IMG/VR virus record: IMGVR_UViG_3300037507_000754
Coordinates: 1,367-65,366 of that record
Direction: 5' to 3' (one strand)
DNA length: 64,000 bases
Origin: a virus
Lineage: Duplodnaviria; Caudoviricetes
In this document: piece by piece, positions 1-64,000 of the stretch
Layout: each line of letters starts with the position of its first letter
Position numbering within the stretch: the first letter of the stretch is position 1
Position numbers and translations under genes: made by a program
Notes under the pieces: generated by a model
The model's input: the letters and a program-made list of their open reading frames with translations, nothing else
Databases searched by the model: none
Told to the model about the DNA's origin: nothing

Positions 1-647
1 GCACCCGTCTTGCCTGCGATCAGCGCCCCTTGGCGCAGCGCGTTGTCGACAGCCTTGGCCACCTCCTCGGCCTCGGCCTGAGTCAGGGGTGCGGGTCCGT
101 CACCCTCGCCGTCACCCTCGCCGTCCCCATCGCCCGCCGCAGGCTGGTGCTGGTCGAACTGTTGACCCTTGGGGCCGTTGTCCCCCTTGCCCCCGCCGCC
201 TTGCGGCTTGGACTGGGCCTGTTGTTTGAGCCGCTTGTACACCTCACCGGTGTCGAGCCCATCGTACTGCGGGTCACAGTACGCGTTCTCCCAGATGGTG
301 ATGAACTGCCCGCCCGGGTCCATCGCCTTGAGCATGTTGTTGATCACCATATCCTTGGCAATGTTGGACAGTTGCGCGTCGTCCTTGTCGAGCTTGGCCC
401 ACGTCGTCATGTGCATGAGCATCACGTGGAAGTATTCATGCAAGACGACGAAGCGCAAGAGCCTGTCGTCGCACTGGTTGACGAAGGCTCGGCCGTAAAA
501 GACATCACGCCCGTTGGTTGCCGCAGTGGGTATGTCGTCTACCACTTGCCACGAACCGACCATCAGGATCGGTGAGATGGCGGTGAAGCGCTCGTCGCGC
601 ATGATCTTGCTACGGGCTTTGGTGATGCGCTCTTCTGCTGTCAGCAT
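1..647 (-). CDS. DUF2201-like zincin metallopeptidase (usually with a C-terminal VWA domain), truncated by the window edge
   Basis: Not in the ORF track because it has no stop in the window. ATG at 647 with AAGGAG upstream; translates MLTAEERITKARSKIMRD...PTAATNGRDVFYG...VVLHEYFHVMLMH...NIAKDMVIN, containing HExxH and the TAATxG motif. Confidence 0.75.
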   Translation of the reverse strand, partial: MLTAEERITKARSKIMRDERFTAISPILMVGSWQVVDDIPTAATNGRDVFYGRAFVNQCDDRLLRFVVLHEYFHVMLMHMTTWAKLDKDDAQLSNIAKDMVINNMLKAMDPGGQFITIWENAYCDPQYDGLDTGEVYKRLKQQAQSKPQGGGGKGDNGPKGQQFDQHQPAAGDGDGEGDGEGDGPAPLTQAEAEEVAKAVDNALRQGALIAGKTG

Positions 648-649
648 GG

Positions 650-982
650 TTAGACTCCTTCGTTGTAGATGCTCTGCAACTCAAGCCAGCGCTCGATGAG
701 CGCCATGTGTTCACCGGACACGGTCCAGTCGTTCGGATACCCTCCGTGCAGGCACAGCGACATGCCGGGGTGCTTGCGGCTCAGCAGTGTGGTGATGAAG
801 TAGCGGTTGACGAACTGGCCCAAGGGGCCGAACGTGGCGATGTCCTGCTCGGCGTCGTGGAATTCCACGAGGGGCTCGTCCCGCTCGTGGAGCTGCCCCC
901 CATCCAGGCCGTAGTGCTCGCCCTTGAAGACGATACGCACGGTCCAGGGGCCGATGCGTGCGGTGGTGAGTTGGGTGTTCAT
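650..982 (-). CDS. hypothetical early protein
   Basis: 110-aa ORF with AAGGAG RBS, abutting the next gene. Confidence 0.7.
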   Translation of the reverse strand: MNTQLTTARIGPWTVRIVFKGEHYGLDGGQLHERDEPLVEFHDAEQDIATFGPLGQFVNRYFITTLLSRKHPGMSLCLHGGYPNDWTVSGEHMALIERWLELQSIYNEGV

Positions 983-1023
983 GTGGTTCTCCTTCAGAGC
1001 CCCCGTGAGGGGGCGGGTTGATG

Positions 1024-1542
1024 TCAGAGGTCGATGCTGATGCTCGCGCTGCGCAGCATCTTCCGAACGAGTCGTTCGATGTTGTCCTCGTCGCCGTGCG
1101 TGCTGTCCTCCTCGTGCTTCTCGATGGCCGTTTCGATCAGGGAGTTGATGTCGTCCTCGTCGAAGTGGTTGGCCTGCTCCATGTGGTTGTCGATGGCCTC
1201 GGCGATCAAGAACGTAACCGCACCCTTGTCGAAGTGGTACACGTTATCCTCGTGGCCCTCGATCTTCTCCAACCGCTCCTTGATGTTGTGCAGCTCATCG
1301 ACGGCGATGTCGCTGTTGTTGGTGATGTACCGGGACACCTTCTCCCAGAACCACTCCTGCGAGTTGAGGGCCTCGACCATCCTGACTTCGTCCACGGGAA
1401 CCGTGACCTCGGTGGTGCGCTCGAAGAGCGCAGCCTCGGCCAGCTTGGTCTCCAGCGCAGCGATGCGCTCGATCAGGGGCTTGGTTGCCTCGGCCACGGC
1501 GGCAGCGATGGCGGTGTTGATGGCGGTGTTGATGTCAAACAT
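1024..1542 (-). CDS. hypothetical acidic coiled-coil protein
   Basis: 172-aa ORF with AGGAG RBS, flanked by intergenic hairpins. Confidence 0.7.
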   Translation of the reverse strand: MFDINTAINTAIAAAVAEATKPLIERIAALETKLAEAALFERTTEVTVPVDEVRMVEALNSQEWFWEKVSRYITNNSDIAVDELHNIKERLEKIEGHEDNVYHFDKGAVTFLIAEAIDNHMEQANHFDEDDINSLIETAIEKHEEDSTHGDEDNIERLVRKMLRSASISIDL

Positions 1543-1586
1543 GTCAGTTCTCCTAGAGTTGTGGGGGCCATAGCCCCCGGTTGATG

Positions 1587-2633
1587 TCAGCCCATGATCC
1601 AGTTGTTAGCCATACACCAGTTGGTGAATGACTTGTTGAGTGCAGCGAACTTGGCACGCTGCGGGATACGCAGGAACTGGTTGACGAACACTGCTTGCAG
1701 CTCCATCGGCAAGCGCTTCATGTACACCATCACCGCGTCGAGCGTGTCCTCTGTGGTGCGAGTGATCGCACGGTGCACCAGCATCATGCACATCGTCGGC
1801 GTGTCGGGCACCGGGGCTTGGAGCGGGCTCGTCACGATGGCCTTCCATGAGGGCAGCTTGTTGCCCATCTGCACGAACACATGCAGGTCAGCGGCGGAGC
1901 GAGCGCCGATCAGGCCAGCGAGCAGGCCCCGCATGGTGTCGTCGTCGAGGTGCTCGGCGTCGTTGAGCACGCGACCGGCAGCGGTCATGCTGCGCGGAGA
2001 GCAGAAGGCCTTGCGGCTCGGGTCCTTGCGGTGCCAGATGTAGGGGTTCTGGTCCGGGTTGGCCACGGTGTCGTCGTCGGCCAAGGTCTGCGGCGTCTCC
2101 TGCACCCACGCCAGCACGGCAGGGTTGCCGTCGTTTGCCAGCGAGTAGTTGACGTACTCCTCGACGGTGGGCTTGCGCATCGCGATCACCGACATGCGGT
2201 TGCGGACGTGGAGCTGGAGCGTGTCACCCACACCCTCGGAGCTGAGGTTGGTGGTTGCGAACACCACCGAGCCAGCGGGCAGCGGGCGGGTACCGACACG
2301 GCGATCCAGCACGACAGGGAGGAGGGCATTCTGAACTGACCTCGGAGCCTTGCCAAACTCATCCAGGCAGATGACGACGGGCTGCTCGCCGTGCACACCG
2401 AACACCTCGTTGGGGTAGAAGGTGCTGGTCCCCATGGCGTGGTTGACCGACGGGATCTGGATGTCACCCACGTCGATCTGCGTGCAGTCGATGTAGACCT
2501 TGCGGTGCGTCGGCAGGTTGAGCATGCCGAGGATCGAAGACTTGCCCGAGCCCGATGGGCCCTCGATCAGGACGGTGGTGTGCTGACCGACCGCGTTGAT
2601 AGCGGCGGCGCATTGGTTGATGCTGAGTTTCAT
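1587..2633 (-). CDS. MoxR/AAA_5-like AAA+ ATPase
   Basis: Walker A GPSGSGKS, Walker B ICLDEF, VQNALL, sensor ATTN, RNR arginine finger, SPRS motif. Confidence 0.85.
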   Translation of the reverse strand: MKLSINQCAAAINAVGQHTTVLIEGPSGSGKSSILGMLNLPTHRKVYIDCTQIDVGDIQIPSVNHAMGTSTFYPNEVFGVHGEQPVVICLDEFGKAPRSVQNALLPVVLDRRVGTRPLPAGSVVFATTNLSSEGVGDTLQLHVRNRMSVIAMRKPTVEEYVNYSLANDGNPAVLAWVQETPQTLADDDTVANPDQNPYIWHRKDPSRKAFCSPRSMTAAGRVLNDAEHLDDDTMRGLLAGLIGARSAADLHVFVQMGNKLPSWKAIVTSPLQAPVPDTPTMCMMLVHRAITRTTEDTLDAVMVYMKRLPMELQAVFVNQFLRIPQRAKFAALNKSFTNWCMANNWIMG

Positions 2634-2650
2634 GATGTTCCTTCGTTTGG

Positions 2651-2770
2651 TTAAAAAGTCTTAGCCTGTTTGCCGTAGCGGTAGCCGTGGCCGTCGCCGT
2701 AGCCGTAGCCGTCGCCGTAGCCGTCGCCGTGCATAGCGGCTTCAGCCATGTACCAGAAGCCGTGGTTCAC
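2651..2770 (-). CDS. 39-aa Gly-X repeat peptide, short copy (MNHGFWYMAEAAMHGDGYGDGYGYGDGHGYRYGKQAKTF)
   Basis: Manual translation; GTG start overlaps the upstream TGA; paralogue of 3049..3300. Confidence 0.55.
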   Translation of the reverse strand: MNHGFWYMAEAAMHGDGYGDGYGYGDGHGYRYGKQAKTF

Positions 2771-3030
2771 ATGTAAGTCCTCCACGCATCAGCGTTGCAA
2801 GCGATGAAGTGGCAGAGGCGATTGACGGGCACCAGCACGGTGGGGCACTTGTCCAGTACCGTATCCTTCAGCGGCCCTTCGATGGCGAGTTGTCCGAAGC
2901 CTTTCGTCGTGCCCGCTTTGCGGACATTGTGGCATGAAGTGATGGCGTAATACTCACCGTCGCGGATGATGTTGCCGACATACACGAAGCCATTGTCAAC
3001 AATAGCGAGTTGGAATCCGAGGTTTTGCAT
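2767..3030 (-). CDS. small phage protein, DUF6948-like (a type often found next to GDGYG repeats)
   Basis: IVDNGFVYVG...VRKAGTTKGFGQLAIEGP...LD pattern. Confidence 0.55.
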   Translation of the reverse strand: MQNLGFQLAIVDNGFVYVGNIIRDGEYYAITSCHNVRKAGTTKGFGQLAIEGPLKDTVLDKCPTVLVPVNRLCHFIACNADAWRTYM

Positions 3031-3048
3031 TTGGTGTCTTTCGTTTGG

Positions 3049-3300
3049 TTAAAAAGTCTCAGCCTGTTCGCCGTAGCCGTAGCCGTGGCCGTGGCCGTAG
3101 CCGTAGCCGTAGCCGTAGCCGTGGCCGTCGCCGTCGCCGTGGCCGTTGCCGTCGCCGTCGCCGTAGCCGTAGCCGTAGCCGTCGCCGTGGCTGTAGCCGT
3201 TGCCGTCGCCGTCGCCGTTGCCGTAGCCGTAGCCGTTGCCGTCGCCGTCGCCGTCGCCGTGCATAGCGGCTTCAGCCATGTACCAGAAGCCGTGGTTCAC
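3049..3300 (-). CDS. 83-aa Gly-X (X = D/Y/N/H) repeat peptide, long copy
   Basis: ORF built on a GGC-NAC hexamer microsatellite; AGGAG RBS. Confidence 0.6.
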   Translation of the reverse strand: MNHGFWYMAEAAMHGDGDGDGNGYGYGNGDGDGNGYSHGDGYGYGYGDGDGNGHGDGDGHGYGYGYGYGHGHGYGYGEQAETF

Positions 3301-3361
3301 ATAGACTCTCCTGTGTTAAACACGTTTATCAATAAAGCCCCCGAAGGGGCGGGGTTGGAGT

Positions 3362-4297
3362 TCAAAGAGCAAACTTGTCGAGGATGTCGTCCATCGCCTG
3401 CTTCGTGGCACGCTGGAGTTCAGGGCTCTCCTTCAGCGAGTCCATGTCGACGCGGGTCAGCGCCCGCTCCAGATCACGCCGCGCTTCCTCAAGGCGCGGG
3501 TCGTTGGTGACGTTGAGATCACTCAACATCTTGCACAGCTCAAGGCCCTGCTCCAACATGCTGTCGTAGAGCTTCGGGCGGCGACGCTTTTTAATCTCCA
3601 CCGACACCACCGTGCCGGTGTCGTCGGTCGTGGGGACCTCCTCGATCTCGTCAGGGTTGTAAGACAGCACCGCCTCCATCCGCTCACGGACCCAAGACAC
3701 TTGGTCTCGCACCCTGTTCCACGTGTCCTGCACCGCACCAGCCACACGCTCTGCCGTGGCACGCTCGTACTGCTCAGCGAGTACCCGCTGAGCTTCGTGG
3801 CCGATGTCGACCCGGAAGTCGCCCGACGAAGGCAGTGGGCTGAGGGATAGCCCGAAGCGGAACTTCGCCGCCACCTCGTCGGCCAGCGGGTACTCGCTGC
3901 GGTCGAAGAGCGAGCCCATCTCGAAGGCCTGCTTGCTGATGGCTGTGCTGTAGGTGGACACGAAGGCCCGCACCAACCCGTCGAACTTGGACTCGTACTC
4001 CGCCGCCTTGCCCACGACGTCGAGGTACTGCCTCGTGGTGATCAGCCTGTTTCCGTTGTCATCCCACGGCAAGGTGTGGGAGTTGAACCAGACACGGGCC
4101 TCGCTGCGCAAGGCCTTGATCGCCTCCAGTTCAGGGCACTCGCTGAACAGGTTCTTGCTGACGGACGCGGCCTTCTTGGACTTGGCACCCTTGTTGGCGA
4201 GCACCTCGTCCTTGGTGCGCTTGTCTTGAATGCGTGCTTCCCACACGCTGATGTTCAGGGAGCCGAGCATGGCGGCGGTGGTGATGTCGATCTTCAT
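3362..4297 (-). CDS. DUF3150-like protein
   Basis: AMLGSLNISVWEAR...SKNLF...HTLPW...GNRLI...EYP...KFRF pattern; sits beside the AAA+/VWA pair. Confidence 0.55.
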   Translation of the reverse strand: MKIDITTAAMLGSLNISVWEARIQDKRTKDEVLANKGAKSKKAASVSKNLFSECPELEAIKALRSEARVWFNSHTLPWDDNGNRLITTRQYLDVVGKAAEYESKFDGLVRAFVSTYSTAISKQAFEMGSLFDRSEYPLADEVAAKFRFGLSLSPLPSSGDFRVDIGHEAQRVLAEQYERATAERVAGAVQDTWNRVRDQVSWVRERMEAVLSYNPDEIEEVPTTDDTGTVVSVEIKKRRRPKLYDSMLEQGLELCKMLSDLNVTNDPRLEEARRDLERALTRVDMDSLKESPELQRATKQAMDDILDKFAL

Positions 4298-4300
4298 GAC

Positions 4301-4495
4301 TTACTCCTTGACTTTCAGTTGATCACGCACCCACAGGGCCAGCAGCCGTGCGTCGGCAGTGGCAGCGTTGACGTGGATGAGTTCTTCGGGACGGTTTGCG
4401 AGCGGCTCCGTGTAGGTGTCTACCGTGCGCATGACATCGGCAAGCAAGCTGTCGATGTGACGCAGTGCGTCATGTATGTTCTTCGGTGATTGCAT
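4301..4495 (-). CDS. hypothetical protein
   Basis: 64-aa ORF with GGAG RBS. Confidence 0.6.
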   Translation of the reverse strand: MQSPKNIHDALRHIDSLLADVMRTVDTYTEPLANRPEELIHVNAATADARLLALWVRDQLKVKE

Positions 4496-4532
4496 TTCAC
4501 TCTCCGGTGATGCCCCCGAAGGGGCGGGGTTG

Positions 4533-4763
4533 TCAGTTGAACGTGATGAAACACACGAGGCATTCCCCGTGCGGGCGGAGTTCGATCATGTCGCCATGAT
4601 CGACGGTGACGGTGCGCTTGCCCGTCCAACCTACGGCGTGCTTGGCACGCCTGACGATGCTGTACCTGCTCAAGGCGTCAGGGGCTTCGAGCGTGGCACG
4701 CCTGCACCAACCGTAGTTGGGCTCATGTCCGAACGTGTCGGTGACTTCGATGTTGATGATCAC
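4533..4763 (-). CDS. hypothetical protein (MIINIEVTDTFGHEPNYGW...)
   Basis: GTG start overlaps the upstream stop; GGAGG RBS. Confidence 0.65.
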   Translation of the reverse strand: MIINIEVTDTFGHEPNYGWCRRATLEAPDALSRYSIVRRAKHAVGWTGKRTVTVDHGDMIELRPHGECLVCFITFN

Positions 4764-5146
4764 TTGAGTTCCTCCGGGATGTCGATGATGCCGCCGAGCT
4801 TGCTTGCCACATAGCAGCGCATAGCCGCTACCAGGGGCGTGGGGCCCGAATGCTGGCGATTGTGTTTGAATCTTTGTGCCTGATCTTTGGCCATGCCGGA
4901 GTTGTCTGCCCACCACATAGCGGTCCAATGGTCGATGTGCCATGTCACGTCGATCCGCTCCCGCTCGATGATCGGCCCACCTTGGGACCAGTCGGTGGAT
5001 GGTTTCCATTCTGGGATCGGCGCTTCCTCCAGCCACAAGGGCTGGTCGTCGTCGTAATAACAAGAGGCCACAGAGTCTGGCCCCTCACACTTCGCCACCG
5101 CCCAATCGAGGGCGGGGCCGATAAGGTCTGATGTCTTGATCTTCAT
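4760..5146 (-). CDS. DUF2591/NinX-like phage protein
   Basis: LIGPALDWAVAKCEG...PSTDWSQGGPIIERERI...GPTPLVAAMRCYVASKLG. Confidence 0.8.
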   Translation of the reverse strand: MKIKTSDLIGPALDWAVAKCEGPDSVASCYYDDDQPLWLEEAPIPEWKPSTDWSQGGPIIERERIDVTWHIDHWTAMWWADNSGMAKDQAQRFKHNRQHSGPTPLVAAMRCYVASKLGGIIDIPEELK

Positions 5147-5159
5147 GGTGTCCTTTCGT

Positions 5160-5378
5160 TTACCGGTAAATACCGCCCTTGTTGTTGATGCCCTTCGCCG
5201 CTTCGCGTGCGAAGTCCGAGGTGAAGAACATAGGCCCTTGTTTGTGGGGCGTGAGCACCGTCCAGCTCTTGCGCTCGGCCTTGGCCTCATCCTCCCCGCA
5301 CCATAGGCACAGGCGGTAGCCGAGGGCGGTACGCCGGGGGTCGATGTCGTCCCCGCACCGGGGGCATGTGTTTGTCAT
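5160..5378 (-). CDS. DksA/TraR-type C4 zinc-finger protein
   Basis: CPRCGDDIDPRR...LCLWC. Confidence 0.6.
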   Translation of the reverse strand: MTNTCPRCGDDIDPRRTALGYRLCLWCGEDEAKAERKSWTVLTPHKQGPMFFTSDFAREAAKGINNKGGIYR

Positions 5379-5379
5379 G

Positions 5380-5580
5380 TCAGTCCTTCGCGCCCTTGCG
5401 GGCGGGGTTTAAGTTGTCCGGTGCCACGGGGATGTCCCCCGTGCGCTTGCAGTACTCGACGCACTCGTCGTGCGATGCGTGGCGCATCACCGACAGGTGT
5501 CCGGTCGGGTTGTAGCTCGACCACTGCGTGGGGTGGCTGAGCTTGGGAAGCCCCGCCTTGAGTTGGTGCCATGATGGCAT
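5380..5580 (-). CDS. hypothetical protein
   Basis: 66-aa ORF tightly packed between its neighbours. Confidence 0.6.
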   Translation of the reverse strand: MPSWHQLKAGLPKLSHPTQWSSYNPTGHLSVMRHASHDECVEYCKRTGDIPVAPDNLNPARKGAKD

Positions 5581-5581
5581 G

Positions 5582-5881
5582 TCACACCTCGTAGTCGCCC
5601 AAGCAGGCGACGCGCATCACCGGGCCCATGAACACCACCGTGGTGGCGTAGATATCCCCCGCGTTGCAGCACCACACCGGCAGATGCCGCCGCTTGTGGT
5701 GTCCGAGGAACTCCACGCCGCTGGTGCGGAGCACCCCGTCTATGCGCTGCCTTGCGATGGGGCGGTTACCCACCGTGTGCCAGATGTGGCGGATCTTGAT
5801 AGCGTCCTCTTCCGTCACGTCCTTGATAGACATGAGGTTCTGCACCGACGGGGCGATGCGGGTCGGGATTCTGTTAGCCAT
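5582..5881 (-). CDS. hypothetical protein
   Basis: ATG at 5881 with AGGAG RBS. Confidence 0.65.
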   Translation of the reverse strand: MANRIPTRIAPSVQNLMSIKDVTEEDAIKIRHIWHTVGNRPIARQRIDGVLRTSGVEFLGHHKRRHLPVWCCNAGDIYATTVVFMGPVMRVACLGDYEV

Positions 5882-5929
5882 TGTCACTCCTATATTTACC
5901 AATAAACACATGCCCGAGGGGGCACCGGG

Positions 5930-6250
5930 TCAGGCGAAATACCGTCCGACGATGACTTGATCTTCGTCAGCGACGAAGCGGAACAGCACGCCGCTGAAGA
6001 ACGTCTCCGACACGATGCCGTCCCACCCGCCCGCGGCGAGCTTGAACAGGGGTCCCGGAGGCAGGCGGGACTGCTCCAACACCTGCGTGTCATACACGTC
6101 GTACCAGTGGCCCTTGTACTGCACGAACCGGGGGCAGTACCTCTCGTCCTCGTTGACGTAGTCGAAGTCAGCCCGGACGTTGTCCGGTAGCTCTGCGAGG
6201 CACGCCATCTGGCGCTGGTGATTGTTAGTGATGATGTTCACGTTACTCAC
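5930..6250 (-). CDS. hypothetical protein, first gene of the early operon
   Basis: GTG start with AGGAG RBS; 106 aa. Confidence 0.7.
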   Translation of the reverse strand: MSNVNIITNNHQRQMACLAELPDNVRADFDYVNEDERYCPRFVQYKGHWYDVYDTQVLEQSRLPPGPLFKLAAGGWDGIVSETFFSGVLFRFVADEDQVIVGRYFA

Positions 6251-6254
6251 TCCT

Positions 6255-6670
6255 ATACTGGGTTTGATGCACGGGGGCCGAAGCCACCGCGTCGCAGCAC
6301 ATGCTGCCTAGATCGCTCGTTGCACCGGCTCCGCCTCTAGGCGTTGCACCGGCTCCGCCTCTAGGCGTTGCACGCTGGGCGTGCACCCACCGGACGATTT
6401 GCGCGAAGCGATCTAGGCAGGGGGCGAGTGATTTCCACCCCCTGCGAGACCTGCCGTTTAAGGTCGGCAACCCGCCACGTGGGATTTACGTGGGCCTTCC
6501 GATGCACGTTGCCGTGCATCACCTCCACAGGATTCTTACCTGTCAGAGATCGCAGGGATCAACCACCCGCCCGGGTGAAAGATAGATATGCACCTCCTTC
6601 GGTGCGTTGGGCATGTGTTGATGTACTAGCGGCGTAAGCCGCCGCCCGATGTATAACATCGAGCGCAGAG
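6255..6670 (-). ncRNA. candidate large structured leader or ncRNA
   Basis: No credible ORF; about ten inverted repeats, including a perfect 14-bp stem (6304-6317/6407-6420) and a multibranch junction closed by 6440-6447/6550-6557. Confidence 0.6.
6318..6373. repeat. 24-bp tandem repeat, about 2.3 copies (cgttgcaccggctccgcctctagg)
   Basis: Exact duplication seen in the sequence. Confidence 0.95.
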
Positions 6671-6688
6671 ATAAATTGTTAAAGAGCG
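6671..6688 (-). promoter_or_regulatory. boxA antitermination element (CGCTCTTTAACAATTTAT)
   Basis: Matches the rRNA-operon boxA GCTCTTTAACAA plus its TTTAT extension; about 30 nt downstream of the predicted start site. Confidence 0.85.
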
Positions 6689-6725
6689 TGTCGTGTGTTT
6701 GAGCTGATCTCCCACCGACATATCT

Positions 6726-6754
6726 ATTATATATCAATCTCGTCCTTATGTCAA
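6726..6754 (-). promoter_or_regulatory. consensus sigma70 early promoter
   Basis: TTGACA (6754-6749), 17-nt spacer, TATAAT (6731-6726). Confidence 0.92.
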
Positions 6755-7827
6755 GCATTTCGTTCGTCAATAGCGTCCTCCAATTCGTCGGTCTTAGTGG
6801 TGGTGACGTTGGTGTCGGCAGGGGTCGGGGCTGTGGTCGGTGTCGGTGTGGTGTTGGTGGTGTGTACCTCAGCCCAGCGCAGCCAGTGTGCATGCTGGTC
6901 CTCCGTCAGCTTCGAAGCGTGCACCCTCCCTTCAGTCACCTTCAGCCCCAACGCTGACATCAACATCACGTTGCCCGACTCGTAGGGCAAGGTCTCCCCT
7001 CCGGGGGAACGGATGTCAATGCGCCCCACCTTCGCCATGCGTGGGTCTTTCTTGTTGACGTATGCGTCATAGATCAGCACCTCGCCCGTCACTGGGCACC
7101 GCTCAGGGTAGATCAGCTCGCCCTCGTAACGCATGAGTGCGTCAGCCGCTGAGAACTTCCCGGCCAACTTCGGCGTGCCCACAGGCGACCGCAACCACAA
7201 CTGATAGGAGTGTGTACGCGCCAGCATCGTCATCCTCACGACGTGCTTCCACCTCTCATCATCTTTGTAGTCAGCACGCGCTTTGGGTACCGGTGCAACC
7301 TCCGGCGCACCGAGCGACTTCACAATGACGGTCTCACTCACGTCGTACATCATGGCAAGCACGCCTATCGCTTCCTTCGGCACCGGGGCATCCGCAGGCA
7401 AGCCCAACTTGCCCATCATGCGCTCAGCACTCGATCGAATGGCACGCTTGCGGATGCCCAACAGGACGTTGCTCTTGACGGCGTAGGGGCCTGAGCCCAT
7501 CGCTTGCAGGTCGTTGCCCAGGGCTTCGAACACGGGCAGGTGGATCATCTCGTTGAACACGTCAGCACGCTCAGGCGTGTCCGCAGGCGGCAGGGCGTTG
7601 CCCTCAGCGACGTAGGCACGCAGCGCCTCAATGGCGAAGCCAGGGACGGCGTACTGGTAGCTGACGAAGTACCAGACTTGATCCCCTCCGGTCCCTCCGA
7701 GGCCGTAGGCAGGCACGGGCTTTCCCCACACGGCGCGGGGCATGTGGGCGTTGTGCCGGAAGAGTGGCACCCCCTTGGGAGAGAGGTAGACGCGGCTGAG
7801 GAGCGAGGAGGGGAAGATGAGGTCCAT
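6751..7827 (-). CDS. hypothetical protein with a degenerate HNH-like C-terminal region and a Thr/Pro tail
   Basis: 358-aa ORF; YPERCPVTG...GRIDIR...YESGNVMLMS. Confidence 0.6.
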   Translation of the reverse strand: MDLIFPSSLLSRVYLSPKGVPLFRHNAHMPRAVWGKPVPAYGLGGTGGDQVWYFVSYQYAVPGFAIEALRAYVAEGNALPPADTPERADVFNEMIHLPVFEALGNDLQAMGSGPYAVKSNVLLGIRKRAIRSSAERMMGKLGLPADAPVPKEAIGVLAMMYDVSETVIVKSLGAPEVAPVPKARADYKDDERWKHVVRMTMLARTHSYQLWLRSPVGTPKLAGKFSAADALMRYEGELIYPERCPVTGEVLIYDAYVNKKDPRMAKVGRIDIRSPGGETLPYESGNVMLMSALGLKVTEGRVHASKLTEDQHAHWLRWAEVHTTNTTPTPTTAPTPADTNVTTTKTDELEDAIDERNA

Positions 7828-7889
7828 GAGCAGGGGCTCCGGTGGGTTGAGGACCGACTATTATAAACACAGCCGGTGGGGCTGTGAGT

Positions 7890-8390
7890 TATTTATCACA
7901 TCGCTTACCTATGGAAATCTTTTGGAGATCAATTCGTCAGCGCTATAGATCACGGTCGTTTTTGAGTAGTGTCAAATTTGTGTGTTGTTCCGGAAAATGT
8001 TCCGAAAAAGGGCCAATGTTCTGTGTGTTGTTCCGGATTTTGTTGTTTTCAGGAACGTAAAATAATCACAAAATGTCTATGATTTTGTTAGGGGTCGACG
8101 AGCGTTGTTCCAAAAAAATTGTGTTTTGGGAAAATGAAGATAGCGTCTACAGAGTGGCACATAAAAGAGTAAACAACAAAAAGTGGAATTCGGGCACCCG
8201 CGCGCCAAAAAACACACAAAAACCCGTATAAACATAAAATATAGATAACTTAGGGATACCACCTACCTATACCTCCTATTCATTTTTCTTAAAAACACAG
8301 AACAACCGGAACATTAGTACAAGAGTCTTAGAGAATCAACGACTTACGCCGTTCCAAAAACCGCAAAAAACCGGAACGCTGTTCGAACAT
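7890..8390. other. AT-rich non-coding region with repeated (T)GTTCC/GGAAC motifs; candidate replication origin
   Basis: Sharp drop in GC, A/T tracts, many GTTCC copies mostly in inverted arrangement. Confidence 0.5.
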
Positions 8391-8479
8391 TTGGGCGGGG
8401 TGCCTGCTCGCGTGCTCAGACTGGGATCGGGTGTCAAGTGCAGGGATCGGGTGTCCAGAGGGGTGCTATGTGTAGGTTT

Positions 8480-8496
8480 GTTATACACTGTATAAC
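8480..8496. promoter_or_regulatory. 17-bp palindrome GTTATACA-C-TGTATAAC, operator-like
   Basis: Perfect dyad; second copy at 9444-9460. Confidence 0.55.
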
Positions 8497-8635
8497 ATTG
8501 GTTGCGTGGGGCAATTCGTCCGCGCAATGCGTCCGTGTACACGTCGCAGGCGCGTGGGCTCGCGTGCCGCTGATAGTCCGTCGTGCTCGCGTGCCCGCTC
8601 GCGTACTCGCGTGCTTTTGACACCCGGTCCGGACG

Positions 8636-8697
8636 CAAAAAAGCCCGCAGGGCGCGAACCCTGCGGGCACAAAAAAGCCCCGACTCTCGTCGGGGCT
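8636..8697 (-). terminator. two tandem intrinsic terminators
   Basis: gcccgcaggg..ccctgcgggc and gccccgac..gtcggggc hairpins, each followed by T6 on the minus strand, just after the stop at 8713. Confidence 0.85.
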
Positions 8698-8712
8698 CTT
8701 GGGGTCAGGCCG

Positions 8713-9351
8713 TCAGGCCTTCCTGACCCTGCGCATGAGTGCAATCATCTCCAGTCCTGCGGACTCAAATCGGTCGACATCTGCCACGTCGACTAACTTC
8801 GTCTTCCGGGCCATGAGACCCTGGATCATGACGATTGGGTCGTCAGATTCCGTGGTCTTACCGTCCGTCTTTTCTTTCTTTTCCCGGGTCTTTTCGACCC
8901 CATTGGCAGTGTCGATATATTGTCGGACTCGGCTCATCATCGGGCCGTCGATCAACTGCATGTAGGTGCGACGCTGGGTCTTCAGAACATCATCGTCGAT
9001 GTCCCTAAGTTGATCCCGGGTCAACTCAAGCAAATCCGCGATAGTCCAGCGATTCGATCCCTTAGGGGACGTTTCGGATACTGACCCGGGGACAATTGAC
9101 TGGAATGTCATCCCTTTCTTTGATGCCGAGACACCTTGAACGATGAATCCCCTAACTTGATCGTGTACGGACTCATTCCAAAGCTCGTTCGGGTTTTTCT
9201 CGGTCGACTTGACCAGCATGCCCGACACAATCCCCGCCTTCGCGAGTGCCTTACCAGCCCGGGCCCATTTGTCCCGTGCGCCGTGTTCGGCCGCCGCAGC
9301 ATCCGAGATAGTGGCTGCAATAGGGGTCAAATCGAACTTCATTTGCGACAT
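8713..9351 (-). CDS. hypothetical protein in a stand-alone transcription unit
   Basis: ATG at 9351 with AAAGGAG RBS; 212 aa. Confidence 0.75.
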   Translation of the reverse strand: MSQMKFDLTPIAATISDAAAAEHGARDKWARAGKALAKAGIVSGMLVKSTEKNPNELWNESVHDQVRGFIVQGVSASKKGMTFQSIVPGSVSETSPKGSNRWTIADLLELTRDQLRDIDDDVLKTQRRTYMQLIDGPMMSRVRQYIDTANGVEKTREKKEKTDGKTTESDDPIVMIQGLMARKTKLVDVADVDRFESAGLEMIALMRRVRKA

Positions 9352-9443
9352 GGTATCTACTCCTTTAGTCGCACCGGACAACTGTCCGGCCCAGTGTAGG
9401 AACTAGTTTCCTACACACTAGGGGAACCCGTGGGAATCGGCAC

Positions 9444-9460
9444 GTTAAACACTGTATAAC
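9444..9460. promoter_or_regulatory. second copy of the 17-bp palindrome (GTTAAACACTGTATAAC)
   Basis: 16/17 identical to 8480-8496. Confidence 0.55.
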
Positions 9461-9702
9461 CCAGCCCCGGACCCCCACCGTCCCCCCACCCCCCGCTATG
9501 GGTTTGGAGTCCCGCCCGCCCGCTACGCTGTATTCCGCACCCACGATGACGTATTTTTTAGCGGCGTGGGACTTTAACAAGTACACCCCCGGGGTACTTA
9601 AATATGCGAACACCCCCCGTCAATGGTACCTAAAGTACCCCCCGGTTTATGGTACCAAAATGGGCAGCAAAACGGCACGGGATAGAACCAAAACTTCCCT
9701 AG

Positions 9703-9732
9703 TTGACGCCACCAATGGCAATGCGGTACCAT
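9703..9732 (+). promoter_or_regulatory. candidate late-operon promoter TTGACG-N18-TACCAT
   Basis: Near-consensus hexamers about 35 nt upstream of the first late gene. Confidence 0.4.
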
Positions 9733-9766
9733 GGCATTACGCCCGGGTGCGGCGCAGGAAGCCACC

Positions 9767-10363
9767 ATGATCAAAACGCAGGTTGAAGACTTCGTCCCAC
9801 TGCCCATAGGCAAGCCCCCGCAAGGGGTTTCGTACAACGAGGTGCGAGCCCGTGCACAGGCCGCGTGCAACACCGCTGGCCTTTTGCTGTCTGAGGGCTA
9901 CGAGGACGAGCCACCTGACGTGTGTGAGCTGACCGACGTGGCAGAGAACGTGTTGCGCTCCGCAAGCAAGGGTGAGACGCCACCGAAGGTCAATGGGGCC
10001 TTGGAAACGCCCGAGGGTGCCTACTACGTCAATGCCATCCTGACCCGGTACGACATGGAGGTGGTGCGGGATGCCAAGCGCTTGCGCCACTACGTCACCA
10101 ATCGGCTGATCATCGAGTCGGAAAACCCCGACGCCCGCATCAGAATGCGAGCCCTTGAGATGCTCGGCAAGGTCAGCGACGTCGGACTGTTCACCGAACG
10201 CACCGAGATCACCGTCAACAATCGCTCGACGGTCGACCTTGAGAACACCCTCAAGGACAAGTTGCGCAAGCTCATGGGTACGGAAGACGCTGAAGAGGCG
10301 GTGGTGCTGGCTCCGCCCATCACAACCACTAAACCAATCGACGTTGACGCGCTGTTGAGCTGA
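9767..10363 (+). CDS. putative terminase small subunit
   Basis: Directly upstream of terL; RMRALEMLGKVSDVGLFTER motif typical of TerS C-termini. Confidence 0.6.
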   Translation: MIKTQVEDFVPLPIGKPPQGVSYNEVRARAQAACNTAGLLLSEGYEDEPPDVCELTDVAENVLRSASKGETPPKVNGALETPEGAYYVNAILTRYDMEVVRDAKRLRHYVTNRLIIESENPDARIRMRALEMLGKVSDVGLFTERTEITVNNRSTVDLENTLKDKLRKLMGTEDAEEAVVLAPPITTTKPIDVDALLS

Positions 10364-10393
10364 CCCCCAACCCAACCCAACCCAACTCGACCC

Positions 10394-11941
10394 GTGCTGA
10401 CCGAACAGGAGATCCAATTCGCCTTGGCGAACATCCACAGGCTGACTGCCGATGAGCAGACACGCCTACTGTCGGTGCTGGAGGAGCTGGAGCGGAGAAA
10501 GCACGCGAAGCGGTGTCAGGATGACCTGTTGGCATTCTGTCAACATATGGACCCATCGTATGTCATCGCTACCCACCACAAACGACTTGCGGAACTGCTG
10601 ACAAACATCGCTTACGGGCTCAAAGACCGGATCGCAGTCTCCATCCCCCCTCGGCATGGCAAGTCGCACCTGATCAGCACGCTGTTTCCAACATGGTTTT
10701 TGGGGAAATTCCCCAATAAAAAGGTGCTGATGGTGTCACACACTGGCGATCTGGCCGTCGATTTTGGTCGAAAGGTGCGAAACCTCATTGATGACGCACG
10801 TTACAAGGCCGTATTTCCCGGGATCACTCTTGCTCAGGACTCAAAAAGCGCTGGACGGTGGTCAACCAACTCCGGAGGGGAGTATTTCGCCACGGGCGTC
10901 GGTGCCGCCCTCGCTGGTCGCGGTGCTGACCTCCTTTTAGTCGACGATCCGCACTCAGAACAAGACCTGCTTACGGGCAATTTCGATGAACTGGAGAAAA
11001 CCTACCAGTGGTTCGCCTTCGGCGCACGTACCCGTCTCATGTCAGGGGGCCGTATAGCGGTAGTCCACACCCGCTGGCACCAAGATGACCTCATTGGGCA
11101 CCTGATCAAGGACGGTGCCAACAATCCCAAGGCAGATCAGTACGAAGTCTTCGAGTTCCCAGCCATACTAACCGTCGAAAAGGAAGGCCCAGATGGCGTT
11201 GAAGTTGTCGAAAAGGCCCTTTGGCCGGAAAAGTTCGATCTCGAAGCCTTGGAGCGGACCAAAGCGTCCATGCCGCTGTTCCAATGGAACGCACAGTACA
11301 TGCAGAACCCCACCGGGGAGCAGGGTGCGATTATTCAGCGCGATTGGTGGCGATCTTGGAAGTTGGACGACCCGCCCAAGTGTGATTTTGTCATCATGAC
11401 GTTGGACGCAGCGGCGGAAAAGAACAACCGTGCCGACTTCACAGCACTCCTGACCTGGGGTGTGTTTACCGACGACAATCTGACCAACGGCGAGCCACAC
11501 ATCATCCTACTGAACGCCATCAACGTGCGTGTTGAGTTCCCGGAACTGAAAGACCTCGCCATTCGCGAGTGGAACGAATGGGAGCCGGAAGCGTTCATTG
11601 TCGAGAAGAAGTCCAGCGGGGTGCCTCTGTACCAAGAGCTACGCCGTATGGGTATCCCGGTGCAAGAATTTACGCCGCACCGTGGCACCGGTGATAAAGT
11701 GGCTCGTCTGAGCGCCGTGGCTGACATCATCCGCAGCGGCATGGTCTGGTATCCCGAGGGACGACGGTGGGCTGAAGAAGTGATTGAACAGTGCGTGGCA
11801 TTCCCCTTCGGGTCCCATGACGACATGGTGGACTGCACCTCGATGGCGCTGTCGCGCTTCAGACAAGGTGGGCTGATTGGCTTGCCATCTGACTTCCGCG
11901 AACCTCAACATTTCCACGCCCGCAAAGCGGCGTACTACTGA
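10394..11941 (+). CDS. terL: terminase large subunit
   Basis: Walker A PPRHGKS, Walker B LLLVDDP, TRWHQDDL, nuclease residues LDAA...HDDMVD. Confidence 0.95.
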   Translation: MLTEQEIQFALANIHRLTADEQTRLLSVLEELERRKHAKRCQDDLLAFCQHMDPSYVIATHHKRLAELLTNIAYGLKDRIAVSIPPRHGKSHLISTLFPTWFLGKFPNKKVLMVSHTGDLAVDFGRKVRNLIDDARYKAVFPGITLAQDSKSAGRWSTNSGGEYFATGVGAALAGRGADLLLVDDPHSEQDLLTGNFDELEKTYQWFAFGARTRLMSGGRIAVVHTRWHQDDLIGHLIKDGANNPKADQYEVFEFPAILTVEKEGPDGVEVVEKALWPEKFDLEALERTKASMPLFQWNAQYMQNPTGEQGAIIQRDWWRSWKLDDPPKCDFVIMTLDAAAEKNNRADFTALLTWGVFTDDNLTNGEPHIILLNAINVRVEFPELKDLAIREWNEWEPEAFIVEKKSSGVPLYQELRRMGIPVQEFTPHRGTGDKVARLSAVADIIRSGMVWYPEGRRWAEEVIEQCVAFPFGSHDDMVDCTSMALSRFRQGGLIGLPSDFREPQHFHARKAAYY

Positions 11942-11971
11942 CCCAACACCCCAACAGCCTTCGGAGCCCTC

Positions 11972-14425
11972 ATGGCGACCAACATTGACAAAGCGTTGTA
12001 CTCGACGGGCGTGCCGCCCCTGCCGGAGGTAATGGGCGATGAGCCTGCCCTTGAGATCGAGATCGAAAACCCGGACAGTGTCACCATCGACACCGATGGC
12101 GTTGAGATCACCCTCGTGCCAGGAGATGATGACCTGGGCGACGACTTTGAAGCGAACTTGGCCGACATCCTTGACGAAGCGATCCTCGAAGAGGTTTCCG
12201 GGGGGCTGTTGGGTGACTACGACAACGACATCAACAGCCGGAAAGACTGGGAGGAGACCTATGCTAATGGGTTGAAGCTCCTGGGTCTCAAGTATGAGGA
12301 GCGGACGGAACCGTGGAGCGGCGCGTGCGGCGTCTTCTCCCCCATCCTGACAGAAGCTGTCGTGCGCTTCCAGAGCGAGGCCATCACCGAACTGTTCCCT
12401 GCCGCAGGCCCCGTCAAGGCCAAGATCCTTGGGAAACATACAAAACAAAAAGAAGAGGCCGCTGCGCGGGTGCAGGACGATATGAACTACCAGTTGACGG
12501 AAGTCATGGTGGAGTATCGCCCGGAGCATGAGAAACTCTTGTGGAACCTGCCGATCGCGGGCTCTGCCTTCAAGAAGGTCTACTACGACCCCAACCTCGA
12601 CCGTCAGGTCTCGACTTTCATCCCCGCTGAAGACATCATCCTGCCTTACGGCACGTCGGAACTCACCTCGTGCCCACGCGTCACGCACAGGATGAGGAAG
12701 ACCAAGAACGAGATCTTGCGTCTCCAGAACGCCGGGTTCTACCGTGACATCGACATCGGTGAGCCCAGCAAGAACATTGATGAGATACAGGAACGCAAGG
12801 ATGAGGAGACCGGCTTCGCCGCCACCCATGACGACAGATTTTTGTTGTTGGAGATCCACGTCGAGCTGAGCATCCCGGGCGACGAGCACAAGGACAAGGA
12901 CGGCAACCCCACCGCCATCGAGCGGCCCTACGTCGTCACGGTGATTAAAGATACCGGTGCAGTGCTCTCCATCAGGAGAAACTGGCTTGAAGGAGACTTG
13001 ACCCACCAAGCGCGTCAGCACTTCGTGCACTACCAGTACATCCCGGGCTTCGGTGCGTATGGCTTCGGGCTGATTCACCTCATCGGAGGCGCGGCCAAGA
13101 GCGCCACGAGCCTGACCCGCCAGTTGGTCGACGCCGGTACTCTGTCAAACCTTCCAGGGGGACTGAAGGCCCGTGGCCTTCGAATCAAAGGGGACGATAC
13201 CCCCATCGCCCCGGGCGAGTTCAGGGACGTCGACGTGCCCTCCGGCACGGTGCGCGACAACATCATGCCCCTGCCCTACAAGGAGCCGTCCCAGACGCTC
13301 CTGACGCTGCTGGGCAGCATCGTGGACGAGGCGCGGCGGTTCGCCGCCACAGCAGACCTCAAGGTCTCGGACATGTCCGCGCAGGCCCCGGTGGGCACCA
13401 TGCTGGCGCTGCTGGAGCGCCAGCTCAAGATCATGTCGGCGGTGCAGGCGCGGATGCACTACGCGATGAAACAGGAGCTGAAGCTCCTGAAGGCCATCAT
13501 CGCTGACTTCGCCCCGGAGTCCTACGACTACGAGCCTGACACGGCGGTGCCGCGTGCGCGGCAGAGCGACTACTCCCTCGTCGAGGTGATCCCGGTCAGC
13601 GACCCGAACGCGGCGACCATGAGCCAGCGGGTGGTGCAGTACCAAGCGGCGCTTCAGCTTGCCCAAGGGGCTCCGCAGATCTACAACCTGCCGCAGCTTC
13701 ACCGCCAGATGCTGGAGGTGCTGGGCATCAAGAACGCCGACAAGCTGGTCGCGCTGCCCGAGGACCAGAAGCCCCAGGACCCCATCACCGAGAACATGAA
13801 CGTGCTGCGCGGTAAGCCCGTCAAGGCCTTCGCGTACCAAGACCACGAGGCGCATATGGCCGCGCACCAGTCGTTCATGCAGGACCCGAAGATCGCAATG
13901 GCTATCGGTCAGAACCCGATGGCGCAGCAGATGATGGCTGCGCTTATGGCCCACATCGCGGAGCATGCTGGGTTCTCGTACCGGGCACAGATCGAGATGT
14001 CCCTCGGGGTCCCGCTGCCCGCGCTGGACGAGGACGACACCGCTCCCATCACGCTGGACGACGAGAAGGCTCTGGCTCCGCTGGTCGCCGCCGCTGCCCA
14101 GCGCACACTGGTGATGAACCAAGCGATGGCGGCGCAGCAGGCCGCACAACAGCAGGCCCAGAACCCTGAGCTTCAGATCGCTCAGGCGGAGTTGCAGCTC
14201 AAGGAGCGCGACAGCCAGCGCAAGGCCAAGAACGACGAGATGGACTTCATCGTCGCCCAAGAGCGCCTGCGACTCGACCGCGAACGACTCGCGTCAGAAA
14301 ACCGTAAGGCCACTATGAAGACCGTCATGGACAAGCAGTCCAAGGACGCGGATAGGGCGGTGAAGGTGATCCAAGCCTCCCGCCCGCGCCCTGTGCCTAA
14401 CCGTAACGGTAACCCTGGGAGCTGA
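11972..14425 (+). CDS. portal protein
   Basis: 817 aa after terL; P22-like layout with a Gln-rich helical C-terminus; GSAFKKVYYD. Confidence 0.85.
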   Translation: MATNIDKALYSTGVPPLPEVMGDEPALEIEIENPDSVTIDTDGVEITLVPGDDDLGDDFEANLADILDEAILEEVSGGLLGDYDNDINSRKDWEETYANGLKLLGLKYEERTEPWSGACGVFSPILTEAVVRFQSEAITELFPAAGPVKAKILGKHTKQKEEAAARVQDDMNYQLTEVMVEYRPEHEKLLWNLPIAGSAFKKVYYDPNLDRQVSTFIPAEDIILPYGTSELTSCPRVTHRMRKTKNEILRLQNAGFYRDIDIGEPSKNIDEIQERKDEETGFAATHDDRFLLLEIHVELSIPGDEHKDKDGNPTAIERPYVVTVIKDTGAVLSIRRNWLEGDLTHQARQHFVHYQYIPGFGAYGFGLIHLIGGAAKSATSLTRQLVDAGTLSNLPGGLKARGLRIKGDDTPIAPGEFRDVDVPSGTVRDNIMPLPYKEPSQTLLTLLGSIVDEARRFAATADLKVSDMSAQAPVGTMLALLERQLKIMSAVQARMHYAMKQELKLLKAIIADFAPESYDYEPDTAVPRARQSDYSLVEVIPVSDPNAATMSQRVVQYQAALQLAQGAPQIYNLPQLHRQMLEVLGIKNADKLVALPEDQKPQDPITENMNVLRGKPVKAFAYQDHEAHMAAHQSFMQDPKIAMAIGQNPMAQQMMAALMAHIAEHAGFSYRAQIEMSLGVPLPALDEDDTAPITLDDEKALAPLVAAAAQRTLVMNQAMAAQQAAQQQAQNPELQIAQAELQLKERDSQRKAKNDEMDFIVAQERLRLDRERLASENRKATMKTVMDKQSKDADRAVKVIQASRPRPVPNRNGNPGS

Positions 14426-14427
14426 AC

Positions 14428-14622
14428 ATGGACGAGAAGATCCTGATGGTGCTGCGCACCAAGATCAGAACCCAACTCAACGGTCTCACTGACAACATCG
14501 CCGGAGGTTCTGCCAAGGACTTCGGTGAATACCGTTACGCCTGCGGCGTGATCCACGGTTTGGCTCTGGCCGAGCGTGAACTCCTCGACCTCATTGAGGT
14601 CGCCAAACGCAACGACAACTGA
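14428..14622 (+). CDS. small hypothetical head-module protein
   Basis: 64 aa; GSAKDFGEYRYACGVIHGL. Confidence 0.7.
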   Translation: MDEKILMVLRTKIRTQLNGLTDNIAGGSAKDFGEYRYACGVIHGLALAERELLDLIEVAKRNDN

Positions 14623-14701
14623 TTCCCCCGGGCCGCTGGCCCGGACCCCCGCCGTGGTGCTCGGGCAAGCCACGGTGCCAACCTGCCCGCGAAAGTGAAC
14701 C

Positions 14702-15073
14702 ATGAGTGACGATATCAACGACATCTCCGACACCGAAAAGGCCCGCCAACTGCCTGAACCCTCGGGATACAAGCTGCTGTGCGCCCTCCCGGAAGTGGAG
14801 GACAAGTACGAGAGTGGCATCCTGAAGGCGGACACCACGCTTCGCGTCGAAGAGCACAGCACTGTGGTGCTGTTCGTGCTCAAGGCTGGACCCCAAGCCT
14901 ACGCCGACATGGACAAGTTCCCAAGCGGGCCGTGGTGCAAGGAGGGTGACTTCGTCATCACCCGCGCCTACGCGGGTACGCGGTTCAAGATCCACGGTCG
15001 TGAGTTCCGTCTGATCAATGACGATCAGGTGGAAGCCGTGGTGCAAGACCCCCGTGGTATCACTCGCGCTTAA
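14702..15073 (+). CDS. groES: GroES-like co-chaperonin
   Basis: PSGYKLL...ESGIL...VLKAGP...CKEGDFV..RAYAGTRFKIHGREFRLINDDQVEAVV. Confidence 0.8.
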   Translation: MSDDINDISDTEKARQLPEPSGYKLLCALPEVEDKYESGILKADTTLRVEEHSTVVLFVLKAGPQAYADMDKFPSGPWCKEGDFVITRAYAGTRFKIHGREFRLINDDQVEAVVQDPRGITRA

Positions 15074-15082
15074 GGAGCACCA

Positions 15083-16033
15083 ATGGCTGAGTTCAAATTC
15101 CCCGACGAGATCGAGACCAAGGACGACAAAGCCACCGATAAGGTGGAGTTCGAGGTTGAAAACGACGCCGAGATCGAGGTTGTCGATGACACCCCCGACC
15201 AGGACAGGGGCCGCAAACCCTTGGAAAAGCCCGTGGAAGAGCCCACGGACGACGAACTGGCGCAGTATGGCGAGAAGGTTCGCAGTCGGATCAAGGAGCT
15301 GACGCACGCTCGTCACGATGAGCGCCGCGCCAAAGAGGCGCTGGAGCGGCAGAACCAAGAGGCCATCCGTGCCGCTCAGATACTGTTCGAGGAGAACAAG
15401 AAGCTCAAGGGACAGATCGACAAGGGTACCGGTGCGTTCGTCTCTCAAGCGCAGCGACTCGCGGAAGTCGAAGTCGAAAAGGCCAAGAGTGCGCTGAAAG
15501 CCGCACACGAGGCTGGAGATACCGAGGCGTTTGTTGAGGCACAGGCCAAGCTGAACGAAGCGGTGTTCATGCAGCAGCGTGCCAAAGCACTCAAGCCTGC
15601 CCCCTTGCAATCTGAAGAACAACGTGGTAACGTTGCTCCTCAACAGCCCTCGCAACAAGCACCGGTTACTCAACTCGATCCAGCCACAGAGGCTTGGAAA
15701 CAGCGTAACTCGTGGTTCGGTGAAGACGAAGAGATGACGAGTCTCGCGATGGGCGTGCACAACAAGCTCGTCAGATCCGGGTACAACCCGGGGTCGAAAG
15801 AGTACTTCGATACCATCGACTCTCGGCTACGCCAAGTCTTCCCCGACAAGTTCGAGACTCCCAAGTCCGAACCGGCCCGCAGGCCGCCTACCGTCGTAGC
15901 ACCGACGCAAAGAGCTACGTCAGCGAAGAAGATCAAGCTGACGCAATCGCAAGTAGCAATCGCCCGACGCCTCGGCGTCCCCTTGGAAGAGTATGCCCGC
16001 AACGTGGCAAAACTGGAGCAGCAGAATGGCTGA
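15083..16033 (+). CDS. putative capsid scaffolding protein
   Basis: Acidic N-terminus, coiled coil, C-terminal LTQSQVAIARRLGVPLEEYA; upstream of the capsid gene. Confidence 0.7.
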   Translation: MAEFKFPDEIETKDDKATDKVEFEVENDAEIEVVDDTPDQDRGRKPLEKPVEEPTDDELAQYGEKVRSRIKELTHARHDERRAKEALERQNQEAIRAAQILFEENKKLKGQIDKGTGAFVSQAQRLAEVEVEKAKSALKAAHEAGDTEAFVEAQAKLNEAVFMQQRAKALKPAPLQSEEQRGNVAPQQPSQQAPVTQLDPATEAWKQRNSWFGEDEEMTSLAMGVHNKLVRSGYNPGSKEYFDTIDSRLRQVFPDKFETPKSEPARRPPTVVAPTQRATSAKKIKLTQSQVAIARRLGVPLEEYARNVAKLEQQNG

Positions 16034-16469
16034 GACCCGCACGCCCCGAGAACTCGCGACTCGCGAGAAGACGCAGCGTCGCTGGCGTCCCGCTTCTACG
16101 CTTCCTGATCCGACCCCGGAGCCCGGTGTGGGTTTTCGGTGGGTGATGACGCATCTGCTGGGGGAAGCGAACCCCACGAATGTGTCGCAACGACTGCGTG
16201 AGGGTTATGAGCCCGTCAAGGCAGAAGATCACCCTGAGTTGGCTTTCGAGGCCAACACCAAGACGGGGAACATCGAGATCGGCGGTCTGATGCTCTGCAA
16301 GATGCCCGACGATATGTTGAGTCAGCGCGTTACCCACTACGCGGACATGACCAACAGCCAGTCGCATTCCGTGAATTCCAAGTTCACAAGTCAAAGTGAC
16401 CCTCGCATGCCGTTGTTTGCTGAACAGAAAAGCAGCTCGTCGCGTGGGTCGTTCGGTAACGGTTCCTGA
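16026..16469 (+). CDS. hypothetical head-module protein
   Basis: ATG overlaps the scaffold stop; 147 aa. Confidence 0.7.
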   Translation: MAETRTPRELATREKTQRRWRPASTLPDPTPEPGVGFRWVMTHLLGEANPTNVSQRLREGYEPVKAEDHPELAFEANTKTGNIEIGGLMLCKMPDDMLSQRVTHYADMTNSQSHSVNSKFTSQSDPRMPLFAEQKSSSSRGSFGNGS

Positions 16470-16481
16470 TAGGAGTCATAA

Positions 16482-17408
16482 ATGGCTTTCCCCACGATTG
16501 ACAAGCCCTACGGGCTTGCGCCGATTAACCTGAAGGGCGGTATTCCGTTTGCAGGTTCGACTCGGATGATCCCCATCGGCCAAGGCTACGCCACCAACAT
16601 CTTCAACGGGGATGTGGTTGGTCTATCCAACGGCAACAGCATCATCACCCCCTACAACGCGGACACGCAGTCCGCCGCTGCGGCTGGTGACATTGTCGGC
16701 GTCTTCCTGGGCTGCGAATACAGCACCGGGTCGGGCCCGATCTACGGTAAGCTGCGTCAGCAGTACTACCCGGCAAGCACCAACGCCCCCAACGCGGTGG
16801 CCTACGTGCTGGACGACCCGAACGCCCTGTTCAAGACAGCGGTGATCGCGCAAGCGCAAGGCAGCGCCAACACCCAACTGAACACCGGCACGACCATCGG
16901 CTACATGTCGCCGTCGTTCCTCGGCACCAACGCCTTCCTGATCGCTGGCAACGGCGGCTCGACGGCAACTGGCAACTCGCTGGCTGGTGTTTCGGGCGGC
17001 AACCCCACGGTGGCTTCGTCGGTGGCTGGCAACATCCGCCAGACGGTCGGCACCGGTGCGGGCACTTCGCCCTGCCTGCGCGTGATCCAACTGGTGCCTG
17101 ACACCGCCGTCACGGTGGCTACTGCGCTGTCCTCGTCCCCCTCGGCTGCTACGACCTTCACGGTCGCTTCGACTGCTGGGATCGTCCCGGGCATGCAGTG
17201 CGTCATCGACGGCATCAGCGGCACCACGGCGGGTTCCCCGGGCAGCAACCTGACGGTCACGGGTGTGGTCACTTCCACCTCCACGATCACGGTCAGTGCC
17301 AGCGTCACGGCCACCAGCGGCGCTTCGGTCAGCTTCATCGGCTACCCCGAAGTCATCGTCGGCTGGAACTTCGGTTACCACTCGTACTTGCTCGCCGCTG
17401 GCGTCTGA
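16482..17408 (+). CDS. putative capsid decoration or cement protein
   Basis: G/T/S-rich beta protein directly upstream of the MCP; strong RBS. Confidence 0.55.
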   Translation: MAFPTIDKPYGLAPINLKGGIPFAGSTRMIPIGQGYATNIFNGDVVGLSNGNSIITPYNADTQSAAAAGDIVGVFLGCEYSTGSGPIYGKLRQQYYPASTNAPNAVAYVLDDPNALFKTAVIAQAQGSANTQLNTGTTIGYMSPSFLGTNAFLIAGNGGSTATGNSLAGVSGGNPTVASSVAGNIRQTVGTGAGTSPCLRVIQLVPDTAVTVATALSSSPSAATTFTVASTAGIVPGMQCVIDGISGTTAGSPGSNLTVTGVVTSTSTITVSASVTATSGASVSFIGYPEVIVGWNFGYHSYLLAAGV

Positions 17409-17420
17409 GGAGTCTGAATC

Positions 17421-18332
17421 ATGGCAATTTCTCGTGCACAGCTCCTCAAGGAGCTTCTCCCTGGACTCAACGCCCTGTTCGGCATGGAGTACAAGCGCTA
17501 CGCCGAGGAGCACAAGGAGATCTACGAAACGGAGACCTCCGACCGCTCGTTCGAAGAGGAGACCAAGCTCGCTGGTTTCTCTGCCGCTCCGGTGAAGAAC
17601 GAAGGTCAGGCCATTGCGTATGACAACGCGCAGGAAGCCTGGACCGCTCGTTACAACCACGAGACCATCGCTATGGGCTTCTCCATCACCGAAGAGGCGA
17701 TGGAAGACAACCTGTACGACAGTCTGAGCACGCGCTACACCAAGTCGCTGGCTCGGGCTATGGCCTACAGCAAGCAGGTCAAGGCTGCGAACATCCTGAA
17801 CAACGGCTTCAACGCTGCCTTCCCGGGCGGTGATGGTGTCTCGCTGTTCTCGACGGCCCACCCGCTGGTCTCCGGGGGTACCAACAGCAACCGTCCTTCG
17901 GTGGCTACGGACCTGAACGAGACCGCGCTGGAGAACGCAGTGATCCAGATCGCTGCGTGGACGGATGAGAAGGGCCTCTTGATCGCTGCCAAGCCCCGGA
18001 AGCTGATCATCCCCCCGGCCCTGATGTTCGTCGCAACCCGCCTGCTGGAGACCAACCTCCGCGTCGGCACCACCGACAACGACATCAACGCGCTGAAGAA
18101 CAACGGCTCGATCCCGGAAGGGTACACCGTCAACCACTTCTTGACCGACCCGAACGCGTGGTTCCTGACCACTGACGTTCCGAACGGCCTGAAGCACTTC
18201 GTGCGCGTCCCGATGTCCACCTCGATGGACGCTGACTTCGACACGGGGAACAACCGCTACAAGGCCCGCGAGCGTTACTCGTTCGGCTGGTCTGACCCGC
18301 TGGGCGTGTACGGCTCCCCCGGCGCAAGCTGA
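17421..18332 (+). CDS. major capsid protein (Mu gpT-like, HK97 fold)
   Basis: MAISRAQLLKELLPGLNALFG...GGDGVSLFSTAHP...KARERYSFGWSDPLG; followed by a terminator. Confidence 0.9.
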   Translation: MAISRAQLLKELLPGLNALFGMEYKRYAEEHKEIYETETSDRSFEEETKLAGFSAAPVKNEGQAIAYDNAQEAWTARYNHETIAMGFSITEEAMEDNLYDSLSTRYTKSLARAMAYSKQVKAANILNNGFNAAFPGGDGVSLFSTAHPLVSGGTNSNRPSVATDLNETALENAVIQIAAWTDEKGLLIAAKPRKLIIPPALMFVATRLLETNLRVGTTDNDINALKNNGSIPEGYTVNHFLTDPNAWFLTTDVPNGLKHFVRVPMSTSMDADFDTGNNRYKARERYSFGWSDPLGVYGSPGAS

Positions 18333-18350
18333 ACGGCTCCGGCGTGATCC

Positions 18351-18377
18351 AAGGCCCCTTCGGGGGCCTTTTCTTTT
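18351..18377 (+). terminator. intrinsic terminator after the MCP
   Basis: aaggcccc-ttcg-ggggcctt followed by ttctttt. Confidence 0.9.
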
Positions 18378-18493
18378 GCCTGAGACTGTGCTAGGCTCGG
18401 GCTTGCCCGAGACCCCACTTACCCCTAAACCACTGCACCGACCGGCTCGGCGGACTGTCTCCTCAAGACGGTGCGGTATGACGAGGAACCATC

Positions 18494-18994
18494 ATGTCAT
18501 TCTCAAGCTTCTCCGGCCCGATCCGCTCGGGCACGCAGCGCTACGGCGCAGGCCGCAATACGGGTCTGGTGCTGCTTACGCAGTCCGCTACCATCAACAT
18601 GAACGGCGTGGCCCTGACTTCTGCGGCTCCGGCTCAGAATTTGTTCACGCTGCCTGCGGGGTCGAAGATCGTCTCGATCATCGCCGACAAGACCGTGGCG
18701 CTGGCGGGCAACTCCATCTCGCAGGTTGCGATGATTGTGGGCAATGCGTCGGACGACAACCAGTATCTGGAGTCGGTGAATCTGGCAACGACCAAGGGCC
18801 GTGCGGCTCAGGCTACGGTCGACGCGGGGCTTCAAGTGGACGACTGCGACAACATCGGCACCTCTGATGTCATGCTCCAGGCGACTTTCACGGCGACGAC
18901 GGGCAACGCTGACTCGGGCCAGATCGTGGTCACGGTGAGCTACGTCCAGCGTCAGCCTGATGGTTCAGTGAACCCGACCGAGTACCAGAACTGA
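18494..18994 (+). CDS. putative structural (head fibre or decoration) protein
   Basis: MSFSSFSGPIRSG N-terminus; beta-rich; follows the MCP. Confidence 0.6.
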   Translation: MSFSSFSGPIRSGTQRYGAGRNTGLVLLTQSATINMNGVALTSAAPAQNLFTLPAGSKIVSIIADKTVALAGNSISQVAMIVGNASDDNQYLESVNLATTKGRAAQATVDAGLQVDDCDNIGTSDVMLQATFTATTGNADSGQIVVTVSYVQRQPDGSVNPTEYQN

Positions 18995-19036
18995 TTCTGA
19001 CGCCCCTCCGGGGGCGTTCTCCTATTGGAGTTCACC

Positions 19037-19318
19037 ATGATGCAGACTGACGTCAGTTCAGGTTCAGTGGGCGCAGCCGCAAGCGCGGCAATCACAGCGC
19101 AACGGTCTCGGATCAAAGCCATCGCTATGACGTACACCGCCAGCGCGGGTGCATTGACAATTACTGACGGTAACGGTGGTCCTACGCTGTTCGCGTTCAC
19201 TCCCGCAGCGGCGGCAGGCTCGCTGTACATGCTGCTCCCTGGCGAGGGTATTTTGGCGCAAACGGGTATTTACGCCACCACGGGTACCGGCACCACCGCC
19301 ACGGTGATGTATGGCTAA
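19037..19318 (+). CDS. small structural protein
   Basis: GGAG RBS; LLPGEGIL...GIY motif. Confidence 0.6.
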   Translation: MMQTDVSSGSVGAAASAAITAQRSRIKAIAMTYTASAGALTITDGNGGPTLFAFTPAAAAGSLYMLLPGEGILAQTGIYATTGTGTTATVMYG

Positions 19319-19574
19319 GACACCTGCGTGGACGCGTAAGGAAGGCAAGTCTGAAGCTGGGGGTCTCAACGCTAAAGGCCGCGCCAGCTACAACGCAGCC
19401 AACCCGGGCAAGCCGGGGCTTAAACCGCCCGCGCCGAACCCAAAGACCGAGAAGGATGCAGCTCGACGAAAGTCGTTTTGCGCAAGGTCTGCGGGACAGG
19501 CCAAGATGTTTCCCGAAGCAGCCAAAGACCCGAACAGTCGGCTGCGCAAGGCAAGAAAAGCATGGAACTGTTGA
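19311..19574 (+). CDS. DUF6321-like basic protein
   Basis: GGLNAKGRASYN...RRKSFCAR...DPNSRLRKARKAWNC. Confidence 0.7.
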   Translation: MAKTPAWTRKEGKSEAGGLNAKGRASYNAANPGKPGLKPPAPNPKTEKDAARRKSFCARSAGQAKMFPEAAKDPNSRLRKARKAWNC

Positions 19575-19984
19575 CTTGTACGCGTTGCAAGGCCGAAAAA
19601 CCTGCGTCAGCAGAGTTTTTCCCTCCGCATAACAAAAAGCGTAACGGTCTTGATAGTTGGTGCAGGCAGTGCCGCGCCACATACCGCAATGAAATATGTC
19701 GTGGTAAGTTCAGAGCTTCGGTAAGCGATGAACAGCTTAAGCAGATCAAAGCAGAAGTGACAGAGTGTGTTATTTGCGGCGATACCGGAGAGCTTGTTGT
19801 TGATCATGACCACACAACCGGGAAAGTACGCGGTATGCTCTGCAACCACTGCAACCGTGGCCTAGGCCACTTCAGGGACAGTCCCATGCTACTTGAATTT
19901 GCTGCGCAGTACTTGTACGCATCGGTAGATGCGCCGGAATGGGATCAATACTTGGCGACGCACGGAACGGAGTTGGGGTGCTGA
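19562..19984 (+). CDS. endonuclease VII-family (HNH) putative homing endonuclease
   Basis: CVICG...VVDHDHTTGKVRGMLCNHCNRGLGHFRD; N-terminal CxxC; lower GC. Confidence 0.85.
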   Translation: MELLTCTRCKAEKPASAEFFPPHNKKRNGLDSWCRQCRATYRNEICRGKFRASVSDEQLKQIKAEVTECVICGDTGELVVDHDHTTGKVRGMLCNHCNRGLGHFRDSPMLLEFAAQYLYASVDAPEWDQYLATHGTELGC

Positions 19985-19985
19985 A

Positions 19986-20225
19986 ATGGATGCGACGCTC
20001 CTATGGAACACCCTCCTGACGGTGCTATTGGGCGTGGTGGCGTTCTTCATGGCCGCTAAGTTCCGTGAACTTGACCGCTTGAGCATTCTGTTGAACAGGA
20101 CGCGCGAGGAAGTTGCCCGGGACCATCTCACCCGCGCAGAGTTCCGTCAAGACATGAAAGAGCTGCTCGAACGCTTTGACAGGCTCGAAGTCAAGATCGA
20201 CAATCTACGGGTCAAAACCCTCTGA
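19986..20225 (+). CDS. small membrane-anchored coiled-coil protein
   Basis: N-terminal hydrophobic helix; LLNRTREEVARD. Confidence 0.65.
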   Translation: MDATLLWNTLLTVLLGVVAFFMAAKFRELDRLSILLNRTREEVARDHLTRAEFRQDMKELLERFDRLEVKIDNLRVKTL

Positions 20226-20238
20226 CCCAGGAGCATTC

Positions 20239-20490
20239 ATGAAAAAACTCCCCGAAGCCGCGCCGCAGCACGTGCCTGAGCCTGCTGGTGAGAGTCGGTC
20301 CAAGCCGAAGCCCTCTTCGCCGTCAAAGCGGCGTCCGCTGCCTGAGGCTGCTCCGCAGCACATGTCCGAGCCCGCAGGGCCGTTCAAGAAGGCCAAGGGC
20401 GGCATGATCAAGAAATACGTCAATGGTGGCGTAGTAACCCGGGCCGACGGTTGCATAACCAAGGGCCCTACCAAAGGAAGGATGGTGTGA
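20239..20490 (+). CDS. small basic protein with xxGG motifs
   Basis: AGGAG RBS; duplicated LPEAAPQHxxEPAG; KAKGG and YVNGG. Confidence 0.65.
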   Translation: MKKLPEAAPQHVPEPAGESRSKPKPSSPSKRRPLPEAAPQHMSEPAGPFKKAKGGMIKKYVNGGVVTRADGCITKGPTKGRMV

Positions 20491-20491
20491 G

Positions 20492-20626
20492 ATGATGATG
20501 AAGAAGCCCCCGATGTCCGCCAAGATGCCCCCCAAGGCGAAAGGCAAGAAGGAACTCCCGCCCTTCATGAAGAAGGACGGCAAAGCCAAACCCAAGAAGA
20601 TGATGGGCGGCGGAAGCTGCAAGTGA
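20492..20626 (+). CDS. 44-aa Lys/Met/Pro-rich peptide
   Basis: Manual translation MMMKKPPMSAKMPPKAKGKKELPPFMKKDGKAKPKKMMGGGSCK; fills the gap exactly. Confidence 0.55.
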   Translation: MMMKKPPMSAKMPPKAKGKKELPPFMKKDGKAKPKKMMGGGSCK

Positions 20627-20633
20627 GGTAGAG

Positions 20634-21389
20634 ATGGTACGCCCCAACTACGCCAAAGATGCGGCGTCGACTCCTGGCGCGAAAAGGCTCCGGCAGGAGC
20701 TGGCGGGCGTTCTTGAGCCCAAGAAACCGCGCTGGAAGTCGGAGTACAAGGGGCCCGATCCCGACCGTCAAAAGATCGACGGGAAAGCGGTTGTCAGCCG
20801 TGAGGAACTCGCGGACTTCCAGCGGCAGTACGGCGCTGCCAAGACGCTGCGCGATCTGTTGAATGCGGACGCGACCGGTAAGCTGCCTGCGCGTGTTGGT
20901 GCGGGCGCAGGTCGCGGTGCAGCCGAAGGTCGCAAGGCAACGGACCGCGATACCGCCCCGATGCGTAGTGAGAGCCCCTACAACGACCCGTCAAGGGCGA
21001 AGGAAGGGGCGGCTGCGCGCCGTCGAGAAATGATGCGGGACCCGGGCCGTGACGCCATCGAACCTATGCTTGGCCCCGAGACGGGTCTTGCCGCGCTTGG
21101 AAGAGCGGGAGCTGGTGCGCTGATGCGTGGTCTGGCAGGTGCGTTTGGGCGTCGTGCCGCACCTAAAGCCGCCGATGACCTTGTGGAACCCGTTGGCGAT
21201 TTGACGCCGCAAGGTCGTGTCTTTCGCAGTGCGCGGCCTGACGCAGAAGCCGCCAAGCAAGCGGAGTACATGGAGCGCATCTCCGAGCGAGGCCTGAAGA
21301 AGGGCGGCTCAACCAAGTCCTACGCCAAGGGCGGCAGCGTTCGTGGTGCTGGGTGCGAGACGCGTACCAAGAAGACGAGGTACGTCTGA
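20634..21389 (+). CDS. basic disordered protein with xxGG motifs
   Basis: 251 aa; LKKGG and YAKGG near the C-terminus. Confidence 0.65.
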   Translation: MVRPNYAKDAASTPGAKRLRQELAGVLEPKKPRWKSEYKGPDPDRQKIDGKAVVSREELADFQRQYGAAKTLRDLLNADATGKLPARVGAGAGRGAAEGRKATDRDTAPMRSESPYNDPSRAKEGAAARRREMMRDPGRDAIEPMLGPETGLAALGRAGAGALMRGLAGAFGRRAAPKAADDLVEPVGDLTPQGRVFRSARPDAEAAKQAEYMERISERGLKKGGSTKSYAKGGSVRGAGCETRTKKTRYV

Positions 21390-21640
21390 TGCGCGCATCC
21401 CGTGGCATGGGGTGCATCAACCCCGCCAAGATGCCCAAGGCGAAAGTCTCGGGCTACGCCAAGGGCGGCGAGAGCCGTGTCAACGCGGCGGGTAACTACA
21501 CCAAGCCCGGGATGCGAAAGTCGTTGTTCGAGAGCATCAAAGGACAGGCAACGCAAGGTACTGCCGCAGGACAGTGGAGCGCCCGTAAGGCGCAACTGCT
21601 TGCCAAGCAGTACAAACAACGCGGTGGCGGGTATAAGTGA
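21389..21640 (+). CDS. DUF5872-like protein, N-terminal half
   Basis: YTKPGMRK...GQWSARKAQLLAKQYKQRGGGYK. Confidence 0.65.
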   Translation: MRASRGMGCINPAKMPKAKVSGYAKGGESRVNAAGNYTKPGMRKSLFESIKGQATQGTAAGQWSARKAQLLAKQYKQRGGGYK

Positions 21641-21870
21641 AAGCCCCCCAAAAGTCCCTGAAGGATTGGACCGCACAGAAATGGCGGACCAAGTCAGGAA
21701 AGCCGTCGTCAAAGACGGGGGAGAGATACCTCCCGGAAGCAGCGATCAATGCTTTGTCTCCTGCTGAGTACGCGGCGACAACCAAGGCCAAGCGTCAAGG
21801 CAAGGCCAAGGGCCAACAATTTGTGGCGCAGCCCAAGGGCGTAGCCCGAAAGACGGCGAGATTTAGATGA
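21637..21870 (+). CDS. DUF5872-like protein, C-terminal half
   Basis: QKSLKDWTAQKWRTKSGK...RYLPEAA...TTKAKR...QFVAQP. Confidence 0.65.
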   Translation: MKAPQKSLKDWTAQKWRTKSGKPSSKTGERYLPEAAINALSPAEYAATTKAKRQGKAKGQQFVAQPKGVARKTARFR

Positions 21871-22607
21871 CTACCTCCGGCACCACGACATTCAACCTCG
21901 ACCTCAACGAAGCGGTCGAGGAAGCCTTCGAGCGCTGTGGTGCTGAGTTGCGCACGGGTTATGACTTGCGCACGGCGCGGAGATCGCTGAACCTGCTGTT
22001 CGCAGACTGGGCGAACCGTGGTGTGAACATGTGGACGTTCAACCAAGCGGTCATCAACCTGACCCAAGGCGTCAACACGTACCCCTTGCCCTCTGACACC
22101 GTCGACCTCCTCGAACACGTCATCAGGACCGGTGCAGGCAACGTCAGTACGCAGGCTGACCTGACCATCACGCGCATTTCGATCTCTACCTACTCGTCCA
22201 TCCCCAACAAGCTCCAGCAGGCGCGGCCCATTCAGGTACTGGTGAACCGGAACTCCGATGCGACGTACCCTGCGGGCAGCAGCTACTCGCCGGGGGCAAC
22301 GGCTTCACCGAGCATCACCGTGTGGCCCACTCCGGACCAGACCGGCGTCTACCAGTTCGTCTACTGGTACTTGCGACGCATTCAAGACGCGGGTGCAGGC
22401 GGTGGCTACACGCAGGACATCCCCTTCCGCTTCCTCCCGTGTCTGGTCTCCGGTTTGGCGTACTACTTGGCCCTCAAGATCCCCGGCGCGATGGAGCGTC
22501 TGCCGGTGCTGAAGGAGCAGTACGACGCGGATTGGGACCGTGCCAGTTCAGAGGACCGCGAGAAGGCAGCAGTGCGGTTCGTCCCAAGGCAACAATTCAT
22601 CTCCTGA
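21867..22607 (+). CDS. putative head-tail adaptor
   Basis: EEAFERCG...ARRSLNLLFADWANRG...IPFRFLPCLVSGLAYYLA; position in the operon. Confidence 0.55.
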   Translation: MTTSGTTTFNLDLNEAVEEAFERCGAELRTGYDLRTARRSLNLLFADWANRGVNMWTFNQAVINLTQGVNTYPLPSDTVDLLEHVIRTGAGNVSTQADLTITRISISTYSSIPNKLQQARPIQVLVNRNSDATYPAGSSYSPGATASPSITVWPTPDQTGVYQFVYWYLRRIQDAGAGGGYTQDIPFRFLPCLVSGLAYYLALKIPGAMERLPVLKEQYDADWDRASSEDREKAAVRFVPRQQFIS

Positions 22608-22613
22608 GTTGTC

Positions 22614-23648
22614 ATGTCTAACCGCTTCGCAAACGGAAGAAAGGCGTTCGGCTTTTGCGATGTCTGTGGCTTTCGTTTTGACCTGAAGCGACTGAAAAAC
22701 CTCGTCGTCAAGACGAAAGAGACACAGATCAAGGCTTGTCCGCAGTGCTGGACGCCGGATCAGCCGCAGTTGCAGTTGGGCATGTACCCAATTGCAGACC
22801 CACAGGCTATCAGAGACCCACGCCCGGACACCAACACTTGGTTCCAGTCCGGTGTCAACGCGTTGAACAACGTCAGCGAAGGGATGCTGGTCATCCAGTG
22901 GGGTTGGGCCCCGATTGGCGGTGCGAGAGACTTCACTGACCCGTTGACTCCCAACGCGCTTGTCGGCGTTGGGCAGGTCGGTCAAGCCACCACAGCAAAT
23001 CTCACCACGGACCCGTATTTCTCAATGGTGAAGCTGCTGCTGCACATGGACGGCACCAGCGGCTCGACGACGTTTGTGGACAATTCGCCCGTTGGCTACA
23101 CGATGACGGCGTTTGGTAACGCCCAGATCGACACATCCAATGTCAAGTTTGGGACTGGGAGCCTAATCTGCGACAGTACCGGCGACTACCTTCAAATCAA
23201 CTATCTTGATAAAGGCTTCATCACTGCTCTTGCGACGGAGCCGTGGACCGCAGAGCTGTGGGTATACAGCAACACTTACAACAGTATCAGGTGGAACAGC
23301 TCAAGCGCTACGCAGTTTTCGCTCGGAGCCTATAACGGGTTTTCTGCGGACTTTTTACTTGCACCAATTACAGGGGCTAATCTCGTAACTACAAACTATG
23401 CGATGCCCACTTTTTCGTGGAACTTTGTCGCGGTAGTCAACGATCCGGTGACGGCCACAATGCGGCTTTACATCAACGGCGTCGAAGTTGCAAGCCAAAC
23501 AAACAAGCCGATGACCACGATGGCTCGTGTTTCAAATTCAGGAAATACATCGTTCAACGGTAACATCGACGATGTCCGTATCACTGTAGGCGTTGCCCGC
23601 TACACCACCAACTTCGCGCCGCCTACTGCGCCATTCCCAAATTCGTAA
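22614..23648 (+). CDS. CxxC/CxxC virion protein fused to a ConA-like (LamG) domain
   Basis: CDVCG..CPQCW N-terminus; LLLHMDG...WTAELWV...RLYING...FNGNIDDVRITVGVARYTTNF. Confidence 0.75.
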   Translation: MSNRFANGRKAFGFCDVCGFRFDLKRLKNLVVKTKETQIKACPQCWTPDQPQLQLGMYPIADPQAIRDPRPDTNTWFQSGVNALNNVSEGMLVIQWGWAPIGGARDFTDPLTPNALVGVGQVGQATTANLTTDPYFSMVKLLLHMDGTSGSTTFVDNSPVGYTMTAFGNAQIDTSNVKFGTGSLICDSTGDYLQINYLDKGFITALATEPWTAELWVYSNTYNSIRWNSSSATQFSLGAYNGFSADFLLAPITGANLVTTNYAMPTFSWNFVAVVNDPVTATMRLYINGVEVASQTNKPMTTMARVSNSGNTSFNGNIDDVRITVGVARYTTNFAPPTAPFPNS

Positions 23649-23692
23649 GTCAGCGGTATCATTCACGCGGGCGCAGCCCGAAGGAGTTCAAG

Positions 23693-23890
23693 ATGAAAGA
23701 CGCGATGAAGGCTCTCAAGGCGCATGCCAAGAAGCCCGCCAGCAAAGCCCACGGGCCCGGTGCCAAGCTCGCCATGGGCGGCATGGCGAAGTACAACCAG
23801 GGCGGCGTCACCACGGAAATGGCGCAGGATATGGGCCGCAACATGGCCCGCGCACGCAACCAAGGCCCGGTCGGGCGCAAGAAGGGGTAA
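23693..23890 (+). CDS. small basic protein with xxGG motifs
   Basis: AAGGAG RBS; LAMGG and YNQGG. Confidence 0.65.
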   Translation: MKDAMKALKAHAKKPASKAHGPGAKLAMGGMAKYNQGGVTTEMAQDMGRNMARARNQGPVGRKKG

Positions 23891-23894
23891 ACCC

Positions 23895-24074
23895 ATGATG
23901 AAGGCCAAACCGGTCCCTACGCCCGTTGTGGGCGTCGCTGAGCGCACTCCCCCGCGCCTTGTTGTCGGTGCTGAGTCGACCGCCCCCTGCCCGCCTGCCA
24001 AGACCTCCGGGATCAAGGTCCGGGGTGGCAAGGCTCAGACCAAGGGCTTCATGGCCCGAGGACCGATGGCGTGA
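23895..24074 (+). CDS. small basic protein
   Basis: KTSGIKVRGGKAQTKGFMARGPMA. Confidence 0.6.
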   Translation: MMKAKPVPTPVVGVAERTPPRLVVGAESTAPCPPAKTSGIKVRGGKAQTKGFMARGPMA

Positions 24075-24724
24075 ACTACACCCAGCTCAAGACCGCTGTT
24101 GAGGATAGCGTCGAGAACACGTTCACGGACGTGGACTTTGCCACGCTGACGAAGCTGGCCGAGAACAAGATCTACAACAGCGTCCAGCTACCGTCGCTGC
24201 GGAAGAACATGACCGGGGACCTGAGCGCGGGCAACCAGTACCTCGCCGCCCCCAACGACTTCTTGTCGGTCTTCTCCTTGGCAGTCTTCCCCGCAGCAGG
24301 CGGTGAGTACACGTTCCTGCTGAACAAGGACGTCAACTTCATTCGGGAGTCGTACCCGAACCCGGCGACGACGGGCGTGCCGCGCTATTACGCGCTCTTC
24401 GGCCCGGTGTACAACCTGCCGACCGAGCTGACGTTCATCCTGGGCCCGACACCTGTGGCGGGGTACAAGGCGGAGCTGCACTACTTCTACTACCCCGAGA
24501 GCATCGCTACTGCGGGTACGTCATGGATTGGCGACAACTTTGAGTCGGTGCTGTTCAACGCGGTCATGGTTGAAGCGGGTCGGTTCATGAAGGAAGAGGC
24601 GGACATCATGACGATGTACCAGAACCAGTTCAATGAGTCGTTCCTGCTGCTCAAGAACTTGGGTGACGGCAAGAACCGCATGGATGCCTACCGCAGTGGC
24701 CAAGTACGGAATCCGGTGAAGTAA
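24071..24724 (+). CDS. putative tail tubular A / adaptor protein
   Basis: MNYTQLKTAV...AENKIYN...GVPRYYA...GPTP...ELHYFYYP. Confidence 0.6.
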   Translation: MNYTQLKTAVEDSVENTFTDVDFATLTKLAENKIYNSVQLPSLRKNMTGDLSAGNQYLAAPNDFLSVFSLAVFPAAGGEYTFLLNKDVNFIRESYPNPATTGVPRYYALFGPVYNLPTELTFILGPTPVAGYKAELHYFYYPESIATAGTSWIGDNFESVLFNAVMVEAGRFMKEEADIMTMYQNQFNESFLLLKNLGDGKNRMDAYRSGQVRNPVK

Positions 24725-25147
24725 ATGGCTATCCTCCAAGGCATGTGTTCGTCGTTCAAGCAGGAGTCTTGGCTGGGCGTCCACGACCTCGACACTGACA
24801 CGCTGAAGCTCGCGCTCTACACCGCTGCGGCTGATCTGAGTCAGGCTACGACCGCGTACAACGTGGCAACAGCAGGGCAAGTGACCGGTACCGGCTACAA
24901 CCCTGGCGGTATCCCCCTCGTCAATGTCCAAGTCCTCCTCTCCGGTACGACGGCCTACGTCACGTTCAACAATCCCGTGTGGTCAGGGGCATCCTTTGTC
25001 TGCCGGGGCGGGCTGATCTACAACGAGACCAAGGCCAACCGCGCTATCGCGGTGCTGGACTTCGGTGCGGACAAGACGGCGTCAGGTACTTTCACCATTC
25101 AACTCCCTGCGGCAACAGCCGCTTCCGCGCTGTTGCGCTTTGCATAA
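24725..25147 (+). CDS. tail-associated structural protein
   Basis: SFKQE...DTLKLALYT...GTGYNPGG...AVLDFGADKT. Confidence 0.65.
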   Translation: MAILQGMCSSFKQESWLGVHDLDTDTLKLALYTAAADLSQATTAYNVATAGQVTGTGYNPGGIPLVNVQVLLSGTTAYVTFNNPVWSGASFVCRGGLIYNETKANRAIAVLDFGADKTASGTFTIQLPAATAASALLRFA

Positions 25148-25157
25148 GGAACTCATC

Positions 25158-25676
25158 ATGTTGAACAAGTCTAAGGCTGGCGGCGTCTTCAAGATCGCTT
25201 GCTACGACCCTCAAGGTAATCTGAAGTGGGAGACGCAGTCTCACAACCTCGTTGTAAACGAGGGGCTGTTCTACATGAACGAAGCGGCCTTGGGTGGTGG
25301 TTCTCAGATCACTACTTGGTATATCGGCCTGTACGGTGCGGCCTCGTCCAACAACCCCGCTGCGGGTAACACGATGGCCAGCCACGCGGGCTGGACGGAG
25401 GAGACGGGGTACAGCAATGCCACACGCCCCACTTGCACGTTCGGTACGGCTACGACGGCAGACCCTTCGGTGATCGACAACACGGGCTCCCCTGCTTCGT
25501 TCAACATCAACGCTTCCGCCACGATTGGCGGTGCGTTCTTGACGTCTAATGACACCAAGGGCGGGACGACGGGAACGCTCTTCTCGGCAGCGGATTTTGC
25601 CGCGCCGGGTGACCGAACGGTGACTAGCGGGGACACATTGAATGTATCGTATACCTTCAGCCTCGATGCTGCTTGA
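25158..25676 (+). CDS. tail-associated structural protein
   Basis: HNLVVNEGL...WYIGL...VTSGDTLNVSY. Confidence 0.65.
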   Translation: MLNKSKAGGVFKIACYDPQGNLKWETQSHNLVVNEGLFYMNEAALGGGSQITTWYIGLYGAASSNNPAAGNTMASHAGWTEETGYSNATRPTCTFGTATTADPSVIDNTGSPASFNINASATIGGAFLTSNDTKGGTTGTLFSAADFAAPGDRTVTSGDTLNVSYTFSLDAA

Positions 25677-25696
25677 TCTTCAACAACTCTGAAAAA

Positions 25697-25725
25697 GGCA
25701 CCCGTCTAGGCGGGTGTTTTGCTTT
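25697..25725 (+). terminator. probable intrinsic terminator
   Basis: gcacccg-tctagg-cgggtgt followed by a T-rich tail. Confidence 0.5.
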
Positions 25726-25731
25726 CAAGCC

Positions 25732-25947
25732 ATGATCAAAATTGACTTCTCCTTCGACACTCCTCACGGCAAGTTTGCTGACGCTCTTCATCTGCCTGAC
25801 GATCACGGTTTCAGCGAAGCTGAGATTGAGGCGATGAAGGAGCAGCGCCGAGACAATTGGATTGCCGTGGTGACAGCGCCGCCTGTTGAGGCTGAGCCTG
25901 AGCCAGAGTACATCGAGATTGACGGTGTTCGCTACGTGAAGGCGTAA
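25732..25947 (+). CDS. small acidic protein preceding the giant fibre
   Basis: 71-aa ORF; FADALHLPDDH...MKEQRRDNW. Confidence 0.65.
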   Translation: MIKIDFSFDTPHGKFADALHLPDDHGFSEAEIEAMKEQRRDNWIAVVTAPPVEAEPEPEYIEIDGVRYVKA

Positions 25948-25950
25948 GAG

Positions 25951-28900
25951 ATGGCTGACAGGTACTGGGTTGGTGGTACAGCAGCTTGGGATGGCACTGC
26001 CGGAACCAAGTGGTCAACTACGTCTGGCGGCGGTGGCGGGGCAAGCGTTCCTACCAGCGCTGATGATGTGTTCTTCACGAATCTGTCCTCCGGCACCTGC
26101 ACCATCTCCAGCGGCAACACTGGTGCCAAGTCCATCAACTGCACAGGGTTTACGGGGACGTTGGCAGGTAATGCCGTCATTATCGTCTCTGGTAGCGTCA
26201 CGCTTGATGCGGGCATGACGTTTACTTACAACGGTACGATGACGCTGAATGGTACAGGAACCTTGACCAGCGCAGGCAAGACGTTTGGTCCTGTTAATAT
26301 CAGTGGTAGCGGTATCACGGTGACATTGGGGGGTGCGCTGAATATTGGCGGTAATACACTTACTGTGACTCAAGGAACCCTTGATACTGCAAACTATAAT
26401 CTCACAGCATCTGTTATTTCTTCAGCCAACAGCAATGTCCGAACTATTACTCTGGGTTCGTCTACACTTACTTTAAGTGGCTCTACTCCTATAGGATTTT
26501 CAACAAACACAAATCTTACTTTTAACGCGGGAACTTCTACAATTAATGCAACAGCGGCGGGTCCGACTATTGCTGGCGGCGCTGCTTCTGCTACAGGGGT
26601 TACGTTTTATAATGTAGCATTTGCGGCGGGTGGCTCTGGAATTGATATTAGAGGTATCAATACATTTAATGATTTTACAGTAGCCGCACAGGCGTCCGCA
26701 GGCGTCCGTCAAGTCACCTTCGACTCCCGCCAAACCATCAACGGCACCCTCTCCACCAGCGGCACCGCAGGTAACCGCAGAGTCTGGTTCAGAGGCGTCA
26801 CCTACGGCATCGCCCAAACCCTCACCATCAACGCCACACCGAGCCTGACCGACGCAGACTTCCGAGACATCTACGTCATCGGCACAGCCGCGCCCATCAG
26901 CGGCACGCGTGTTGGCGACTTGAGAGGCTGCAGAGGCATCACCTTCGACACGCCGAAGACGGTGTATTGGAACTTGGCTGCTGGCGGCAACTGGTCTGCC
27001 AACGCTTGGGCTGCAAGCTCTGGTGCTGGTGTCAGCACAGACAACTTCCCATTGGCGCAGGATACCGCTGTCATTGAGAACACGGGGTTGAATACGTCGG
27101 CTACGGTGACGATAGATTCCGCGTTTTCATACACTGGTGCGCTGTCAACGCAGACAAGAACAAATGCTTTTACATTGGGTGGCAGTAACTCAATGACATT
27201 TTATGGGGATTTGACGCTATCCTCCGCCGTCACATTAAGCTATAACGGCACAATAACATTCTCAGGCCGCAACATCCAAACCGTTACCAGCGCTGGGAAA
27301 GCTTTTAACAGCAATTTGGTAATTGACTCGTATGGAGGCAGGGTTGAGCTTGGAGATGCGTTTAGTGTTTCTGGTAACAACCTCACCATCACCAACGGCA
27401 CCTTCGACACCAAGAACTACAACGTCACCGCAGGCTCTCTGGCGTCCAGCAACAGCAACGTCAGGGCGATAACATTGGGGTCGAGTACGGTGACGTTGAG
27501 TGGAACAGGAGTTGCTTTTAATACATCTGTCATAGTAAACTTGACATTTAATGCGGGGACATCGCAATTAAATATGTCTTCGACGGCTTCCAATATAACC
27601 TTAGATGCCGGTGGACTGACACTTTATAATGTGTCTTTTACAGGAGCTTCCTCAAGTTTGCTTACCCACAGCGTAATAGGTACAAATACATTTAATAATT
27701 TAACATTAACTGCCTCCACTTCTGCTGGTTTAACACAATTAGCTTTGGTTGGAAACCAAACCATCACCGGCACCCTCACCGTCGCCGGTGCCACAGCCGT
27801 CCGTCGCATCTTCGTCCGCTCCAACACCCTCGGCACCACCCGCACCCTCACAGTCGGCACGCTCAGTGCCGACGATTGCGACTTCCGCGACATCACCATT
27901 GCAGGCACCGCAGCAGGCTCTTCTCCGACCCGTGCAGGCGACTGTGGCGGCAACAGCGGCATCACCTTCCCTGCGGCGAAGACGGTGTATTGGAACCTTG
28001 CAGGGGCGCAGAACTGGTCTGCAACGGCTTGGGCACCGGGCTCTGGAGGCAGTCCAGACATCAACAACTTCCCGTTGGCGCAGGACACGGCTGTGTTTGA
28101 CAACACTGGCTCTGCTGGGACGGTGACGGTTCAGACGTTCAACGTAGGCACACTTGATACGTCGACCCGCACGACGGCTATGACGCTAAGCGTGGGGCTA
28201 GGGCAAAACCCAACTTTTTACGGGTCTTTGACTTCTGGAACTGGCCTCACTTTTGGTGGCGCTCGAACAGTGTTTTTATCTGGGAGAACCACGCAGACCA
28301 TTACCAGCAACGGCGTTTCTTTTGGCGGCTGGGGCTTTACAATAGATTGTGACGTTGGGACTGTTCAATTAGGGGACGCTCTTGATTTATCGGCAGCTAC
28401 GACCCTGACGCTCACATCTGGCACATTTGATGCTGTGACGTACAACGTCACGACAGGTCTTTTTTCTCAGAACACAAATATAGGTACTATATTAAAAATG
28501 GGGTCTGGTACATGGACGTTATCAGGCACTGGTTCAGTTTGGAATTATCAAACTACTGCTCCCCCAACAGCTTTCTACAAAGGTACTGCAGACATCGTTC
28601 TGTCCGACACCAGCACCACCGCCCGCACCTTCGCAGGCGGCGGTCTCTCCTACAACAAACTCACCATCGGCGGCACCACCGGCACGTCCACTCTCACCAT
28701 CACCGGCAACAACCAATTCACCGAACTCGCCTCCACCAAAACCGTAGCCCACACCATTGCCCTTGGCACCACAACGCAGACCTTCGGCAAATGGACGGTG
28801 ACGGGTACAGTAGGCAACGTCGTCACCCTCACCGGCACAGGCACTGCCCACATCCTCGCTGGAGCTTGCACAGACAGCATTGACTACCTTGCTATGGGCA

Positions 28901-31900
28901 GCATTGGCTTTGCTGCCACAAGCCCTGGTGAGTTCTACGCTGGTGCCAACAGCACAGGCACGGCGGCAGCGCCTGTTTACCGCACAGCCAAGCCTGCTGA
29001 CAGCACGCGCTATTGGGTTGGTGGCACAGGCAACTGGAGCGACACCGCTCGTTGGTCTACGTCGTCTGGCGGCGCTTCTGGCGCTGCTGTGCCACGCAGC
29101 CATGATGATGTTGTCTTCGACAGCCTGTCCAACGCCACAGCCTACACAGCCACGGTGAACGCTGTCACTGGCGGCATTCGCTGCAAAGCCCTCACCATTG
29201 CAGGCCCGTTGGTGGGCAACGTGACGCTGGCAGGCAGCACAGCTATTGTTGGCATTCACGGCAACGTGACGCTGCCTGCGACGGGGTTGACGCGGACGTA
29301 CACAGGCGCTATCACGCTGTCAGGGTCTACGTCGGGGTTGACGTTGACGACTAATGGCGTTGCGTTGGCATCGTCCATTACGCTGGATGGGGTTGGGTGT
29401 GAATGGGTGTTGGGTAGTGCTTTAGATTTGAGCACAGTAGGGGGCTTTACGTTAGTTAATGGAGTTTTTGATTGTGTAACGTACAATTTGACATGTGGGG
29501 GAATTACCTGCAGTTCTTCTAATATAAGAACCTTTGACTTTGGGTCCGGGACTATAACGACTTCTGGTAGTAGTGGCGCATTTGCGTTTGGAACTACGGA
29601 AACTACATCTGCTGATCTTACGATTGTTGCCGGAACTGCGCAAATTAACTGCACTGGAAGCAACCCAACCTTTTCAGGAAATGGCAAAACCTTCTATAAC
29701 GTTGCATTTACTAACACATCCGCAGGCACCGTCACCCTCAACGGAGCCAACACCTTCAACGACCTGTCCTTCACCGGCATCACCTCTACTGGCTTGAAGA
29801 TCATCAGCGTCACAGCCAACCAGACCATCACAGGCACCTTCACCTGCTCAGCAGGCACCAACGCCACGAGGCGTCACATCGTTCGCTCTAACATCATCGG
29901 CACCACACGCACATTGACCTGCGCGGCTGTCAGCCTCACTGACGTTGACTTCAGAGACATCACCATAGCCGGTGTAGCAGCGCCAGCAACGGGGACACGC
30001 ATTGGCGATTGCAAGGGCAACAGCGGCATCACGTTCACGGCTGCGGCGAACAAGTATTGGAACCTTGCTGCTGGCGGCAACTGGGGCGGCTCTATCGGCT
30101 GGGCTACGTCAAGCGGCGGCACACCAAACATCAACGACTTCCCGTTGGCACAGGACACCTGCTTTTTTGAAGCTACAGGGCTGAACAGCGGAGCCACCAT
30201 CACCGTCAACCAAGACTACAACATCGGCACCATCGACATGTCGGCTAGGACGACGAATACGATGACGTTGGGGGCGGCGGCGGGGGCCACAATCTACGGC
30301 AACTGGATCAATGGTACAGGCACGACGTTGACGGGAACTGGCACATTGATTTTTGTGGGCCGTGGTAGTCAAACAATAACTAGCGCCGGAAAGATATTTA
30401 CACAAGGTTTTACCATTGACAATCCTACAGGTTCTGTGACGCTACAAGATGCCTTTCAAACAAATTTTAATTCAGCAACTGCACTAATAATAAGTGCTGG
30501 AACGTTTAATGCAGTTACATACAATGTGACGCTATCTGGAGCTACTTCGTCGTTGCGTTCGTTTACTTCAAGCACAAGAACCGTTGGCATAGGTTCAGGA
30601 ACATGGACTATTGCGGGTTCAGGAAATGCGGTGGACGCGAGTACCTCCACCAACCTCACCGTCACCGGAACCGGCACCATCAGCCTCACCTCCGCATCAG
30701 CCAAAACCTTCGCAGGCGGCAGCGCCTCCTACAGCGGCATCACCCTCAACCAAGGCGGCGCAGGCACTCTCACCATCAGCGGCAACAACACCTTCGCCAA
30801 CATCACCAACACCTACAAGGCCACTGGTGCCACCACCATCGCCTTCGGCACCACAACGCAGCGTGTAGGCAATTTCACCGCTGCTGGTGAAGCCGGAAGA
30901 GTGTTGACGCTGACGGGTACGTCTGCCGCCTCCCCTGCGACGCTGGTGCTAACCTCGGGCACGGTGACCACGCCTGACTACCTGACGATCACCGGCATCC
31001 GCGCCTACGATCTGAACACCACGTGGTACGCCGGGGCCAACTCGACCAACAACGGCTCGCTGGGCTGGCTGTTCGAGGCCGCAGGCGGCACGACGTTCAA
31101 CGTCTCCTTCTCCGACACCGCCACGGGCGACGATGCGCTAAGTGCGGCGTGCATTTTCCTTTCTGCAACTTCTGAGAGCGCTACCGGCTCTGATACGGCA
31201 ACTGTTGCTGGCTCAACGTTCAACACACTACTGAGCGAAACAGCTACCGGTCAGGACACAACGTCTGCCACGGCGACCTTCAACGCCTCGTTGACCGACA
31301 CCACCACTGGTTCAGACACCATTTCCGCAGGCCTTGTGTTCGCCGTATCGCTTTCCGACACCGCTACGGGTGCGGATGCCATTTCCGCAGGGCTTGTGTT
31401 CGCTGTATCACTCTCCGACACGGCCACAGGTGCGGATACCTTCAGCGCAGTTGCAACGCTCGGCGCCGCCTTCTCTGACACCGCCACGGGTGCGGATGCT
31501 TCGTCGGTAGTCGCGTCTGTTTTCGGCGCCCAAACCGCTGAAACTGCTGGTATACAAGATACGCTTACCGTTACGGCGAGTCTTAGCGTTGCTCTTTCTG
31601 ACGCGGCATCTCTTGTAGATTCTCCCACTACCCTGGTGGACTTCACGTCATCATTTGCCGACACCGCCGTAGCGTCCGATGGGATTGCCGCTGGGTATGC
31701 AGTTCTAACGGTTGTTTCTGAATCGGCTACAGGTGCTGATGCTTTCGTTGTCGCTGCGTCGGTCTTTACCCCCAGCTTCACGGATACAGTAACAGGCACT
31801 GACGCAGTTGTAGTTCTCGCGTCGTCGTTTAGCGCCGAGGTTTCGGACATCGTTGTAGGTACGGACGCGCCAGATGCAGCGGGTTCGGTCTTCGGTTCGA

Positions 31901-32751
31901 GCCTGTCTGACACGGCAACCCTTTTCGATCTGCCCTCGGTAGCGGCCTCGGCCTTCGGCGCGGCGCTCAGTGATACGGTCACGGGTGCGGATGCTCCTGC
32001 GGCGGTGGTGATCTTCCCGGTGTCTTTTTCGGACACCGCCACGGGCGCGGATGCCCTCGCCGCGCAGATGTCCTTCGCCACGTCCCTCAGCGAGACGGCA
32101 ACGCTCAGCGACACCGCCGCCGTAGCAGCGTCGATCTTCAATCCAGCAGTGCAGGAGCTTGCCCTGGCACTGGATATCCCGGCTGTTGCGGCGTCGACCT
32201 TCGGTGCGGTCTTGAACGAGACGGTGCAGGCGCAGGATGTACCTGCGGCACTGATGGTGTTCCCGGTGTCTTTCTCCGACACGGCTACAGCCGCCGATGC
32301 GCTGGCCGCGCAGATGGTGTTTGCCACGGCTGTGGCCGAGCTTGCAACGGGCTCCGACGCTACCTCCGTGCTCGTCATCTTCGTCTCTTCGGTCAGTGAG
32401 ACGGCCTCGGGGCTTGACGCCCCTGCTGTCGCAGCGTCGACCTTCAACGCGAGCTTCAGCGCCTCGGCGATTGGGCAGGGCACTCCTGCCGTGGCCGGTT
32501 CGACCTTCAATGTCTCGCTCAGCGAGACCGGCGCGATCACCGACGTCGTCGTTGGGGGCTACCTCTGGAATCCGATAGATGACACCCAGAGCGCAAACTG
32601 GCAGAATGTGGTAGATGCGCAGTCTGCGGGCTGGACGAGCGTGAACGACGCGCAGTCTGCGGGTTGGGTACAAGTCACCGACGCGCAGTCCCCGGGATGG
32701 GTGCAGATCAACGACGCGCAGGGCCCGAACTGGGTCGAGATCCAAACTTGA
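25951..32751 (+). CDS. giant modular tail fibre / adhesin-like beta-solenoid protein (2266 aa)
   Basis: Five ~340-aa modules starting YWVGG or YWNLA, then ~20-aa SDTATGxD repeats and 11-aa DAQSxxW repeats. Confidence 0.75.
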   Translation: MADRYWVGGTAAWDGTAGTKWSTTSGGGGGASVPTSADDVFFTNLSSGTCTISSGNTGAKSINCTGFTGTLAGNAVIIVSGSVTLDAGMTFTYNGTMTLNGTGTLTSAGKTFGPVNISGSGITVTLGGALNIGGNTLTVTQGTLDTANYNLTASVISSANSNVRTITLGSSTLTLSGSTPIGFSTNTNLTFNAGTSTINATAAGPTIAGGAASATGVTFYNVAFAAGGSGIDIRGINTFNDFTVAAQASAGVRQVTFDSRQTINGTLSTSGTAGNRRVWFRGVTYGIAQTLTINATPSLTDADFRDIYVIGTAAPISGTRVGDLRGCRGITFDTPKTVYWNLAAGGNWSANAWAASSGAGVSTDNFPLAQDTAVIENTGLNTSATVTIDSAFSYTGALSTQTRTNAFTLGGSNSMTFYGDLTLSSAVTLSYNGTITFSGRNIQTVTSAGKAFNSNLVIDSYGGRVELGDAFSVSGNNLTITNGTFDTKNYNVTAGSLASSNSNVRAITLGSSTVTLSGTGVAFNTSVIVNLTFNAGTSQLNMSSTASNITLDAGGLTLYNVSFTGASSSLLTHSVIGTNTFNNLTLTASTSAGLTQLALVGNQTITGTLTVAGATAVRRIFVRSNTLGTTRTLTVGTLSADDCDFRDITIAGTAAGSSPTRAGDCGGNSGITFPAAKTVYWNLAGAQNWSATAWAPGSGGSPDINNFPLAQDTAVFDNTGSAGTVTVQTFNVGTLDTSTRTTAMTLSVGLGQNPTFYGSLTSGTGLTFGGARTVFLSGRTTQTITSNGVSFGGWGFTIDCDVGTVQLGDALDLSAATTLTLTSGTFDAVTYNVTTGLFSQNTNIGTILKMGSGTWTLSGTGSVWNYQTTAPPTAFYKGTADIVLSDTSTTARTFAGGGLSYNKLTIGGTTGTSTLTITGNNQFTELASTKTVAHTIALGTTTQTFGKWTVTGTVGNVVTLTGTGTAHILAGACTDSIDYLAMGSIGFAATSPGEFYAGANSTGTAAAPVYRTAKPADSTRYWVGGTGNWSDTARWSTSSGGASGAAVPRSHDDVVFDSLSNATAYTATVNAVTGGIRCKALTIAGPLVGNVTLAGSTAIVGIHGNVTLPATGLTRTYTGAITLSGSTSGLTLTTNGVALASSITLDGVGCEWVLGSALDLSTVGGFTLVNGVFDCVTYNLTCGGITCSSSNIRTFDFGSGTITTSGSSGAFAFGTTETTSADLTIVAGTAQINCTGSNPTFSGNGKTFYNVAFTNTSAGTVTLNGANTFNDLSFTGITSTGLKIISVTANQTITGTFTCSAGTNATRRHIVRSNIIGTTRTLTCAAVSLTDVDFRDITIAGVAAPATGTRIGDCKGNSGITFTAAANKYWNLAAGGNWGGSIGWATSSGGTPNINDFPLAQDTCFFEATGLNSGATITVNQDYNIGTIDMSARTTNTMTLGAAAGATIYGNWINGTGTTLTGTGTLIFVGRGSQTITSAGKIFTQGFTIDNPTGSVTLQDAFQTNFNSATALIISAGTFNAVTYNVTLSGATSSLRSFTSSTRTVGIGSGTWTIAGSGNAVDASTSTNLTVTGTGTISLTSASAKTFAGGSASYSGITLNQGGAGTLTISGNNTFANITNTYKATGATTIAFGTTTQRVGNFTAAGEAGRVLTLTGTSAASPATLVLTSGTVTTPDYLTITGIRAYDLNTTWYAGANSTNNGSLGWLFEAAGGTTFNVSFSDTATGDDALSAACIFLSATSESATGSDTATVAGSTFNTLLSETATGQDTTSATATFNASLTDTTTGSDTISAGLVFAVSLSDTATGADAISAGLVFAVSLSDTATGADTFSAVATLGAAFSDTATGADASSVVASVFGAQTAETAGIQDTLTVTASLSVALSDAASLVDSPTTLVDFTSSFADTAVASDGIAAGYAVLTVVSESATGADAFVVAASVFTPSFTDTVTGTDAVVVLASSFSAEVSDIVVGTDAPDAAGSVFGSSLSDTATLFDLPSVAASAFGAALSDTVTGADAPAAVVIFPVSFSDTATGADALAAQMSFATSLSETATLSDTAAVAASIFNPAVQELALALDIPAVAASTFGAVLNETVQAQDVPAALMVFPVSFSDTATAADALAAQMVFATAVAELATGSDATSVLVIFVSSVSETASGLDAPAVAASTFNASFSASAIGQGTPAVAGSTFNVSLSETGAITDVVVGGYLWNPIDDTQSANWQNVVDAQSAGWTSVNDAQSAGWVQVTDAQSPGWVQINDAQGPNWVEIQT

Positions 32752-32758
32752 GGTCATC

Positions 32759-34051
32759 ATGACGACGTTCACCACGAATCTGCGACTGACCCAGCCTGCC
32801 TTGAGTTCTACAGGTTGGGGTACGACGGTCAACAACGGGATCACGGCGCTGGTGGATGTGGCGGTTTCCGGTGTTGAGACTGTCGACGTTACGGCAGGCA
32901 ATGTGTCGATGACCATTGACGACGGCGCACAAAGCGTAAACGATGCCCGCAACATGTTTATTGTTGTAGGGGGTACGCTCCCCGCAAACCGCACGGTCAC
33001 GGTCCCTACCAACAGCAAGCTGTATTTTGTTCATAACAACACCTCTGGCGCTTACACGCTTTCTTTTCAGGCCACCGCAGGTGTGCTCGTCCCGCAGGGA
33101 AAGAAGGTGCCGTTATACAGCGACGGTACAGACATCCTTTACGCCTTTGACCACCTTGGGTCGCTGACCCTTGGAACCGCTCTTGCCGCGACCTCTGGGG
33201 GCACTGGGCAGAGCAGCTACGCTGTGGGCGATCTGCTGTACGCGGGCACAACCACGACGCTTGCCAAGCTCGCCAGTGTTGCCACGGGCAACGTGCTGCG
33301 TGCCGGGGGTGTGGGTACCGCGCCTGCTTGGGGCAAGGTCGACTTGACGACGGACGTGACTGGGGTGTTGCCGGCGGCGAACGGGGGGACGGGGCTGTCG
33401 GTGTTCCCTGCGCCTGGGACGCTGGGAAATGTGCTGTATTCGGACGGGACGGATTGGACGGCGGCAGACCTGTCGACGCTTGTCCCTGACGCCTCAGATA
33501 CCGCTAAGGGTGTCGTCGAACTCGCCACCACGGCAGAGGTGCAAACGGGCACCGACACGACGCGAGCGATTACGCCTGCTGGGCTGCGGGGCGGGGCTTT
33601 GGTGCGGATGACGGCGCAGCCTACGACATCTGGAACGTCGATCACTTTTACCGGTATTCCCTCGTGGGTAAAGCGCATTACGGTGATGTTGTCTGCGGTA
33701 AGTACTAGCGGATCTAATAACTTGCTTGTTCGTATTGGGGATTCTGGCGGGATTGAAACTACCAGCTACGCCTCTTGTGCGCAGCTTGGTGCTGGGGCGG
33801 CTACAGATACGACAGGTTTCATCATAACTAGGACAATCCTTAGCACTTCTACTACTTCTGGTATGGTAGTATTGACAAATATAGACGGTAATACTTGGAC
33901 AATGTCTGCAAACATATTTGAAACTGCCGGATCTACTACTTCTTCTGCGGGCGTCAAAACACTATCTGACGTATTGACACAACTAAGTTTTACTAATGTG
34001 AATAGTGCAGATACTTTCGACGCTGGCTCCGTTAATGTCATGTACGAGTAA
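32759..34051 (+). CDS. tail fibre protein
   Basis: WGTTVNN anchor-like N-terminus, GGTG fibre repeats, ASDTAKGVVELAT repeat, lower-GC C-terminal domain. Confidence 0.75.
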   Translation: MTTFTTNLRLTQPALSSTGWGTTVNNGITALVDVAVSGVETVDVTAGNVSMTIDDGAQSVNDARNMFIVVGGTLPANRTVTVPTNSKLYFVHNNTSGAYTLSFQATAGVLVPQGKKVPLYSDGTDILYAFDHLGSLTLGTALAATSGGTGQSSYAVGDLLYAGTTTTLAKLASVATGNVLRAGGVGTAPAWGKVDLTTDVTGVLPAANGGTGLSVFPAPGTLGNVLYSDGTDWTAADLSTLVPDASDTAKGVVELATTAEVQTGTDTTRAITPAGLRGGALVRMTAQPTTSGTSITFTGIPSWVKRITVMLSAVSTSGSNNLLVRIGDSGGIETTSYASCAQLGAGAATDTTGFIITRTILSTSTTSGMVVLTNIDGNTWTMSANIFETAGSTTSSAGVKTLSDVLTQLSFTNVNSADTFDAGSVNVMYE

Positions 34052-34054
34052 CCC

Positions 34055-34315
34055 ATGAACGCCCTCGCCGTCGCGTTGCTGCTCGCAGTGGCTCCTGCCC
34101 CCATAGCGGAGTACCGTGAAGGCGATGCGCGAGTGGAACTCTACGCCGAGGCAGGCCCCTGCGTAGGGAGCGCTCGGTGGGCGGTGTACCTCCAACCCCC
34201 GGTGCGTGTGCCAGGGTGCTGGCTTTGGGTGGGAGAGTCTGTTCAAATCGCGTGGCTGGACGGGGACTTCAGCAAAGTTCCTGCACGTGTGTTTCGTAAG
34301 CCGGAGTTGCTCTGA
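34055..34315 (+). CDS. small protein with a signal-peptide-like N-terminus
   Basis: MNALAVALLLAVA hydrophobic leader; two Cys. Confidence 0.55.
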   Translation: MNALAVALLLAVAPAPIAEYREGDARVELYAEAGPCVGSARWAVYLQPPVRVPGCWLWVGESVQIAWLDGDFSKVPARVFRKPELL

Positions 34316-34725
34316 TGGAACCGATTGATCTGAAGACCTTGAAAGCCCAGGCAGAGGTCGAACTCAACCGCCTGGAGGCCCAGGCTACGGCCAAGGAAGT
34401 TGCCGCCAAGGCCATAGGCAAGACGGCCATCATCTGGATCTTCCTGCTGGTGCTGGTCGGCGTGGTGTCGTCAGCCTTCCTCGCATCCGAAGCGCTGCCT
34501 GCTGTCATCGGCCTTGTGGCAACCGCCACGATGGCTCTGATCCAGATGGTCAACGGCATCGTCAACGAGACCAAGAAGGAAGAGAAGCCTGAGATCACCA
34601 TCATCAAGGAGCTGATCGACCGACTGGACAAGCCTGAGCGGCAGGAGCCGCCCATGAAGGTCAATGTGGAAGGTGACAAGGTCACTGTTCAGCGTGGCGA
34701 TGATGTGATCACGACCAAGGGGTAA
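34315..34725 (+). CDS. two-TM membrane protein in the lysis module
   Basis: Two hydrophobic helices; upstream of the holin and lysozyme. Confidence 0.6.
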   Translation: MEPIDLKTLKAQAEVELNRLEAQATAKEVAAKAIGKTAIIWIFLLVLVGVVSSAFLASEALPAVIGLVATATMALIQMVNGIVNETKKEEKPEITIIKELIDRLDKPERQEPPMKVNVEGDKVTVQRGDDVITTKG

Positions 34726-34727
34726 AC

Positions 34728-35231
34728 ATGCTGAGTCTTTTCTCCACCCTCGGCGGCTTGCTCATCAGCGGCCTACCCAAGCTCCTTGAGTTCTTCCAGA
34801 ACAAGAGCGATCAGAAGCACGAACTTGCACTGACCCGCGTCCAGATGGAGCGCGAGTTGCAGCTCGCGGCTCAGGGATATGCCGCCCAAGCCAAGATGGA
34901 GGAGATCCGCACTGAGCAGGTAGCGATGCAGACTGAGGCGCAGATGACCGAAGCTGCGCTCAAGCATGACGAGAAGGTGTTGGAGAAAGCCAGCCGCTGG
35001 GTTGCAAACTACGTGGGGACCGTGCGCCCCACGGTGACCTACATCTTCATCATTGAGCTTGTGCTGATCAACGCTGCGCTGACGCTCTATGTCTGGAAGC
35101 ACCCTGGCCTGATCCAAAGCGTTGACGACCTGATCCGCGTGACTGCGATCATTTTCAGCGAGGACGAGATGGCGATGTTGGGCGGGATCATCGGGTTCTG
35201 GTTCGGCAGCAGGCAGTGGAGCAAGAAGTGA
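34728..35231 (+). CDS. holin-like protein (3TM / gene-transfer-release type)
   Basis: VRPTVTY...IIGFWFGSR motif; adjacent to the endolysin. Confidence 0.7.
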   Translation: MLSLFSTLGGLLISGLPKLLEFFQNKSDQKHELALTRVQMERELQLAAQGYAAQAKMEEIRTEQVAMQTEAQMTEAALKHDEKVLEKASRWVANYVGTVRPTVTYIFIIELVLINAALTLYVWKHPGLIQSVDDLIRVTAIIFSEDEMAMLGGIIGFWFGSRQWSKK

Positions 35232-35731
35232 AGGTGAGTCCAGAGGGGAGTGCTTTGATGCACAGGTATGAGGGCTACAGGACAAAGCCCTACCTGTGCC
35301 CTGCGCACATCTGGACTATTGGCTACGGCCATGTCTTGTATCAGGATCAGATCCGTCTACCTATGGTTCGGAAGGATGAATATGCCGGGCTCATCAGGAA
35401 GGAATACCCCCTCAAGCCAGAAGACAACCGTGTCTGGTCCAAGGAAGAGATCGAGAAACTATTCTCGATGGATGTCGCTGCTTTTGAACGAGGTGTTCTT
35501 CGTCTGGTTCCCGGCTGTGTTGGTCATCAAGGGCGCTTCGACGCTCTGGTCAGTTTTTCGTTCAACGCAGGGCTAGGCAATCTACAGCGTAGTCAGATCC
35601 GCATGAAGGCCAACCGTGGGGATATTGGAGGTGCCGCTGATGCGTTCATGCAGTGGACAAAGGGTGGCGGTAGGGAACTCCCGGGTCTTGTCAAGCGGCG
35701 CAAAGATGAGCGTGCGCTGTTTCTGAGGTAA
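35228..35731 (+). CDS. endolysin, GH24 phage lysozyme
   Basis: YEG...YLCPA.IWTIGYGH...FDALVSFSFNAG...LPGLVKRRKDE. Confidence 0.92.
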   Translation: MKVSPEGSALMHRYEGYRTKPYLCPAHIWTIGYGHVLYQDQIRLPMVRKDEYAGLIRKEYPLKPEDNRVWSKEEIEKLFSMDVAAFERGVLRLVPGCVGHQGRFDALVSFSFNAGLGNLQRSQIRMKANRGDIGGAADAFMQWTKGGGRELPGLVKRRKDERALFLR

Positions 35732-35735
35732 CACC

Positions 35736-37688
35736 ATGCCGCTGAAAGCGCTACGCCTCAAGTCCGGTATCTTCCGGGAGAACACGCGCTACTCCGCAGA
35801 AGGCGGATGGTACGAGTGCGACAAGGTGCGCTTCCGCTCGGGGCAACCTGAGAAGATCGGCGGCTGGCAGCAGGTCAGCAACGACCAGTTCCTCGGCTAT
35901 GCACGGGCGCTCTGGCCTTGGGATGTCTACCTCGGTCTGGGCACCGAGGTTAAGTACTACATCTACTACGGCGCGTACTACGACATCACGCCAATTGACA
36001 CCTATGCGCTGACCAACCCGTTCAGTGCGGTTGACGGCTCTGCCGTCATTACCGTGGCGCACACCAGTCACGGTCGGCTTGAAGGGGACTACGTTCAGTT
36101 CGACAACGTCACAGGCCTTGGCGGCAACATGACGCAGGCTGTGCTTGAGCTGGAGTACCAAGTAGCCACGGTCATCAACGCCAACAGCTACACGTTCAAC
36201 GCTCGGGACCCGAGCACGGGCGCCCCCGTGCTGGCGAATGCTACAGACCAATCACCGGGCTCTCCCGGCGGCGGCTCCGTCACGGCGCAGTATCAGCCCA
36301 ACATCGGCACGCCGATTCAGTACCCACCTCCGGGTATTCTTACGGGCTGGGGCGGCGGCACTTGGGGCAGCGGCGTCTGGGGTGGCAGCTTGACGCCTTT
36401 CGTACCTACGCAGATCAACCTGTGGAACCACTACAACTTCGGCGAGGATTTGATCTACGGACCGAAGGGCGGCGGGGTGTACTACTGGGACGCTTCGGCG
36501 GGGTTTACCGCACGAGGCGTCAACATCTCCACGCTTGTCGGTGCTAGTGACACGCCTTCTGCGGCCTTGTTCCGCGCCGTCTCCGACGCTTCTCGCTTCG
36601 TGTTGGTCTTCGGCACGACGGACTACGGCTCCTCGGCGCTCAACCCGATGCTGATCCGCTGGTCGGATCAGGAGACAGCAGCCAACTGGACCCCGGCGGC
36701 GACGAATCAGGCCGGAAGCCTGCAACTGTCCCGGGGCTCCGAGATTCGCGCCGTGGCGCAGACTCGGCAGGAGTTCCTCGTCTGGACAGACATCGCGCTG
36801 TACTCACTCCAGTACCTCGGCCCGCCCATCGTGTGGGGTTCGCAGATCCTCGCGGACAACATCACCATCGTCAGCGACCGTGCATGGGCAGTGGCGGCGG
36901 GCGTCACCTTCTGGATGGGGGATGAGAAGTTCTACATGTTCGACGGGCGCGTGCAAACGCTCAACTGCGACATCCGCAAGTTCATCTTCGACGACTTCAA
37001 CGCGAACCAGAACCTTCAGGTCTTCGCCTCTACCGTGGAGCAGTTCAGCGAGGTGTGGTGGTTCTACTGCTCTGCGAACTCCACAATGATCGACCGCTAC
37101 GCGGTCTTCAACTACGCTGAGCGCATCTGGTACTACGGCTCCTTGGGGCGCACCGCGTGGCTCGACGCCAGCGTCCTCTCCAACCTGCCCATCGCTGCGG
37201 ACTACAACCGCCGCCTGCTCAACCACGAGACAGGGTGCGATGACGCGTCTACACCAGAGGCTGCGCCCATCGAGGCCTACATCACCTCGTCCCAATTCGA
37301 CATTGACGACGGGCACAACTTCGGGTTCGTGCGCCGGATGCTGCCCGACGTGACGTTCACGGGTTCGACGGCGACGGTTGAAAATCAGTCCATCACGATG
37401 GCGCTGCTGCCGCTCCAGAACTCGGGCTCGGGCTACACGCGGGGCGTGGAAAATGTTGGCCCTGCGGCCAACATGTCGGTGGCGCTGACCAACGAGGCAA
37501 CCGTGCAGCGTGATGCGGACAACGGCATCGAGCGCTTCTCGGGAACAGTCACGCCGTACGACGGCAACCTGTACATCCGCGTGCGCGGCAGGCAGATGTC
37601 GCTCCGCGTTGCGTCGACCGGGCTGGGGGTGCAGTGGCAACTGGGTACGCCGCGCATGGACGTGCGGCCTAGCGGGCGCAAGTCATGA
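35736..37688 (+). CDS. putative tail nozzle / tubular protein B (P22 gp10-like)
   Basis: 650-aa beta-propeller-like; IRWSDQE...AGSLQL...LGTPRMDVRPSGRK. Confidence 0.65.
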   Translation: MPLKALRLKSGIFRENTRYSAEGGWYECDKVRFRSGQPEKIGGWQQVSNDQFLGYARALWPWDVYLGLGTEVKYYIYYGAYYDITPIDTYALTNPFSAVDGSAVITVAHTSHGRLEGDYVQFDNVTGLGGNMTQAVLELEYQVATVINANSYTFNARDPSTGAPVLANATDQSPGSPGGGSVTAQYQPNIGTPIQYPPPGILTGWGGGTWGSGVWGGSLTPFVPTQINLWNHYNFGEDLIYGPKGGGVYYWDASAGFTARGVNISTLVGASDTPSAALFRAVSDASRFVLVFGTTDYGSSALNPMLIRWSDQETAANWTPAATNQAGSLQLSRGSEIRAVAQTRQEFLVWTDIALYSLQYLGPPIVWGSQILADNITIVSDRAWAVAAGVTFWMGDEKFYMFDGRVQTLNCDIRKFIFDDFNANQNLQVFASTVEQFSEVWWFYCSANSTMIDRYAVFNYAERIWYYGSLGRTAWLDASVLSNLPIAADYNRRLLNHETGCDDASTPEAAPIEAYITSSQFDIDDGHNFGFVRRMLPDVTFTGSTATVENQSITMALLPLQNSGSGYTRGVENVGPAANMSVALTNEATVQRDADNGIERFSGTVTPYDGNLYIRVRGRQMSLRVASTGLGVQWQLGTPRMDVRPSGRKS

Positions 37689-38494
37689 GCTTCTTCAACT
37701 TTCTCAAGAAGCCCAACAACCCAGCATTGCCGTTGCCGACGGAGTTGTACTCGCGTACGTTCCTCGACAATCACAACAACGTCCTGCGGTTGTTCTTCAA
37801 CCAATTGACGAACATCTTCGACAACATCCTCGGCCCCAACGGCGGGCAGTTCATCGACTGCCCGAGCGGGGTGTTTTTCAATACCCAGGATCAAATCTAC
37901 GCCGCCAACGACATCGCGTATCCCGTCGAGTTTGACAACACGTACTTGAGTAACGGGGTGGCGCTAGAAGCCGTAACCGTTACTGCCGGGTCTTTCGTTG
38001 TTGGCGTCAGGTACACCATAGTGTCCGTAGGCAGTACAAATTTTACGCTAATCGGCGCGGCGTCTAATACTGTCGGAGTGGTTTTTGTTGCAACCGGCGT
38101 CGGCACGGGCTCAGGAACTGCCAGCACAAAGTCGCGAATTAGCGTTTCTGTCAACGGCGTGTACAACTTCCAGTACAGTGGTCAGATCTTGGCGTCGACG
38201 GGTAGCAAGACTGAAATTGCGTTGTGGATAGCGCGTAACAACACGGACATTTCGTACTCGACGCGTATCAGTACAATCGCAGCCAACGGCCATTATTTCG
38301 AGATAGCCTGGAACTTTAATATTGATATGGCGGCGGGCGACTACATCGAGCTACGCACGTCCATCGACGACCATGCACCGAGCATCAAGCTCGACGCGTT
38401 TGCCGCAACCTCTCCCTACCCCGCTGGGGCCTCATCGGTGCTGACGGTCAACTTCGTCGCGCCGCTGCCTGACCCCAGACCGACTCTTCCGTGA
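37685..38494 (+). CDS. tail-associated protein with a C1q/BclA-like C-terminal domain
   Basis: LRLFFNQL coiled N-terminus; GVYNFQYS...AGDYIEL. Confidence 0.55.
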   Translation: MSFFNFLKKPNNPALPLPTELYSRTFLDNHNNVLRLFFNQLTNIFDNILGPNGGQFIDCPSGVFFNTQDQIYAANDIAYPVEFDNTYLSNGVALEAVTVTAGSFVVGVRYTIVSVGSTNFTLIGAASNTVGVVFVATGVGTGSGTASTKSRISVSVNGVYNFQYSGQILASTGSKTEIALWIARNNTDISYSTRISTIAANGHYFEIAWNFNIDMAAGDYIELRTSIDDHAPSIKLDAFAATSPYPAGASSVLTVNFVAPLPDPRPTLP

Positions 38495-38503
38495 GGACTC
38501 ATC

Positions 38504-39574
38504 ATGGGTATTTTGGACTCCATCTTTGACTTTGCCGGTTCATCCAAGGGACTGGTAAGCATCCTCGCGGCGCTTGCGAGTGCCAAAGACCGAGAGCGCG
38601 CTCGTCCCGCTACGGGCGGGGGTGTGAGCTACGCCATGCCCGGACCACGCCGCCTGCAAGCGGTCAAGAACCTGGGGCGCTACACCGACGTCATGGGGCT
38701 CGCCAACGGCGGCACGGCAGACGAGGAAGAGGCGGTCAAGGCGTTGCTCTACGGCATGGCGCAGGGGCCCTACGGCCCGCTGCTGGCCTACGACATCCCG
38801 GAGCCGAACCTTGCGCCGGTCGCACCCAAGCCGGAGCCCGAGAAGCCGCGTGTCACGCAGCCGACGAAGGCGACGATTGACGACTACGGGTATGAGTACA
38901 CGCCGCCTACCGGACGTGCCGGTACATACAACCAGGAAATCAACGACGTCCTGACCGACATGGTGGCAAGGGGTAGTTATGGTCCAACAGGACTCGCTGG
39001 CCGAGGCCTCGGGCACGCCGCTGAAATTGCGTATGGTCGCCTGATGAATGCGCTGGGCAGAGAGAAAACCCCCGCTGAATTAGCGGCTATGCCGCTTGAT
39101 GCGATAGCAGTACCGCGTTCTGCTGACGACATTGCCAGGGAAGCGTTCTATGCCGAGTACGGAATTACCCCGTCTGCACCTACAGAAGGCGGTCCAGAAA
39201 GCGGAGTATCACCGGCAACAGGTGCGGGGTTTGACGGACTATCTGCACCTGTTGACGGTCCTGCGGGGGTGTACGGGTTTGCCCAAGGTGGCCCCGTCCA
39301 CATGGAAGACGGCGGCTTCGTTCTCACCGAACGAGCCGTCAAGGGAGCTGGCGGGCCGCGTGGTCTGGCGGCAGCGCTGCCTCAAGCACGCATGATTCGT
39401 GGTCCGGGGACTGGCACAAGTGACAGCATCCCAGCGACAATCAGTGGGCCCAGAGGACAGACTCCGGCCCGAGTGTCGAACGGCGAAGCCTACGTCCCCC
39501 GACGTGCAGTGCAGCAGGCTGGCGGTCCCAAACGCATGTACGGGCTGATGAGTGCCCTTGAGAGGAAAGCGTGA
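38504..39574 (+). CDS. putative internal virion / ejection protein
   Basis: GPGTGTSDSIPA...ARVSNGE motif; LANGG, FAQGG, MEDGG. Confidence 0.55.
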   Translation: MGILDSIFDFAGSSKGLVSILAALASAKDRERARPATGGGVSYAMPGPRRLQAVKNLGRYTDVMGLANGGTADEEEAVKALLYGMAQGPYGPLLAYDIPEPNLAPVAPKPEPEKPRVTQPTKATIDDYGYEYTPPTGRAGTYNQEINDVLTDMVARGSYGPTGLAGRGLGHAAEIAYGRLMNALGREKTPAELAAMPLDAIAVPRSADDIAREAFYAEYGITPSAPTEGGPESGVSPATGAGFDGLSAPVDGPAGVYGFAQGGPVHMEDGGFVLTERAVKGAGGPRGLAAALPQARMIRGPGTGTSDSIPATISGPRGQTPARVSNGEAYVPRRAVQQAGGPKRMYGLMSALERKA

Positions 39575-40446
39575 TGGCTACCACTACCACCGCCCCGACC
39601 GACATCGATCCGTCGCAGTCGACGCTGAGCCCCAACTTCGCGCCGTTCGTCTACGGCATGTTGGGCAAGGGGTTCGAAGCGGCGAACATGCCGTACATGC
39701 CCTACACCGGCCAGCGCTTCGCGTTTGGGCAGATGGACCCCACCACGGGTCAGTACGGTGCAGGGTACTCGCCTCTGGAGTCGCAGGCCTTTGCAGGTCT
39801 CGGTGCGCTCAGTCAGTACAACCCGACGCAGTTCAACACTGGCCTGGGGCAGGTTGGCTCCGTGCAGGACTACATGTCGCCGTACATGTCGGCGGTGACC
39901 GACATCGAGGCTCGGGAAGCTCGACGCGAAGCGGACATTGCACGCCAAGCGGAGCAGGGGCGGCTCGCCCGTGCCGGGGCTTACGGCGGCAGCAGGCAGG
40001 CCATCATGGAGGCCGAGCGCCAGAGGAATCTCGGCACGCAGATCGGGGACATTCGCTCCAAGGGCTTGCAGTCTGCTTACGACCGGGCGATGGAGCAGCG
40101 GTTGGGTGAGGCGACGCTAGGACTCACCGCGCAGAAGTACGGGGAAGAGTCGCAGCAGTTCGGTGCCGAGTACGGACTCAAGTCCCTCGCCGATCAATTG
40201 GCCGCAGGCAAAGAGCAGCGCCGGATCGCACAGGAGCCGTTGGACTTCGGCTTCAAGCAGTTCGAGGAGTCGGTGGCTGCGCCTCGGGAGGCGGCGACGT
40301 TTATGTCGTCACTGTTGCAAGGGCTCCCGGTACGTGCAAACACGTACCTGCCCGGCACAGAAGGACAGTCAGCGATTTCCGCAGGGCTCCAAGGCGGGCT
40401 CGGTGCGTACAACCTGATGGACTATTTCTCTAGGGCTGGGAAGTGA
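39574..40446 (+). CDS. putative DNA ejection / pilot protein
   Basis: Q/A/G-rich; YMSPY...AGAYGGSRQAI motif. Confidence 0.6.
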   Translation: MATTTTAPTDIDPSQSTLSPNFAPFVYGMLGKGFEAANMPYMPYTGQRFAFGQMDPTTGQYGAGYSPLESQAFAGLGALSQYNPTQFNTGLGQVGSVQDYMSPYMSAVTDIEAREARREADIARQAEQGRLARAGAYGGSRQAIMEAERQRNLGTQIGDIRSKGLQSAYDRAMEQRLGEATLGLTAQKYGEESQQFGAEYGLKSLADQLAAGKEQRRIAQEPLDFGFKQFEESVAAPREAATFMSSLLQGLPVRANTYLPGTEGQSAISAGLQGGLGAYNLMDYFSRAGK

Positions 40447-42026
40447 CCATGATGAACGCTGGACTTGGGGCTATCGCCCCCCGTAACCCCAATCCGATGG
40501 CGTCTCAACCGCAGCCGTTCCAACAACTGCTTGCGCTGAATGAGGCTGTCAAGACAGCAAATCTCGAACGCGCTGCTCAGGGTCAGCAGGCGATGTCGCA
40601 GGCGCAGCAGATGTCGCCTACCATCTATGACCAGTTGAAGATGGCACTTCAGCAGATACAGGCGCAACAGCCGGTGCCAGGGATGGCCAGTGGTGGGATG
40701 GTGGCGTTCAGAGACGGCGGTCTGGCGGAAGATGACCTTGAAGGTCTTGATGAAGACCTTGTGGCGGAAGGAGCCACCAGCCAAGAAGCACAAGACAGGC
40801 AGAGTATTCTGTCTGCGCTTAGCTCAATGGGCATGACGGCAGAAAAACTGGCTGCTGCTGGATACGACGTATTCACGATGCCAGTTCGAGCACTAGCTGG
40901 TGTATATAACACTCTTGCACGGGGGCCTAGGGCTTTTGGTGTTCCTTTACCTTTCATCCCAGAGGCGTTTGGCCAGAATAGTCTGACACCGGCTATGGAC
41001 AAAATCACGGCTCGGGAAAACCAAGCCGGAGTAGTTCAGGCGTACCAAGATCCCCGTCGTCCTGACACGTTTGCTGCGCCCGCTGGCCTTGCCGCTGCCG
41101 CTGCGGCTACGCCGCCCGCTGGCCCTACTCCGCCTGCTCGCCCCCCTGCCCCCCGTGCTGGTACCGGTGCCGGTGCCGGTGCTGGTGGTGCTGGTGATGC
41201 TGCCGCACCGCAGAGGGGCGGACTGGCAGAGTACCTTCGGATGACCGAGCAGTTGGCAAAGGACGTTGAGGGCACCGCAGCGGTAGACCCCCGAGTCCTT
41301 GAAGCACGACAAGCCTATGACGCGATGCTGAAAGCGTCGATGGACCCTGCGGAACAGCAGATGCGGGAACTTGAAGCGCAACAAGAGCAGAACATCTTCG
41401 AGAACCCCGAACTCATGGCTGCAATTCTTGAGGGCATGAGGGGTACAGATCGACTTGGTGACACGCTGATGGGCGCTGCCACTGGTTTGGTCAAAGCCCG
41501 TGCAGGTCAGCAGAAGGGGCGTAGGGAAGCGCAAGCCAACCTCGTCAAACTCCGTCAAGAACTCGCCAGAGCAGAAGCTGAAGCACGTCTGGCACGTGCG
41601 GAGAAGGACACCGAGGGTGAACAACGGGCGAAGCTCAAGGCGGCGGAAATTCGCGCTGCTATGAACGAGAAATCTTACGAGTTGGAGACCCGTCGGATCA
41701 GTGCGGATGCTTCTGCTACTGCTGCCTCACGACCCACCAGTGGTTCCTCGGAGGAATCTGTTGAACTCAAACGTATGCAAATCATGCGTCAAGACCCGAA
41801 GTACTCCGGTTTGGCTAAAGAATACGAAGAAGCGGTGAAACTTCTGGCTATTGCGCCAAGCAACCCTAGAGCCCAACAGCGTGTTCGAGACGCTGAGGCG
41901 GCACTCAATGCGCTTGCACAGGCGTATGGTGTAGCTAGAATGAGTCCAACCTCCGGTCAAGCCAGTGCGGCCCCGGGCGCTACCACCCAAGGGTGGGGTA
42001 CAGCTACTGTAGTCGAAAAGCCATGA
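40443..42026 (+). CDS. putative ejection protein
   Basis: Helical and Ala/Gln-rich; MASGG and FRDGG. Confidence 0.55.
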   Translation: MTMMNAGLGAIAPRNPNPMASQPQPFQQLLALNEAVKTANLERAAQGQQAMSQAQQMSPTIYDQLKMALQQIQAQQPVPGMASGGMVAFRDGGLAEDDLEGLDEDLVAEGATSQEAQDRQSILSALSSMGMTAEKLAAAGYDVFTMPVRALAGVYNTLARGPRAFGVPLPFIPEAFGQNSLTPAMDKITARENQAGVVQAYQDPRRPDTFAAPAGLAAAAAATPPAGPTPPARPPAPRAGTGAGAGAGGAGDAAAPQRGGLAEYLRMTEQLAKDVEGTAAVDPRVLEARQAYDAMLKASMDPAEQQMRELEAQQEQNIFENPELMAAILEGMRGTDRLGDTLMGAATGLVKARAGQQKGRREAQANLVKLRQELARAEAEARLARAEKDTEGEQRAKLKAAEIRAAMNEKSYELETRRISADASATAASRPTSGSSEESVELKRMQIMRQDPKYSGLAKEYEEAVKLLAIAPSNPRAQQRVRDAEAALNALAQAYGVARMSPTSGQASAAPGATTQGWGTATVVEKP

Positions 42027-45000
42027 CAACCTATCGCATCTCGGCCCCCAACGGTAAGACGTATGAGATCGAGGGGCCACCGGGTGCGACACAGGAACAA
42101 GTCATTCAGGCGGTGCTGGCGCAATCGCCTGAAGCAGGGCAGGTCCCTGAGACGAGTTTTTTCGGCCAAGTAGGCGAAGCCTTCAAGGGTGTCATCCCCG
42201 GTGCGGTCGGGCTCGTAGAGCAAGCCGCCATCGGTGCCTCAGCCCTCCTGCCGGAGGAGTACGAGAAGCCCACGCGGGAGACTATCGCCCAGGTGGCTGG
42301 CGCTGCCAAGGCACCCTTCGCCCCGGCTCCGGGGTATGGGGACACGGTCGGGCGCAAGTTCGGTGAGGCCTTTGGGTCCTTCTTGCCTATGTTGCCCCTT
42401 GGGGCGTTGGGTCTGGCGGGCCGTACTGCTGCCGTAGGCCTTGGCGTTGGGGCCGGTGCAGGCGAGGCGCGGACGCGAGCCGAGACCGAGGGTGCCACTG
42501 AAGAGCAGCGTTCCACAGCGACCGCGCTGGGCACCTTGCCGGGGGCCTTGGAGGTCTTCGCGCCGTTCCGCATTCTCAAGCGCGTGCCGGAAGGTGAGGT
42601 TCTGACGGCGGTCGACCGCATCAAGCGGATCGCCATCGCAAGCGGCGAGGAAGCCGCTCAGGAGGCCGCGTCAGGCCTTGCCCAGAACATGATTGCCCGG
42701 GGCGTCTACAAGCCCGAGCAGGAACTCATCGAGGGCCTTGGTGAGCAGGCGGCTTACGGCGGTGCCGTGGGTGGTCTGGCACAGGGTCTCTTTGACCTCG
42801 CTTTGGGTCGTCGAGCCCGGGGTACTGGTGAGCCGGTGCCGCCCGAAGGCCAGACCGAGATCGACGTGGTCAAGGCCAAGCGAGAGGCCGAGCGTCAGGC
42901 GGCGGAGGCCGCCCGTCAGATGCCACCCTTGCCTGAAACTTACGCGGAGCTTGTCCGCTACAGCGAGGAGGTGAAGCGCCTGCCGAAATCCAAGGAGCGC
43001 AACGAGGCGCTCAAAGCGGCGAGTGAGAAGCGCAAGGCCATCGTCGTCGCTGAGGTCAATGCCAACCGACTGTCGACTGAGCGTGCCAAGCAGTTCTTGA
43101 CCGCTGAAGAGGTCGAGCAGGCTGAGATCGTGCGGCGCGAAGAGTTCGTCCCGCCTGCGGTTGAGACCCCTGCGGCTGCTCCTGCGGCTGCACCACCCGT
43201 CGAAGAGCCCAAGGTCCGTAAGGTGGGTGCCCCTGCGCCGCTGCCTGACGTGCTTGACAGCGCGACGATCAAGACCATCGGATTCACCAAGGGCAAGATC
43301 CACGACGCACTGGTTGGTAAGTCTGTCACGGACCCTGAGATCCGCACGGTGCTGGAGGGATACAAGAACCGCTCCAACGCAAGCGCCAAAACAGCCGCCA
43401 AGATCGACGCCTTCTTGGCGCGGTTGCCTGAGCCTGCGGTACCTACGGCACCCGCCGTTGAACCCGCTGCGCCGCCCGTGGCGGCTGAACCGGCACCTGC
43501 GGTGCCCACCCCGGCACCTGCGGTGCCCACCCCGGCACCTGCGGTGCCCGAACCGGAGACTCCAAGTGCTGTCGAACCTGTCGAACAACCAAGTGGAGCA
43601 GGCGCTCCAGTGGCTGGCGGACCCGCTGCCGTCACCCCCACCGAAGGGGCTGGAGCCCCTGAGCCAAGCGGAGTGGTTCCTCCTGTCGAGGATGCTGGAC
43701 AGCCTGCTGGCGGAGAAGCAGGCGAGCCCCCTTCAGTAGCCCCCAGTGCCATCGCTGAGACGATGGCCCCTGCCCCGGCTACCTACGTCGCCCCTGTATC
43801 CCAAGGTGCTGCTGCACGGGCCAAACGTGGTGTGCGTCGTGAGACCCCCGCCCTCAATACCGAGGATGACATCGACCGTGCCTTGGCAACGGGCCTGATT
43901 GACGAAGAGACTGCCGACCGCGCACGGGCTGAACTGACCGAACCTGAAGCCCCCGCCACTGCTATGGGACAGGCGTTCCAGAAGCAGATTGACGAGATCA
44001 GGGCGAAAATGGACGCGTTGCGTCTGAAGGGTGAGAGGATTCCTGCGCCGAAGTCCAAGGCTCGTAAGGAGTTCGATGCACTGCAAGAGCAACTGAACGC
44101 ACTCCTACCCAAGGAAACTGGCTCCCTTGAGGAGAAGCTGGAGAAGGCGGGGGCTACTGGTGTGTTTGTAGCGGGCGGTGCTGGCCCCGTTCTTGACATC
44201 CCGTCAGTTCGTGCTGCACTCAAGGACCGTAGCCCCAAGATGCTTCGGGCAGTCCTCACCTACATCGGCGTGGACACAGACGGCACATACCTACCGACGA
44301 CATACTCCGCCGGTGAAGCTGCGGAACTCGTCGGGTTGAAAAAGAGTTCTGGTTCGGAGGTACGTCGGGTTGCTGAAACGTTGGGCATCACAAGCGATGT
44401 GATCAGCCGGTTCCAAGCGTCACAGACGGGACGCGTTGGCATTGCCAAAGACGTCTCTGAAGCAAGCCTCTCCGGTATCTCTGTCGAGAACCCCAAGGCA
44501 GGGGTGCTATACGAGGCCCCAAAGAAGCCCGCCAAGACTGAGGAAGAGTACGACGCGCTTGTTGCTAAGGAAGAAGAGACAAGAAAAGACTCTAAATCTG
44601 GAAAGTACGAAGAAGGTACTAAAGAGTTTGGTAAAGCACGCAAGGCGCACGCAGATGCTGAAAAAGCGCTTAAAGCAGCACAACCAAAAGCACAGGATTT
44701 TTTACGCCCTGCACTGACTAAGTTGGGGCAGATTGACTTCACCAAACTCAACACTCGTCAACTTGCTGAGATCTACGCCCGTGCTTCTTTCTACCCTGCC
44801 AAAGACAACGTCGAGGTAATGAAAGCGCTCGGCGCTGAGATTGAAACTCGGCGCAAAGCCGACAGGAAAGGCACCGACGCTGCTGTCAACCGTGCTTACG
44901 GCAAAGTCGTAGAGGAACAAGAGGCGAAGGCAGAAGAGGGAGTTGAGACCACTGAGGAGGTTGACGAGGACACTGAGACGGAAGGCAGGACCCGGCGTTT

Positions 45001-48000
45001 GAGCGATGAGGACGCTGGAGATGATGCTGTCTACCGCACCATCCCTCAAACCCCGCTCGTCCAAGGTGCCATCTCCGATGCCCAACTTCGCAAGATCGTT
45101 GCGGACATCGAGCGGGCACTGGGCGGTGAAGCTGATATCACTATCCTTGACGACATCACGGATCTGGATAACAAACAGGCTCCGGGCTCCAGAGCGGGTG
45201 CACTCCAAGGCGGGAAGATCTACCTGTTCCGCAGTGGCATCGCTGACGGTGTCGAAGGACAGAAGACCATCTTCCATGAGGTCTTCCACAAGGGCCTAGC
45301 CAACCTGCTGCCGCCCGCTGAGTACCGGGCGCTGATGACCAAGTTCTACAACCAGAGCACGGCAGTGCGTCAAGCGGCAGACGCCTATCTCGCATCCGAG
45401 ACCGGGAAGAAAGACACCGAGGGCATGAGTCCCGAGGAGGGTCGTGTGCTGGCAGTGGAGGAAGCCCTTGCCGAGATGGCAGAGGCGACCAAGCTCACCG
45501 GCTCCACGCTGCGTCAACTGGGGAACTTCTTCGCCCGAGTTGCTGACCGGATCGGTATGCCGGGGCTGGCCCGTGCCATCCGCACGATGGGCCTTGACCC
45601 TCTGCAAGCCTTCATCCGCGATGCGATTCAAGCGGGGATCAAGCCAAGCACCGCCACCGGACAGACTCGGTACCGCTCCCTCGTCGGAGAGAAGGAAGAG
45701 CGCACGCTGGGGGACAAACTCGACGCCAAGTTCGGTGGTAATAAAGCCATCGGCTTCCGTGCACAGGCGATGGACCTGCTGGCGGGCGTCGACTACATCT
45801 TCACCAAGGCTTATGGCAACCGCATCCGCGACAACCGAGGGGACTACAACCCGGTATTCCTCATGTCCCGGGCACTGGATGCGCCGCGTTTTGCCAGCGA
45901 GGTGAAAGAGTACGGCACCATGCGCCGTGACCCCACCGGACTGCTCAGTGTCGAGACGCTGAATTATAACGGTGAGGACATCAGCTATAAGCAGGTGCTC
46001 AAAGACATCGCTGCTGAGGCTAAGACACGGGGTATCGCACCTGAAACGTTCAAGAATCAAGTTGGTGAATCACTGGCTTCGCACCGCGAATATGAGTTGA
46101 TGAACTCTCCGCAGGCCGCTGGGCTCGACTTCTTCTTGACTCCTCAAGAGGCTGCAACAGCAGAGCAGGCTTTCCAGTCTGACGCGTTCATCAAGGGAGT
46201 GAGTGAGAAGCTGGACCAGATCCGCTTCGCTATGATCGACGCAATGGTTGAGGCTGGCCGCATCACGCCAGCCAAAGCCCAAGTGTGGAAGGATGCGATA
46301 GGTTACGTCCCGTTCTCCCGGATTGATGACTTCGACAATCTGGCACTTCCGCAGGGTGGAGGCTCCAACGCAAAGCTGGCTGCATTCAAGGAGATTGCGA
46401 AGTACAAAGGCTCTCAAGACCGTCAGACACAAAACCCTGTTGAGAATTTCTCAAAACTCATGGACTGGATGGTCAATGAGTCGATGAAGGCAGATGCACT
46501 TGGTAGTGCGCTGCCTGAGATGGAGCTGCTTGGCTACGCGCAGTTTGTTCCTAACCCTGACGCTGTTGACAACAACAAAAAAGGCGCACTTACTCCGCCT
46601 GTCTACGTCAGAGGACAGAAGAAAGTCTTCTACGTCCCGGACCCTGCCAACCTCGCAGCGTTCATTGGTGCACCGACAACAGATGTACCCGCGTTTATCC
46701 GAGGGGCACAGAAGTTCTCGCAGTTCCTGCGCATCGGCGTGACCGCCACACCACCCTTCGCCATCAAACAGGTCTTTGATGACATCACCCGGGCGTATGG
46801 GCACTCGGGAGTCAAGAACCCCACTGCGATGCTCCCCCGCATCTTGCTGAACTTCCCTCGAAATTGGTGGAACGAGATCAAGGGGACACAGTCCGCTGGT
46901 GTCAGGGATCTCGCCAAGTCAGGTGTGGTGCCTGCCTATGACACCATCATCGGTGGCAATGTGAAGAACATCTTGGAGGAGACGGGGCTCGCGCCGCGCT
47001 CCGTCGGCAAGGCCATCCTGCGCATCATGGAGGCCGGTGCCAAGGCCTCGGACGTCGCCGTGCGTGAGGCGATCTACAACCAGACGCTGAAGGAGACCGG
47101 TGACCGGGCACTGGCTGAACTACGCGCCCGGGAGATCATCAACTTCAGCCGCAGAGGTGTGTCGAAGACCGCTGACTACCTCATCCGCACCATCCCGTTC
47201 TTCAACGCCTACGCCCGCTCGATGGACAAGCTCCTACTCGCAGCGGCAGGCAACCCGAGCGCCCAGCGCAGCATCGGCGCGACGACGGGCTACGCACGCA
47301 ACCTGTTCTACAAGCGGATGGGGGTGCTCACGGCGATGGGCTTCGGCTACGCGCTGATGATGTCGGACGACGAGGAGTACCAGAACCTACCCGACTACGT
47401 CCGCGACCGGAACTGGGTCATCCCGGGTGGCAAGGAGCTTGGCTTCGTGCCCGCTGTCCCGCTGCCTGCGGAACTGTCGTTCTTCTTCAAGGCTATCCCT
47501 GAACGGGTGGTGCAGTACTTCAAGCTCCAAGGTACTCCCGAGGAGCGCGACGCGATGCGGGTGCTGAAGGAACTGATGCTCAACGGTGTCGACATCTTCT
47601 CGGCACCGAACATCACCCCGCAGGTCCTGAAGCCTATCCTTGAGAACCTCGCCAACTACTCGTTCTTCCTTGGACGCCCACTGGAGTCTCAGGCGCAGTT
47701 GGCCCTCGACCCGTCCGAGCGCTACGGTACCGGCACTTCAGAAGCCATGAAGGCTGCGTCCAGAACCTTGACTGACATCGCCACGTCGACAGGGGTTGAG
47801 GCTCTGAAGGTCTCTCCGATCATGCTGGAGAACTTGGTGCGCGGCATGTTCGGTATGTCCGCAGGTATCGCCTTGAGCGTTGCTGATGTCATGGTGAACC
47901 CCACGCGGACTGACCGCCCCCTGCACCAGACGATTGCGGCTCAGCTCACAGGTGCCTCGGCTGTGATGAAGGACCCGGTCGGCATGCGCTACCTCGACGA

Positions 48001-48325
48001 GATCTACAACCTCGACAGGTCTGTCGAGCAGGTCTACAACTCGTACAGGCGCAAGCTGGAGAACAACCCTGACGACGCAGAGAAGTTCCTCAAGGACAAC
48101 TTCGGCTTGTACGTGGTGCGTAGTGAGGTGCGTAGCACGATGGAGGCAATCCGCGCTTTGAACGCTCAGGCCCGGGCCATCGACAAGATGACGGACCTGT
48201 CACCTGAAGAACGGCGCGTGATCATCAACGACCTACGTGCTCAACAGAACGATCTGGCTCGGGATGTGTACCGACTGCGTCGTCAGGTGACCGAGGAGCA
48301 GCGGACGATGGACGCGTCGAGATAA
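42023..48325 (+). CDS. large polyvalent / ejection protein (2100 aa) with a zincin HExxH region and an LPD38-like C-terminus
   Basis: IFHEVFHKG...VEEALAE; INFSRRG...IPFFNA...YQNLPDYVRDRNWVIP...ENLANYSFFLGRP. Confidence 0.7.
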   Translation: MTTYRISAPNGKTYEIEGPPGATQEQVIQAVLAQSPEAGQVPETSFFGQVGEAFKGVIPGAVGLVEQAAIGASALLPEEYEKPTRETIAQVAGAAKAPFAPAPGYGDTVGRKFGEAFGSFLPMLPLGALGLAGRTAAVGLGVGAGAGEARTRAETEGATEEQRSTATALGTLPGALEVFAPFRILKRVPEGEVLTAVDRIKRIAIASGEEAAQEAASGLAQNMIARGVYKPEQELIEGLGEQAAYGGAVGGLAQGLFDLALGRRARGTGEPVPPEGQTEIDVVKAKREAERQAAEAARQMPPLPETYAELVRYSEEVKRLPKSKERNEALKAASEKRKAIVVAEVNANRLSTERAKQFLTAEEVEQAEIVRREEFVPPAVETPAAAPAAAPPVEEPKVRKVGAPAPLPDVLDSATIKTIGFTKGKIHDALVGKSVTDPEIRTVLEGYKNRSNASAKTAAKIDAFLARLPEPAVPTAPAVEPAAPPVAAEPAPAVPTPAPAVPTPAPAVPEPETPSAVEPVEQPSGAGAPVAGGPAAVTPTEGAGAPEPSGVVPPVEDAGQPAGGEAGEPPSVAPSAIAETMAPAPATYVAPVSQGAAARAKRGVRRETPALNTEDDIDRALATGLIDEETADRARAELTEPEAPATAMGQAFQKQIDEIRAKMDALRLKGERIPAPKSKARKEFDALQEQLNALLPKETGSLEEKLEKAGATGVFVAGGAGPVLDIPSVRAALKDRSPKMLRAVLTYIGVDTDGTYLPTTYSAGEAAELVGLKKSSGSEVRRVAETLGITSDVISRFQASQTGRVGIAKDVSEASLSGISVENPKAGVLYEAPKKPAKTEEEYDALVAKEEETRKDSKSGKYEEGTKEFGKARKAHADAEKALKAAQPKAQDFLRPALTKLGQIDFTKLNTRQLAEIYARASFYPAKDNVEVMKALGAEIETRRKADRKGTDAAVNRAYGKVVEEQEAKAEEGVETTEEVDEDTETEGRTRRLSDEDAGDDAVYRTIPQTPLVQGAISDAQLRKIVADIERALGGEADITILDDITDLDNKQAPGSRAGALQGGKIYLFRSGIADGVEGQKTIFHEVFHKGLANLLPPAEYRALMTKFYNQSTAVRQAADAYLASETGKKDTEGMSPEEGRVLAVEEALAEMAEATKLTGSTLRQLGNFFARVADRIGMPGLARAIRTMGLDPLQAFIRDAIQAGIKPSTATGQTRYRSLVGEKEERTLGDKLDAKFGGNKAIGFRAQAMDLLAGVDYIFTKAYGNRIRDNRGDYNPVFLMSRALDAPRFASEVKEYGTMRRDPTGLLSVETLNYNGEDISYKQVLKDIAAEAKTRGIAPETFKNQVGESLASHREYELMNSPQAAGLDFFLTPQEAATAEQAFQSDAFIKGVSEKLDQIRFAMIDAMVEAGRITPAKAQVWKDAIGYVPFSRIDDFDNLALPQGGGSNAKLAAFKEIAKYKGSQDRQTQNPVENFSKLMDWMVNESMKADALGSALPEMELLGYAQFVPNPDAVDNNKKGALTPPVYVRGQKKVFYVPDPANLAAFIGAPTTDVPAFIRGAQKFSQFLRIGVTATPPFAIKQVFDDITRAYGHSGVKNPTAMLPRILLNFPRNWWNEIKGTQSAGVRDLAKSGVVPAYDTIIGGNVKNILEETGLAPRSVGKAILRIMEAGAKASDVAVREAIYNQTLKETGDRALAELRAREIINFSRRGVSKTADYLIRTIPFFNAYARSMDKLLLAAAGNPSAQRSIGATTGYARNLFYKRMGVLTAMGFGYALMMSDDEEYQNLPDYVRDRNWVIPGGKELGFVPAVPLPAELSFFFKAIPERVVQYFKLQGTPEERDAMRVLKELMLNGVDIFSAPNITPQVLKPILENLANYSFFLGRPLESQAQLALDPSERYGTGTSEAMKAASRTLTDIATSTGVEALKVSPIMLENLVRGMFGMSAGIALSVADVMVNPTRTDRPLHQTIAAQLTGASAVMKDPVGMRYLDEIYNLDRSVEQVYNSYRRKLENNPDDAEKFLKDNFGLYVVRSEVRSTMEAIRALNAQARAIDKMTDLSPEERRVIINDLRAQQNDLARDVYRLRRQVTEEQRTMDASR
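43490..43549 (+). repeat. 21-bp tandem repeat, about 3 copies (PAPAVPT)
   Basis: ccggcacctgcggtgcccacc repeated. Confidence 0.9.
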
Positions 48326-48359
48326 AAAAGTGCCCCGAGGAGCAAGCTCAACCCGGGGC
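48325..48359. terminator. hairpin at the convergence of the late and replication operons
   Basis: aaaaagt gccccg...cggggc between convergent stops. Confidence 0.55.
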
Positions 48360-48407
48360 TAACTAGGAGACGCACAGTCAAACGGTGTGAGCCATTGACG
48401 GGCGGGA

Positions 48408-48653
48408 CTATAGCACCCTCCAGACCCTGATGCCAAGGTGGTCAGCCTCGATGCGCGTTTCGTGCACCACCTGAATGCCCCGCGCCGCGTAACGTGCTTT
48501 GACTTTGGTGACCAGTTCGTCGCTCTTGAGTGTGGGCAGGAAGAAGCTCTGCCCGATCTCCAGCCACTCAGGGAGCTGGTACTCAGCCTCACGGTGCACT
48601 AGCCTGCCGTCAACCAGACGTAGCTGCTTGGTTCGCTGAGACATCGAGGTCAA
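48408..48653 (-). CDS. small putative DNA-binding protein, paralogue of 63008..63295
   Basis: LEIGQSFFLP...GIRVWR. Confidence 0.55.
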   Translation of the reverse strand: MTSMSQRTKQLRLVDGRLVHREAEYQLPEWLEIGQSFFLPTLKSDELVTKVKARYAARGIQVVHETRIEADHLGIRVWRVL

Positions 48654-51423
48654 GGTTCAAAGCCTTCTTGGCCTGCGGGAACTCGATCGCGTCTACCGGG
48701 CCGAAGTCACTGCGCCAACCTGCACCCATCCGCTTCTTCGTCAGAGTCATGGTGCCACCCGTCTCACGGGTATAGGAGGAGTACAGCTCCTTCACGTTGA
48801 TGTAGGCCTGTGCACACCACTTGGTGAACTCCTTCTTGGTAATCCACAGCGTGTCAGTATCAGGTTCATACCGTACCAACAACTCACCCATAGGCTCCAG
48901 TGCGGGCCTGTCATTGATGCCCACCGCCGCAGGCTTCCTGTTCACAATCAGCACGTTGCGGATGTTCTTGTTGATATAAGACGCAACGGTGGACACCGCC
49001 GTAGTCGCAGACACACTCTGTTCTACCGTCGCCCGCTTGATCAGCGCAAGGAGCTTATCCAAGATCCTCTTGATGTTGTAGCTGGTCAGCCCGATCTGGT
49101 TTGTGATGGCACCAGCAGCGATGATGCAGATCACGTTGTTGAGTTTGAACCGCTCAGTCTGAGTCCAGTCCCCCATTTTGTAAATATTGTCCCGTGTGTT
49201 CTCCCATATCCTCTTAGCCTCGTCTAGGTTAGGGATGACAAAACGCATGAACACGTCACCCGCATGGCCGTAGTTCATCAACAAATTGTCAAACAGCTTC
49301 TTCGTCTCCAGCACATCAGAGGGTACGGGTGTCATGAGGTGGATCTCAAGGATACGGGCCAGCTCCCCAGCCGGATCGCTCTTGATCATCATCAGCCGGT
49401 CTTCAATCGTAGAGTTGCTAGACCAGATAGATATCTGCTTCCAACGGACGTTATTGACTCGCTCCATGTTGCGCCCCGCTTCCATACGGTCGCGCCCACG
49501 CCCCTGTGTGTTGTTGTAGACCAGCTCCGACATCTCAGTCGGCTCAGCGTTAGTCATCTCGTCAAGAGCGCCAACGATCCCGTTCATCACCCCCAGCCGG
49601 TGCACCTTGGTTAGGGTCTTGTCCTGCGCATCCTTCATCAGAGCCACAGGATCTCCCCATATCGCATTAGCCATGCGCAGAATGGTCGTCTTGCCGGTGC
49701 CTGACTTCTTCGAGTAGAAGTTGATGATCCCGCCGTTCTCCGGTGATAGGTGCATCAGCGCACTACCAAACCCGGCGAGCACCCCCGCCGCATGGAAGTC
49801 CATCTCCGGCGTGTCGTAGTGCGCAGCGGCCTGCTTCCACACGTCGATCGAACCCTTGGGACTCAGCCACGGCACATAGTGCTCGATGGGCTTGGCGATC
49901 GGTGTATAGATGACGCCGCGCTTGGTGTACTCACGGTTCCCAATAATGAATGTGTCATCTGGGGTCCAGCCAAATCGGGTTCTCATGTTGTCTGCTTTCT
50001 CCCGGAACTGCAAGTCGCGGATCATCAGACCGAACATCTGTTGTAGAGACATCAACTGACGGGGGTCAAAAGCAATGACACCTTCGCGGTTCACCGCTTC
50101 TTTGAACTTGTCCGCCGCTGCTATCTCACTCTGGAGGATGCTGAACTCTCGCACGTCACCATGAGGGAGGTGGTGCCTAGCCCACAGCGTATCGCCACCA
50201 CCAGTACCATCACGCATCCGCTTGTAGATATAGATGTCGTGGTCGTATATCTTGACGCGTTCTACTCCATCTGATTTTGTGATGTCGTGATAGATACCGC
50301 CCGTAGCACCCCGAGAGAATGGCCGTGGGTATGGCGGAATTTCGATGGTCTCACTCTCGACTTTGACCTGTATGGGCTCAGGCGGTGCCAGCTTGATCTC
50401 GGAGCCAAGCTGAATCGGTGACTTGATCTTGCCAATGTGTGGGCACCCAATGCACAGCTTGGCGTTGTCCAGTCCTTGAAAGGACTCGCATGTGTACGGA
50501 CCCTTGGTCAGTGCTGCCTTGCGCTCGGTTTCGTCCGGGCTGTAGTTCGGGTGGTTCTTGGATACCTCATGTATGGCCCAGTCCCGATCCTCACAGTGCT
50601 GAGCGATCGACAACACGGCACGCCACACGGGCTCGGGCACGGCCTCTTGGTTCTTCGCTGCCTCAGCGATCTGCGCACAGCCCTCGCCGTTGTTGGACTT
50701 GATCCAGATCGTCTCGAACTTGCTGACCCGGTTCGGGTCGATGTACAACTTCTTGGTCTCGTCAGAGACCCCGCCCGACAGTGCCCGGGCCTTGGCGAAC
50801 ATGTCAGCAGCGGCCACACCCACTGCGTCACGGATGGACTCGAAGGTGTGGTACTTGATCGGTGTGAGCAGAACGACCGGCGTGTCGTTCTTCCTGTTCA
50901 GAGTGCCGGGGACACGCAGTACCCGGACGATGTCGGCGGTGCAGTCACCGTCGACTTCAAACTCTTCTTTGACGCAGCGGGCCTTCAGGGCTTCGGCTGT
51001 CGCCTTCCACTCATGTACAGGTATAGGGTTGTCGAGATACCAGTGTGCGTGCAGGCCATTGCCTGAATCAATCAGCGTAGGCTTCGGCAGACCTACTGTC
51101 TTGCAAAATTCACGGAGTGCTGACAGGCCAGCGGCCTTGTCGGTATAGGGCTTTTTCGGCCCACAATCCACGTCGACGTAAAACTCCCTCTTGGCGACTG
51201 CGTTTGTAGCCTTCGAGTGCTCTTCCGCACCGAACCCAGCGGTTGCGTAGTACACGTCCCATCCGTTACCGTTGAACTCTTCAACGGCTTCTGCCATGTT
51301 GGCAAAGGAGGTGTAACGACGGTCCCAAACGAGGGTGTCTTTCAGCGGAATCTTTTTGACTAGCCTGAGGGAGTATCGCGTGCCATGTGGGAGGACGTTC
51401 TCAAGGAACTCTTTTGGAGACAT
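48610..51423 (-). CDS. primase-helicase (AEP/RepB-like primase plus DUF927 P-loop domain)
   Basis: YVDVD...SGNGLHAHW...RVLRVPGTLN; Cys cluster; FGW; Walker A KSGTGKTT; ALDEMT. Confidence 0.88.
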   Translation of the reverse strand: MSPKEFLENVLPHGTRYSLRLVKKIPLKDTLVWDRRYTSFANMAEAVEEFNGNGWDVYYATAGFGAEEHSKATNAVAKREFYVDVDCGPKKPYTDKAAGLSALREFCKTVGLPKPTLIDSGNGLHAHWYLDNPIPVHEWKATAEALKARCVKEEFEVDGDCTADIVRVLRVPGTLNRKNDTPVVLLTPIKYHTFESIRDAVGVAAADMFAKARALSGGVSDETKKLYIDPNRVSKFETIWIKSNNGEGCAQIAEAAKNQEAVPEPVWRAVLSIAQHCEDRDWAIHEVSKNHPNYSPDETERKAALTKGPYTCESFQGLDNAKLCIGCPHIGKIKSPIQLGSEIKLAPPEPIQVKVESETIEIPPYPRPFSRGATGGIYHDITKSDGVERVKIYDHDIYIYKRMRDGTGGGDTLWARHHLPHGDVREFSILQSEIAAADKFKEAVNREGVIAFDPRQLMSLQQMFGLMIRDLQFREKADNMRTRFGWTPDDTFIIGNREYTKRGVIYTPIAKPIEHYVPWLSPKGSIDVWKQAAAHYDTPEMDFHAAGVLAGFGSALMHLSPENGGIINFYSKKSGTGKTTILRMANAIWGDPVALMKDAQDKTLTKVHRLGVMNGIVGALDEMTNAEPTEMSELVYNNTQGRGRDRMEAGRNMERVNNVRWKQISIWSSNSTIEDRLMMIKSDPAGELARILEIHLMTPVPSDVLETKKLFDNLLMNYGHAGDVFMRFVIPNLDEAKRIWENTRDNIYKMGDWTQTERFKLNNVICIIAAGAITNQIGLTSYNIKRILDKLLALIKRATVEQSVSATTAVSTVASYINKNIRNVLIVNRKPAAVGINDRPALEPMGELLVRYEPDTDTLWITKKEFTKWCAQAYINVKELYSSYTRETGGTMTLTKKRMGAGWRSDFGPVDAIEFPQAKKALNLDLDVSANQAATSG

Positions 51424-51482
51424 GGTGACACGGAGTTAGCCACAAACGCGGCGAGCGTTGCGGACGGTGCATGGGTGCCCGG

Positions 51483-51713
51483 TCAGGGCAAGGCGAGGAT
51501 CGAACGGTAATACGCCAAGACCTTGGAGCGCAAGTGCTTGGAAACATCCCGTTGACCCGAGAACCATGAGTAGACCGCAGCCTTGGTCACGCCAAGGTCT
51601 GCGACCACTTGGTTCACCGAGACGTGCCTGTAGATGCACAGGCGACCAAGCTGCACACCGAGCAGGCCCGGGTCAGCGTCGGCGTTGCGCCGGATGATCT
51701 TTGTGGTGTACAT
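51483..51713 (-). CDS. HTH transcriptional regulator
   Basis: VNQVVADLGVTKAAVYSWFSG. Confidence 0.75.
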   Translation of the reverse strand: MYTTKIIRRNADADPGLLGVQLGRLCIYRHVSVNQVVADLGVTKAAVYSWFSGQRDVSKHLRSKVLAYYRSILALP

Positions 51714-51813
51714 GGTGTGTGGTGGGGGCGGCCCCGGCGCAACCCGGGGCTATCGCAGTGGGAGACACTCAGCAAAGGACACTGCTCACGGCGCTTACCG
51801 CCGCCCCCGTAAA

Positions 51814-52788
51814 TCAGTCGTCAGCGTCGTCGCCCCATGCGGCGAGGATTGCGTTGACGTTCGGGCCGTCCGCCACCACAGGCGCAGAGGCCTTGGCTTC
51901 GCGCACCACAGGCGCTTCCTCGGCGGGTGCTGGCACGTCCTTGGTGACCTTGAACGTAGCGGGCTTGGCCGCAGGCGCAGGGGTGAACGCTTTGGCCGCA
52001 GGAGCGGGCGCAGCCACAGGGGCTGGCGCAGGCGCAGGCGCAGGGGCGGGCTCAGGTGCCGCAGGCACGTTGTCCATGTCAGCGATGCTCACGGTCACCG
52101 CGTTGACCGCCTCAGGATCGTTCTGACGATCCACCGCGATCCGGTACTCCTCTTCAGTCAGCGGACGCACCGCGCTGAACACCAGCTTCATGTTCGCCGT
52201 AGCATCGAAGCGCATCTCGGTCACGACAGCGTTGATCTCGACCCCGTGTCCGCCAAGGAACCGAGCGTACTGCTGAAGGCCCATCTTGCGCCCTTCGCCT
52301 TGACCGAAGAGGCTCGACGCGTTGATGTTCAGCGCGTAGATGTCACCCTGCATGTCGTTTTCCAGAAGCAGCGCCATGGGGCGACTGTACCGGCACGCCT
52401 TCGACTCGTTGGTCCCGGAGCCCTTGATGTCTTGTGGGCACCCTGCACAGGTGCGATTCTGCGGGGTCTTCACCGAGGTGTGCGGCTTGGCACCATCTTC
52501 GGACCAGCACTGCGGACGGCCCTTGACACCCTTCTCGTAGGTGGTGCCGTAGAACGTGCGGCGATTCGCATCTGCACTGCGGATGACGATGACGTTCATC
52601 GCCCGGTCTTCGTTGACGGCGACTTCCTTGCCGCCGACAAGCATGTGCCAGACGTTGTTCTCGATGCTGATGCGCTTCGAGTTGCCGCCGCCCATGAGCG
52701 ACTTGGTCAGCGGGCTGAGATCCGCAGTGCTGCGGCGCAGATGTGCCGGCAGTTGGTTGCCGGTTTGGAAGAGAGTGAGTTCAGACAT
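51814..52788 (-). CDS. putative ssDNA-binding / annealing protein
   Basis: CWSEDG..P...CAGCP...GKACR-like core, Pro/Ala linker, acidic tail WGDDADD. Confidence 0.6.
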   Translation of the reverse strand: MSELTLFQTGNQLPAHLRRSTADLSPLTKSLMGGGNSKRISIENNVWHMLVGGKEVAVNEDRAMNVIVIRSADANRRTFYGTTYEKGVKGRPQCWSEDGAKPHTSVKTPQNRTCAGCPQDIKGSGTNESKACRYSRPMALLLENDMQGDIYALNINASSLFGQGEGRKMGLQQYARFLGGHGVEINAVVTEMRFDATANMKLVFSAVRPLTEEEYRIAVDRQNDPEAVNAVTVSIADMDNVPAAPEPAPAPAPAPAPVAAPAPAAKAFTPAPAAKPATFKVTKDVPAPAEEAPVVREAKASAPVVADGPNVNAILAAWGDDADD

Positions 52789-52796
52789 AGTTAACC

Positions 52797-53021
52797 TCAA
52801 AAGGTTTCGGGGCGGGCTACAGCCCGGGTAAGCGCCATCAGACCAGTTTGCAGGTCAGTTGCACCGATAGACACCCAACGCTGGTTTAGGTCAGGCATCT
52901 GTTTCAAAGTAGCAACAAGATCTCCTAGTTGCTTTCCTTGTTCCTTGATCTCATTCATCAGGCTAATCTCGTCCTGTGTCAGGTCTCGGTAGCCTTTGAT
53001 AAGGCGGTGTTGGTTTTCCAT
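52797..53021 (-). CDS. acb2: Acb2-family anti-CBASS cyclic-nucleotide sponge
   Basis: MENQHRLIKGYRDLTQDEI..MNEIK...RWVSIGATDLQTGLMALTRAVARPETF closely follows the Acb2 signature (NQHxxIKGYRDL; RWxxIxxTDxQTGxMAxxRAxAxP). Confidence 0.88.
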   Translation of the reverse strand: MENQHRLIKGYRDLTQDEISLMNEIKEQGKQLGDLVATLKQMPDLNQRWVSIGATDLQTGLMALTRAVARPETF

Positions 53022-53431
53022 TACGACCTCCTTACGGTCACGGTGTACTTCGACTCAGTGTTGAGTCCCTTGGGCATCTTATCAGGGTTCGCTTCGAGCC
53101 AATCTTTCATGGCCCGTTGAGCAATGCGTCTTTCTAGTAGATCAAGCGATTGGTTCTCCTTGATGAAGTTGTGCATAGACTCCCAGTCGGAAGTCCAGTA
53201 CGACGTCTTGACACCGCGAATCACGGTGCCTGCTCCGGTGCGGATGCTATCTGCACCCGCTTTCTTGCACACGTCCATGAGGGCGTGTTCAATCAGTTCC
53301 ATCTGATCCTTGATGACTTTGTCGTCATCCTCGTACTTCTTGGCGAGCGCTGCACGCGCATCGCGCATCTTGATGTACGTCTTGACGAGCTTCTCAGTGG
53401 GCACCTGAGGTGCCTCGATGTCCTGTTCCAT
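53021..53431 (-). CDS. conserved phage replication-module protein
   Basis: ATG at 53431 with GGAGG; YIKMRD...DWESMHNFI...LLERRI. Confidence 0.7.
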   Translation of the reverse strand: MEQDIEAPQVPTEKLVKTYIKMRDARAALAKKYEDDDKVIKDQMELIEHALMDVCKKAGADSIRTGAGTVIRGVKTSYWTSDWESMHNFIKENQSLDLLERRIAQRAMKDWLEANPDKMPKGLNTESKYTVTVRRS

Positions 53432-53459
53432 GCGGCCTCCTGTGGCTGGGATCGAAAGT

Positions 53460-55022
53460 CTACGGTTGAACTTTGACTGTGTCAAGCACCTCCTCGCGAT
53501 ATAAGTTGAGCAGGGACTCCATGTCCTCGGTCTTGCCGTCGAGCGAGTCGTACAGCTTGCGCTCCACGCCGCTGCCGCACAGCCTGACCACGAGACAGGG
53601 GTTCTTCTGGCCCGCACGGTGCACGCGGGCGTTGGCCTGATGGTAGATCTCGTTTGACGTCACAGGGCCCCACCACACCACCGTGTTGGCAGCGTGCAGG
53701 GTCACGCCGTGCGAAGCCGCCGCAGGCTGGATGAGCAGCACCCTCGGCTCAGGCTCGGTCTGGAACGCGGCGAAAATCCTCGTGCGCTGCGCCACCGGCA
53801 CACTGCCGTCGATGACCTCGACAGCGATCTTGTCCTTCTTGAGCCGTTCGTTCAACACCGTGATGGCATGCCGGTACGGGACGAAGACCAGCACCTTGTG
53901 GGTGCTCTCCTCGATGGCTTCCAGCAAAACGTTGTATCGGTTAGTGATGTCAAACTCGACGGTGTTGCCGTCGTCGGAGTACACCGCACCGGAGGATACT
54001 TGCAGGAGCTTGTTGAGATTGGTAGCCGCATTGACCGACGTCACCGTCTCGGTGCCCGCTGACATGATGAACTGATCCTTCAATAACCGGTAGTACTTGA
54101 GTTGTTGCGGCGTGAGTTCTACCTCCCGTGTGGTGTATAGAAGCTCTGGTAGATCAAGGCACTCTTCCTTGGTGAAGCGGATGGCGGGTTGGAGTACCCG
54201 GTTGACAATTTCGGCGGCGTTGTTCTTCTGCTTCCATTTGAACTGCGTGACCTTCCACATCACCATGTCGCGGAAAGTGTAGAAGTACCTCGGCACCGAG
54301 TCCGGGTTCAGCATCTTGGCAAGGCCGTAGGCGTCGGTCGGTGCTTGGGACGCAGGGGTGCCAGTTGCCATCCATAGCCATGTGTCGGAAGTGATCAGTT
54401 CGTTGAGCGCCTTCCATCGGTTGGTCGTCGCGGTCTTCACAGCGTTCGCCTCGTCGATGATGACAAGGTCGAAGCCACCGGCCTTCAGCTCCTCCAGCAC
54501 CGTCTGCACGCCGTCGAAGTTGATGATGACGAACTCGGCATCGGACTGAATGATCTTGGCCCGCTTGCGCCGGTCGCCGTAGGCCACGTCAACGCGTCGG
54601 TGCATGACCACCTTGAACAGATCCGCCTGCCATGCTGAGGACATGATTGACAGAGGGCAGATGACGAGGGCTCTCTTGATGTAGCCTTTGTTCATCAGGT
54701 AGTCCGCAGCCCATGCGAAAGCGGCTGTCTTACCAGTGCCCGGGTCGTTGAAGCAGAAGGCTCGCTTGTGGAGCGTCATGAACGATGCTGTCGTCCGCTG
54801 GTGGTCGAAGGGTTTGTAAAGCCCCGGCCATTTGTAGCGCCCTTCGATGGGGGACGGCACCCCTTTGATGCCGATGTTCTTCAGCACCCGCGCCTCATCC
54901 AGCCCCCAGTGGACAAGCACATGACCATCGTCGAGCAACTTGCTTTTCGGGATGGTGTTCAGCACCCGCTGTGGATTGCGGAGCTTCAACAATAGGGCTT
55001 TGTCGTCAACGATCTGCATCAT
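53460..55022 (-). CDS. SNF2-family helicase
   Basis: DPGTGKT, IIDEA, TGTP, HGVTL, QANARVHRAGQ. Confidence 0.9.
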   Translation of the reverse strand: MMQIVDDKALLLKLRNPQRVLNTIPKSKLLDDGHVLVHWGLDEARVLKNIGIKGVPSPIEGRYKWPGLYKPFDHQRTTASFMTLHKRAFCFNDPGTGKTAAFAWAADYLMNKGYIKRALVICPLSIMSSAWQADLFKVVMHRRVDVAYGDRRKRAKIIQSDAEFVIINFDGVQTVLEELKAGGFDLVIIDEANAVKTATTNRWKALNELITSDTWLWMATGTPASQAPTDAYGLAKMLNPDSVPRYFYTFRDMVMWKVTQFKWKQKNNAAEIVNRVLQPAIRFTKEECLDLPELLYTTREVELTPQQLKYYRLLKDQFIMSAGTETVTSVNAATNLNKLLQVSSGAVYSDDGNTVEFDITNRYNVLLEAIEESTHKVLVFVPYRHAITVLNERLKKDKIAVEVIDGSVPVAQRTRIFAAFQTEPEPRVLLIQPAAASHGVTLHAANTVVWWGPVTSNEIYHQANARVHRAGQKNPCLVVRLCGSGVERKLYDSLDGKTEDMESLLNLYREEVLDTVKVQP

Positions 55023-55552
55023 TACTCCAGAGCGAACTTACTCTTCTTCGCCATGTGAATCAGTCGCATCGCCTGAGTCTTGGCATCATCAAGCGCGACG
55101 TGTCCGGTGCCTACACGCTCGATGCGATCTTTGAGGAACAAAGTGGACATAGTCCGATAGCACCTGTCATTCCAGAAATGCCAAGGGGTATCGTGCTTGA
55201 TAGCCCGGTACGCAGCGGCCAGCAGTGCGTTGTCGAAGTTGGCACCGTTGCCCCACACTACGGCGTCCTCCAGCGGGGGCATCCACACCGCGAGCTTGAT
55301 CAAGGCGACCTCAAGCGAGGTGCCACCTTTGAACGCAGCCTCTCTCGCCGCATCAGACTGCTTACTCCACCACTCAAGGGTGCTCTTCTGTGCCCGCAGG
55401 CCCGCTGCCTTGCACGACTCTGCGTCAATCGTGACGTAGAACTCGCCCTTGATCTCTTCTTCGACGCTGAACTTCACAGCGCCAATAGACAGGATGATGT
55501 CCCCCGGGCGTGTACCAAGGGTCTCGATATCTACCATGACATGTTGTTTCAC
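55022..55552 (-). CDS. DEDDh 3'-5' exonuclease (Rv2179c/DUF5051-like)
   Basis: VMVDIETLG...WGNGANFD...H.ALDDA..QA. Confidence 0.85.
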   Translation of the reverse strand: MKQHVMVDIETLGTRPGDIILSIGAVKFSVEEEIKGEFYVTIDAESCKAAGLRAQKSTLEWWSKQSDAAREAAFKGGTSLEVALIKLAVWMPPLEDAVVWGNGANFDNALLAAAYRAIKHDTPWHFWNDRCYRTMSTLFLKDRIERVGTGHVALDDAKTQAMRLIHMAKKSKFALE

Positions 55553-55669
55553 TTGCGCTCCTAGACAAACGGAAACCGCTTGAGGGACAAAGTCCGTCAA
55601 GCTCAGAGCCCCGAAGGGCGGACAAGCCTAGCACCTTGCGATGCTAGGCGGTATAGGGAGAACCCGGGG

Positions 55670-55936
55670 TCAGCCCCCGGACTTCGGTCCCTTGAAATTG
55701 CGTGCGCTGTTTGCGCTGAAGCCTTTCAGCTTCACGTTCCCCGGCTTGCTCTTGCCACCGTCCTTGATGGGGGTAACGTGGTCGAGAGCTTTACCTTTCC
55801 GTGACGCCTTGCCGTTCTCTTTGTCCCAAGCACGTCGCGCCCGCTGACGTTCGGACTGCTTGGCACGTCCACCATCCGCCAAGAAGTCGGCGTATTCCTT
55901 CTTATGGTCGCGGTCAGCCTTGTTCTTGTAAGGCAT
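55670..55936 (-). CDS. small HNH-like protein
   Basis: ALDHVTPIKDGG...NVK...N. Confidence 0.65.
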   Translation of the reverse strand: MPYKNKADRDHKKEYADFLADGGRAKQSERQRARRAWDKENGKASRKGKALDHVTPIKDGGKSKPGNVKLKGFSANSARNFKGPKSGG

Positions 55937-55937
55937 T

Positions 55938-56621
55938 TCAACCTCCATTTAGCCCGTTGTGCGGGCAAGACATCACCACACAGTGTCTCTTACAGAGTCC
56001 CGAAGGATTGGGGTTCCACACGCCTGTACGGTGTGCATTCTCAAGACGCTTGACGTCAGCCATCCACTGCTGCCAGTAGATCTTCTCTTGCTCAGAGGCA
56101 TACACCGCTGGCTTGAACGAGTTCGCCACGACGAACAGCAGCCCTGCTTTGACCTTCTTGATCTCCGGGAAGTGCTTGAAGACCATCAAGGCCATGAGTT
56201 CGAGCTGCGCAGTGTCGGCATACTTGGCCGACTTGCCGGTCTTGTAGTCGATGACCCGTGCAACACCGGTCTCATGGTTGACGATGAGCAAGTCAGCGAT
56301 GCCCCGGCACCAGACGTTCGGATCTTTGAACCCGCAGGGCTCGAAGTCCTTCGTCAGCCCCATCTCGTACTCGCAGAACTTCTCTCCGGGCAGCGCACGG
56401 AGCGTGTCAAGCTGGCCCTTGACGTAGTTGAACGCCCCGGGCAGATCCACTCCGTCGCGGATGTACCGCTCCGCTGCCTCGTGAAAGTTCGACCCGTACA
56501 GCGTGGCCTCGGTGTACTCAGGCTCCTTGTAGTTCTTCGCGACCTTGATCTCAAAAAACTTTTTTGGACAAGTCTTGAACGACTTGAGGGACGAGAACGA
56601 CCAAGGTCCGGGCAAGCTCAT
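55938..56621 (-). CDS. PD-(D/E)XK Cas4/RecB-like exonuclease
   Basis: SFSSL..F..CP; GIADL; VIDYKTGK; QL; C-terminal C..C...CP. Confidence 0.88.
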   Translation of the reverse strand: MSLPGPWSFSSLKSFKTCPKKFFEIKVAKNYKEPEYTEATLYGSNFHEAAERYIRDGVDLPGAFNYVKGQLDTLRALPGEKFCEYEMGLTKDFEPCGFKDPNVWCRGIADLLIVNHETGVARVIDYKTGKSAKYADTAQLELMALMVFKHFPEIKKVKAGLLFVVANSFKPAVYASEQEKIYWQQWMADVKRLENAHRTGVWNPNPSGLCKRHCVVMSCPHNGLNGG

Positions 56622-56821
56622 GACGTGGCAGCGCGGGCCATAGGCCCGTCCTCCATGATGGATAGCGTGTGCTGGAGGATACGCGCTTCGGTGCCAATAT
56701 GCAAGGCCACTTCACGGGCTTCAGCGTAGCGGTGCTCAAGGCACAGGTCGTGCGCTTTGCGCAACAGCTTCTCTATCTTCATCATCGGCATAGCGTAGTC
56801 GATGACCTCGTCAGTCTTCAT
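56618..56821 (-). CDS. hypothetical protein
   Basis: GGAG RBS; IDYAMPMMKIEK. Confidence 0.55.
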   Translation of the reverse strand: MKTDEVIDYAMPMMKIEKLLRKAHDLCLEHRYAEAREVALHIGTEARILQHTLSIMEDGPMARAATS

Positions 56822-58676
56822 GCAGTTCTCCATAGTTGTAGCCCCACTTCGATTCACAGTTGAGCGGGCACCCCTGTGCCCAGTCAGGCACCCAGCGCAT
56901 GCAAGACTCGACGTAAGCCCTCGCCGCTTGGCGCTCGTCCTCGCGAGCCAATGCTATCACGCTGTCGTGCACAGTGAGTTTGACGGGTAACTTACGGGAG
57001 ATGCGTAGCATCTGACTCATGACGATGATACGTGCCAGTGCTTGGGTGAGGTTCTCGATGAGCTTCCCACCGTAGATGTTCACCACACCAGTGTCATCTT
57101 TGTAGCGCCACTCAACGAAGCGCTCACCCTGTGCACGGTGGAGTTGTGGATAGCTGATGTAGAGCCCGCTGGGCAGCTTGATTCCCTTCTTGCCCTCGAT
57201 CAGCGCCACACCTTCACGCCCCAGCCACATGCTCTCATCGTTGTACATAGAGCGGATAGACTCTTCCCCTCGTGCCCACAGGTCAACGATATGCGGCACA
57301 CTGCCACGGTAGGTGTTGATGATCTTCTCACACTCTACGATGTCGAGGTCGACCGACGGTGTTGCCGCCTTGAGCGTCGCCTTGAGCTTGCCTGCGCCGG
57401 TCTGGTAGCCGCAGCCGAGCGTCACCGTCTTTCCAACGAAGCGCTCTAGCTTGTCAGCCTTAGTCACGGTCTTACCGTAAATCTTGGTTGCCAGCTTGCA
57501 ATACACATCAACGCCGTTGGCGAAGTCGTTGACCAGATCTTCCTGCCCCGCCAGCCACGCAAGCACCCGCGCCTCAATGTTCGAGGAGTCGCAGTCGATG
57601 ATGACATAGCCCGGGGGTGCCTCGATGCAGGCCTTGAGATTCGTACTCCCTCGTGACGGTAGATTTTGTAGGTTAATACCGTCCCCGCCAGATGACCGTT
57701 TTGTTCGCGCATAGGCGTACTTGAGCGGCACGGGGAAGGCATCGCCCCGGGTCGAGATGCCGATGAAGCGCTCGGTGCGCGTCTCCTCCAAGGTGCTCTT
57801 GACGCCGAGTCGTGCAGCAGCTACCGCTTGCACCCGCTCATCTTCATGCTCAAGGAGGGTCTTCATGCCCGGGTCGGTCTTGGCGAAGGCAAAGGTGGGC
57901 TTGTTCGTGGTCGGGCTGATCTTCGTCGGCGGGTCAACGCCGAAGCCCTTGAGCACCTCTGCGAACTTCTGGTTGCTCATGAGCAGGTCAACCTCAACCC
58001 CTGCCGCTGACAACAACTCCGCTTTCCGTTCCCGCACCGCTGCGAGGTGCGTCTCCAGCTTGTCCCGGTTCAGCTTGAGCATCGGCTCGGTGAACATGCG
58101 GATGTGCAGGTCGATGAGCTTCAACTCCTCGATGGGGTAGGGGCCTCGAATGTCTCCTTCGGTCGGGTTGTACCAGCCACTAGACATGAGGTGCCACAAG
58201 TCATGACACAGGTCGACATCGAGCAGGCAGTACTCGGCGTACTGTTTGAACTCTCCCGGCGACATGTCGGAGCGTCTACGCCCAAGCATGTTCATGACAT
58301 AGGTACCCTTGTCCTCCAGATGGTAGCGCTTCGCCAGCGACGCCAAGGAGTTGTTCCGGGCACTGAACATGCCGCGTCCCATGCTGAGGGTGTCGAGCCA
58401 CACGCGGGGCTTGACCCCGAACTTCCACGACAGGATGGCACCGTCAAAAAGCGTGTTGTGGCACAGGATCGCGTACTGCCCCCACGGCACTGCATCGCAC
58501 CACTGCTTGATCTCAAGGTGGGTGCCAGAGACGACCTCCTTCGACCCATCCGGCCAGCGCACGCCGAGCATGATGACTTCAAAGCGTGGGTCGCGGATGT
58601 ACTCTTCGGTGGTGAGTTTGGTGAGGCTGTACTCACGGTCATAAAACGTCTCGAAATCTAGCGTTACTACCTCCAT
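56811..58676 (-). CDS. family A DNA polymerase with 3'-5' exonuclease domain
   Basis: LDFET, HNTLFD, YCLLD; NLQNLP; motif A DSSNIEAR; motif B RFVGKTVTLGCGY; motif C VHDS. Confidence 0.92.
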   Translation of the reverse strand: MEVVTLDFETFYDREYSLTKLTTEEYIRDPRFEVIMLGVRWPDGSKEVVSGTHLEIKQWCDAVPWGQYAILCHNTLFDGAILSWKFGVKPRVWLDTLSMGRGMFSARNNSLASLAKRYHLEDKGTYVMNMLGRRRSDMSPGEFKQYAEYCLLDVDLCHDLWHLMSSGWYNPTEGDIRGPYPIEELKLIDLHIRMFTEPMLKLNRDKLETHLAAVRERKAELLSAAGVEVDLLMSNQKFAEVLKGFGVDPPTKISPTTNKPTFAFAKTDPGMKTLLEHEDERVQAVAAARLGVKSTLEETRTERFIGISTRGDAFPVPLKYAYARTKRSSGGDGINLQNLPSRGSTNLKACIEAPPGYVIIDCDSSNIEARVLAWLAGQEDLVNDFANGVDVYCKLATKIYGKTVTKADKLERFVGKTVTLGCGYQTGAGKLKATLKAATPSVDLDIVECEKIINTYRGSVPHIVDLWARGEESIRSMYNDESMWLGREGVALIEGKKGIKLPSGLYISYPQLHRAQGERFVEWRYKDDTGVVNIYGGKLIENLTQALARIIVMSQMLRISRKLPVKLTVHDSVIALAREDERQAARAYVESCMRWVPDWAQGCPLNCESKWGYNYGELHED

Positions 58677-58969
58677 TACGTGTTCTCCCAGAGCCAGCGG
58701 TCGAGCAGATCAAGGGTGTCTTCTCGCACCACCATAGCGGTGCCACCGGCCTGTTCGATCTTAGTCATCTCTTGGTCTTGTAGTGCGGTGGGCTTGTTGA
58801 ACCCGGCTTTGCACTCCACGCCCAAGAACTTCCCACGGTGACACACGATGATGTCGGGGATACCTGAACGTCCATAGCCTCCCGTGACGGGGTAGAAGTA
58901 GTACCCCTTGTGTTTCTTGATGATCTCAACGGCCTTCGCCTTGACTTTGGATTCAGGTGTGTTGGCCAT
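58676..58969 (-). CDS. VRR-NUC nuclease (putative resolvase)
   Basis: PESKVK...GIPDII...GVECKA...PTALQ. Confidence 0.85.
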   Translation of the reverse strand: MANTPESKVKAKAVEIIKKHKGYYFYPVTGGYGRSGIPDIIVCHRGKFLGVECKAGFNKPTALQDQEMTKIEQAGGTAMVVREDTLDLLDRWLWENT

Positions 58970-59201
58970 GTTTTCTCGGTTCTAGTGCCGTGGTATCCCA
59001 GACGTAGATGCGTGGTTTTGTGGGATGTGCAGGCTCTTCGTAGTGGATGAAGCCCTCGGCGTGGAAAGCAAAGAGGTAGGCACGGGTGGTACTCAGGTGC
59101 ATACCTGTCAGTTCTGCAAGCTCACGTCCTGTGCGCGGAGCCTTGATCAAGAGTGCGATGAGGTCCGCAATCTTCGGTGGGTGGTCGGTGTTGTATGGCA
59201 T
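58953..59201 (-). CDS. winged-HTH protein
   Basis: KAPRTGRELAELTGMHLSTTRAYL...EGFI. Confidence 0.65.
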   Translation of the reverse strand: MPYNTDHPPKIADLIALLIKAPRTGRELAELTGMHLSTTRAYLFAFHAEGFIHYEEPAHPTKPRIYVWDTTALEPRKHGQHT

Positions 59202-59338
59202 CAGAAGAGTGCCTCCTCATCTTGTCCGCGTTGGGTATGGTCCTGCTTAGCGAACCACCGTGCGACTAGTACGCGTTCCGCGTCGGTCTTGAAGGGCCAC
59301 GCCCAGCGGGCGAGGGTAAGTCCTGAGGGGTGCATCAT
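59201..59338 (-). CDS. 45-aa hypothetical protein
   Basis: Manual translation; overlaps both neighbours by 1-4 nt. Confidence 0.45.
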   Translation of the reverse strand: MMHPSGLTLARWAWPFKTDAERVLVARWFAKQDHTQRGQDEEALF

Positions 59339-60027
59339 ACGGTTTCCTTTACGACATAGTCATGGAAGACAGCACCACGCGCTTTGTTGCCGACTTCACA
59401 GTTGCGAACCCAAACACGCTTGTTGTTCTTGAGGTTGCGCCAGTGTCCCCGTCGCTCATGCCAACGGGGGCTTGTGTGTGTGCCCCCTTGAGGTTCTGCC
59501 TTCGGTTTCGGCGGTTCTACAACGATGGTATTCCAATCATACAACGGTACCTTACCTTGGCGAATCCGTTTGGCATGGTTGGCGCGTTTTACTGGTAAAT
59601 AGCCTGTCTCGGCGCGGGCTCCTAGCTTCTTCAAAAACTGGGCTATGAAACCGATAAAACCGGTAGCGCCATTTTTCTTATAGTCGAAGGGTGTTCCGTC
59701 TGTGTGTCTTACATCAATATTGCCCGCATTACCTAAGTCGTCTGGTTTGTAATCAAACTCTTTGGACACATGTAAACTACCTCTCACCATCATAAATGGT
59801 GTTCCACGGGTTACACTTTCATGTTGAGAAACAAATACCACAAACGGGTCATTATTTACTTCAGAAACTAAGGCTACCTTTGGGAAAGGTAAGTTACCAC
59901 ATAGTAAATCTGCCCTTAGTTCTGCGATTTCGTTCGTAATTTCTAACTCAAACCAATGGAAATCTGCTATGTCAAACGCCCCCTCTTTTGAAATAAGGCC
60001 TGACATAGTAGCTATCAGCGGTGTCAT
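59335..60027 (-). CDS. low-GC hypothetical protein with an SPRxHxRRGHWR motif
   Basis: GGTHTSPRWHERRGHWR...VWVRNCEVG; AT-rich 5' part. Confidence 0.7.
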   Translation of the reverse strand: MTPLIATMSGLISKEGAFDIADFHWFELEITNEIAELRADLLCGNLPFPKVALVSEVNNDPFVVFVSQHESVTRGTPFMMVRGSLHVSKEFDYKPDDLGNAGNIDVRHTDGTPFDYKKNGATGFIGFIAQFLKKLGARAETGYLPVKRANHAKRIRQGKVPLYDWNTIVVEPPKPKAEPQGGTHTSPRWHERRGHWRNLKNNKRVWVRNCEVGNKARGAVFHDYVVKETV

Positions 60028-60088
60028 CGTTCTCTCCACAACAGCAGGGCGAAAGCCCCGATAAGGTTAGCAGCGGCGATGAGTTCGA

Positions 60089-60313
60089 TCATGGGTTGTC
60101 CTTCGTTGGTGGGTTCCAGGCCCATATGATGGCGTTGACCTCTGTCTTCCCGCACCTTGTGATCAGGCCCTCATCCTCTAACACCTTGCGCCAGCGGTAG
60201 ATGACCCCTCTGTCGAGGCCGGTCAGTGAAGCGAGTTCGTCAACAGTCCTTGGGGCCTTGACCCACAGGGCTAGCATATCCGCCCACCTCTTGATGTTGT
60301 CAGCTCTTGCCAC
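60089..60313 (-). CDS. winged-HTH protein, paralogue of 58953..59201
   Basis: KAPRTVDELASLTGLDRGVIYRW...EGLI. Confidence 0.65.
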   Translation of the reverse strand: MARADNIKRWADMLALWVKAPRTVDELASLTGLDRGVIYRWRKVLEDEGLITRCGKTEVNAIIWAWNPPTKDNP

Positions 60314-60512
60314 CTTCTCTCCTCTGAATTTCTCTGTCGATATACCACCGGGCCTTCTTGAGATCCTCGATGGCGTCGTGTTTCAGGTCTGCACGCCAGA
60401 TGTACTTGACGGCGTTGCCAAGACAAAAGCTCATGTGCTCGGTGATTTGGATGCACTCGACACCTGACGGGTGCTCGGTGTAGTGCTGGGGATGGTTGAC
60501 TGGGTCGTGCAT
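60300..60512 (-). CDS. DUF3310 (T7 gp1.7/SaV-like) protein
   Basis: DPVNHPQHY...ECI...FCLGNAVKYIWRA...EDLKKARWY. Confidence 0.88.
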   Translation of the reverse strand: MHDPVNHPQHYTEHPSGVECIQITEHMSFCLGNAVKYIWRADLKHDAIEDLKKARWYIDREIQRREGGKS

Positions 60513-60664
60513 ACGGGTATCCTCATTTCACAGGGAACGCCTTCGAGTTCCCACGGGCCTGTCCATGCCTGCCGTTCATGCGGCGGGTCGGTGTAGCGGC
60601 GGCAGGTTCGGCACTCTTCAGCACCGTACCCTGCGCATCGGGCTACGTCGGCGGGGAGGGTCAT
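60431..60664 (-). CDS. small Cys-rich protein
   Basis: DVARC.G...C..C.RY. Confidence 0.45.
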   Translation of the reverse strand: MTLPADVARCAGYGAEECRTCRRYTDPPHERQAWTGPWELEGVPCEMRIPVCTTQSTIPSTTPSTRQVSSASKSPST

Positions 60665-60816
60665 GTTCGTGCCCTTTCGTAAACCTCGCGCAGCGCGTTA
60701 CTGATTTTGACGCCAGCGGCTCGCACCTGTGCCCACGCCTTGCGTTGCTGGTCAGCGTAAATCCACCACGGGTAGAGGTGGTCTTTCATCCTACGGATGC
60801 GGGTGCGTTGTTTCAT
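60661..60816 (-). CDS. small basic hypothetical protein
   Basis: ATGA-coupled to both neighbours. Confidence 0.45.
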   Translation of the reverse strand: MKQRTRIRRMKDHLYPWWIYADQQRKAWAQVRAAGVKISNALREVYERART

Positions 60817-61307
60817 GTCTTGCCCCTCGCCCTGATCTGCTCCGCGCACCGCTGCGCAATACCCTCGACGCTGGCGTGCTGGTCGCAGATGTCGGCACAC
60901 GCCTCAACCTCCCGCCCCTCGGCAATCTGCGTGCCGAGGTGGTCCAGCAGATCTTCAATAGTGTCGCCGTGGCCGGTGGCGTAGCCCATGCTGCGCATCC
61001 AGTGAGCGACTTTCTCGCGCTCTGCTGCGGCGACGAGGGAGGCGAAGCGGGTAAGCAAAAACGTTTGGTCTGACGACCACCAGATAATTCCAGCCTCTTG
61101 CGCCATGCGCAGGATGTCGTCTTGGTCCTGCACCGGCTCGGCCTGCAAGGGGGGTGGCAGATTGCCCCCTCCCTTTGGCTCATCCTGCTGCGCCAGCGCG
61201 GCGCGGAGGGCAGTGACCGCAGCATTTGTTTCATCGTTTGGTCTATGGTCTTGCACGGATTTCAACGCCTCCAGCGCCTGCTGGGCGGCGGTTCGTAGGT
61301 CGGTCAT
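60813..61307 (-). CDS. mosaic hypothetical protein
   Basis: AAQQALEAL, ALRAALAQ, LVAAAERE, YATGHGDTIEDLL, EACA..C, IRARG modules. Confidence 0.7.
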   Translation of the reverse strand: MTDLRTAAQQALEALKSVQDHRPNDETNAAVTALRAALAQQDEPKGGGNLPPPLQAEPVQDQDDILRMAQEAGIIWWSSDQTFLLTRFASLVAAAEREKVAHWMRSMGYATGHGDTIEDLLDHLGTQIAEGREVEACADICDQHASVEGIAQRCAEQIRARGKT

Positions 61308-61900
61308 GTCTTCCCCATCGCCGCGTCGATAGCGGCATCAGCGTCTTCGCCGGTGAGAAGCGTCAACTCCCCGTTTTCGTCGTCGCAGTCGATCCACACC
61401 CCTGCGGCATTGCCGATGACAGGAAGGATTTCTTGCGGGTTGCGGTTGCGCAGGTAGCGGTAGCGCTCGGCGTCAGCGTGCAGCGCCTCGCACTGCCTCT
61501 CCGCCACCCGGGCGCGCTCACACCCGGCGACGCCGCCGCTCTCCCACAACTCATGCCGCTGCTCGTCACAGGATGAGGCCAGGGCGGCGGTGAGGGCTGC
61601 GTTCTCCGCATGCAACCGGCGCAGTTCAGCGGCTGCTTGTTGTATAGCGCTGTAAGTTGACTGCGTGCCAACAGGCGCTTCTAATTCATCAGCCAACCGC
61701 AGGGCTTCGGGTGGCTGAGATATCTCCTGCCTGCGCTCCTCGAGGCGCTTGGCAGCGTCCAGCCTTGACTGGAGGTTTTGCGCGACATCTTCCTGCGCCA
61801 GCAGCTTGCGGAAACGCTCGGCATAGGCCGCGAAGTGGCCGCACCCACCACAGTCGTAGTCGGTAATGAACTCTTGAACGGCATCACGCAGTGTTGTCAT
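61304..61900 (-). CDS. mosaic hypothetical protein
   Basis: ALRLADEL, AAAELRRLHAEN, DAERYRYLR, DAAIDAAM modules. Confidence 0.7.
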   Translation of the reverse strand: MTTLRDAVQEFITDYDCGGCGHFAAYAERFRKLLAQEDVAQNLQSRLDAAKRLEERRQEISQPPEALRLADELEAPVGTQSTYSAIQQAAAELRRLHAENAALTAALASSCDEQRHELWESGGVAGCERARVAERQCEALHADAERYRYLRNRNPQEILPVIGNAAGVWIDCDDENGELTLLTGEDADAAIDAAMGKT

Positions 61901-62103
61901 GCCATCCCCTCCCAAGCAGCCGCCACCACGACGGCGGTGAAGATCGCGACGACCACGACCCAGAACCACATCGTGTCCTCTTCGGGCTTCTCTTCGTCGT
62001 CCTGCCCGACGTCGGTGCAGGACTCTGCTGCCTCGGGATAGCGCCCCTGCTGGTCCGCACCTTTGGGGAGTCGACGCACTGTCGGCTCGTATTTGTCAAC
62101 CAT
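61897..62103 (-). CDS. small membrane protein
   Basis: C-terminal TM helix WFWVVVVAIFTAVVVAAAW. Confidence 0.55.
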   Translation of the reverse strand: MVDKYEPTVRRLPKGADQQGRYPEAAESCTDVGQDDEEKPEEDTMWFWVVVVAIFTAVVVAAAWEGMA

Positions 62104-62335
62104 TTTCCATGTCCTCCTTCAGCCGCTTGTGAAACGTCTCTTCGCTGTCGTCACTAGAGAGCAGGAAGTCGATACGTTCTAGGTACACCGCTGCCGCCAT
62201 GAGCAGCACGAGCCCCTTGCGGAACTCTGCCAGTGTCTCCTTGCTGAACTCGTCATTGGTCTCGATAACGGACGCAAGTCGGTCCGCCATGTTCTGCATG
62301 CGACACTGCTCGTAGTCGAAATACCCACCGCTCAT
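62096..62335 (-). CDS. hypothetical protein (MSGGYFDY...)
   Basis: AAGGAG RBS; RIDFLLSSDDSEETF. Confidence 0.65.
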   Translation of the reverse strand: MSGGYFDYEQCRMQNMADRLASVIETNDEFSKETLAEFRKGLVLLMAAAVYLERIDFLLSSDDSEETFHKRLKEDMENG

Positions 62336-62487
62336 ACCAACTCCTTTCTCGGCACGTGCGTGGCGAGTAGCCACTTGTCACCCAGCCGACGGAGGGCGCG
62401 TACCCATGCCCGCTGATTGTGCCGATCCAGGCGGCGGTCGCCCGAGGCCCAAAGAGCCCGGGCACGTCGTAGCATTTTGGTGTTCAT
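62332..62487 (-). CDS. 51-aa basic hypothetical protein
   Basis: Manual translation MNTKMLRRARALW...WVRALRRLGDKWLLA; ATGA-coupled. Confidence 0.55.
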   Translation of the reverse strand: MNTKMLRRARALWASGDRRLDRHNQRAWVRALRRLGDKWLLATHVPRKELV

Positions 62488-62930
62488 TCGTCACCTCGCA
62501 CTTGTGCGATCAAACCTTCCGCCGCGTTGACAGCGGCGATAGTGGCGTCGTCGCGTTCTCTGTCGTGAATAACAGCGAGCAGCTCCTCCAGGCACTGGAG
62601 TAAACCGGGGGCTGCGGCAATCAGGCGTGCGTCGGCCACCTCATACCCTGCGTTGCGCAGTGCCTGCGGGATGTCCATCGCACCCTTGAAGCTGCCCGGG
62701 AGTTCAAGCCACTCCGCTACCACGCCGTCCGAGTGGGCACCGAAGATGTACGTCTCGGGATCGAGGAGTCCCGGGATGTTGTCGATTTCAGGCATGCCCC
62801 TGGGCTTGGGCTTGATAGCGCTGACCACGACGTACTCGTGGCTCTCGTGTGGGGGTTCCATGCGGAACAGCTCCGCTTCGCCCCGAAAGCCGTCCAGCTT
62901 CTTGATCTTGTGTGCAATTTTGTTTGTCAT
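62484..62930 (-). CDS. chimeric hypothetical protein
   Basis: ETYIF...ELPGS...ALRNAGYEV domain fused to an ADARLIAAAP module. Confidence 0.65.
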   Translation of the reverse strand: MTNKIAHKIKKLDGFRGEAELFRMEPPHESHEYVVVSAIKPKPRGMPEIDNIPGLLDPETYIFGAHSDGVVAEWLELPGSFKGAMDIPQALRNAGYEVADARLIAAAPGLLQCLEELLAVIHDRERDDATIAAVNAAEGLIAQVRGDE

Positions 62931-63007
62931 TTGTGCTCTCCAAAAGCGTTTAGCCAACAAAAACGCCCTACCGGGGTAGAGCGTTGAGTGATGAAACCAG
63001 GGACCTG

Positions 63008-63295
63008 TCAGGCGGTGCGCCACACGCGCAAACCATCGGACATGATGGCGGTGCGGGTCTCAATCTCGTTGCCACCGTACCCAGCGTCGGTCATCAGCAC
63101 GTCGTTGAACCGGTTCCGTGCGTTCAGCACCTTGCGCCGCCACGAGTCCACCAGCTTCTTGCCCTCGTCACCAGCCGTGTCGAAAGGGATCAGGAAAGAG
63201 TGACCGACTCCCATGTCAGCGAACGGGAACGTGGTACCACGACGGCCCGGGCGGGTGCCCTTGGGGATGGAGATGTCTGCTTCGACTTGGAACAT
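63008..63295 (-). CDS. small putative DNA-binding protein
   Basis: FPFADMGVGHSFLIP...GLRVWR. Confidence 0.65.
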   Translation of the reverse strand: MFQVEADISIPKGTRPGRRGTTFPFADMGVGHSFLIPFDTAGDEGKKLVDSWRRKVLNARNRFNDVLMTDAGYGGNEIETRTAIMSDGLRVWRTA

Positions 63296-63417
63296 GTTGT
63301 CCTCTGATGCGCCCGTTGAGTAGCAGCGGGCGAAGGGTTAGCGCACCGGGCTCGGTGCTTGATTGACGGCTACTCCGTTGATTGGTGGGTCGACTCTACC
63401 AACTCATCCCACCGCTG

Positions 63418-63675
63418 TCAACCCTCGATGGGCTCAATCCAGTAAGAATTTTCACCTACCCGCACGCCGATGTTGTAGATTGTCTCAGGGTGCCCAGCGT
63501 CCAGCAGCGCCATCGCCTCAAGCATCCACCGGGGCAGCACATCACGGCGATAGGTACCGGTGCGTACCTCCTCAGGCATCGGTGGGTAGGTCGTGATGCA
63601 GACGTACTCCAGAGGTAGGTCCATGGAAGGGATGATGTGGTAGGACGACTTGGGGTTGCGCTTGGGGTCAAGCAT
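63418..63675 (-). CDS. hypothetical protein
   Basis: LPRWMLEAMALLD...IGVRVG. Confidence 0.6.
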   Translation of the reverse strand: MLDPKRNPKSSYHIIPSMDLPLEYVCITTYPPMPEEVRTGTYRRDVLPRWMLEAMALLDAGHPETIYNIGVRVGENSYWIEPIEG

Positions 63676-63970
63676 TGGCTTCCTTCTTGGCTCTCTGTTC
63701 CGCCCGCTCCTGTTCTTCCTTGGCCTCGGCGTTGGCCCGCATCGTTGCGAACTGCACCGGACCCACCGTGCTGATGCTGGGCATGTTGTCGCCTTTCAGC
63801 GGTATTGCCATCTCCTTGTTGTTCATGTAGTCTTTGGAATACCACGTCTGGATCTTGTAAACATCGTGGCCAGAAAAGAGTTCGAAGATCGCCATCGCTG
63901 CCTCTTTCGGCACGATGAACTTGTTGTGGTCGATGCTTAGGATCACTTTGTCAAACTGTGCTTTGCTCAT
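63668..63970 (-). CDS. hypothetical protein
   Basis: 100-aa ORF with AGGA RBS, overlapping the next gene. Confidence 0.65.
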   Translation of the reverse strand: MSKAQFDKVILSIDHNKFIVPKEAAMAIFELFSGHDVYKIQTWYSKDYMNNKEMAIPLKGDNMPSISTVGPVQFATMRANAEAKEEQERAEQRAKKEANA

Positions 63971-64000
63971 GATAGTTCCTAGGGTTGGGGGAGCGACACC

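What the first reader, a model, noticed from the sequence alone, without database searches (positions are those of the whole stretch)
6255..6670. ~430-nt densely structured non-coding RNA between the strongest promoter and the first early gene
Seen: no plausible ORF, but nested inverted repeats throughout. These include the 14-bp perfect stem ctgcctagatcgct/agcgatctaggcag (6304-6317/6407-6420) and tgcacgc/gcgtgca (6369-6385). An 8-bp stem ccctgcga/tcgcaggg (6440-6447/6550-6557) closes a junction holding four hairpins: tgccg/cggca, ccacgt/acgtgg, gatgcacg/cgtgcatc and acagg/cctgt. Further stems are cacccg/cgggtg, gcacc/ggtgc, gcggc/gccgc and cgatgt/acatcg. I do not recognise it as tRNA, tmRNA or a riboswitch. 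Inference: it would be the first and probably very abundant phage transcript, so it may be an undescribed ncRNA acting as a put-like RNA antiterminator, a defence-protein decoy, or a processed RNA.
Basis: partly seen in the sequence, partly recalled or inferred. Interest (0 to 1): 0.85.

Follow-up and report, generated by a model that had tools for sequence, protein, structure and literature searches.

The report
Structured boxA-guarded phage early leader RNA
The gene-free stretch is the roughly 480-base, heavily folded front end of a lake phage's main early transcript, and parts of its fold are kept in related phages, so it is a real RNA element whose job is still unproven.

Summary
Window 6242-6719 on the minus strand is an ORF-free leader. 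It lies behind a perfect sigma-70 promoter (6754-6726) and the window's only rrn-type boxA (6687-6676). It folds far better than shuffles (z -7.20), while flanking coding RNA gives z -1.31 and -0.34.

Rfam gave no hit for the window or its relatives. Related IMG/VR phages share the layout: promoter, 5' hairpin, boxA, then a 400-650 nt ORF-free leader.

- The 14-bp stem (P2): 8 of 11 scored pairs change on both sides, across 13 leaders.
- The acagg/cctgt hairpin: a bulged 12-bp hairpin with a UAAGARN loop, where 6 of 12 pairs change on both sides.

G-U pairs place both on the minus strand. The four-hairpin junction occurs only in this lineage, and its closing stem competes with conserved helix P1.

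Best reading (0.5): a cis-acting early-operon leader. BoxA loads host Nus factors, and the long P2 duplex beside the first ribosome-binding site acts as a processing or stability element, as in T7 and lambda early leaders. A free-standing RNA role is not excluded.

This scan noted the same family on other DNA (e1-6303003) and similar boxA-led RNAs in phiEco32-like phages. No expression data were found.

The parts
6726..6754 (-). sigma-70 promoter: TTGACA, 17-nt spacer, TATAAT (12 of 12). The -35 hexamer overlaps the stop codon of upstream ORF 6751-7827.
   Evidence: A promoter beginning TTGACATA is kept in the relatives.
6690..6719 (-). 5'-terminal hairpin of the predicted transcript (GUCGGUGGGAGAUCA...CGAC), placed before boxA as in rrn leaders
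   Evidence: Folds. A hairpin is predicted at this place in the relatives folded, with different stem sequences (L023 less clearly). Judged by eye only; no formal pair count was made.
6676..6687 (-). boxA, GCTCTTTAACAA. It is the only copy in the 64-kb window.
   Evidence: 1 match at up to 1 mismatch; 0.10 expected. BoxA-like sequences within 2 mismatches are present in most relatives.
6564..6665 (-). Four lineage-specific hairpins: cgatgt/acatcg, gcggc/gccgc, gcacc/ggtgc, cacccg/cgggtg
   Evidence: They are shared only with L002/L034 and with a roughly 97% relative in runs X19/X20. That relative's changes here fall in loops or linkers.
6521..6550 (-). Family consensus loop is UAAGARN.
   Evidence: Alignment A4: 12 pairs, 97.9% of cells paired, 6 pairs with changes on both sides, 0 of 500 shuffles reach the score. 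Model R1 finds one copy per leader. Sense strand 139 of 142 cells paired, antisense 106 of 142. In that alignment the window's own outer stem sits one column out of register.
6501..6520 (-). Hairpin GAUGCACG-GCAA-CGUGCAUC with a GNRA loop on the sense strand. It occupies the place held in most relatives by a hairpin with a GARAGA loop.
   Evidence: I7. The X19/X20 relative has GCGA in the loop, so GNRA is kept. The GARAGA hairpin in relatives shows 7 distinct stems in 13 leaders, all paired apart from the outermost position in two.
6452..6493 (-). Two further lineage-specific hairpins: ccacgt/acgtgg and tgccg/cggca
   Evidence: Folds. No independent homologues.
6440..6557 (-). Predicted junction closed by CCCUGCGA/UCGCAGGG. 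Its 3' arm (6447-6440) overlaps the 5' arm of P1 (6445-6438).
   Evidence: Ensemble probability 0.91 for the closing stem and 0.00 for P1. Forcing P1+P2+P3 costs 4.7 kcal/mol. Covariation cannot test it.
6417..6445 (-). P1: GCAGGGGG, loop, CCCCCUGC
   Evidence: I9. The inner 5 G-C pairs are invariant in 13 leaders while the loop varies from 4 nt to about 35 nt. There is no covariation.
6304..6420 (-).
   Evidence: Alignment A3: of the 11 scored pairs, 8 have changes on both sides, about 97% of cells are paired, and 0 of 500 shuffles reach the score. Arms pair in all 14 leaders listed. Sense strand 139 of 143 cells paired, antisense 118 of 143.
6318..6385 (-). 24-nt tandem repeat (two full copies, 6318-6365) plus the small hairpin tgcacgc/gcgtgca, in the apical part of P2
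   Evidence: D1. L002 lacks 38 nt here. Contigs of DNA runs X11 and X17 break at 6320-6371. This part is not conserved in the family.
6294..6307 (-). P3: GCAGC-AUGU-GCUGC
   Evidence: Invariant in 13 leaders, and it tolerates a hairpin inserted in its loop in 4 of them. Its GCAG can instead extend P2.
6242..6293 (-). Hairpin with a UUCG loop (GGC-UUCG-GCC), then the SD AGGAG (6254-6250) of the first gene
   Evidence: The change at 6290 in L002 fits a G-U to A-U switch in an alternative register.
5930..6241 (-). First gene behind the leader (103 aa from GTG 6241; 106 aa from GTG 6250). No known family.
   Evidence: 156 homologues at E <= 1e-5, none with a Pfam domain among the 120 listed. The Atlas search was uninformative.

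Best explanation
The region is the structured, untranslated 5' leader of the phage's main leftward early operon, made by the host RNA polymerase (RNAP) from the window's minus strand.

**Shown.**
- A consensus sigma-70 promoter, a 5' hairpin and a consensus boxA are present.
- About 420 nt of hairpins follow, with an exceptional folding z-score.
- Two helices carry covariation and G-U pairs specific to this strand.
- A conserved three-helix module (P1-P2-P3) sits close to the first ribosome-binding site. It abuts it in most relatives; in the window a UUCG hairpin lies between.
- Different relatives have different first genes behind the same kind of leader.

**Inferred mechanism.**
1. BoxA recruits NusB/NusE and the other host Nus factors to the polymerase. 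This makes it resistant to Rho and to the terminator-like hairpins further down the operon. It also keeps the 5' end tethered to the polymerase, which helps the RNA fold.
2. The long P2 duplex serves as an RNase III-type processing or stability element. It would separate the boxA-bound leader from the message and leave P3 as a protective 5' hairpin before the first ribosome-binding site. This matches promoter-boxA-R0.3-gene 0.3 in T7 and pL-nutL-RNase III site-N in lambda.
3. The invariant UAAGARN hairpin and the invariant P1 and P3 sequences are probably sites for a host or phage factor. That factor is unknown.
For: - Promoter 12 of 12; single boxA.
- z -7.20 against -1.31 and -0.34 for flanking coding RNA.
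- No Rfam family.
- The same layout in the relatives.
- P2 covariation and UAAGARN hairpin covariation. Strand tallies favour the sense strand.
- The first gene differs between relatives, so the element belongs to the operon, not to one gene.
- Downstream of the leader to window position 1 there is no strong promoter, and two distinct terminator-like hairpins lie on the sense strand.
- In the roughly 97% relative in X19/X20 and in L002, 9 of 10 changed positions are unpaired in the fold. The tenth is compatible with pairing in another register.
- T7 has promoters A1-A3, a boxA at 813 and gene 0.3 at 925. That boxA acts as an antitermination element (passage of PMC3709561).
- The boxA-Nus complex loops the RNA and is genetically tied to RNase III in rRNA maturation (passages of PMC4807359 and PMC8632103).
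Against: - There is no evidence of transcription, of 5' or 3' ends, or of cleavage.
- RNase III recognition cannot be predicted from sequence. In the window P2 carries a large, variable apical insert.
- Most of the window's hairpins (6452-6665) occur only in this lineage, so their fold rests on energy and a handful of near-identical relatives.
- The equilibrium fold of the window does not contain conserved helices P1 and P3. Either the prediction or the simple three-hairpin picture is incomplete.
- Invariant loops and helices suggest a specific partner that this explanation does not name.
- The host is unknown, so I assume rather than show that its Nus factors read this boxA.
Confidence: 0.5

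Rival explanations
1. A free-standing non-coding RNA. The structured part is cut out of the early transcript and acts in trans, for example as a decoy or sponge for a host defence or RNA-binding protein. BoxA would serve only to get it made, as for rRNA.
For: - Invariant loop UAAGARN and invariant P1 and P3 sequences, beside freely covarying stems, point to a specific partner.
- The UAAGARN and GARAGA hairpin pair recurs behind boxA in two much more distant, AT-richer phages with different downstream genes.
- P2 could act as an excision stalk.
- The layout resembles an rRNA operon: hairpin, boxA, then structured RNA (passage of PMC8632103).
Against: - No terminator or second processing stalk marks a separate RNA. 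The folds run straight into the first ribosome-binding site.
- Most of the window's hairpins are not conserved across the family.
- Later checks of analogous finds in phiEco32-like phages put this kind of reading at 4-15% (scan notes; not independent evidence).
Confidence: 0.15
2. An RNA-only processive antiterminator of the put or EAR kind. The folded leader itself binds the transcribing polymerase and makes it terminator-resistant.
For: - It sits directly behind the early promoter, upstream of a long operon with terminator-like hairpins.
- Hairpins with invariant loops are conserved.
Against: - A consensus boxA is already present and conserved in the family, which gives a simpler route to antitermination.
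- The conserved hairpins lie 130-330 nt from the promoter, not next to it.
- I had no put or EAR model or sequence to compare with, beyond the blank Rfam scan.
Confidence: 0.1
3. A conformational switch, either riboswitch-like or protein-responsive. Competing helices that share GCAG/CUGC words (junction stem against P1, extended P2 against P1 and P3) would pass a signal to the first ribosome-binding site or to a termination decision.
For: - The arms overlap: 6447-6440 with 6445-6438, and CUGC/GCAG is shared by P1, P2 and P3.
- The two global folds differ by only 4.7 kcal/mol in a 480-nt RNA.
- These words are invariant in 13 leaders.
Against: - No conserved pocket-like junction was identified.
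- The junction stem exists only in this lineage and possibly in the L008 type.
- No terminator follows the module.
- Near-equal alternative folds are common in long GC-rich RNAs.
Confidence: 0.1
4. A DNA-level element, such as a replication origin, a packaging site or protein-binding palindromes and iterons, rather than an RNA.
For: - A perfect 14-bp palindrome-like repeat and a 24-nt tandem repeat.
- A three-base loop replaced by its reverse complement in a relative (6653-6655).
Against: - G-U pairs make both conserved helices much better on the sense strand. Antisense pairing is 118 of 143 and 106 of 142 cells, against 139 of 143 and 139 of 142 for the sense strand.
- The tandem repeat is not conserved in the family.
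- The element lies inside a transcription unit, directly behind a consensus promoter and boxA.
Confidence: 0.03

Closest known systems
Phage T7 early control region (host promoters A1-A3, boxA, RNase III site R0.3, gene 0.3)
   Same: Strong host-type promoters, an untranslated leader and a consensus-like boxA. T7 has ACGCTCTTTAACAATC at 813, 112 nt before gene 0.3. A folded region lies just before the first early gene. The T7 boxA is described as an antitermination element (PMC3709561 passage).
   Different: - No sequence similarity.
- The window has about 420 nt of folds between boxA and the ribosome-binding site, against about 100 nt in T7.
- The window has one promoter, not three.
- The conserved UAAGARN hairpin and the P1-P2-P3 module have no T7 counterpart that I could see.
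- The R0.3 cleavage site is recalled, not annotated in the record I read.
Lambda pL-nutL-N leader with its RNase III site
   Same: Early promoter, boxA, then a large stem between the antitermination site and the first gene's ribosome-binding site. In lambda, RNase III cleavage there relieves repression of N translation by the tethered complex. I saw only the titles, in the reference list of PMC5725501; the content is recalled.
   Different: - No boxB-like pentaloop hairpin directly after boxA. The hairpin 9 nt downstream has a UAU loop.
- No recognisable N protein.
- The hairpin-then-boxA order is that of rrn leaders, not of nut sites.
E. coli rrn operon leader (boxB-boxA-boxC, Nus/SuhB complex, RNase III stalk)
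   Same: Very strong promoter, a hairpin before boxA, and a boxA identical to the consensus. A long structured untranslated RNA follows, with long duplexes that could serve as processing stalks (passages of PMC8632103 and PMC4807359).
   Different: - The product runs into protein-coding genes.
- I saw no GU-rich boxC (a motif I recall, not one I tested).
- No similarity to rRNA (Rfam blank).
Large structured RNAs behind boxA in phiEco32-like coliphages
   Same: Consensus host promoters, each followed by boxA, driving a long, ORF-free, highly folded early RNA absent from Rfam (scan notes).
   Different: - A different phage group and habitat.
- Those RNAs are about 0.8-0.9 kb with several promoter-boxA cassettes.
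- No sequence match between this leader and GenBank phages.
- I did not test whether the UAAGARN hairpin occurs there. The paper named in those notes was not held.
HK022 put and Bacillus EAR antitermination RNAs
   Same: Cis-acting folded RNAs near the start of long operons that promote read-through (recalled).
   Different: They work without boxA. They are much smaller, roughly 70-120 nt (recalled). No comparison was possible beyond the blank Rfam scan.

Membership tests
Any Rfam 15 family | Score at or above the family's gathering threshold | tested here: not met
   - 0 matches in the whole window.
- In 6100-6900 at E <= 10, only two chance-level matches, both outside the folds.
- 0 matches in 7 relatives at gathering threshold.
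- Nothing within the leaders of 5 relatives at E <= 1.
rrn-type antitermination leader | Consensus boxA shortly after a strong promoter | tested here: met
   GCTCTTTAACAA at 6687-6676, about 33 nt into the predicted transcript, behind a 12-of-12 promoter.
rrn-type antitermination leader | Hairpin (boxB) upstream of boxA | tested here: met
   5' hairpin at 6719-6690 in the fold. Hairpins are predicted at the same place in the relatives folded. The order of elements is taken from a passage of PMC8632103.
rrn-type antitermination leader | boxC after boxA, and dependence on NusB/NusE/SuhB | not testable with these tools
   I saw no GU-rich boxC by eye (motif recalled). Factor dependence needs experiments.
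Lambdoid nut site | boxB hairpin with a GNRA-like pentaloop a few nucleotides after boxA | tested here: not met
   The hairpin 9 nt after boxA (6665-6643) has a 3-nt UAU loop. The hairpins after boxA differ in every relative.
Lambdoid nut site | An N-type arginine-rich antiterminator encoded just downstream | tested here: inconclusive
   The first ORF has no family and is not arginine-rich by eye. The rest of the operon was not searched for such a protein.
T7-type early leader | Host promoters, boxA, then an RNase III site before the first gene | tested here: inconclusive
   Promoter and boxA are met. A conserved long duplex, P2, stands before the ribosome-binding site. Cleavage by RNase III cannot be tested here.
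Riboswitch or attenuator | Conserved sensor domain with mutually exclusive helices that control a terminator or ribosome-binding site | tested here: inconclusive
   Mutually exclusive helices exist. No terminator or anti-SD partner specific to them was identified, and no known aptamer matched.
tRNA or tmRNA | ARAGORN detection | tested here: not met
   0 genes in the window.

The most novel reading that the evidence does not exclude
The UAAGARN hairpin, its partner hairpin (GARAGA loop in relatives, GNRA in the window) and the invariant P1-P2-P3 module form a new class of boxA-associated phage RNA. It would bind a specific host factor or the polymerase and act as an RNA in its own right, for example as an RNA arm of the antitermination complex or as an early decoy against a host defence. 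It would be made first in infection by copying the way the cell makes rRNA.
Probability: 0.12. Interest if true: 0.85.

Novelty: new variant of a known kind. Interest (0 to 1): 0.55.

Why it matters
Early leaders that carry boxA are known from T7 and the lambdoid phages. There the RNA between boxA and the first gene is short, and it is understood as a nut site plus an RNase III hairpin.

Here an uncultured group of freshwater and wastewater phages keeps a much larger leader. It has at least three covarying helices and several invariant loops that match no catalogued RNA. One two-hairpin motif recurs behind boxA in distant phages with different genes.

That gives a defined RNA family to model and a concrete set of mutations to test. 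It also bears on a wider question raised by several finds in this scan. Do lytic phages borrow the cell's rRNA transcription mode only to protect long untranslated leaders, or to make functional RNAs? If the conserved loops bind a host factor, this would be a new handle on early host takeover.

Tried and rejected
- **GenBank phages.** Near and distant DNA searches with the window's leader found nothing. The distant search with L005's leader also found nothing.
- **Metagenome scan.** None had the expected context or any similarity to the leaders.
- **Genome collection.** It gave one short contig, L027, that holds a relative of the first gene. The R1 hairpin model found no match in it.
- **Viral-contig scans.** The P3 word gave 33 stretches, of which 8 carried the leader's features and only L041 was a new member; the rest look like chance. 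The promoter plus 5' hairpin pattern added L181, which is cut before P1. A window-specific word found only L034, the same contig as L002. So the window-type junction has no independent homologue in that collection.
- **Contig look-up.** The 156 protein homologues therefore could not be turned into more leaders.
- **P1-P2-P3 model.** I built only the hairpin model R1.
- **Sequencing runs.** No RNA holder is listed. 18 lake-water DNA runs hold the stretch almost unchanged. Two wastewater runs labelled RNA-Seq are flagged 'probably DNA' and are kept as contigs. They say nothing about expression. I used them only for the sequence differences of a relative. Two of the six differences in X20's record were not listed, so I did not see them.
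- **Comparison with L034.** This shows uniformly high identity over 8700-6200, so the leader is not more conserved than its flanks in that pair.
- **First gene.** The Atlas search gave no usable lead.
- **Alternatives rejected.** TnpB or IscB guide RNA, retron, group II intron and CRISPR-like readings were dropped. The neighbouring proteins show no such domains and Rfam is blank.
- **Repeated promoter.** A repeated promoter for a phage polymerase was rejected because the conserved words are single-copy in the window.
- **Literature.** PMC10690425 reports 8,495 unnamed candidate structured RNAs of 29-151 nt mined from IMG/VR 3 (passages). Pieces of this leader may be among them. Its supplements are closed, so I cannot say the motifs are unpublished. 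My claim of 'not described' rests on Rfam and on the searches only.

Full report
**What is there.** The window is bases 1367-65366 of a 65,366-nt virus record.
- Genes left of about 9400 run on the minus strand.
- The flagged stretch lies between minus-strand ORF 6751-7827 and a small ORF that ends at 5930.
- On the minus strand a perfect TTGACA-17-TATAAT promoter spans 6754-6726.
- The only boxA-like word in the window, GCTCTTTAACAA, lies at 6687-6676. Another first-reader note on this window (e1-6252615) had pointed to it.
- The first gene probably starts at GTG 6241 behind AGGAG 6254-6250. This matches the 103-aa form in the protein collection.
- The leader is therefore about 478 nt, from roughly 6719 to 6242, read on the minus strand.

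**Is the structure more than chance?**
- The minus-strand RNA folds at -224.1 kcal/mol, z -7.20 against dinucleotide shuffles. The plus strand gives z -4.84.
- Two flanking 500-nt coding stretches on the same strand give z -1.31 and -0.34.
- ARAGORN and Rfam find nothing.
- The mechanical ORFs that cross the region have no family where tested (two tested). Indels in a near-identical relative break the frames they fall in.

**Relatives.**
- Searches with the first gene's protein and with DNA words found leaders in IMG/VR contigs.
- L002 (the same contig as L010, L013 and L034) is about 99% identical in the leader. It lacks 38 nt: one 24-nt repeat unit plus a small hairpin.
- All other relatives share only the layout: a promoter beginning TTGACATA, a 5' hairpin, a boxA-like word, then 400-650 nt without a conserved ORF before the first gene. 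Their internal modules are mosaic.
- The first gene differs among them.
- The window's middle part, 6452-6665, has no independent homologue in IMG/VR.

**Conserved helices.**
In a 13-sequence alignment, 8 of the 11 scored pairs change on both sides, about 97% of cells pair, and no shuffle or slid control comes close. The interior ranges from 1 to 83 nt. The window's tandem repeat is a lineage-specific expansion there.
- *P1 and P3.* P1 (GCAGGGGG...CCCCCUGC) and P3 (GCAGC...GCUGC) flank P2 without linkers. They are invariant, yet they tolerate large loop insertions.
In 12 leaders, 97.9% of cells pair and 6 pairs change on both sides. In that alignment the window's own outer stem is one column out of register. 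A covariance model finds exactly one copy per leader and none elsewhere in the window, although these were its training sequences.
- *Wider reach.* A wider scan plus the model added two close members (L189, L199). It also added two AT-richer, clearly more distant phages (L194, L200). In those two, the same hairpin and a neighbouring hairpin with a GARAGA loop again follow a boxA-like word, ahead of different genes. The GARAGA hairpin has 7 distinct, fully paired stems in 13 leaders, apart from the outermost position in two. The window has a GNRA hairpin at that place.

**Strand.** G-U pairs make both helices much better on the sense strand than on its complement: 139 of 143 against 118 of 143 cells for P2, and 139 of 142 against 106 of 142 for the hairpin. 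Together with the promoter and the gene orientation, this argues for an RNA read from the minus strand and against a duplex-DNA site.

**Small-scale variation.**
- Contigs of two wastewater runs hold a roughly 97% relative of the window-type leader.
- Its changes between 6452 and 6719, together with L002's, fall at 10 positions. Nine are unpaired in the fold, which is about 60-65% paired overall. The tenth fits a G-U to A-U switch in an alternative register.
- One change turns the GCAA loop into GCGA, which keeps the GNRA form.
- This is modest support for the lineage-specific hairpins. It comes from very few events.

**What remains uncertain in the fold.**
- The junction's closing stem (6557-6550 with 6447-6440) overlaps P1's 5' arm.
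- CUGC/GCAG words are shared by P1, P2 and P3.
- At equilibrium the window prefers the junction (probability 0.91) and an extended P2. P1 and P3 are not predicted. Forcing P1+P2+P3 costs only 4.7 kcal/mol.
- Either the real fold follows the family pattern, or the leader switches between folds. I cannot tell which.

**Function.**
- The element belongs to the operon, not to a particular gene.
- Between the leader and window position 1 there is no strong promoter, and two terminator-like hairpins lie on the sense strand. Replication genes continue on the same strand at the other end of the window.
- A consensus boxA behind a consensus promoter is the arrangement of rrn operons and of T7's early region. 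There boxA acts in antitermination.
- The boxA-Nus complex also tethers the leader to the polymerase and is linked to RNase III processing.
- The most economical reading is therefore an antiterminated, structured early leader. Its conserved long duplex beside the ribosome-binding site would act in processing, stability or release of the message, as in T7 and lambda.
- The invariant loops and helices hint at an additional, unknown partner. That keeps alive the bolder reading of an RNA with a role of its own.
- Earlier reports of this scan on phiEco32-like phages describe the same general arrangement. Later checks rated the bold reading low. I treat this as a caution, not as evidence.
- A first-reader note on another genome (e1-6303003) appears to describe a member of this same family.

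**Novelty.**
- The kind is known: a boxA-bearing phage early leader.
- This family, its size and its conserved hairpins are not in Rfam.
- They were not found in the papers I could search.
- A catalogue of IMG/VR candidate motifs exists whose lists I could not open.
- The nearest cultured phages by terminase are HTVC023P-type aquatic phages at 47% identity or less. The host is unknown.

Noticed in passing
window 6318-6385; L002:2843-2979: The 24-nt tandem repeat inside P2 differs in copy number between the window and its 99% relative. Contigs of two DNA runs break exactly there (6320-6371), which suggests copy-number heterogeneity in the population.
   Followed up: partly
window 6653-6655: In the wastewater relative, the three-base loop ATA of the cgatgt/acatcg hairpin reads TAT, its reverse complement. 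This is the signature of a hairpin-loop flip at the DNA level.
   Followed up: no
window 6676-6687 with 6248-6256; also L007, L008: Minimum-energy folds repeatedly pair boxA (GCUCUUU) with the ribosome-binding site of the first gene (AGGAGUG or GGAGAGU), closing the whole leader into one loop. This may be trivial pyrimidine-purine complementarity. Alternatively, Nus binding to boxA could free the ribosome-binding site.
   Followed up: partly
L009:1970-2281 (same contig as L025, L029): The first 41 residues are 98% identical to the window's first gene. The ORF then continues as an unrelated sequence with CxxC...CxxC motifs, which looks like a recombination joint inside the gene.
   Followed up: no
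L189:13288-13360: A roughly 20-nt unit (CAACGUCAACCGACAAA-like) is repeated three to four times inside this relative's leader. This is another lineage-specific repeat expansion.
   Followed up: no
L007:558-813 (-): A sub-threshold Rfam match to Pseudomonas sRNA P6 (32.4 bits; gathering score 50; E 2e-05), about 1.8 kb upstream of that relative's leader.
   Followed up: no
L188, L190, L191, L192, L195, L196, L197: The scan word GGTAAGAANCC-N8-GCGTAGG also hits a conserved stretch in unrelated viral contigs. The flanks are near-identical in L190, L191 and L195, and again in L192 and L196. It looks like coding sequence, and it does not match the hairpin model.
   Followed up: partly
window 6751-6754: The stop codon of the upstream 358-aa ORF overlaps the -35 hexamer of the consensus promoter. 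No terminator separates that ORF from the leader, so upstream transcription could read into it.
   Followed up: no
L200:3240-3500; L194:4690-4930: The two distant phages that share the two-hairpin motif encode mutually similar first proteins (both contain a GNY..L.E stretch). These are unrelated to the window's first gene.
   Followed up: no

Follow-up and report, generated by a model that had tools for sequence, protein, structure and literature searches.

Oriented codon composition flanking hypervariable cassettes in a giant fibre-like gene of a lake phage

The gene and its features

The DNA analysed here (the window, 64,000 nucleotides) comes from a lake phage with a genome of 65,366 bp, 100% complete by CheckV. 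A single open reading frame holds the entire patterned region, in which variable cassettes (cores) lie between arms with G-rich (G arms) and with C-rich, G-poor third codon positions (C arms). The features, in window coordinates, are:

25951..32751, + strand: giant fibre-like open reading frame, 2266 codons
26340..26685, + strand: core 1, AT-rich hypervariable cassette, type b (GC3 0.18-0.32; amino-acid identity to relatives 0.43-0.60)
27115..27375, + strand: core 2, moderately AT-rich variable cassette, type a (GC3 0.41-0.56; identity 0.41-0.55)
27500..27755, + strand: core 3, AT-rich hypervariable cassette, type b (GC3 0.21-0.38)
28200..28590, + strand: core 4, AT-rich variable cassette, types a and b contiguous (GC3 0.26-0.47; identity 0.33-0.64)
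29420..29715, + strand: core 5, AT-rich hypervariable cassette, type b (GC3 0.29-0.38)
30345..30630, + strand: core 6, AT-rich hypervariable cassette, types a and b (GC3 0.18-0.38; identity 0.43-0.49)
29215..29419, + strand: G arm ahead of core 5, the clearest, with G-rich third positions (ACG, TTG, GTG, GGG)
26150-26339, 27020-27114, 27430-27499, 28090-28199 and 30235-30344, + strand: other G arms
29716..29980, + strand: C arm behind core 5, with C-rich, G-poor third positions (ACC, CTC, GTC, GGC)
26686-26900, 27756-27930, 28591-28900 and 30631-30840, + strand: other C arms
27420-27430 / 27488-27498, no strand: exact 11-bp inverted repeat, between the C arm of core 2 and the G arm of core 3
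31050..32751, + strand: C-terminal repeat region with SDTATGxD-type repeats and tandem repeats of 60 nt and 33 nt, the latter at the end
32759..34051, + strand: neighbouring tail-fibre gene, with PHROG tail-fibre matches

The protein has no sequence match in Pfam, PHROG, NCBIfam or PDB. The AF2 model of residues 1004-1710 is all-beta (pLDDT 89), direct repeats in the gene are spaced 1023 and about 2067 nt, and the cores match paralogous positions at 37-49% amino-acid identity. The product is probably a giant beta-solenoid, a fibre-like virion protein or adhesin, in which some five paralogous units, each roughly 340 residues long, are joined by the C-terminal repeat region. In each unit the conserved rungs (arms) are interleaved with hypervariable blocks of 85-130 codons (cores), one or two per unit. 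The C-terminal region is missing in many relatives of 1,690-1,740 residues, and alignment occupancy falls past about residue 1700.

Strength and conservation of the codon pattern

In windows of 34 codons, GC3 along the gene spans 0.18-0.94 and third-position skew, (G3-C3)/(G3+C3), runs from +0.81 to -1.00, while GC1 and GC2 vary little. The first-pass annotation had described a G-rich arm, AT-rich core and C-rich arm recurring in one reading frame, and its hand counts are exact (35% GC at 27661-27760, 41 G and 16 C at 29321-29420, 51 C and 19 G at 27761-27860). The orientation is real: strong C skew follows all six cores (-0.63 to -1.00 in the C arms), and the G skew ahead of them (+0.12 to +0.81 in the G arms) is strong at cores 2, 3 and 5, moderate at 4 and 6, and weak at core 1. 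The difference is also, as had been claimed, largely synonymous, with 81% of the arm-versus-core GC difference at third positions. Against 300 shuffles preserving the amino-acid sequence and the codon usage of the gene, the standard deviation of windowed GC3 is 0.189 (0.083 in shuffles, z = 17.9) and that of G3-C3 is 0.278 (0.133 in shuffles, z = 15.7), with none of the 300 as high for either; 12 other open reading frames of the phage reach at most z = 9.2 for GC3 and 4.7 for skew. From their amino-acid content, the three classes of region would all be expected to have GC3 of 0.60-0.61 and G3-C3 of -0.15 to -0.20, whereas the observed values are 0.32 and -0.03 in cores, 0.78 and -0.64 in C arms, and 0.67 and +0.19 in G arms. 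Base frequencies at fourfold sites, which are descriptive only because the regions were picked by composition, are:

Other genes: C.35, G.33
C arms: C.69, G.07
G arms: G.49, C.17
Cores: A+T.66

The gene of this phage, Q below, was compared with 81 relatives, all of them metagenome-assembled contigs except the cultured phage DC31. The pattern is present in 80 of the 81, the exception being DC31. The cores are more variable than the arms (mean amino-acid identity to the relatives 0.33-0.6 versus 0.8-0.93), the C arms being the most conserved segments of the protein. GC3 is lower in cores than in C arms in 81 of the 82 sequences, skew is lower in C arms than in G arms in all 82, and G-arm skew is above zero in 70. 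With blocks set solely by how variable the protein is, the skew ahead of the block is higher than that behind it in 49/50, 54/55, 53/55 and 55/55 representatives for the four main blocks, and in 8/43, 39/55 and 42/55 for three smaller ones.

The skew peaks in the clade of Q (C-arm fourfold C/G.69/.07 in Q,.38/.14 in 36 distant representatives). It survives in the three most distant relatives (C-arm C.33-.37 against G.12-.21), where the agreement of third bases with Q (0.35-0.39) is barely higher than that expected by chance (0.30-0.33). The arms retain some column memory, distant representatives having C at.46 where Q has C and at.23 where Q has A, and part of the skew is thus inherited. C nevertheless exceeds G in C arms also at the A columns (.23 versus.12) and T columns (.24 versus.17) of Q. 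The cores hold no such memory, yet they are AT-rich in all 81 sequences apart from DC31.

The composition of the cores does not depend on the resident genome. Over flank GC3 of 0.27-0.80, core GC3 stays at 0.30-0.55 (mean 0.39) with a slope of 0.21, as compared to 0.53 for arms; L058, with a flank GC3 of 0.27, has ordinary cores (0.33) and deviating arms (0.49). As core GC3 is near 0.39 whatever the GC3 of the genome, the cores resemble a common pool without adaptation to the genome in which they reside.

Probable exchange of cores among relatives

Core identities are bimodal, alleles being either more than 97% or less than 70% identical; for core 3, 23 pairs lie above 0.97, 22 between 0.7 and 0.97, and 3276 below 0.7. 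Clustering at 90% nucleotide identity gives 53-64 clusters among 65-82 sequences (53 among 65 for core 1). In 92 pairs whose arms differ at 0.20-0.30 of fourfold sites (about 23%), the cores differ at 0.565 on average, with saturation at about 0.67. At the level of sequence, the cores thus behave as old, deeply diverged alleles, with a very large set at each position, and the arms as young.

Single cores of Q recur in particular relatives: core 5 is 100% identical in L006, L007 and L061, with flanking arms at just 0.86-0.95; core 3 is 100% identical in L074 and 99% in L024, and about 0.5 in the rest; core 2 is shared with L006 only (92%, against about 50% for most others). Arms flanking these shared cores are 0.77-0.95 identical. 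The 70 non-duplicate sequences yield 45 identical tracts of 50 codons or more, many consisting of one core with short flanks, and the tract 30268-30663, which spans core 6, is common to L007 and L068. Left ends of tracts fall in G arms in 12 of 36 cases (5.7 expected, p = 0.01) and right ends in C arms in 13 of 33 (7.9 expected, p = 0.06), an enrichment that is modest, with arms defined by composition and tracts that are non-independent.

In contigs from 4 lake-metagenome runs, co-occurring relatives bridge from arm to arm over cores (27489 to 27757 and 27501 to 27754 at core 3, 28454 to 28711 at core 4, and 26545 to 26709), and contigs also skip from 28452 to 28651 at core 4. The phage's own contigs terminate in arms; since arms are common to co-occurring strains, some of the apparent reassortment could be assembly chimerism. 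Together, tract ends, shared cores and contigs indicate, in line with the cassette exchange proposed earlier, that related phages appear to swap whole cores by homologous recombination, with breakpoints at core edges and crossovers probably in roughly the first 0-200 nt of the skewed arms. This exchange is explicable without dedicated machinery.

Local hypermutation of the cores, also proposed earlier, finds no sign in near-identical pairs, in the bimodal core identities or in the metagenomes, where the contigs assembled over cores are clean. Five nearly identical pairs show any difference, four of them in arms only and the fifth slightly in cores.

Origin of the pattern and related systems

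Amino acids, preferred codons and RNA folding fail to account for the G-to-C flip. The codon pattern marks cassette edges and not a new mutation machine, and its probable origin overall lies in the reassortment of old core alleles, with composition and skew left by the history of exchange. Arms that recombine freely would drift to the GC3 of the resident genome, whereas cores unable to recombine with unlike alleles may move among genomes of very different GC and so keep an AT-shifted choice of synonymous codons in common (GC3 about 0.39); why this pool should stand at 0.39 and not at 0.59, the mean over genomes, is itself an inferred part of the account. The flip over each core coincides with the crossover zones and most likely reflects a process of cassette replacement that treats the strands asymmetrically, in which opposite strands would engage the two arms; candidate processes are biased mismatch correction, exposure of invading 3' tails as single strands, or selection favouring tails of this kind. 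For the skew, my preferred guess is a strand bias tied to recombination, the link being one of coincident position. The skew stops abruptly about 70 codons past the core, with no decay, which fits a protein-segment boundary as well as a recombination zone. The substitution spectrum in the clade of Q has no G<->C excess, and its 5 G-major sites in C arms are too few to show asymmetry.

A code for translation kinetics might instead be at work, AT- and G-ending codons slowing the ribosome at and before cores and C-ending ones speeding it up thereafter, with co-translational folding of the beta-solenoid units. The period of the pattern is that of the protein repeat, the C arms are so conserved, the skew ends sharply, GC3 climbs with site-level conservation (t = 8.1), and the cores are enriched in codons rare elsewhere in the phage (ATA 15 of 32 Ile codons versus 19 of 434; TTA 15 versus 8). 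However, I consider it unlikely, as core GC3 is constant absolutely and not relative to the genome (see L058 above), and DC31, a plaque-forming phage (PMC12195039), has a homologue without skew, its GC3 being flat at 0.17-0.19. Moreover, tRNA genes are absent from the phage genome, and the C arms shun G even where the capsid gene favours it (CTC 18 : CTG 3, against CTG 17 : CTC 7 in the capsid gene; Gln, Lys and Glu codons A-ending 11 and G-ending 5, against G 34 : A 7). Little probability attaches likewise to an inherited accident, a chance codon pattern of an ancestral unit spread by internal duplication and still carried by all relatives. The column memory of the arms and the fading of the skew with distance from the clade of Q are as expected from it, but the memoryless cores are still AT-rich, the skew is present in distant relatives nearly saturated against Q in their arms, and C exceeds G even at the A and T columns of Q. 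Furthermore, the unrelated neighbouring fibre gene has half of the pattern, being G-skewed at about 33300-33800 ahead of a variable AT-rich tip (33734-34051), with z = 6.5 for GC3 and 4.7 for skew in the shuffle test and r = 0.55 between conservation and GC3.

The first-pass annotation had suggested an undescribed diversification system, a second code whose arms signal by fold-back or GT-rich 3' ends and so target the cores for cassette exchange or hypermutation. As weighed here, the system would be a dedicated one and could direct breaks there too. The orientation would suit this, as the strand with its 3' end toward the core is G/T-rich on both sides; junctions cluster at core edges, and the phage encodes a PD-(D/E)XK (Cas4-like) nuclease. 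Nonetheless, it is quite improbable. The duplex energy of G arm with C arm is no better than in within-arm synonymous shuffles (z -1.4 to +0.5). The 11-bp fold-back reported earlier is indeed exact (RNA fold z -2.9), but its stem is intact in 11 of 69 relatives, with changes that mostly break pairs instead of compensating, and I take it to be a by-product, N-V-T and T-V-T-L being written in opposite codon dialects. Of the 9 copies of the word GGTGACG in 26796-30666, eight face the nearest core and the ninth (28797) faces away from core 4; the window has 26 against 15.5 expected (1 of 100 shuffles has as many). Outside the clade of Q it is enriched both inward (205 versus 133) and outward (33 versus 22), which fits V-T dipeptides with locally correlated codon choice, and no convincing oriented word was found. 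The reverse transcriptase and invertase reported absent are so: RVT_1, Resolvase and Phage_integrase have no match in the complete genome, nor were silent or template copies of any core found elsewhere in it. It is very improbable, finally, that the cores are foreign DNA from low-GC phages, like classical AT-rich inserts, and not a long-standing allele pool. Low-GC members of the family exist (flank GC3 0.22 in DC31, 0.27 in L058), and in the 2110-aa gene the mosaic segments for which near relatives have replacements are likewise lower in GC3. However, in 81 of 82 sequences the AT shift recurs at these six positions, the cores are mutually paralogous, their GC3 of about 0.39 is well above the 0.19 of the DC31 type and tracks no single donor class, and no core of Q is close to DC31 (50% amino-acid identity overall).

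Several known systems share features with this gene. Rhs/YD-repeat genes have a conserved GC-rich core and displaced variable AT-rich C-terminal tips; as in the fibre, a GC-richer scaffold is joined to AT-richer segments replaced by recombination at a conserved edge. However, they carry one tip per gene and store displaced tips downstream, whereas the fibre has six internal cassettes, no stored copies, and oriented skew on both flanks. Metaviromic islands are under-recruiting host-recognition regions of phage genomes, and here too co-occurring lineages of one phage share all but such segments; the islands of the fibre, known from contigs, are sub-genic (about 300 nt), six per reading frame and marked by composition. 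DGRs likewise target variability to phage receptor-binding proteins, but this phage has neither reverse transcriptase nor a template repeat of any core, and the fibre varies by replacement of whole segments with saturated synonymous sites, not by adenine-specific substitution.

In kind, the fibre resembles the gp38-like mosaic adhesins. In gp38 of T2/T6-type phages, hypervariable segments (HVS) lie between conserved glycine-rich motifs (GRM) (Trojet et al. 2011, PMC3157838); this too is a host-recognition protein alternating short hypervariable with strictly conserved segments, the latter forming a structural core that parts modules varying among related phages (PMC3157838). There is no sequence relationship, the fibre having no Pfam or PHROG match, and the fibre is about 10 times larger in scale (85-130-codon cassettes in a 2266-aa beta-solenoid), with cassettes that recur in paralogous units and have their own synonymous composition and oriented G/C skew in the flanks; the main text of the gp38 paper does not use the term 'GC content' (PMC3157838). 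In the account of the vls locus of Borrelia (Lyme disease), which undergoes segmental gene conversion, the cassettes are again recombining DNA of a composition unlike the rest of the genome, and the authors consider the skew important to the conversion process (PMC11499132). As described there, vls has silent donor cassettes in the same genome, whereas the phage has none, and its skew is one-directional over the cassette region, whereas that of the fibre flips sign across each AT-rich, unskewed core; exchange of the fibre cassettes appears to be between genomes.

Codon composition along the fibre gene

The first-pass annotation had placed the whole pattern in a single open reading frame. The region indeed lies within one ORF, and the three base counts made there by hand proved exact on recount. 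The features are as follows (window positions):

25951-32751 (+): giant fibre ORF of 2266 aa, holding the entire finding
26340-26685, 27115-27375, 27500-27755, 28200-28590, 29420-29715 and 30345-30630: cores 1 to 6, AT-rich and hypervariable; G arms (G-rich third codon positions) lie before the cores and C arms (C-rich third positions) after them
Core 2, the first halves of cores 4 and 6, and 26158-26352: core type a, from paralogous amino-acid matches
Cores 1, 3 and 5, and the second halves of cores 4 and 6: core type b, from paralogous amino-acid matches
31050-32751: C-terminal repeat region, with SDTATGxD-type repeats of about 17-20 aa, then 33-nt repeats (DAQSxGW) at the end

In windows of 34 codons along the fibre ORF, the GC content of third positions (GC3) ranges from 0.18 to 0.94 and the third-position skew of G against C from +0.81 to -1.00, with GC1 and GC2 nearly flat. 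Synonymous codons were permuted among identical amino acids 300 times, and the windowed variation of the native gene was 2.3 times that of the shuffles for GC3 (z = 17.9) and 2.1 times for G3-C3 (z = 15.7), values that none of the 300 shuffles reached. In the same test 12 further ORFs of the phage vary far less, with the exception of four: the next fibre gene (z of 6.5 for GC3 and 4.7 for skew), 38504-39574 (GC3, z = 6.7), the gene for a 2110-aa protein (GC3, z = 9.2) and 6751-7827 (skew, z = 4.5). The difference between arms and cores had been called largely synonymous, and 81% of the difference in GC is located at third positions. The claimed orientation holds fully on one side and partly on the other: a strong C skew follows all six cores, while the G skew before them is strong at three, moderate at two and weak at core 1. 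A+T is constant while G and C swap, and on both sides the G/T-rich strand is the one with its 3' end pointing at the core. The sole other spot in the phage with codon usage like that of the C arms is an 83-aa ORF at 3049-3300 (-), with C at.87 and G at.03 of fourfold sites, a G3-C3 of -0.77 and a Pfam TrAA12-like match (E 7.6e-9).

The window covers nearly the whole of the 65,366-bp virus record (CheckV completeness 100%). The phage encodes a terminase, a portal, a major head protein, DNA polymerase A, an SNF2 helicase, a DUF927 protein, a PD-(D/E)XK nuclease and the 2110-aa protein, which is virion-RNA-polymerase-like; no tRNA genes were found in it. The nuclease (55938-56621, -) has a weak Cas4-like match and adjoins the DNA polymerase; it is a possible phage recombination exonuclease. 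The fibre ORF is located within the virion module, directly before a 430-aa protein with tail-fibre PHROG hits, and has no match to a Pfam, PHROG or NCBIfam family or to a PDB sequence. An AlphaFold2 model of residues 1004-1710, with 53 relatives as input (pLDDT 89, pTM 0.84), consists of short strands throughout, the two included cores among them. The PDB folds closest to the model are beta-helix proteins (PL6 lyases, autotransporter passengers and tailspikes), none of them significant (best E 0.032, TM at most 0.19); a beta-solenoid of the right-handed parallel beta-helix kind is thus a candidate fold. From its position, its size and its variability, I predict that the protein binds receptors, with the cores as the binding surface. 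Internal DNA repeats are spaced 1023 and about 2067 nt apart, and the cores resemble one another at paralogous positions, with 37-49% amino-acid identity in the two types; the compositional period is therefore the period of the protein repeat.

Conservation among relatives and probable exchange of cores

At least 580 stretches in IMG/VR are related to the fibre ORF, and the best 80 loci were used. The ORF was aligned with 81 homologous ORFs, onto which codons were mapped; all of these except that of Limnohabitans phage DC31 (PQ492658.1; locus L001, other loci bearing L numbers too) come from short-read metagenome assemblies. The pattern is conserved in 80 of the 81 relatives examined. Core GC3 is lower than C-arm GC3 in 81 of 82 sequences, the exception being DC31; C-arm skew is below G-arm skew in 82/82, and the G-arm skew is positive in 70/82. 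DC31, the sole named relative (50% amino-acid identity, tblastn), has a flat homologue, with a GC3 of 0.17-0.19, low-GC codons throughout, no skew and no contrast between core and arm. This homologue (L001 6001-10119, open for 1374 aa) is unannotated in a linear record that begins inside the gene and annotates two small opposite-strand ORFs there instead.

As arm and core coordinates in these tallies were set by composition, blocks were redefined from protein variability alone to avoid circularity, and these blocks are the only independent definition. The skew is higher ahead of a block than behind it in 49/50, 54/55, 53/55 and 55/55 representatives for the four main variability blocks, and in 8/43, 39/55 and 42/55 for three smaller ones. 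In the family average the C arm is robust (about -0.25 to -0.39 over some 70 codons, followed by an abrupt end), and the G arm stays weak, at about +0.03 to +0.06 where the gene averages near -0.12.

The C-terminal repeat region is missing from many relatives, which are 1,690-1,740 aa long. The number of units also varies, as the unit of core 1 is missing in some relatives (L024, L040, L047, L060 and L063, listed for 26700-30300), and metagenome contigs join paralogous arms, skipping about 2.2 kb (27991 to 30215, 28034 to 30296). Varying units and arm-to-arm joins suggest unequal recombination between similar C-rich arms. The fibre family, with its at least 580 stretches, compares with 23 for the 2110-aa virion protein (41993-48325), and the fibre gene is found in genomes with a flank GC3 from 0.22 to 0.80; being far wider spread than the phage backbone and among such diverse flanks, the gene evidently travels between unrelated phages.

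Cores had been predicted to vary more than arms, and mean amino-acid identity to the 81 relatives is indeed lower there (0.33-0.6) than in arms (0.8-0.93). When 3236 sequence pairs were binned by the difference of their arms at fourfold sites, the 92 pairs with arms at 0.20-0.30 had cores differing at 0.565, with saturation at about 0.67; the studied gene and L081 differ by 0.235 in arms and 0.738 in cores. As cores are near-saturated where arms are young, the two do not share a common genealogy. Core identities are bimodal (for core 3, 23 pairs above 0.97, 22 at 0.7-0.97 and 3276 below 0.7), unlike those of arms, which form a continuum, and at 90% identity 53-64 core clusters are found among 65-82 sequences, so that alleles are particular to nearly each lineage. 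Uncertainty in aligning the core interiors does not affect the bimodality or the tracts of exact identity.

The cores of the studied gene appear to reassort. L006, L007 and L061 carry its core 5 at 100% identity, L074 (100%) and L024 (99%) its core 3, and L006 alone its core 2 (92%); for cores 1, 4 and 6 nothing close was found, identity reaching 0.72 at most. The arms flanking the shared cores are 0.77-0.95 identical, and in codon-by-codon tracks identity stops at the core edges, with L007 matching only over 29395-29700. A set of 70 non-duplicate sequences yields 45 identical tracts of 50 codons or more, many of which comprise one core with short flanks (27505-27819, 27508-27825, 29284-29685, 30268-30663). 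Left tract ends fall within G arms in 12 of 36 cases (5.7 expected, p = 0.01), right ends within C arms in 13 of 33 (7.9 expected, p = 0.06). Different core positions have not recently exchanged sequence, the best match between them being 76% over 111 nt. As short-read assemblies with shared arms may contain chimeric joins, the evidence on core-arm linkage is subject to chimerism; neither the composition pattern nor the saturation of cores relative to the young arms hinges on linkage.

At least 0.73 of the sampled words of the gene are present in 24 lake-water runs, each a separate study, although all 24 may be one campaign; 14 were flagged as possible sources. Contigs, not reads, of four unflagged runs were placed on the fibre gene. 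In these, the phage's own contigs span cores without any differing letter and end in arms, and contigs of co-occurring relatives fit both arms while skipping the core (27489 to 27757, 27501 to 27754, 28454 to 28711, 26545 to 26709). This fits several strains per lake, with arms in common and cores differing, and argues against hypermutation within the population. Summed depth is higher in arms than in cores in 4/4 runs, a contig-based measure that cannot rank the parts of the gene. The proposal that mutation is directed to the cores is not supported by the comparison of nearly identical relatives either: the five pairs with differences (L008/L010, L009/L010, L022/L082, L030/L031 and L066/L067) all differ in arms, with identical cores in four and cores differing at 0.2% of residues in L066/L067, the opposite of what that proposal predicts, although mixed-strain consensus in arms could contribute.

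Proposed origin of the AT-rich cores and of the skew

In the 55 loci with enough flanking genes (flank GC3 0.22-0.80), arm GC3 tracks flank GC3 (Spearman 0.64, slope 0.53, both means 0.59), whereas core GC3 barely does (slope 0.21, mean 0.39) and lies below the flank in 52/55. At fourfold sites the cores of distant relatives keep no memory of the base in the studied phage. GC3 depends on regional conservation (t = 8.4) as well as on site conservation (t = 8.1), and where variability is greatest, GC3 is as low at conserved sites (0.31) as at variable ones (0.30). The following reading builds on AT-biased mutation, on GC-biased gene conversion and on weaker selection in linked regions that adapt fast. 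The cores may form a pool circulating among phages whose GC contents differ widely, and adapt to none of them. Unlike alleles would be unable to recombine within a core, and cores would thus miss the force that raises GC3, be it codon selection or GC-biased conversion, and then drift to an AT-shifted equilibrium. A milder trend of GC3 with conservation is seen in the next fibre gene (r = 0.55) and in 35736-37688 (r = 0.46). The 2110-aa gene shows it too, though only weakly (r = 0.28 and 0.49) and without flips of skew. Segment 43727-45000 of that ORF (41993-48325) is replaced in near relatives (conservation 0.12-0.22) and kept in distant ones, has a lower GC3 (0.35-0.68) and resembles a mosaic patch of another kind.

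Several possible causes of the skew were examined. From amino-acid content, cores and both kinds of arm would have an equal GC3, at 0.60-0.61, and an equal skew of -0.15 to -0.20, and the shuffles are far exceeded, which eliminates it. The codons that the phage prefers do not account for the skew: the C arms have CTC 18 times and CTG 3 times where the capsid gene has CTG 17 and CTC 7, and their Gln, Lys and Glu codons end in A 11 times and in G 5 times, as opposed to 34 G and 7 A in the capsid gene; a scan of genome contigs aimed at host codon preferences gave 3 MAG fragments. Avoidance of mRNA structure is rejected likewise, as in 102-nt windows the mean MFE is -25.4 for native and shuffled sequences alike, with cores folding slightly looser and G arms tighter. 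Folding back of the arms on each other, as the first-pass annotation had it, is not borne out: RNAduplex z-scores of G arm against C arm, relative to 100 within-arm synonymous shuffles, are +0.18, -0.44, -1.42, -0.70 and +0.51. The 11-bp inverted pair it had pointed out is real and exact and sits between two cores, but selection for a fold-back is not supported, since the stem is complete in 11 of 69 relatives and changes mostly break pairs.

An oriented, Chi-like word was also considered. GTGACG/GGTGACG occurs 11 times in the fibre gene against 4.2 in shuffles (reached by 0/300); of 9 copies of GGTGACG in 26796-30666, 8 face the nearest core and the ninth, at 28797, faces away from core 4. 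The window has 26 copies of GGTGACG against 15.5 expected. In the relatives the word is above expectation at 8 of 9 sites, but with counts about the size of the studied phage's clade, and outside this clade it is enriched in both orientations. I judge it a by-product of Val-Thr dipeptides in the local codon dialect and not a signal. Inheritance from an ancestor is a further candidate. In the three most distant relatives the third bases match those of the studied gene hardly above chance, their C arms nonetheless hold C at.33-.37 versus G at.12-.21, and C arms favour C over G even where the studied gene has A or T. The skew is thus not purely inherited.

The skewed zones extend about 30-70 codons to the left and about 70 codons to the right of the cores and overlap the positions of tract junctions, and the neighbouring fibre gene shows half of the pattern, a G skew before its variable AT-rich tip. 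On these observations and the results above, I favour a strand-asymmetric process tied to the replacement of cassettes. Opposite strands may engage the two arms during replacement, and the asymmetry could come from G.G and C.C mismatches being treated differently in heteroduplex, from deamination of exposed 3' tails together with a pressure to keep GC3, or from selection for G/T-rich invading tails. These candidates rest on the general biochemistry of mismatch repair, RecA and Chi. The substitution spectrum of the phage's clade has too few informative sites for strand asymmetry. That the oriented arms are functional, their G/T-rich 3' ends giving recombination-proficient or mismatch-repair-evading strands at cassette edges and replacement far above chance homology, I consider improbable. 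If true, the arms would be an enzyme-free, built-in means of host-range diversification that uses ordinary host or phage recombination, common to hundreds of phages from fresh water and perhaps to hypervariable surface genes at large.

Comparison with known diversification systems

The absence of a reverse transcriptase and of an invertase had been noted earlier and is confirmed, with 0 matches to PF00078 in the complete 65,366-bp genome (control genomes matched) and 0 each to the serine (PF00239) and tyrosine (PF00589) recombinases. No second copy of a core was found elsewhere, as searching the genome with the six cores by blastn and tblastn gave self hits and paralogous positions only, and the 10 inverted pairs in 25951-31100 are weak, none of them bracketing a core. 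The system thus fails as each of three known types. A diversity-generating retroelement (DGR) would have a reverse transcriptase gene near the target and a template repeat that almost matches the variable region but differs at adenines; a shufflon or invertase-driven fibre switch would have a site-specific recombinase and inverted crossover sites around invertible segments that carry alternative C-termini; gene conversion of the vls or pilS type would have an array of silent donor cassettes in the genome. None of these is present.

The closest architecture, by analogy, is that of the gp38 adhesins of T2/T6-type phages, described as having hypervariable segments between conserved glycine-rich motifs (PMC3157838). 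The alternation of hypervariable and conserved segments is shared, but Pfam, PHROG, NCBIfam and PDB searches gave no homology, the glycine-rich motifs included, and the scale here is far larger. Odd composition and strand skew in a conversion system have their closest precedent in Borrelia vls, which, unlike the phage gene, uses silent cassettes and has a one-way skew (PMC11499132). Among titles and abstracts, in an incomplete coverage of the literature, none was found on oriented third-position skew flanking fibre cassettes. As far as shown, the mechanism is an ordinary one, and what sets the system apart is an unusual and conserved compositional signature.

Mosaic receptor-binding proteins are already known, and here composition alone marks the units of exchange, at a resolution of about 300 nt and six per gene. 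If the skew is a footprint of replacement, it would provide a finder of exchange units and of crossover polarity in uncultured phages that needs only their sequence, and would tell which strands invade; if it is under selection, it would represent a novel type of cis-acting guide to recombination. In both cases the fixed core GC3 of about 0.39, in genomes ranging from 0.27 to 0.80, directly supports a pool of cassettes shared across phages that differ greatly in base composition.
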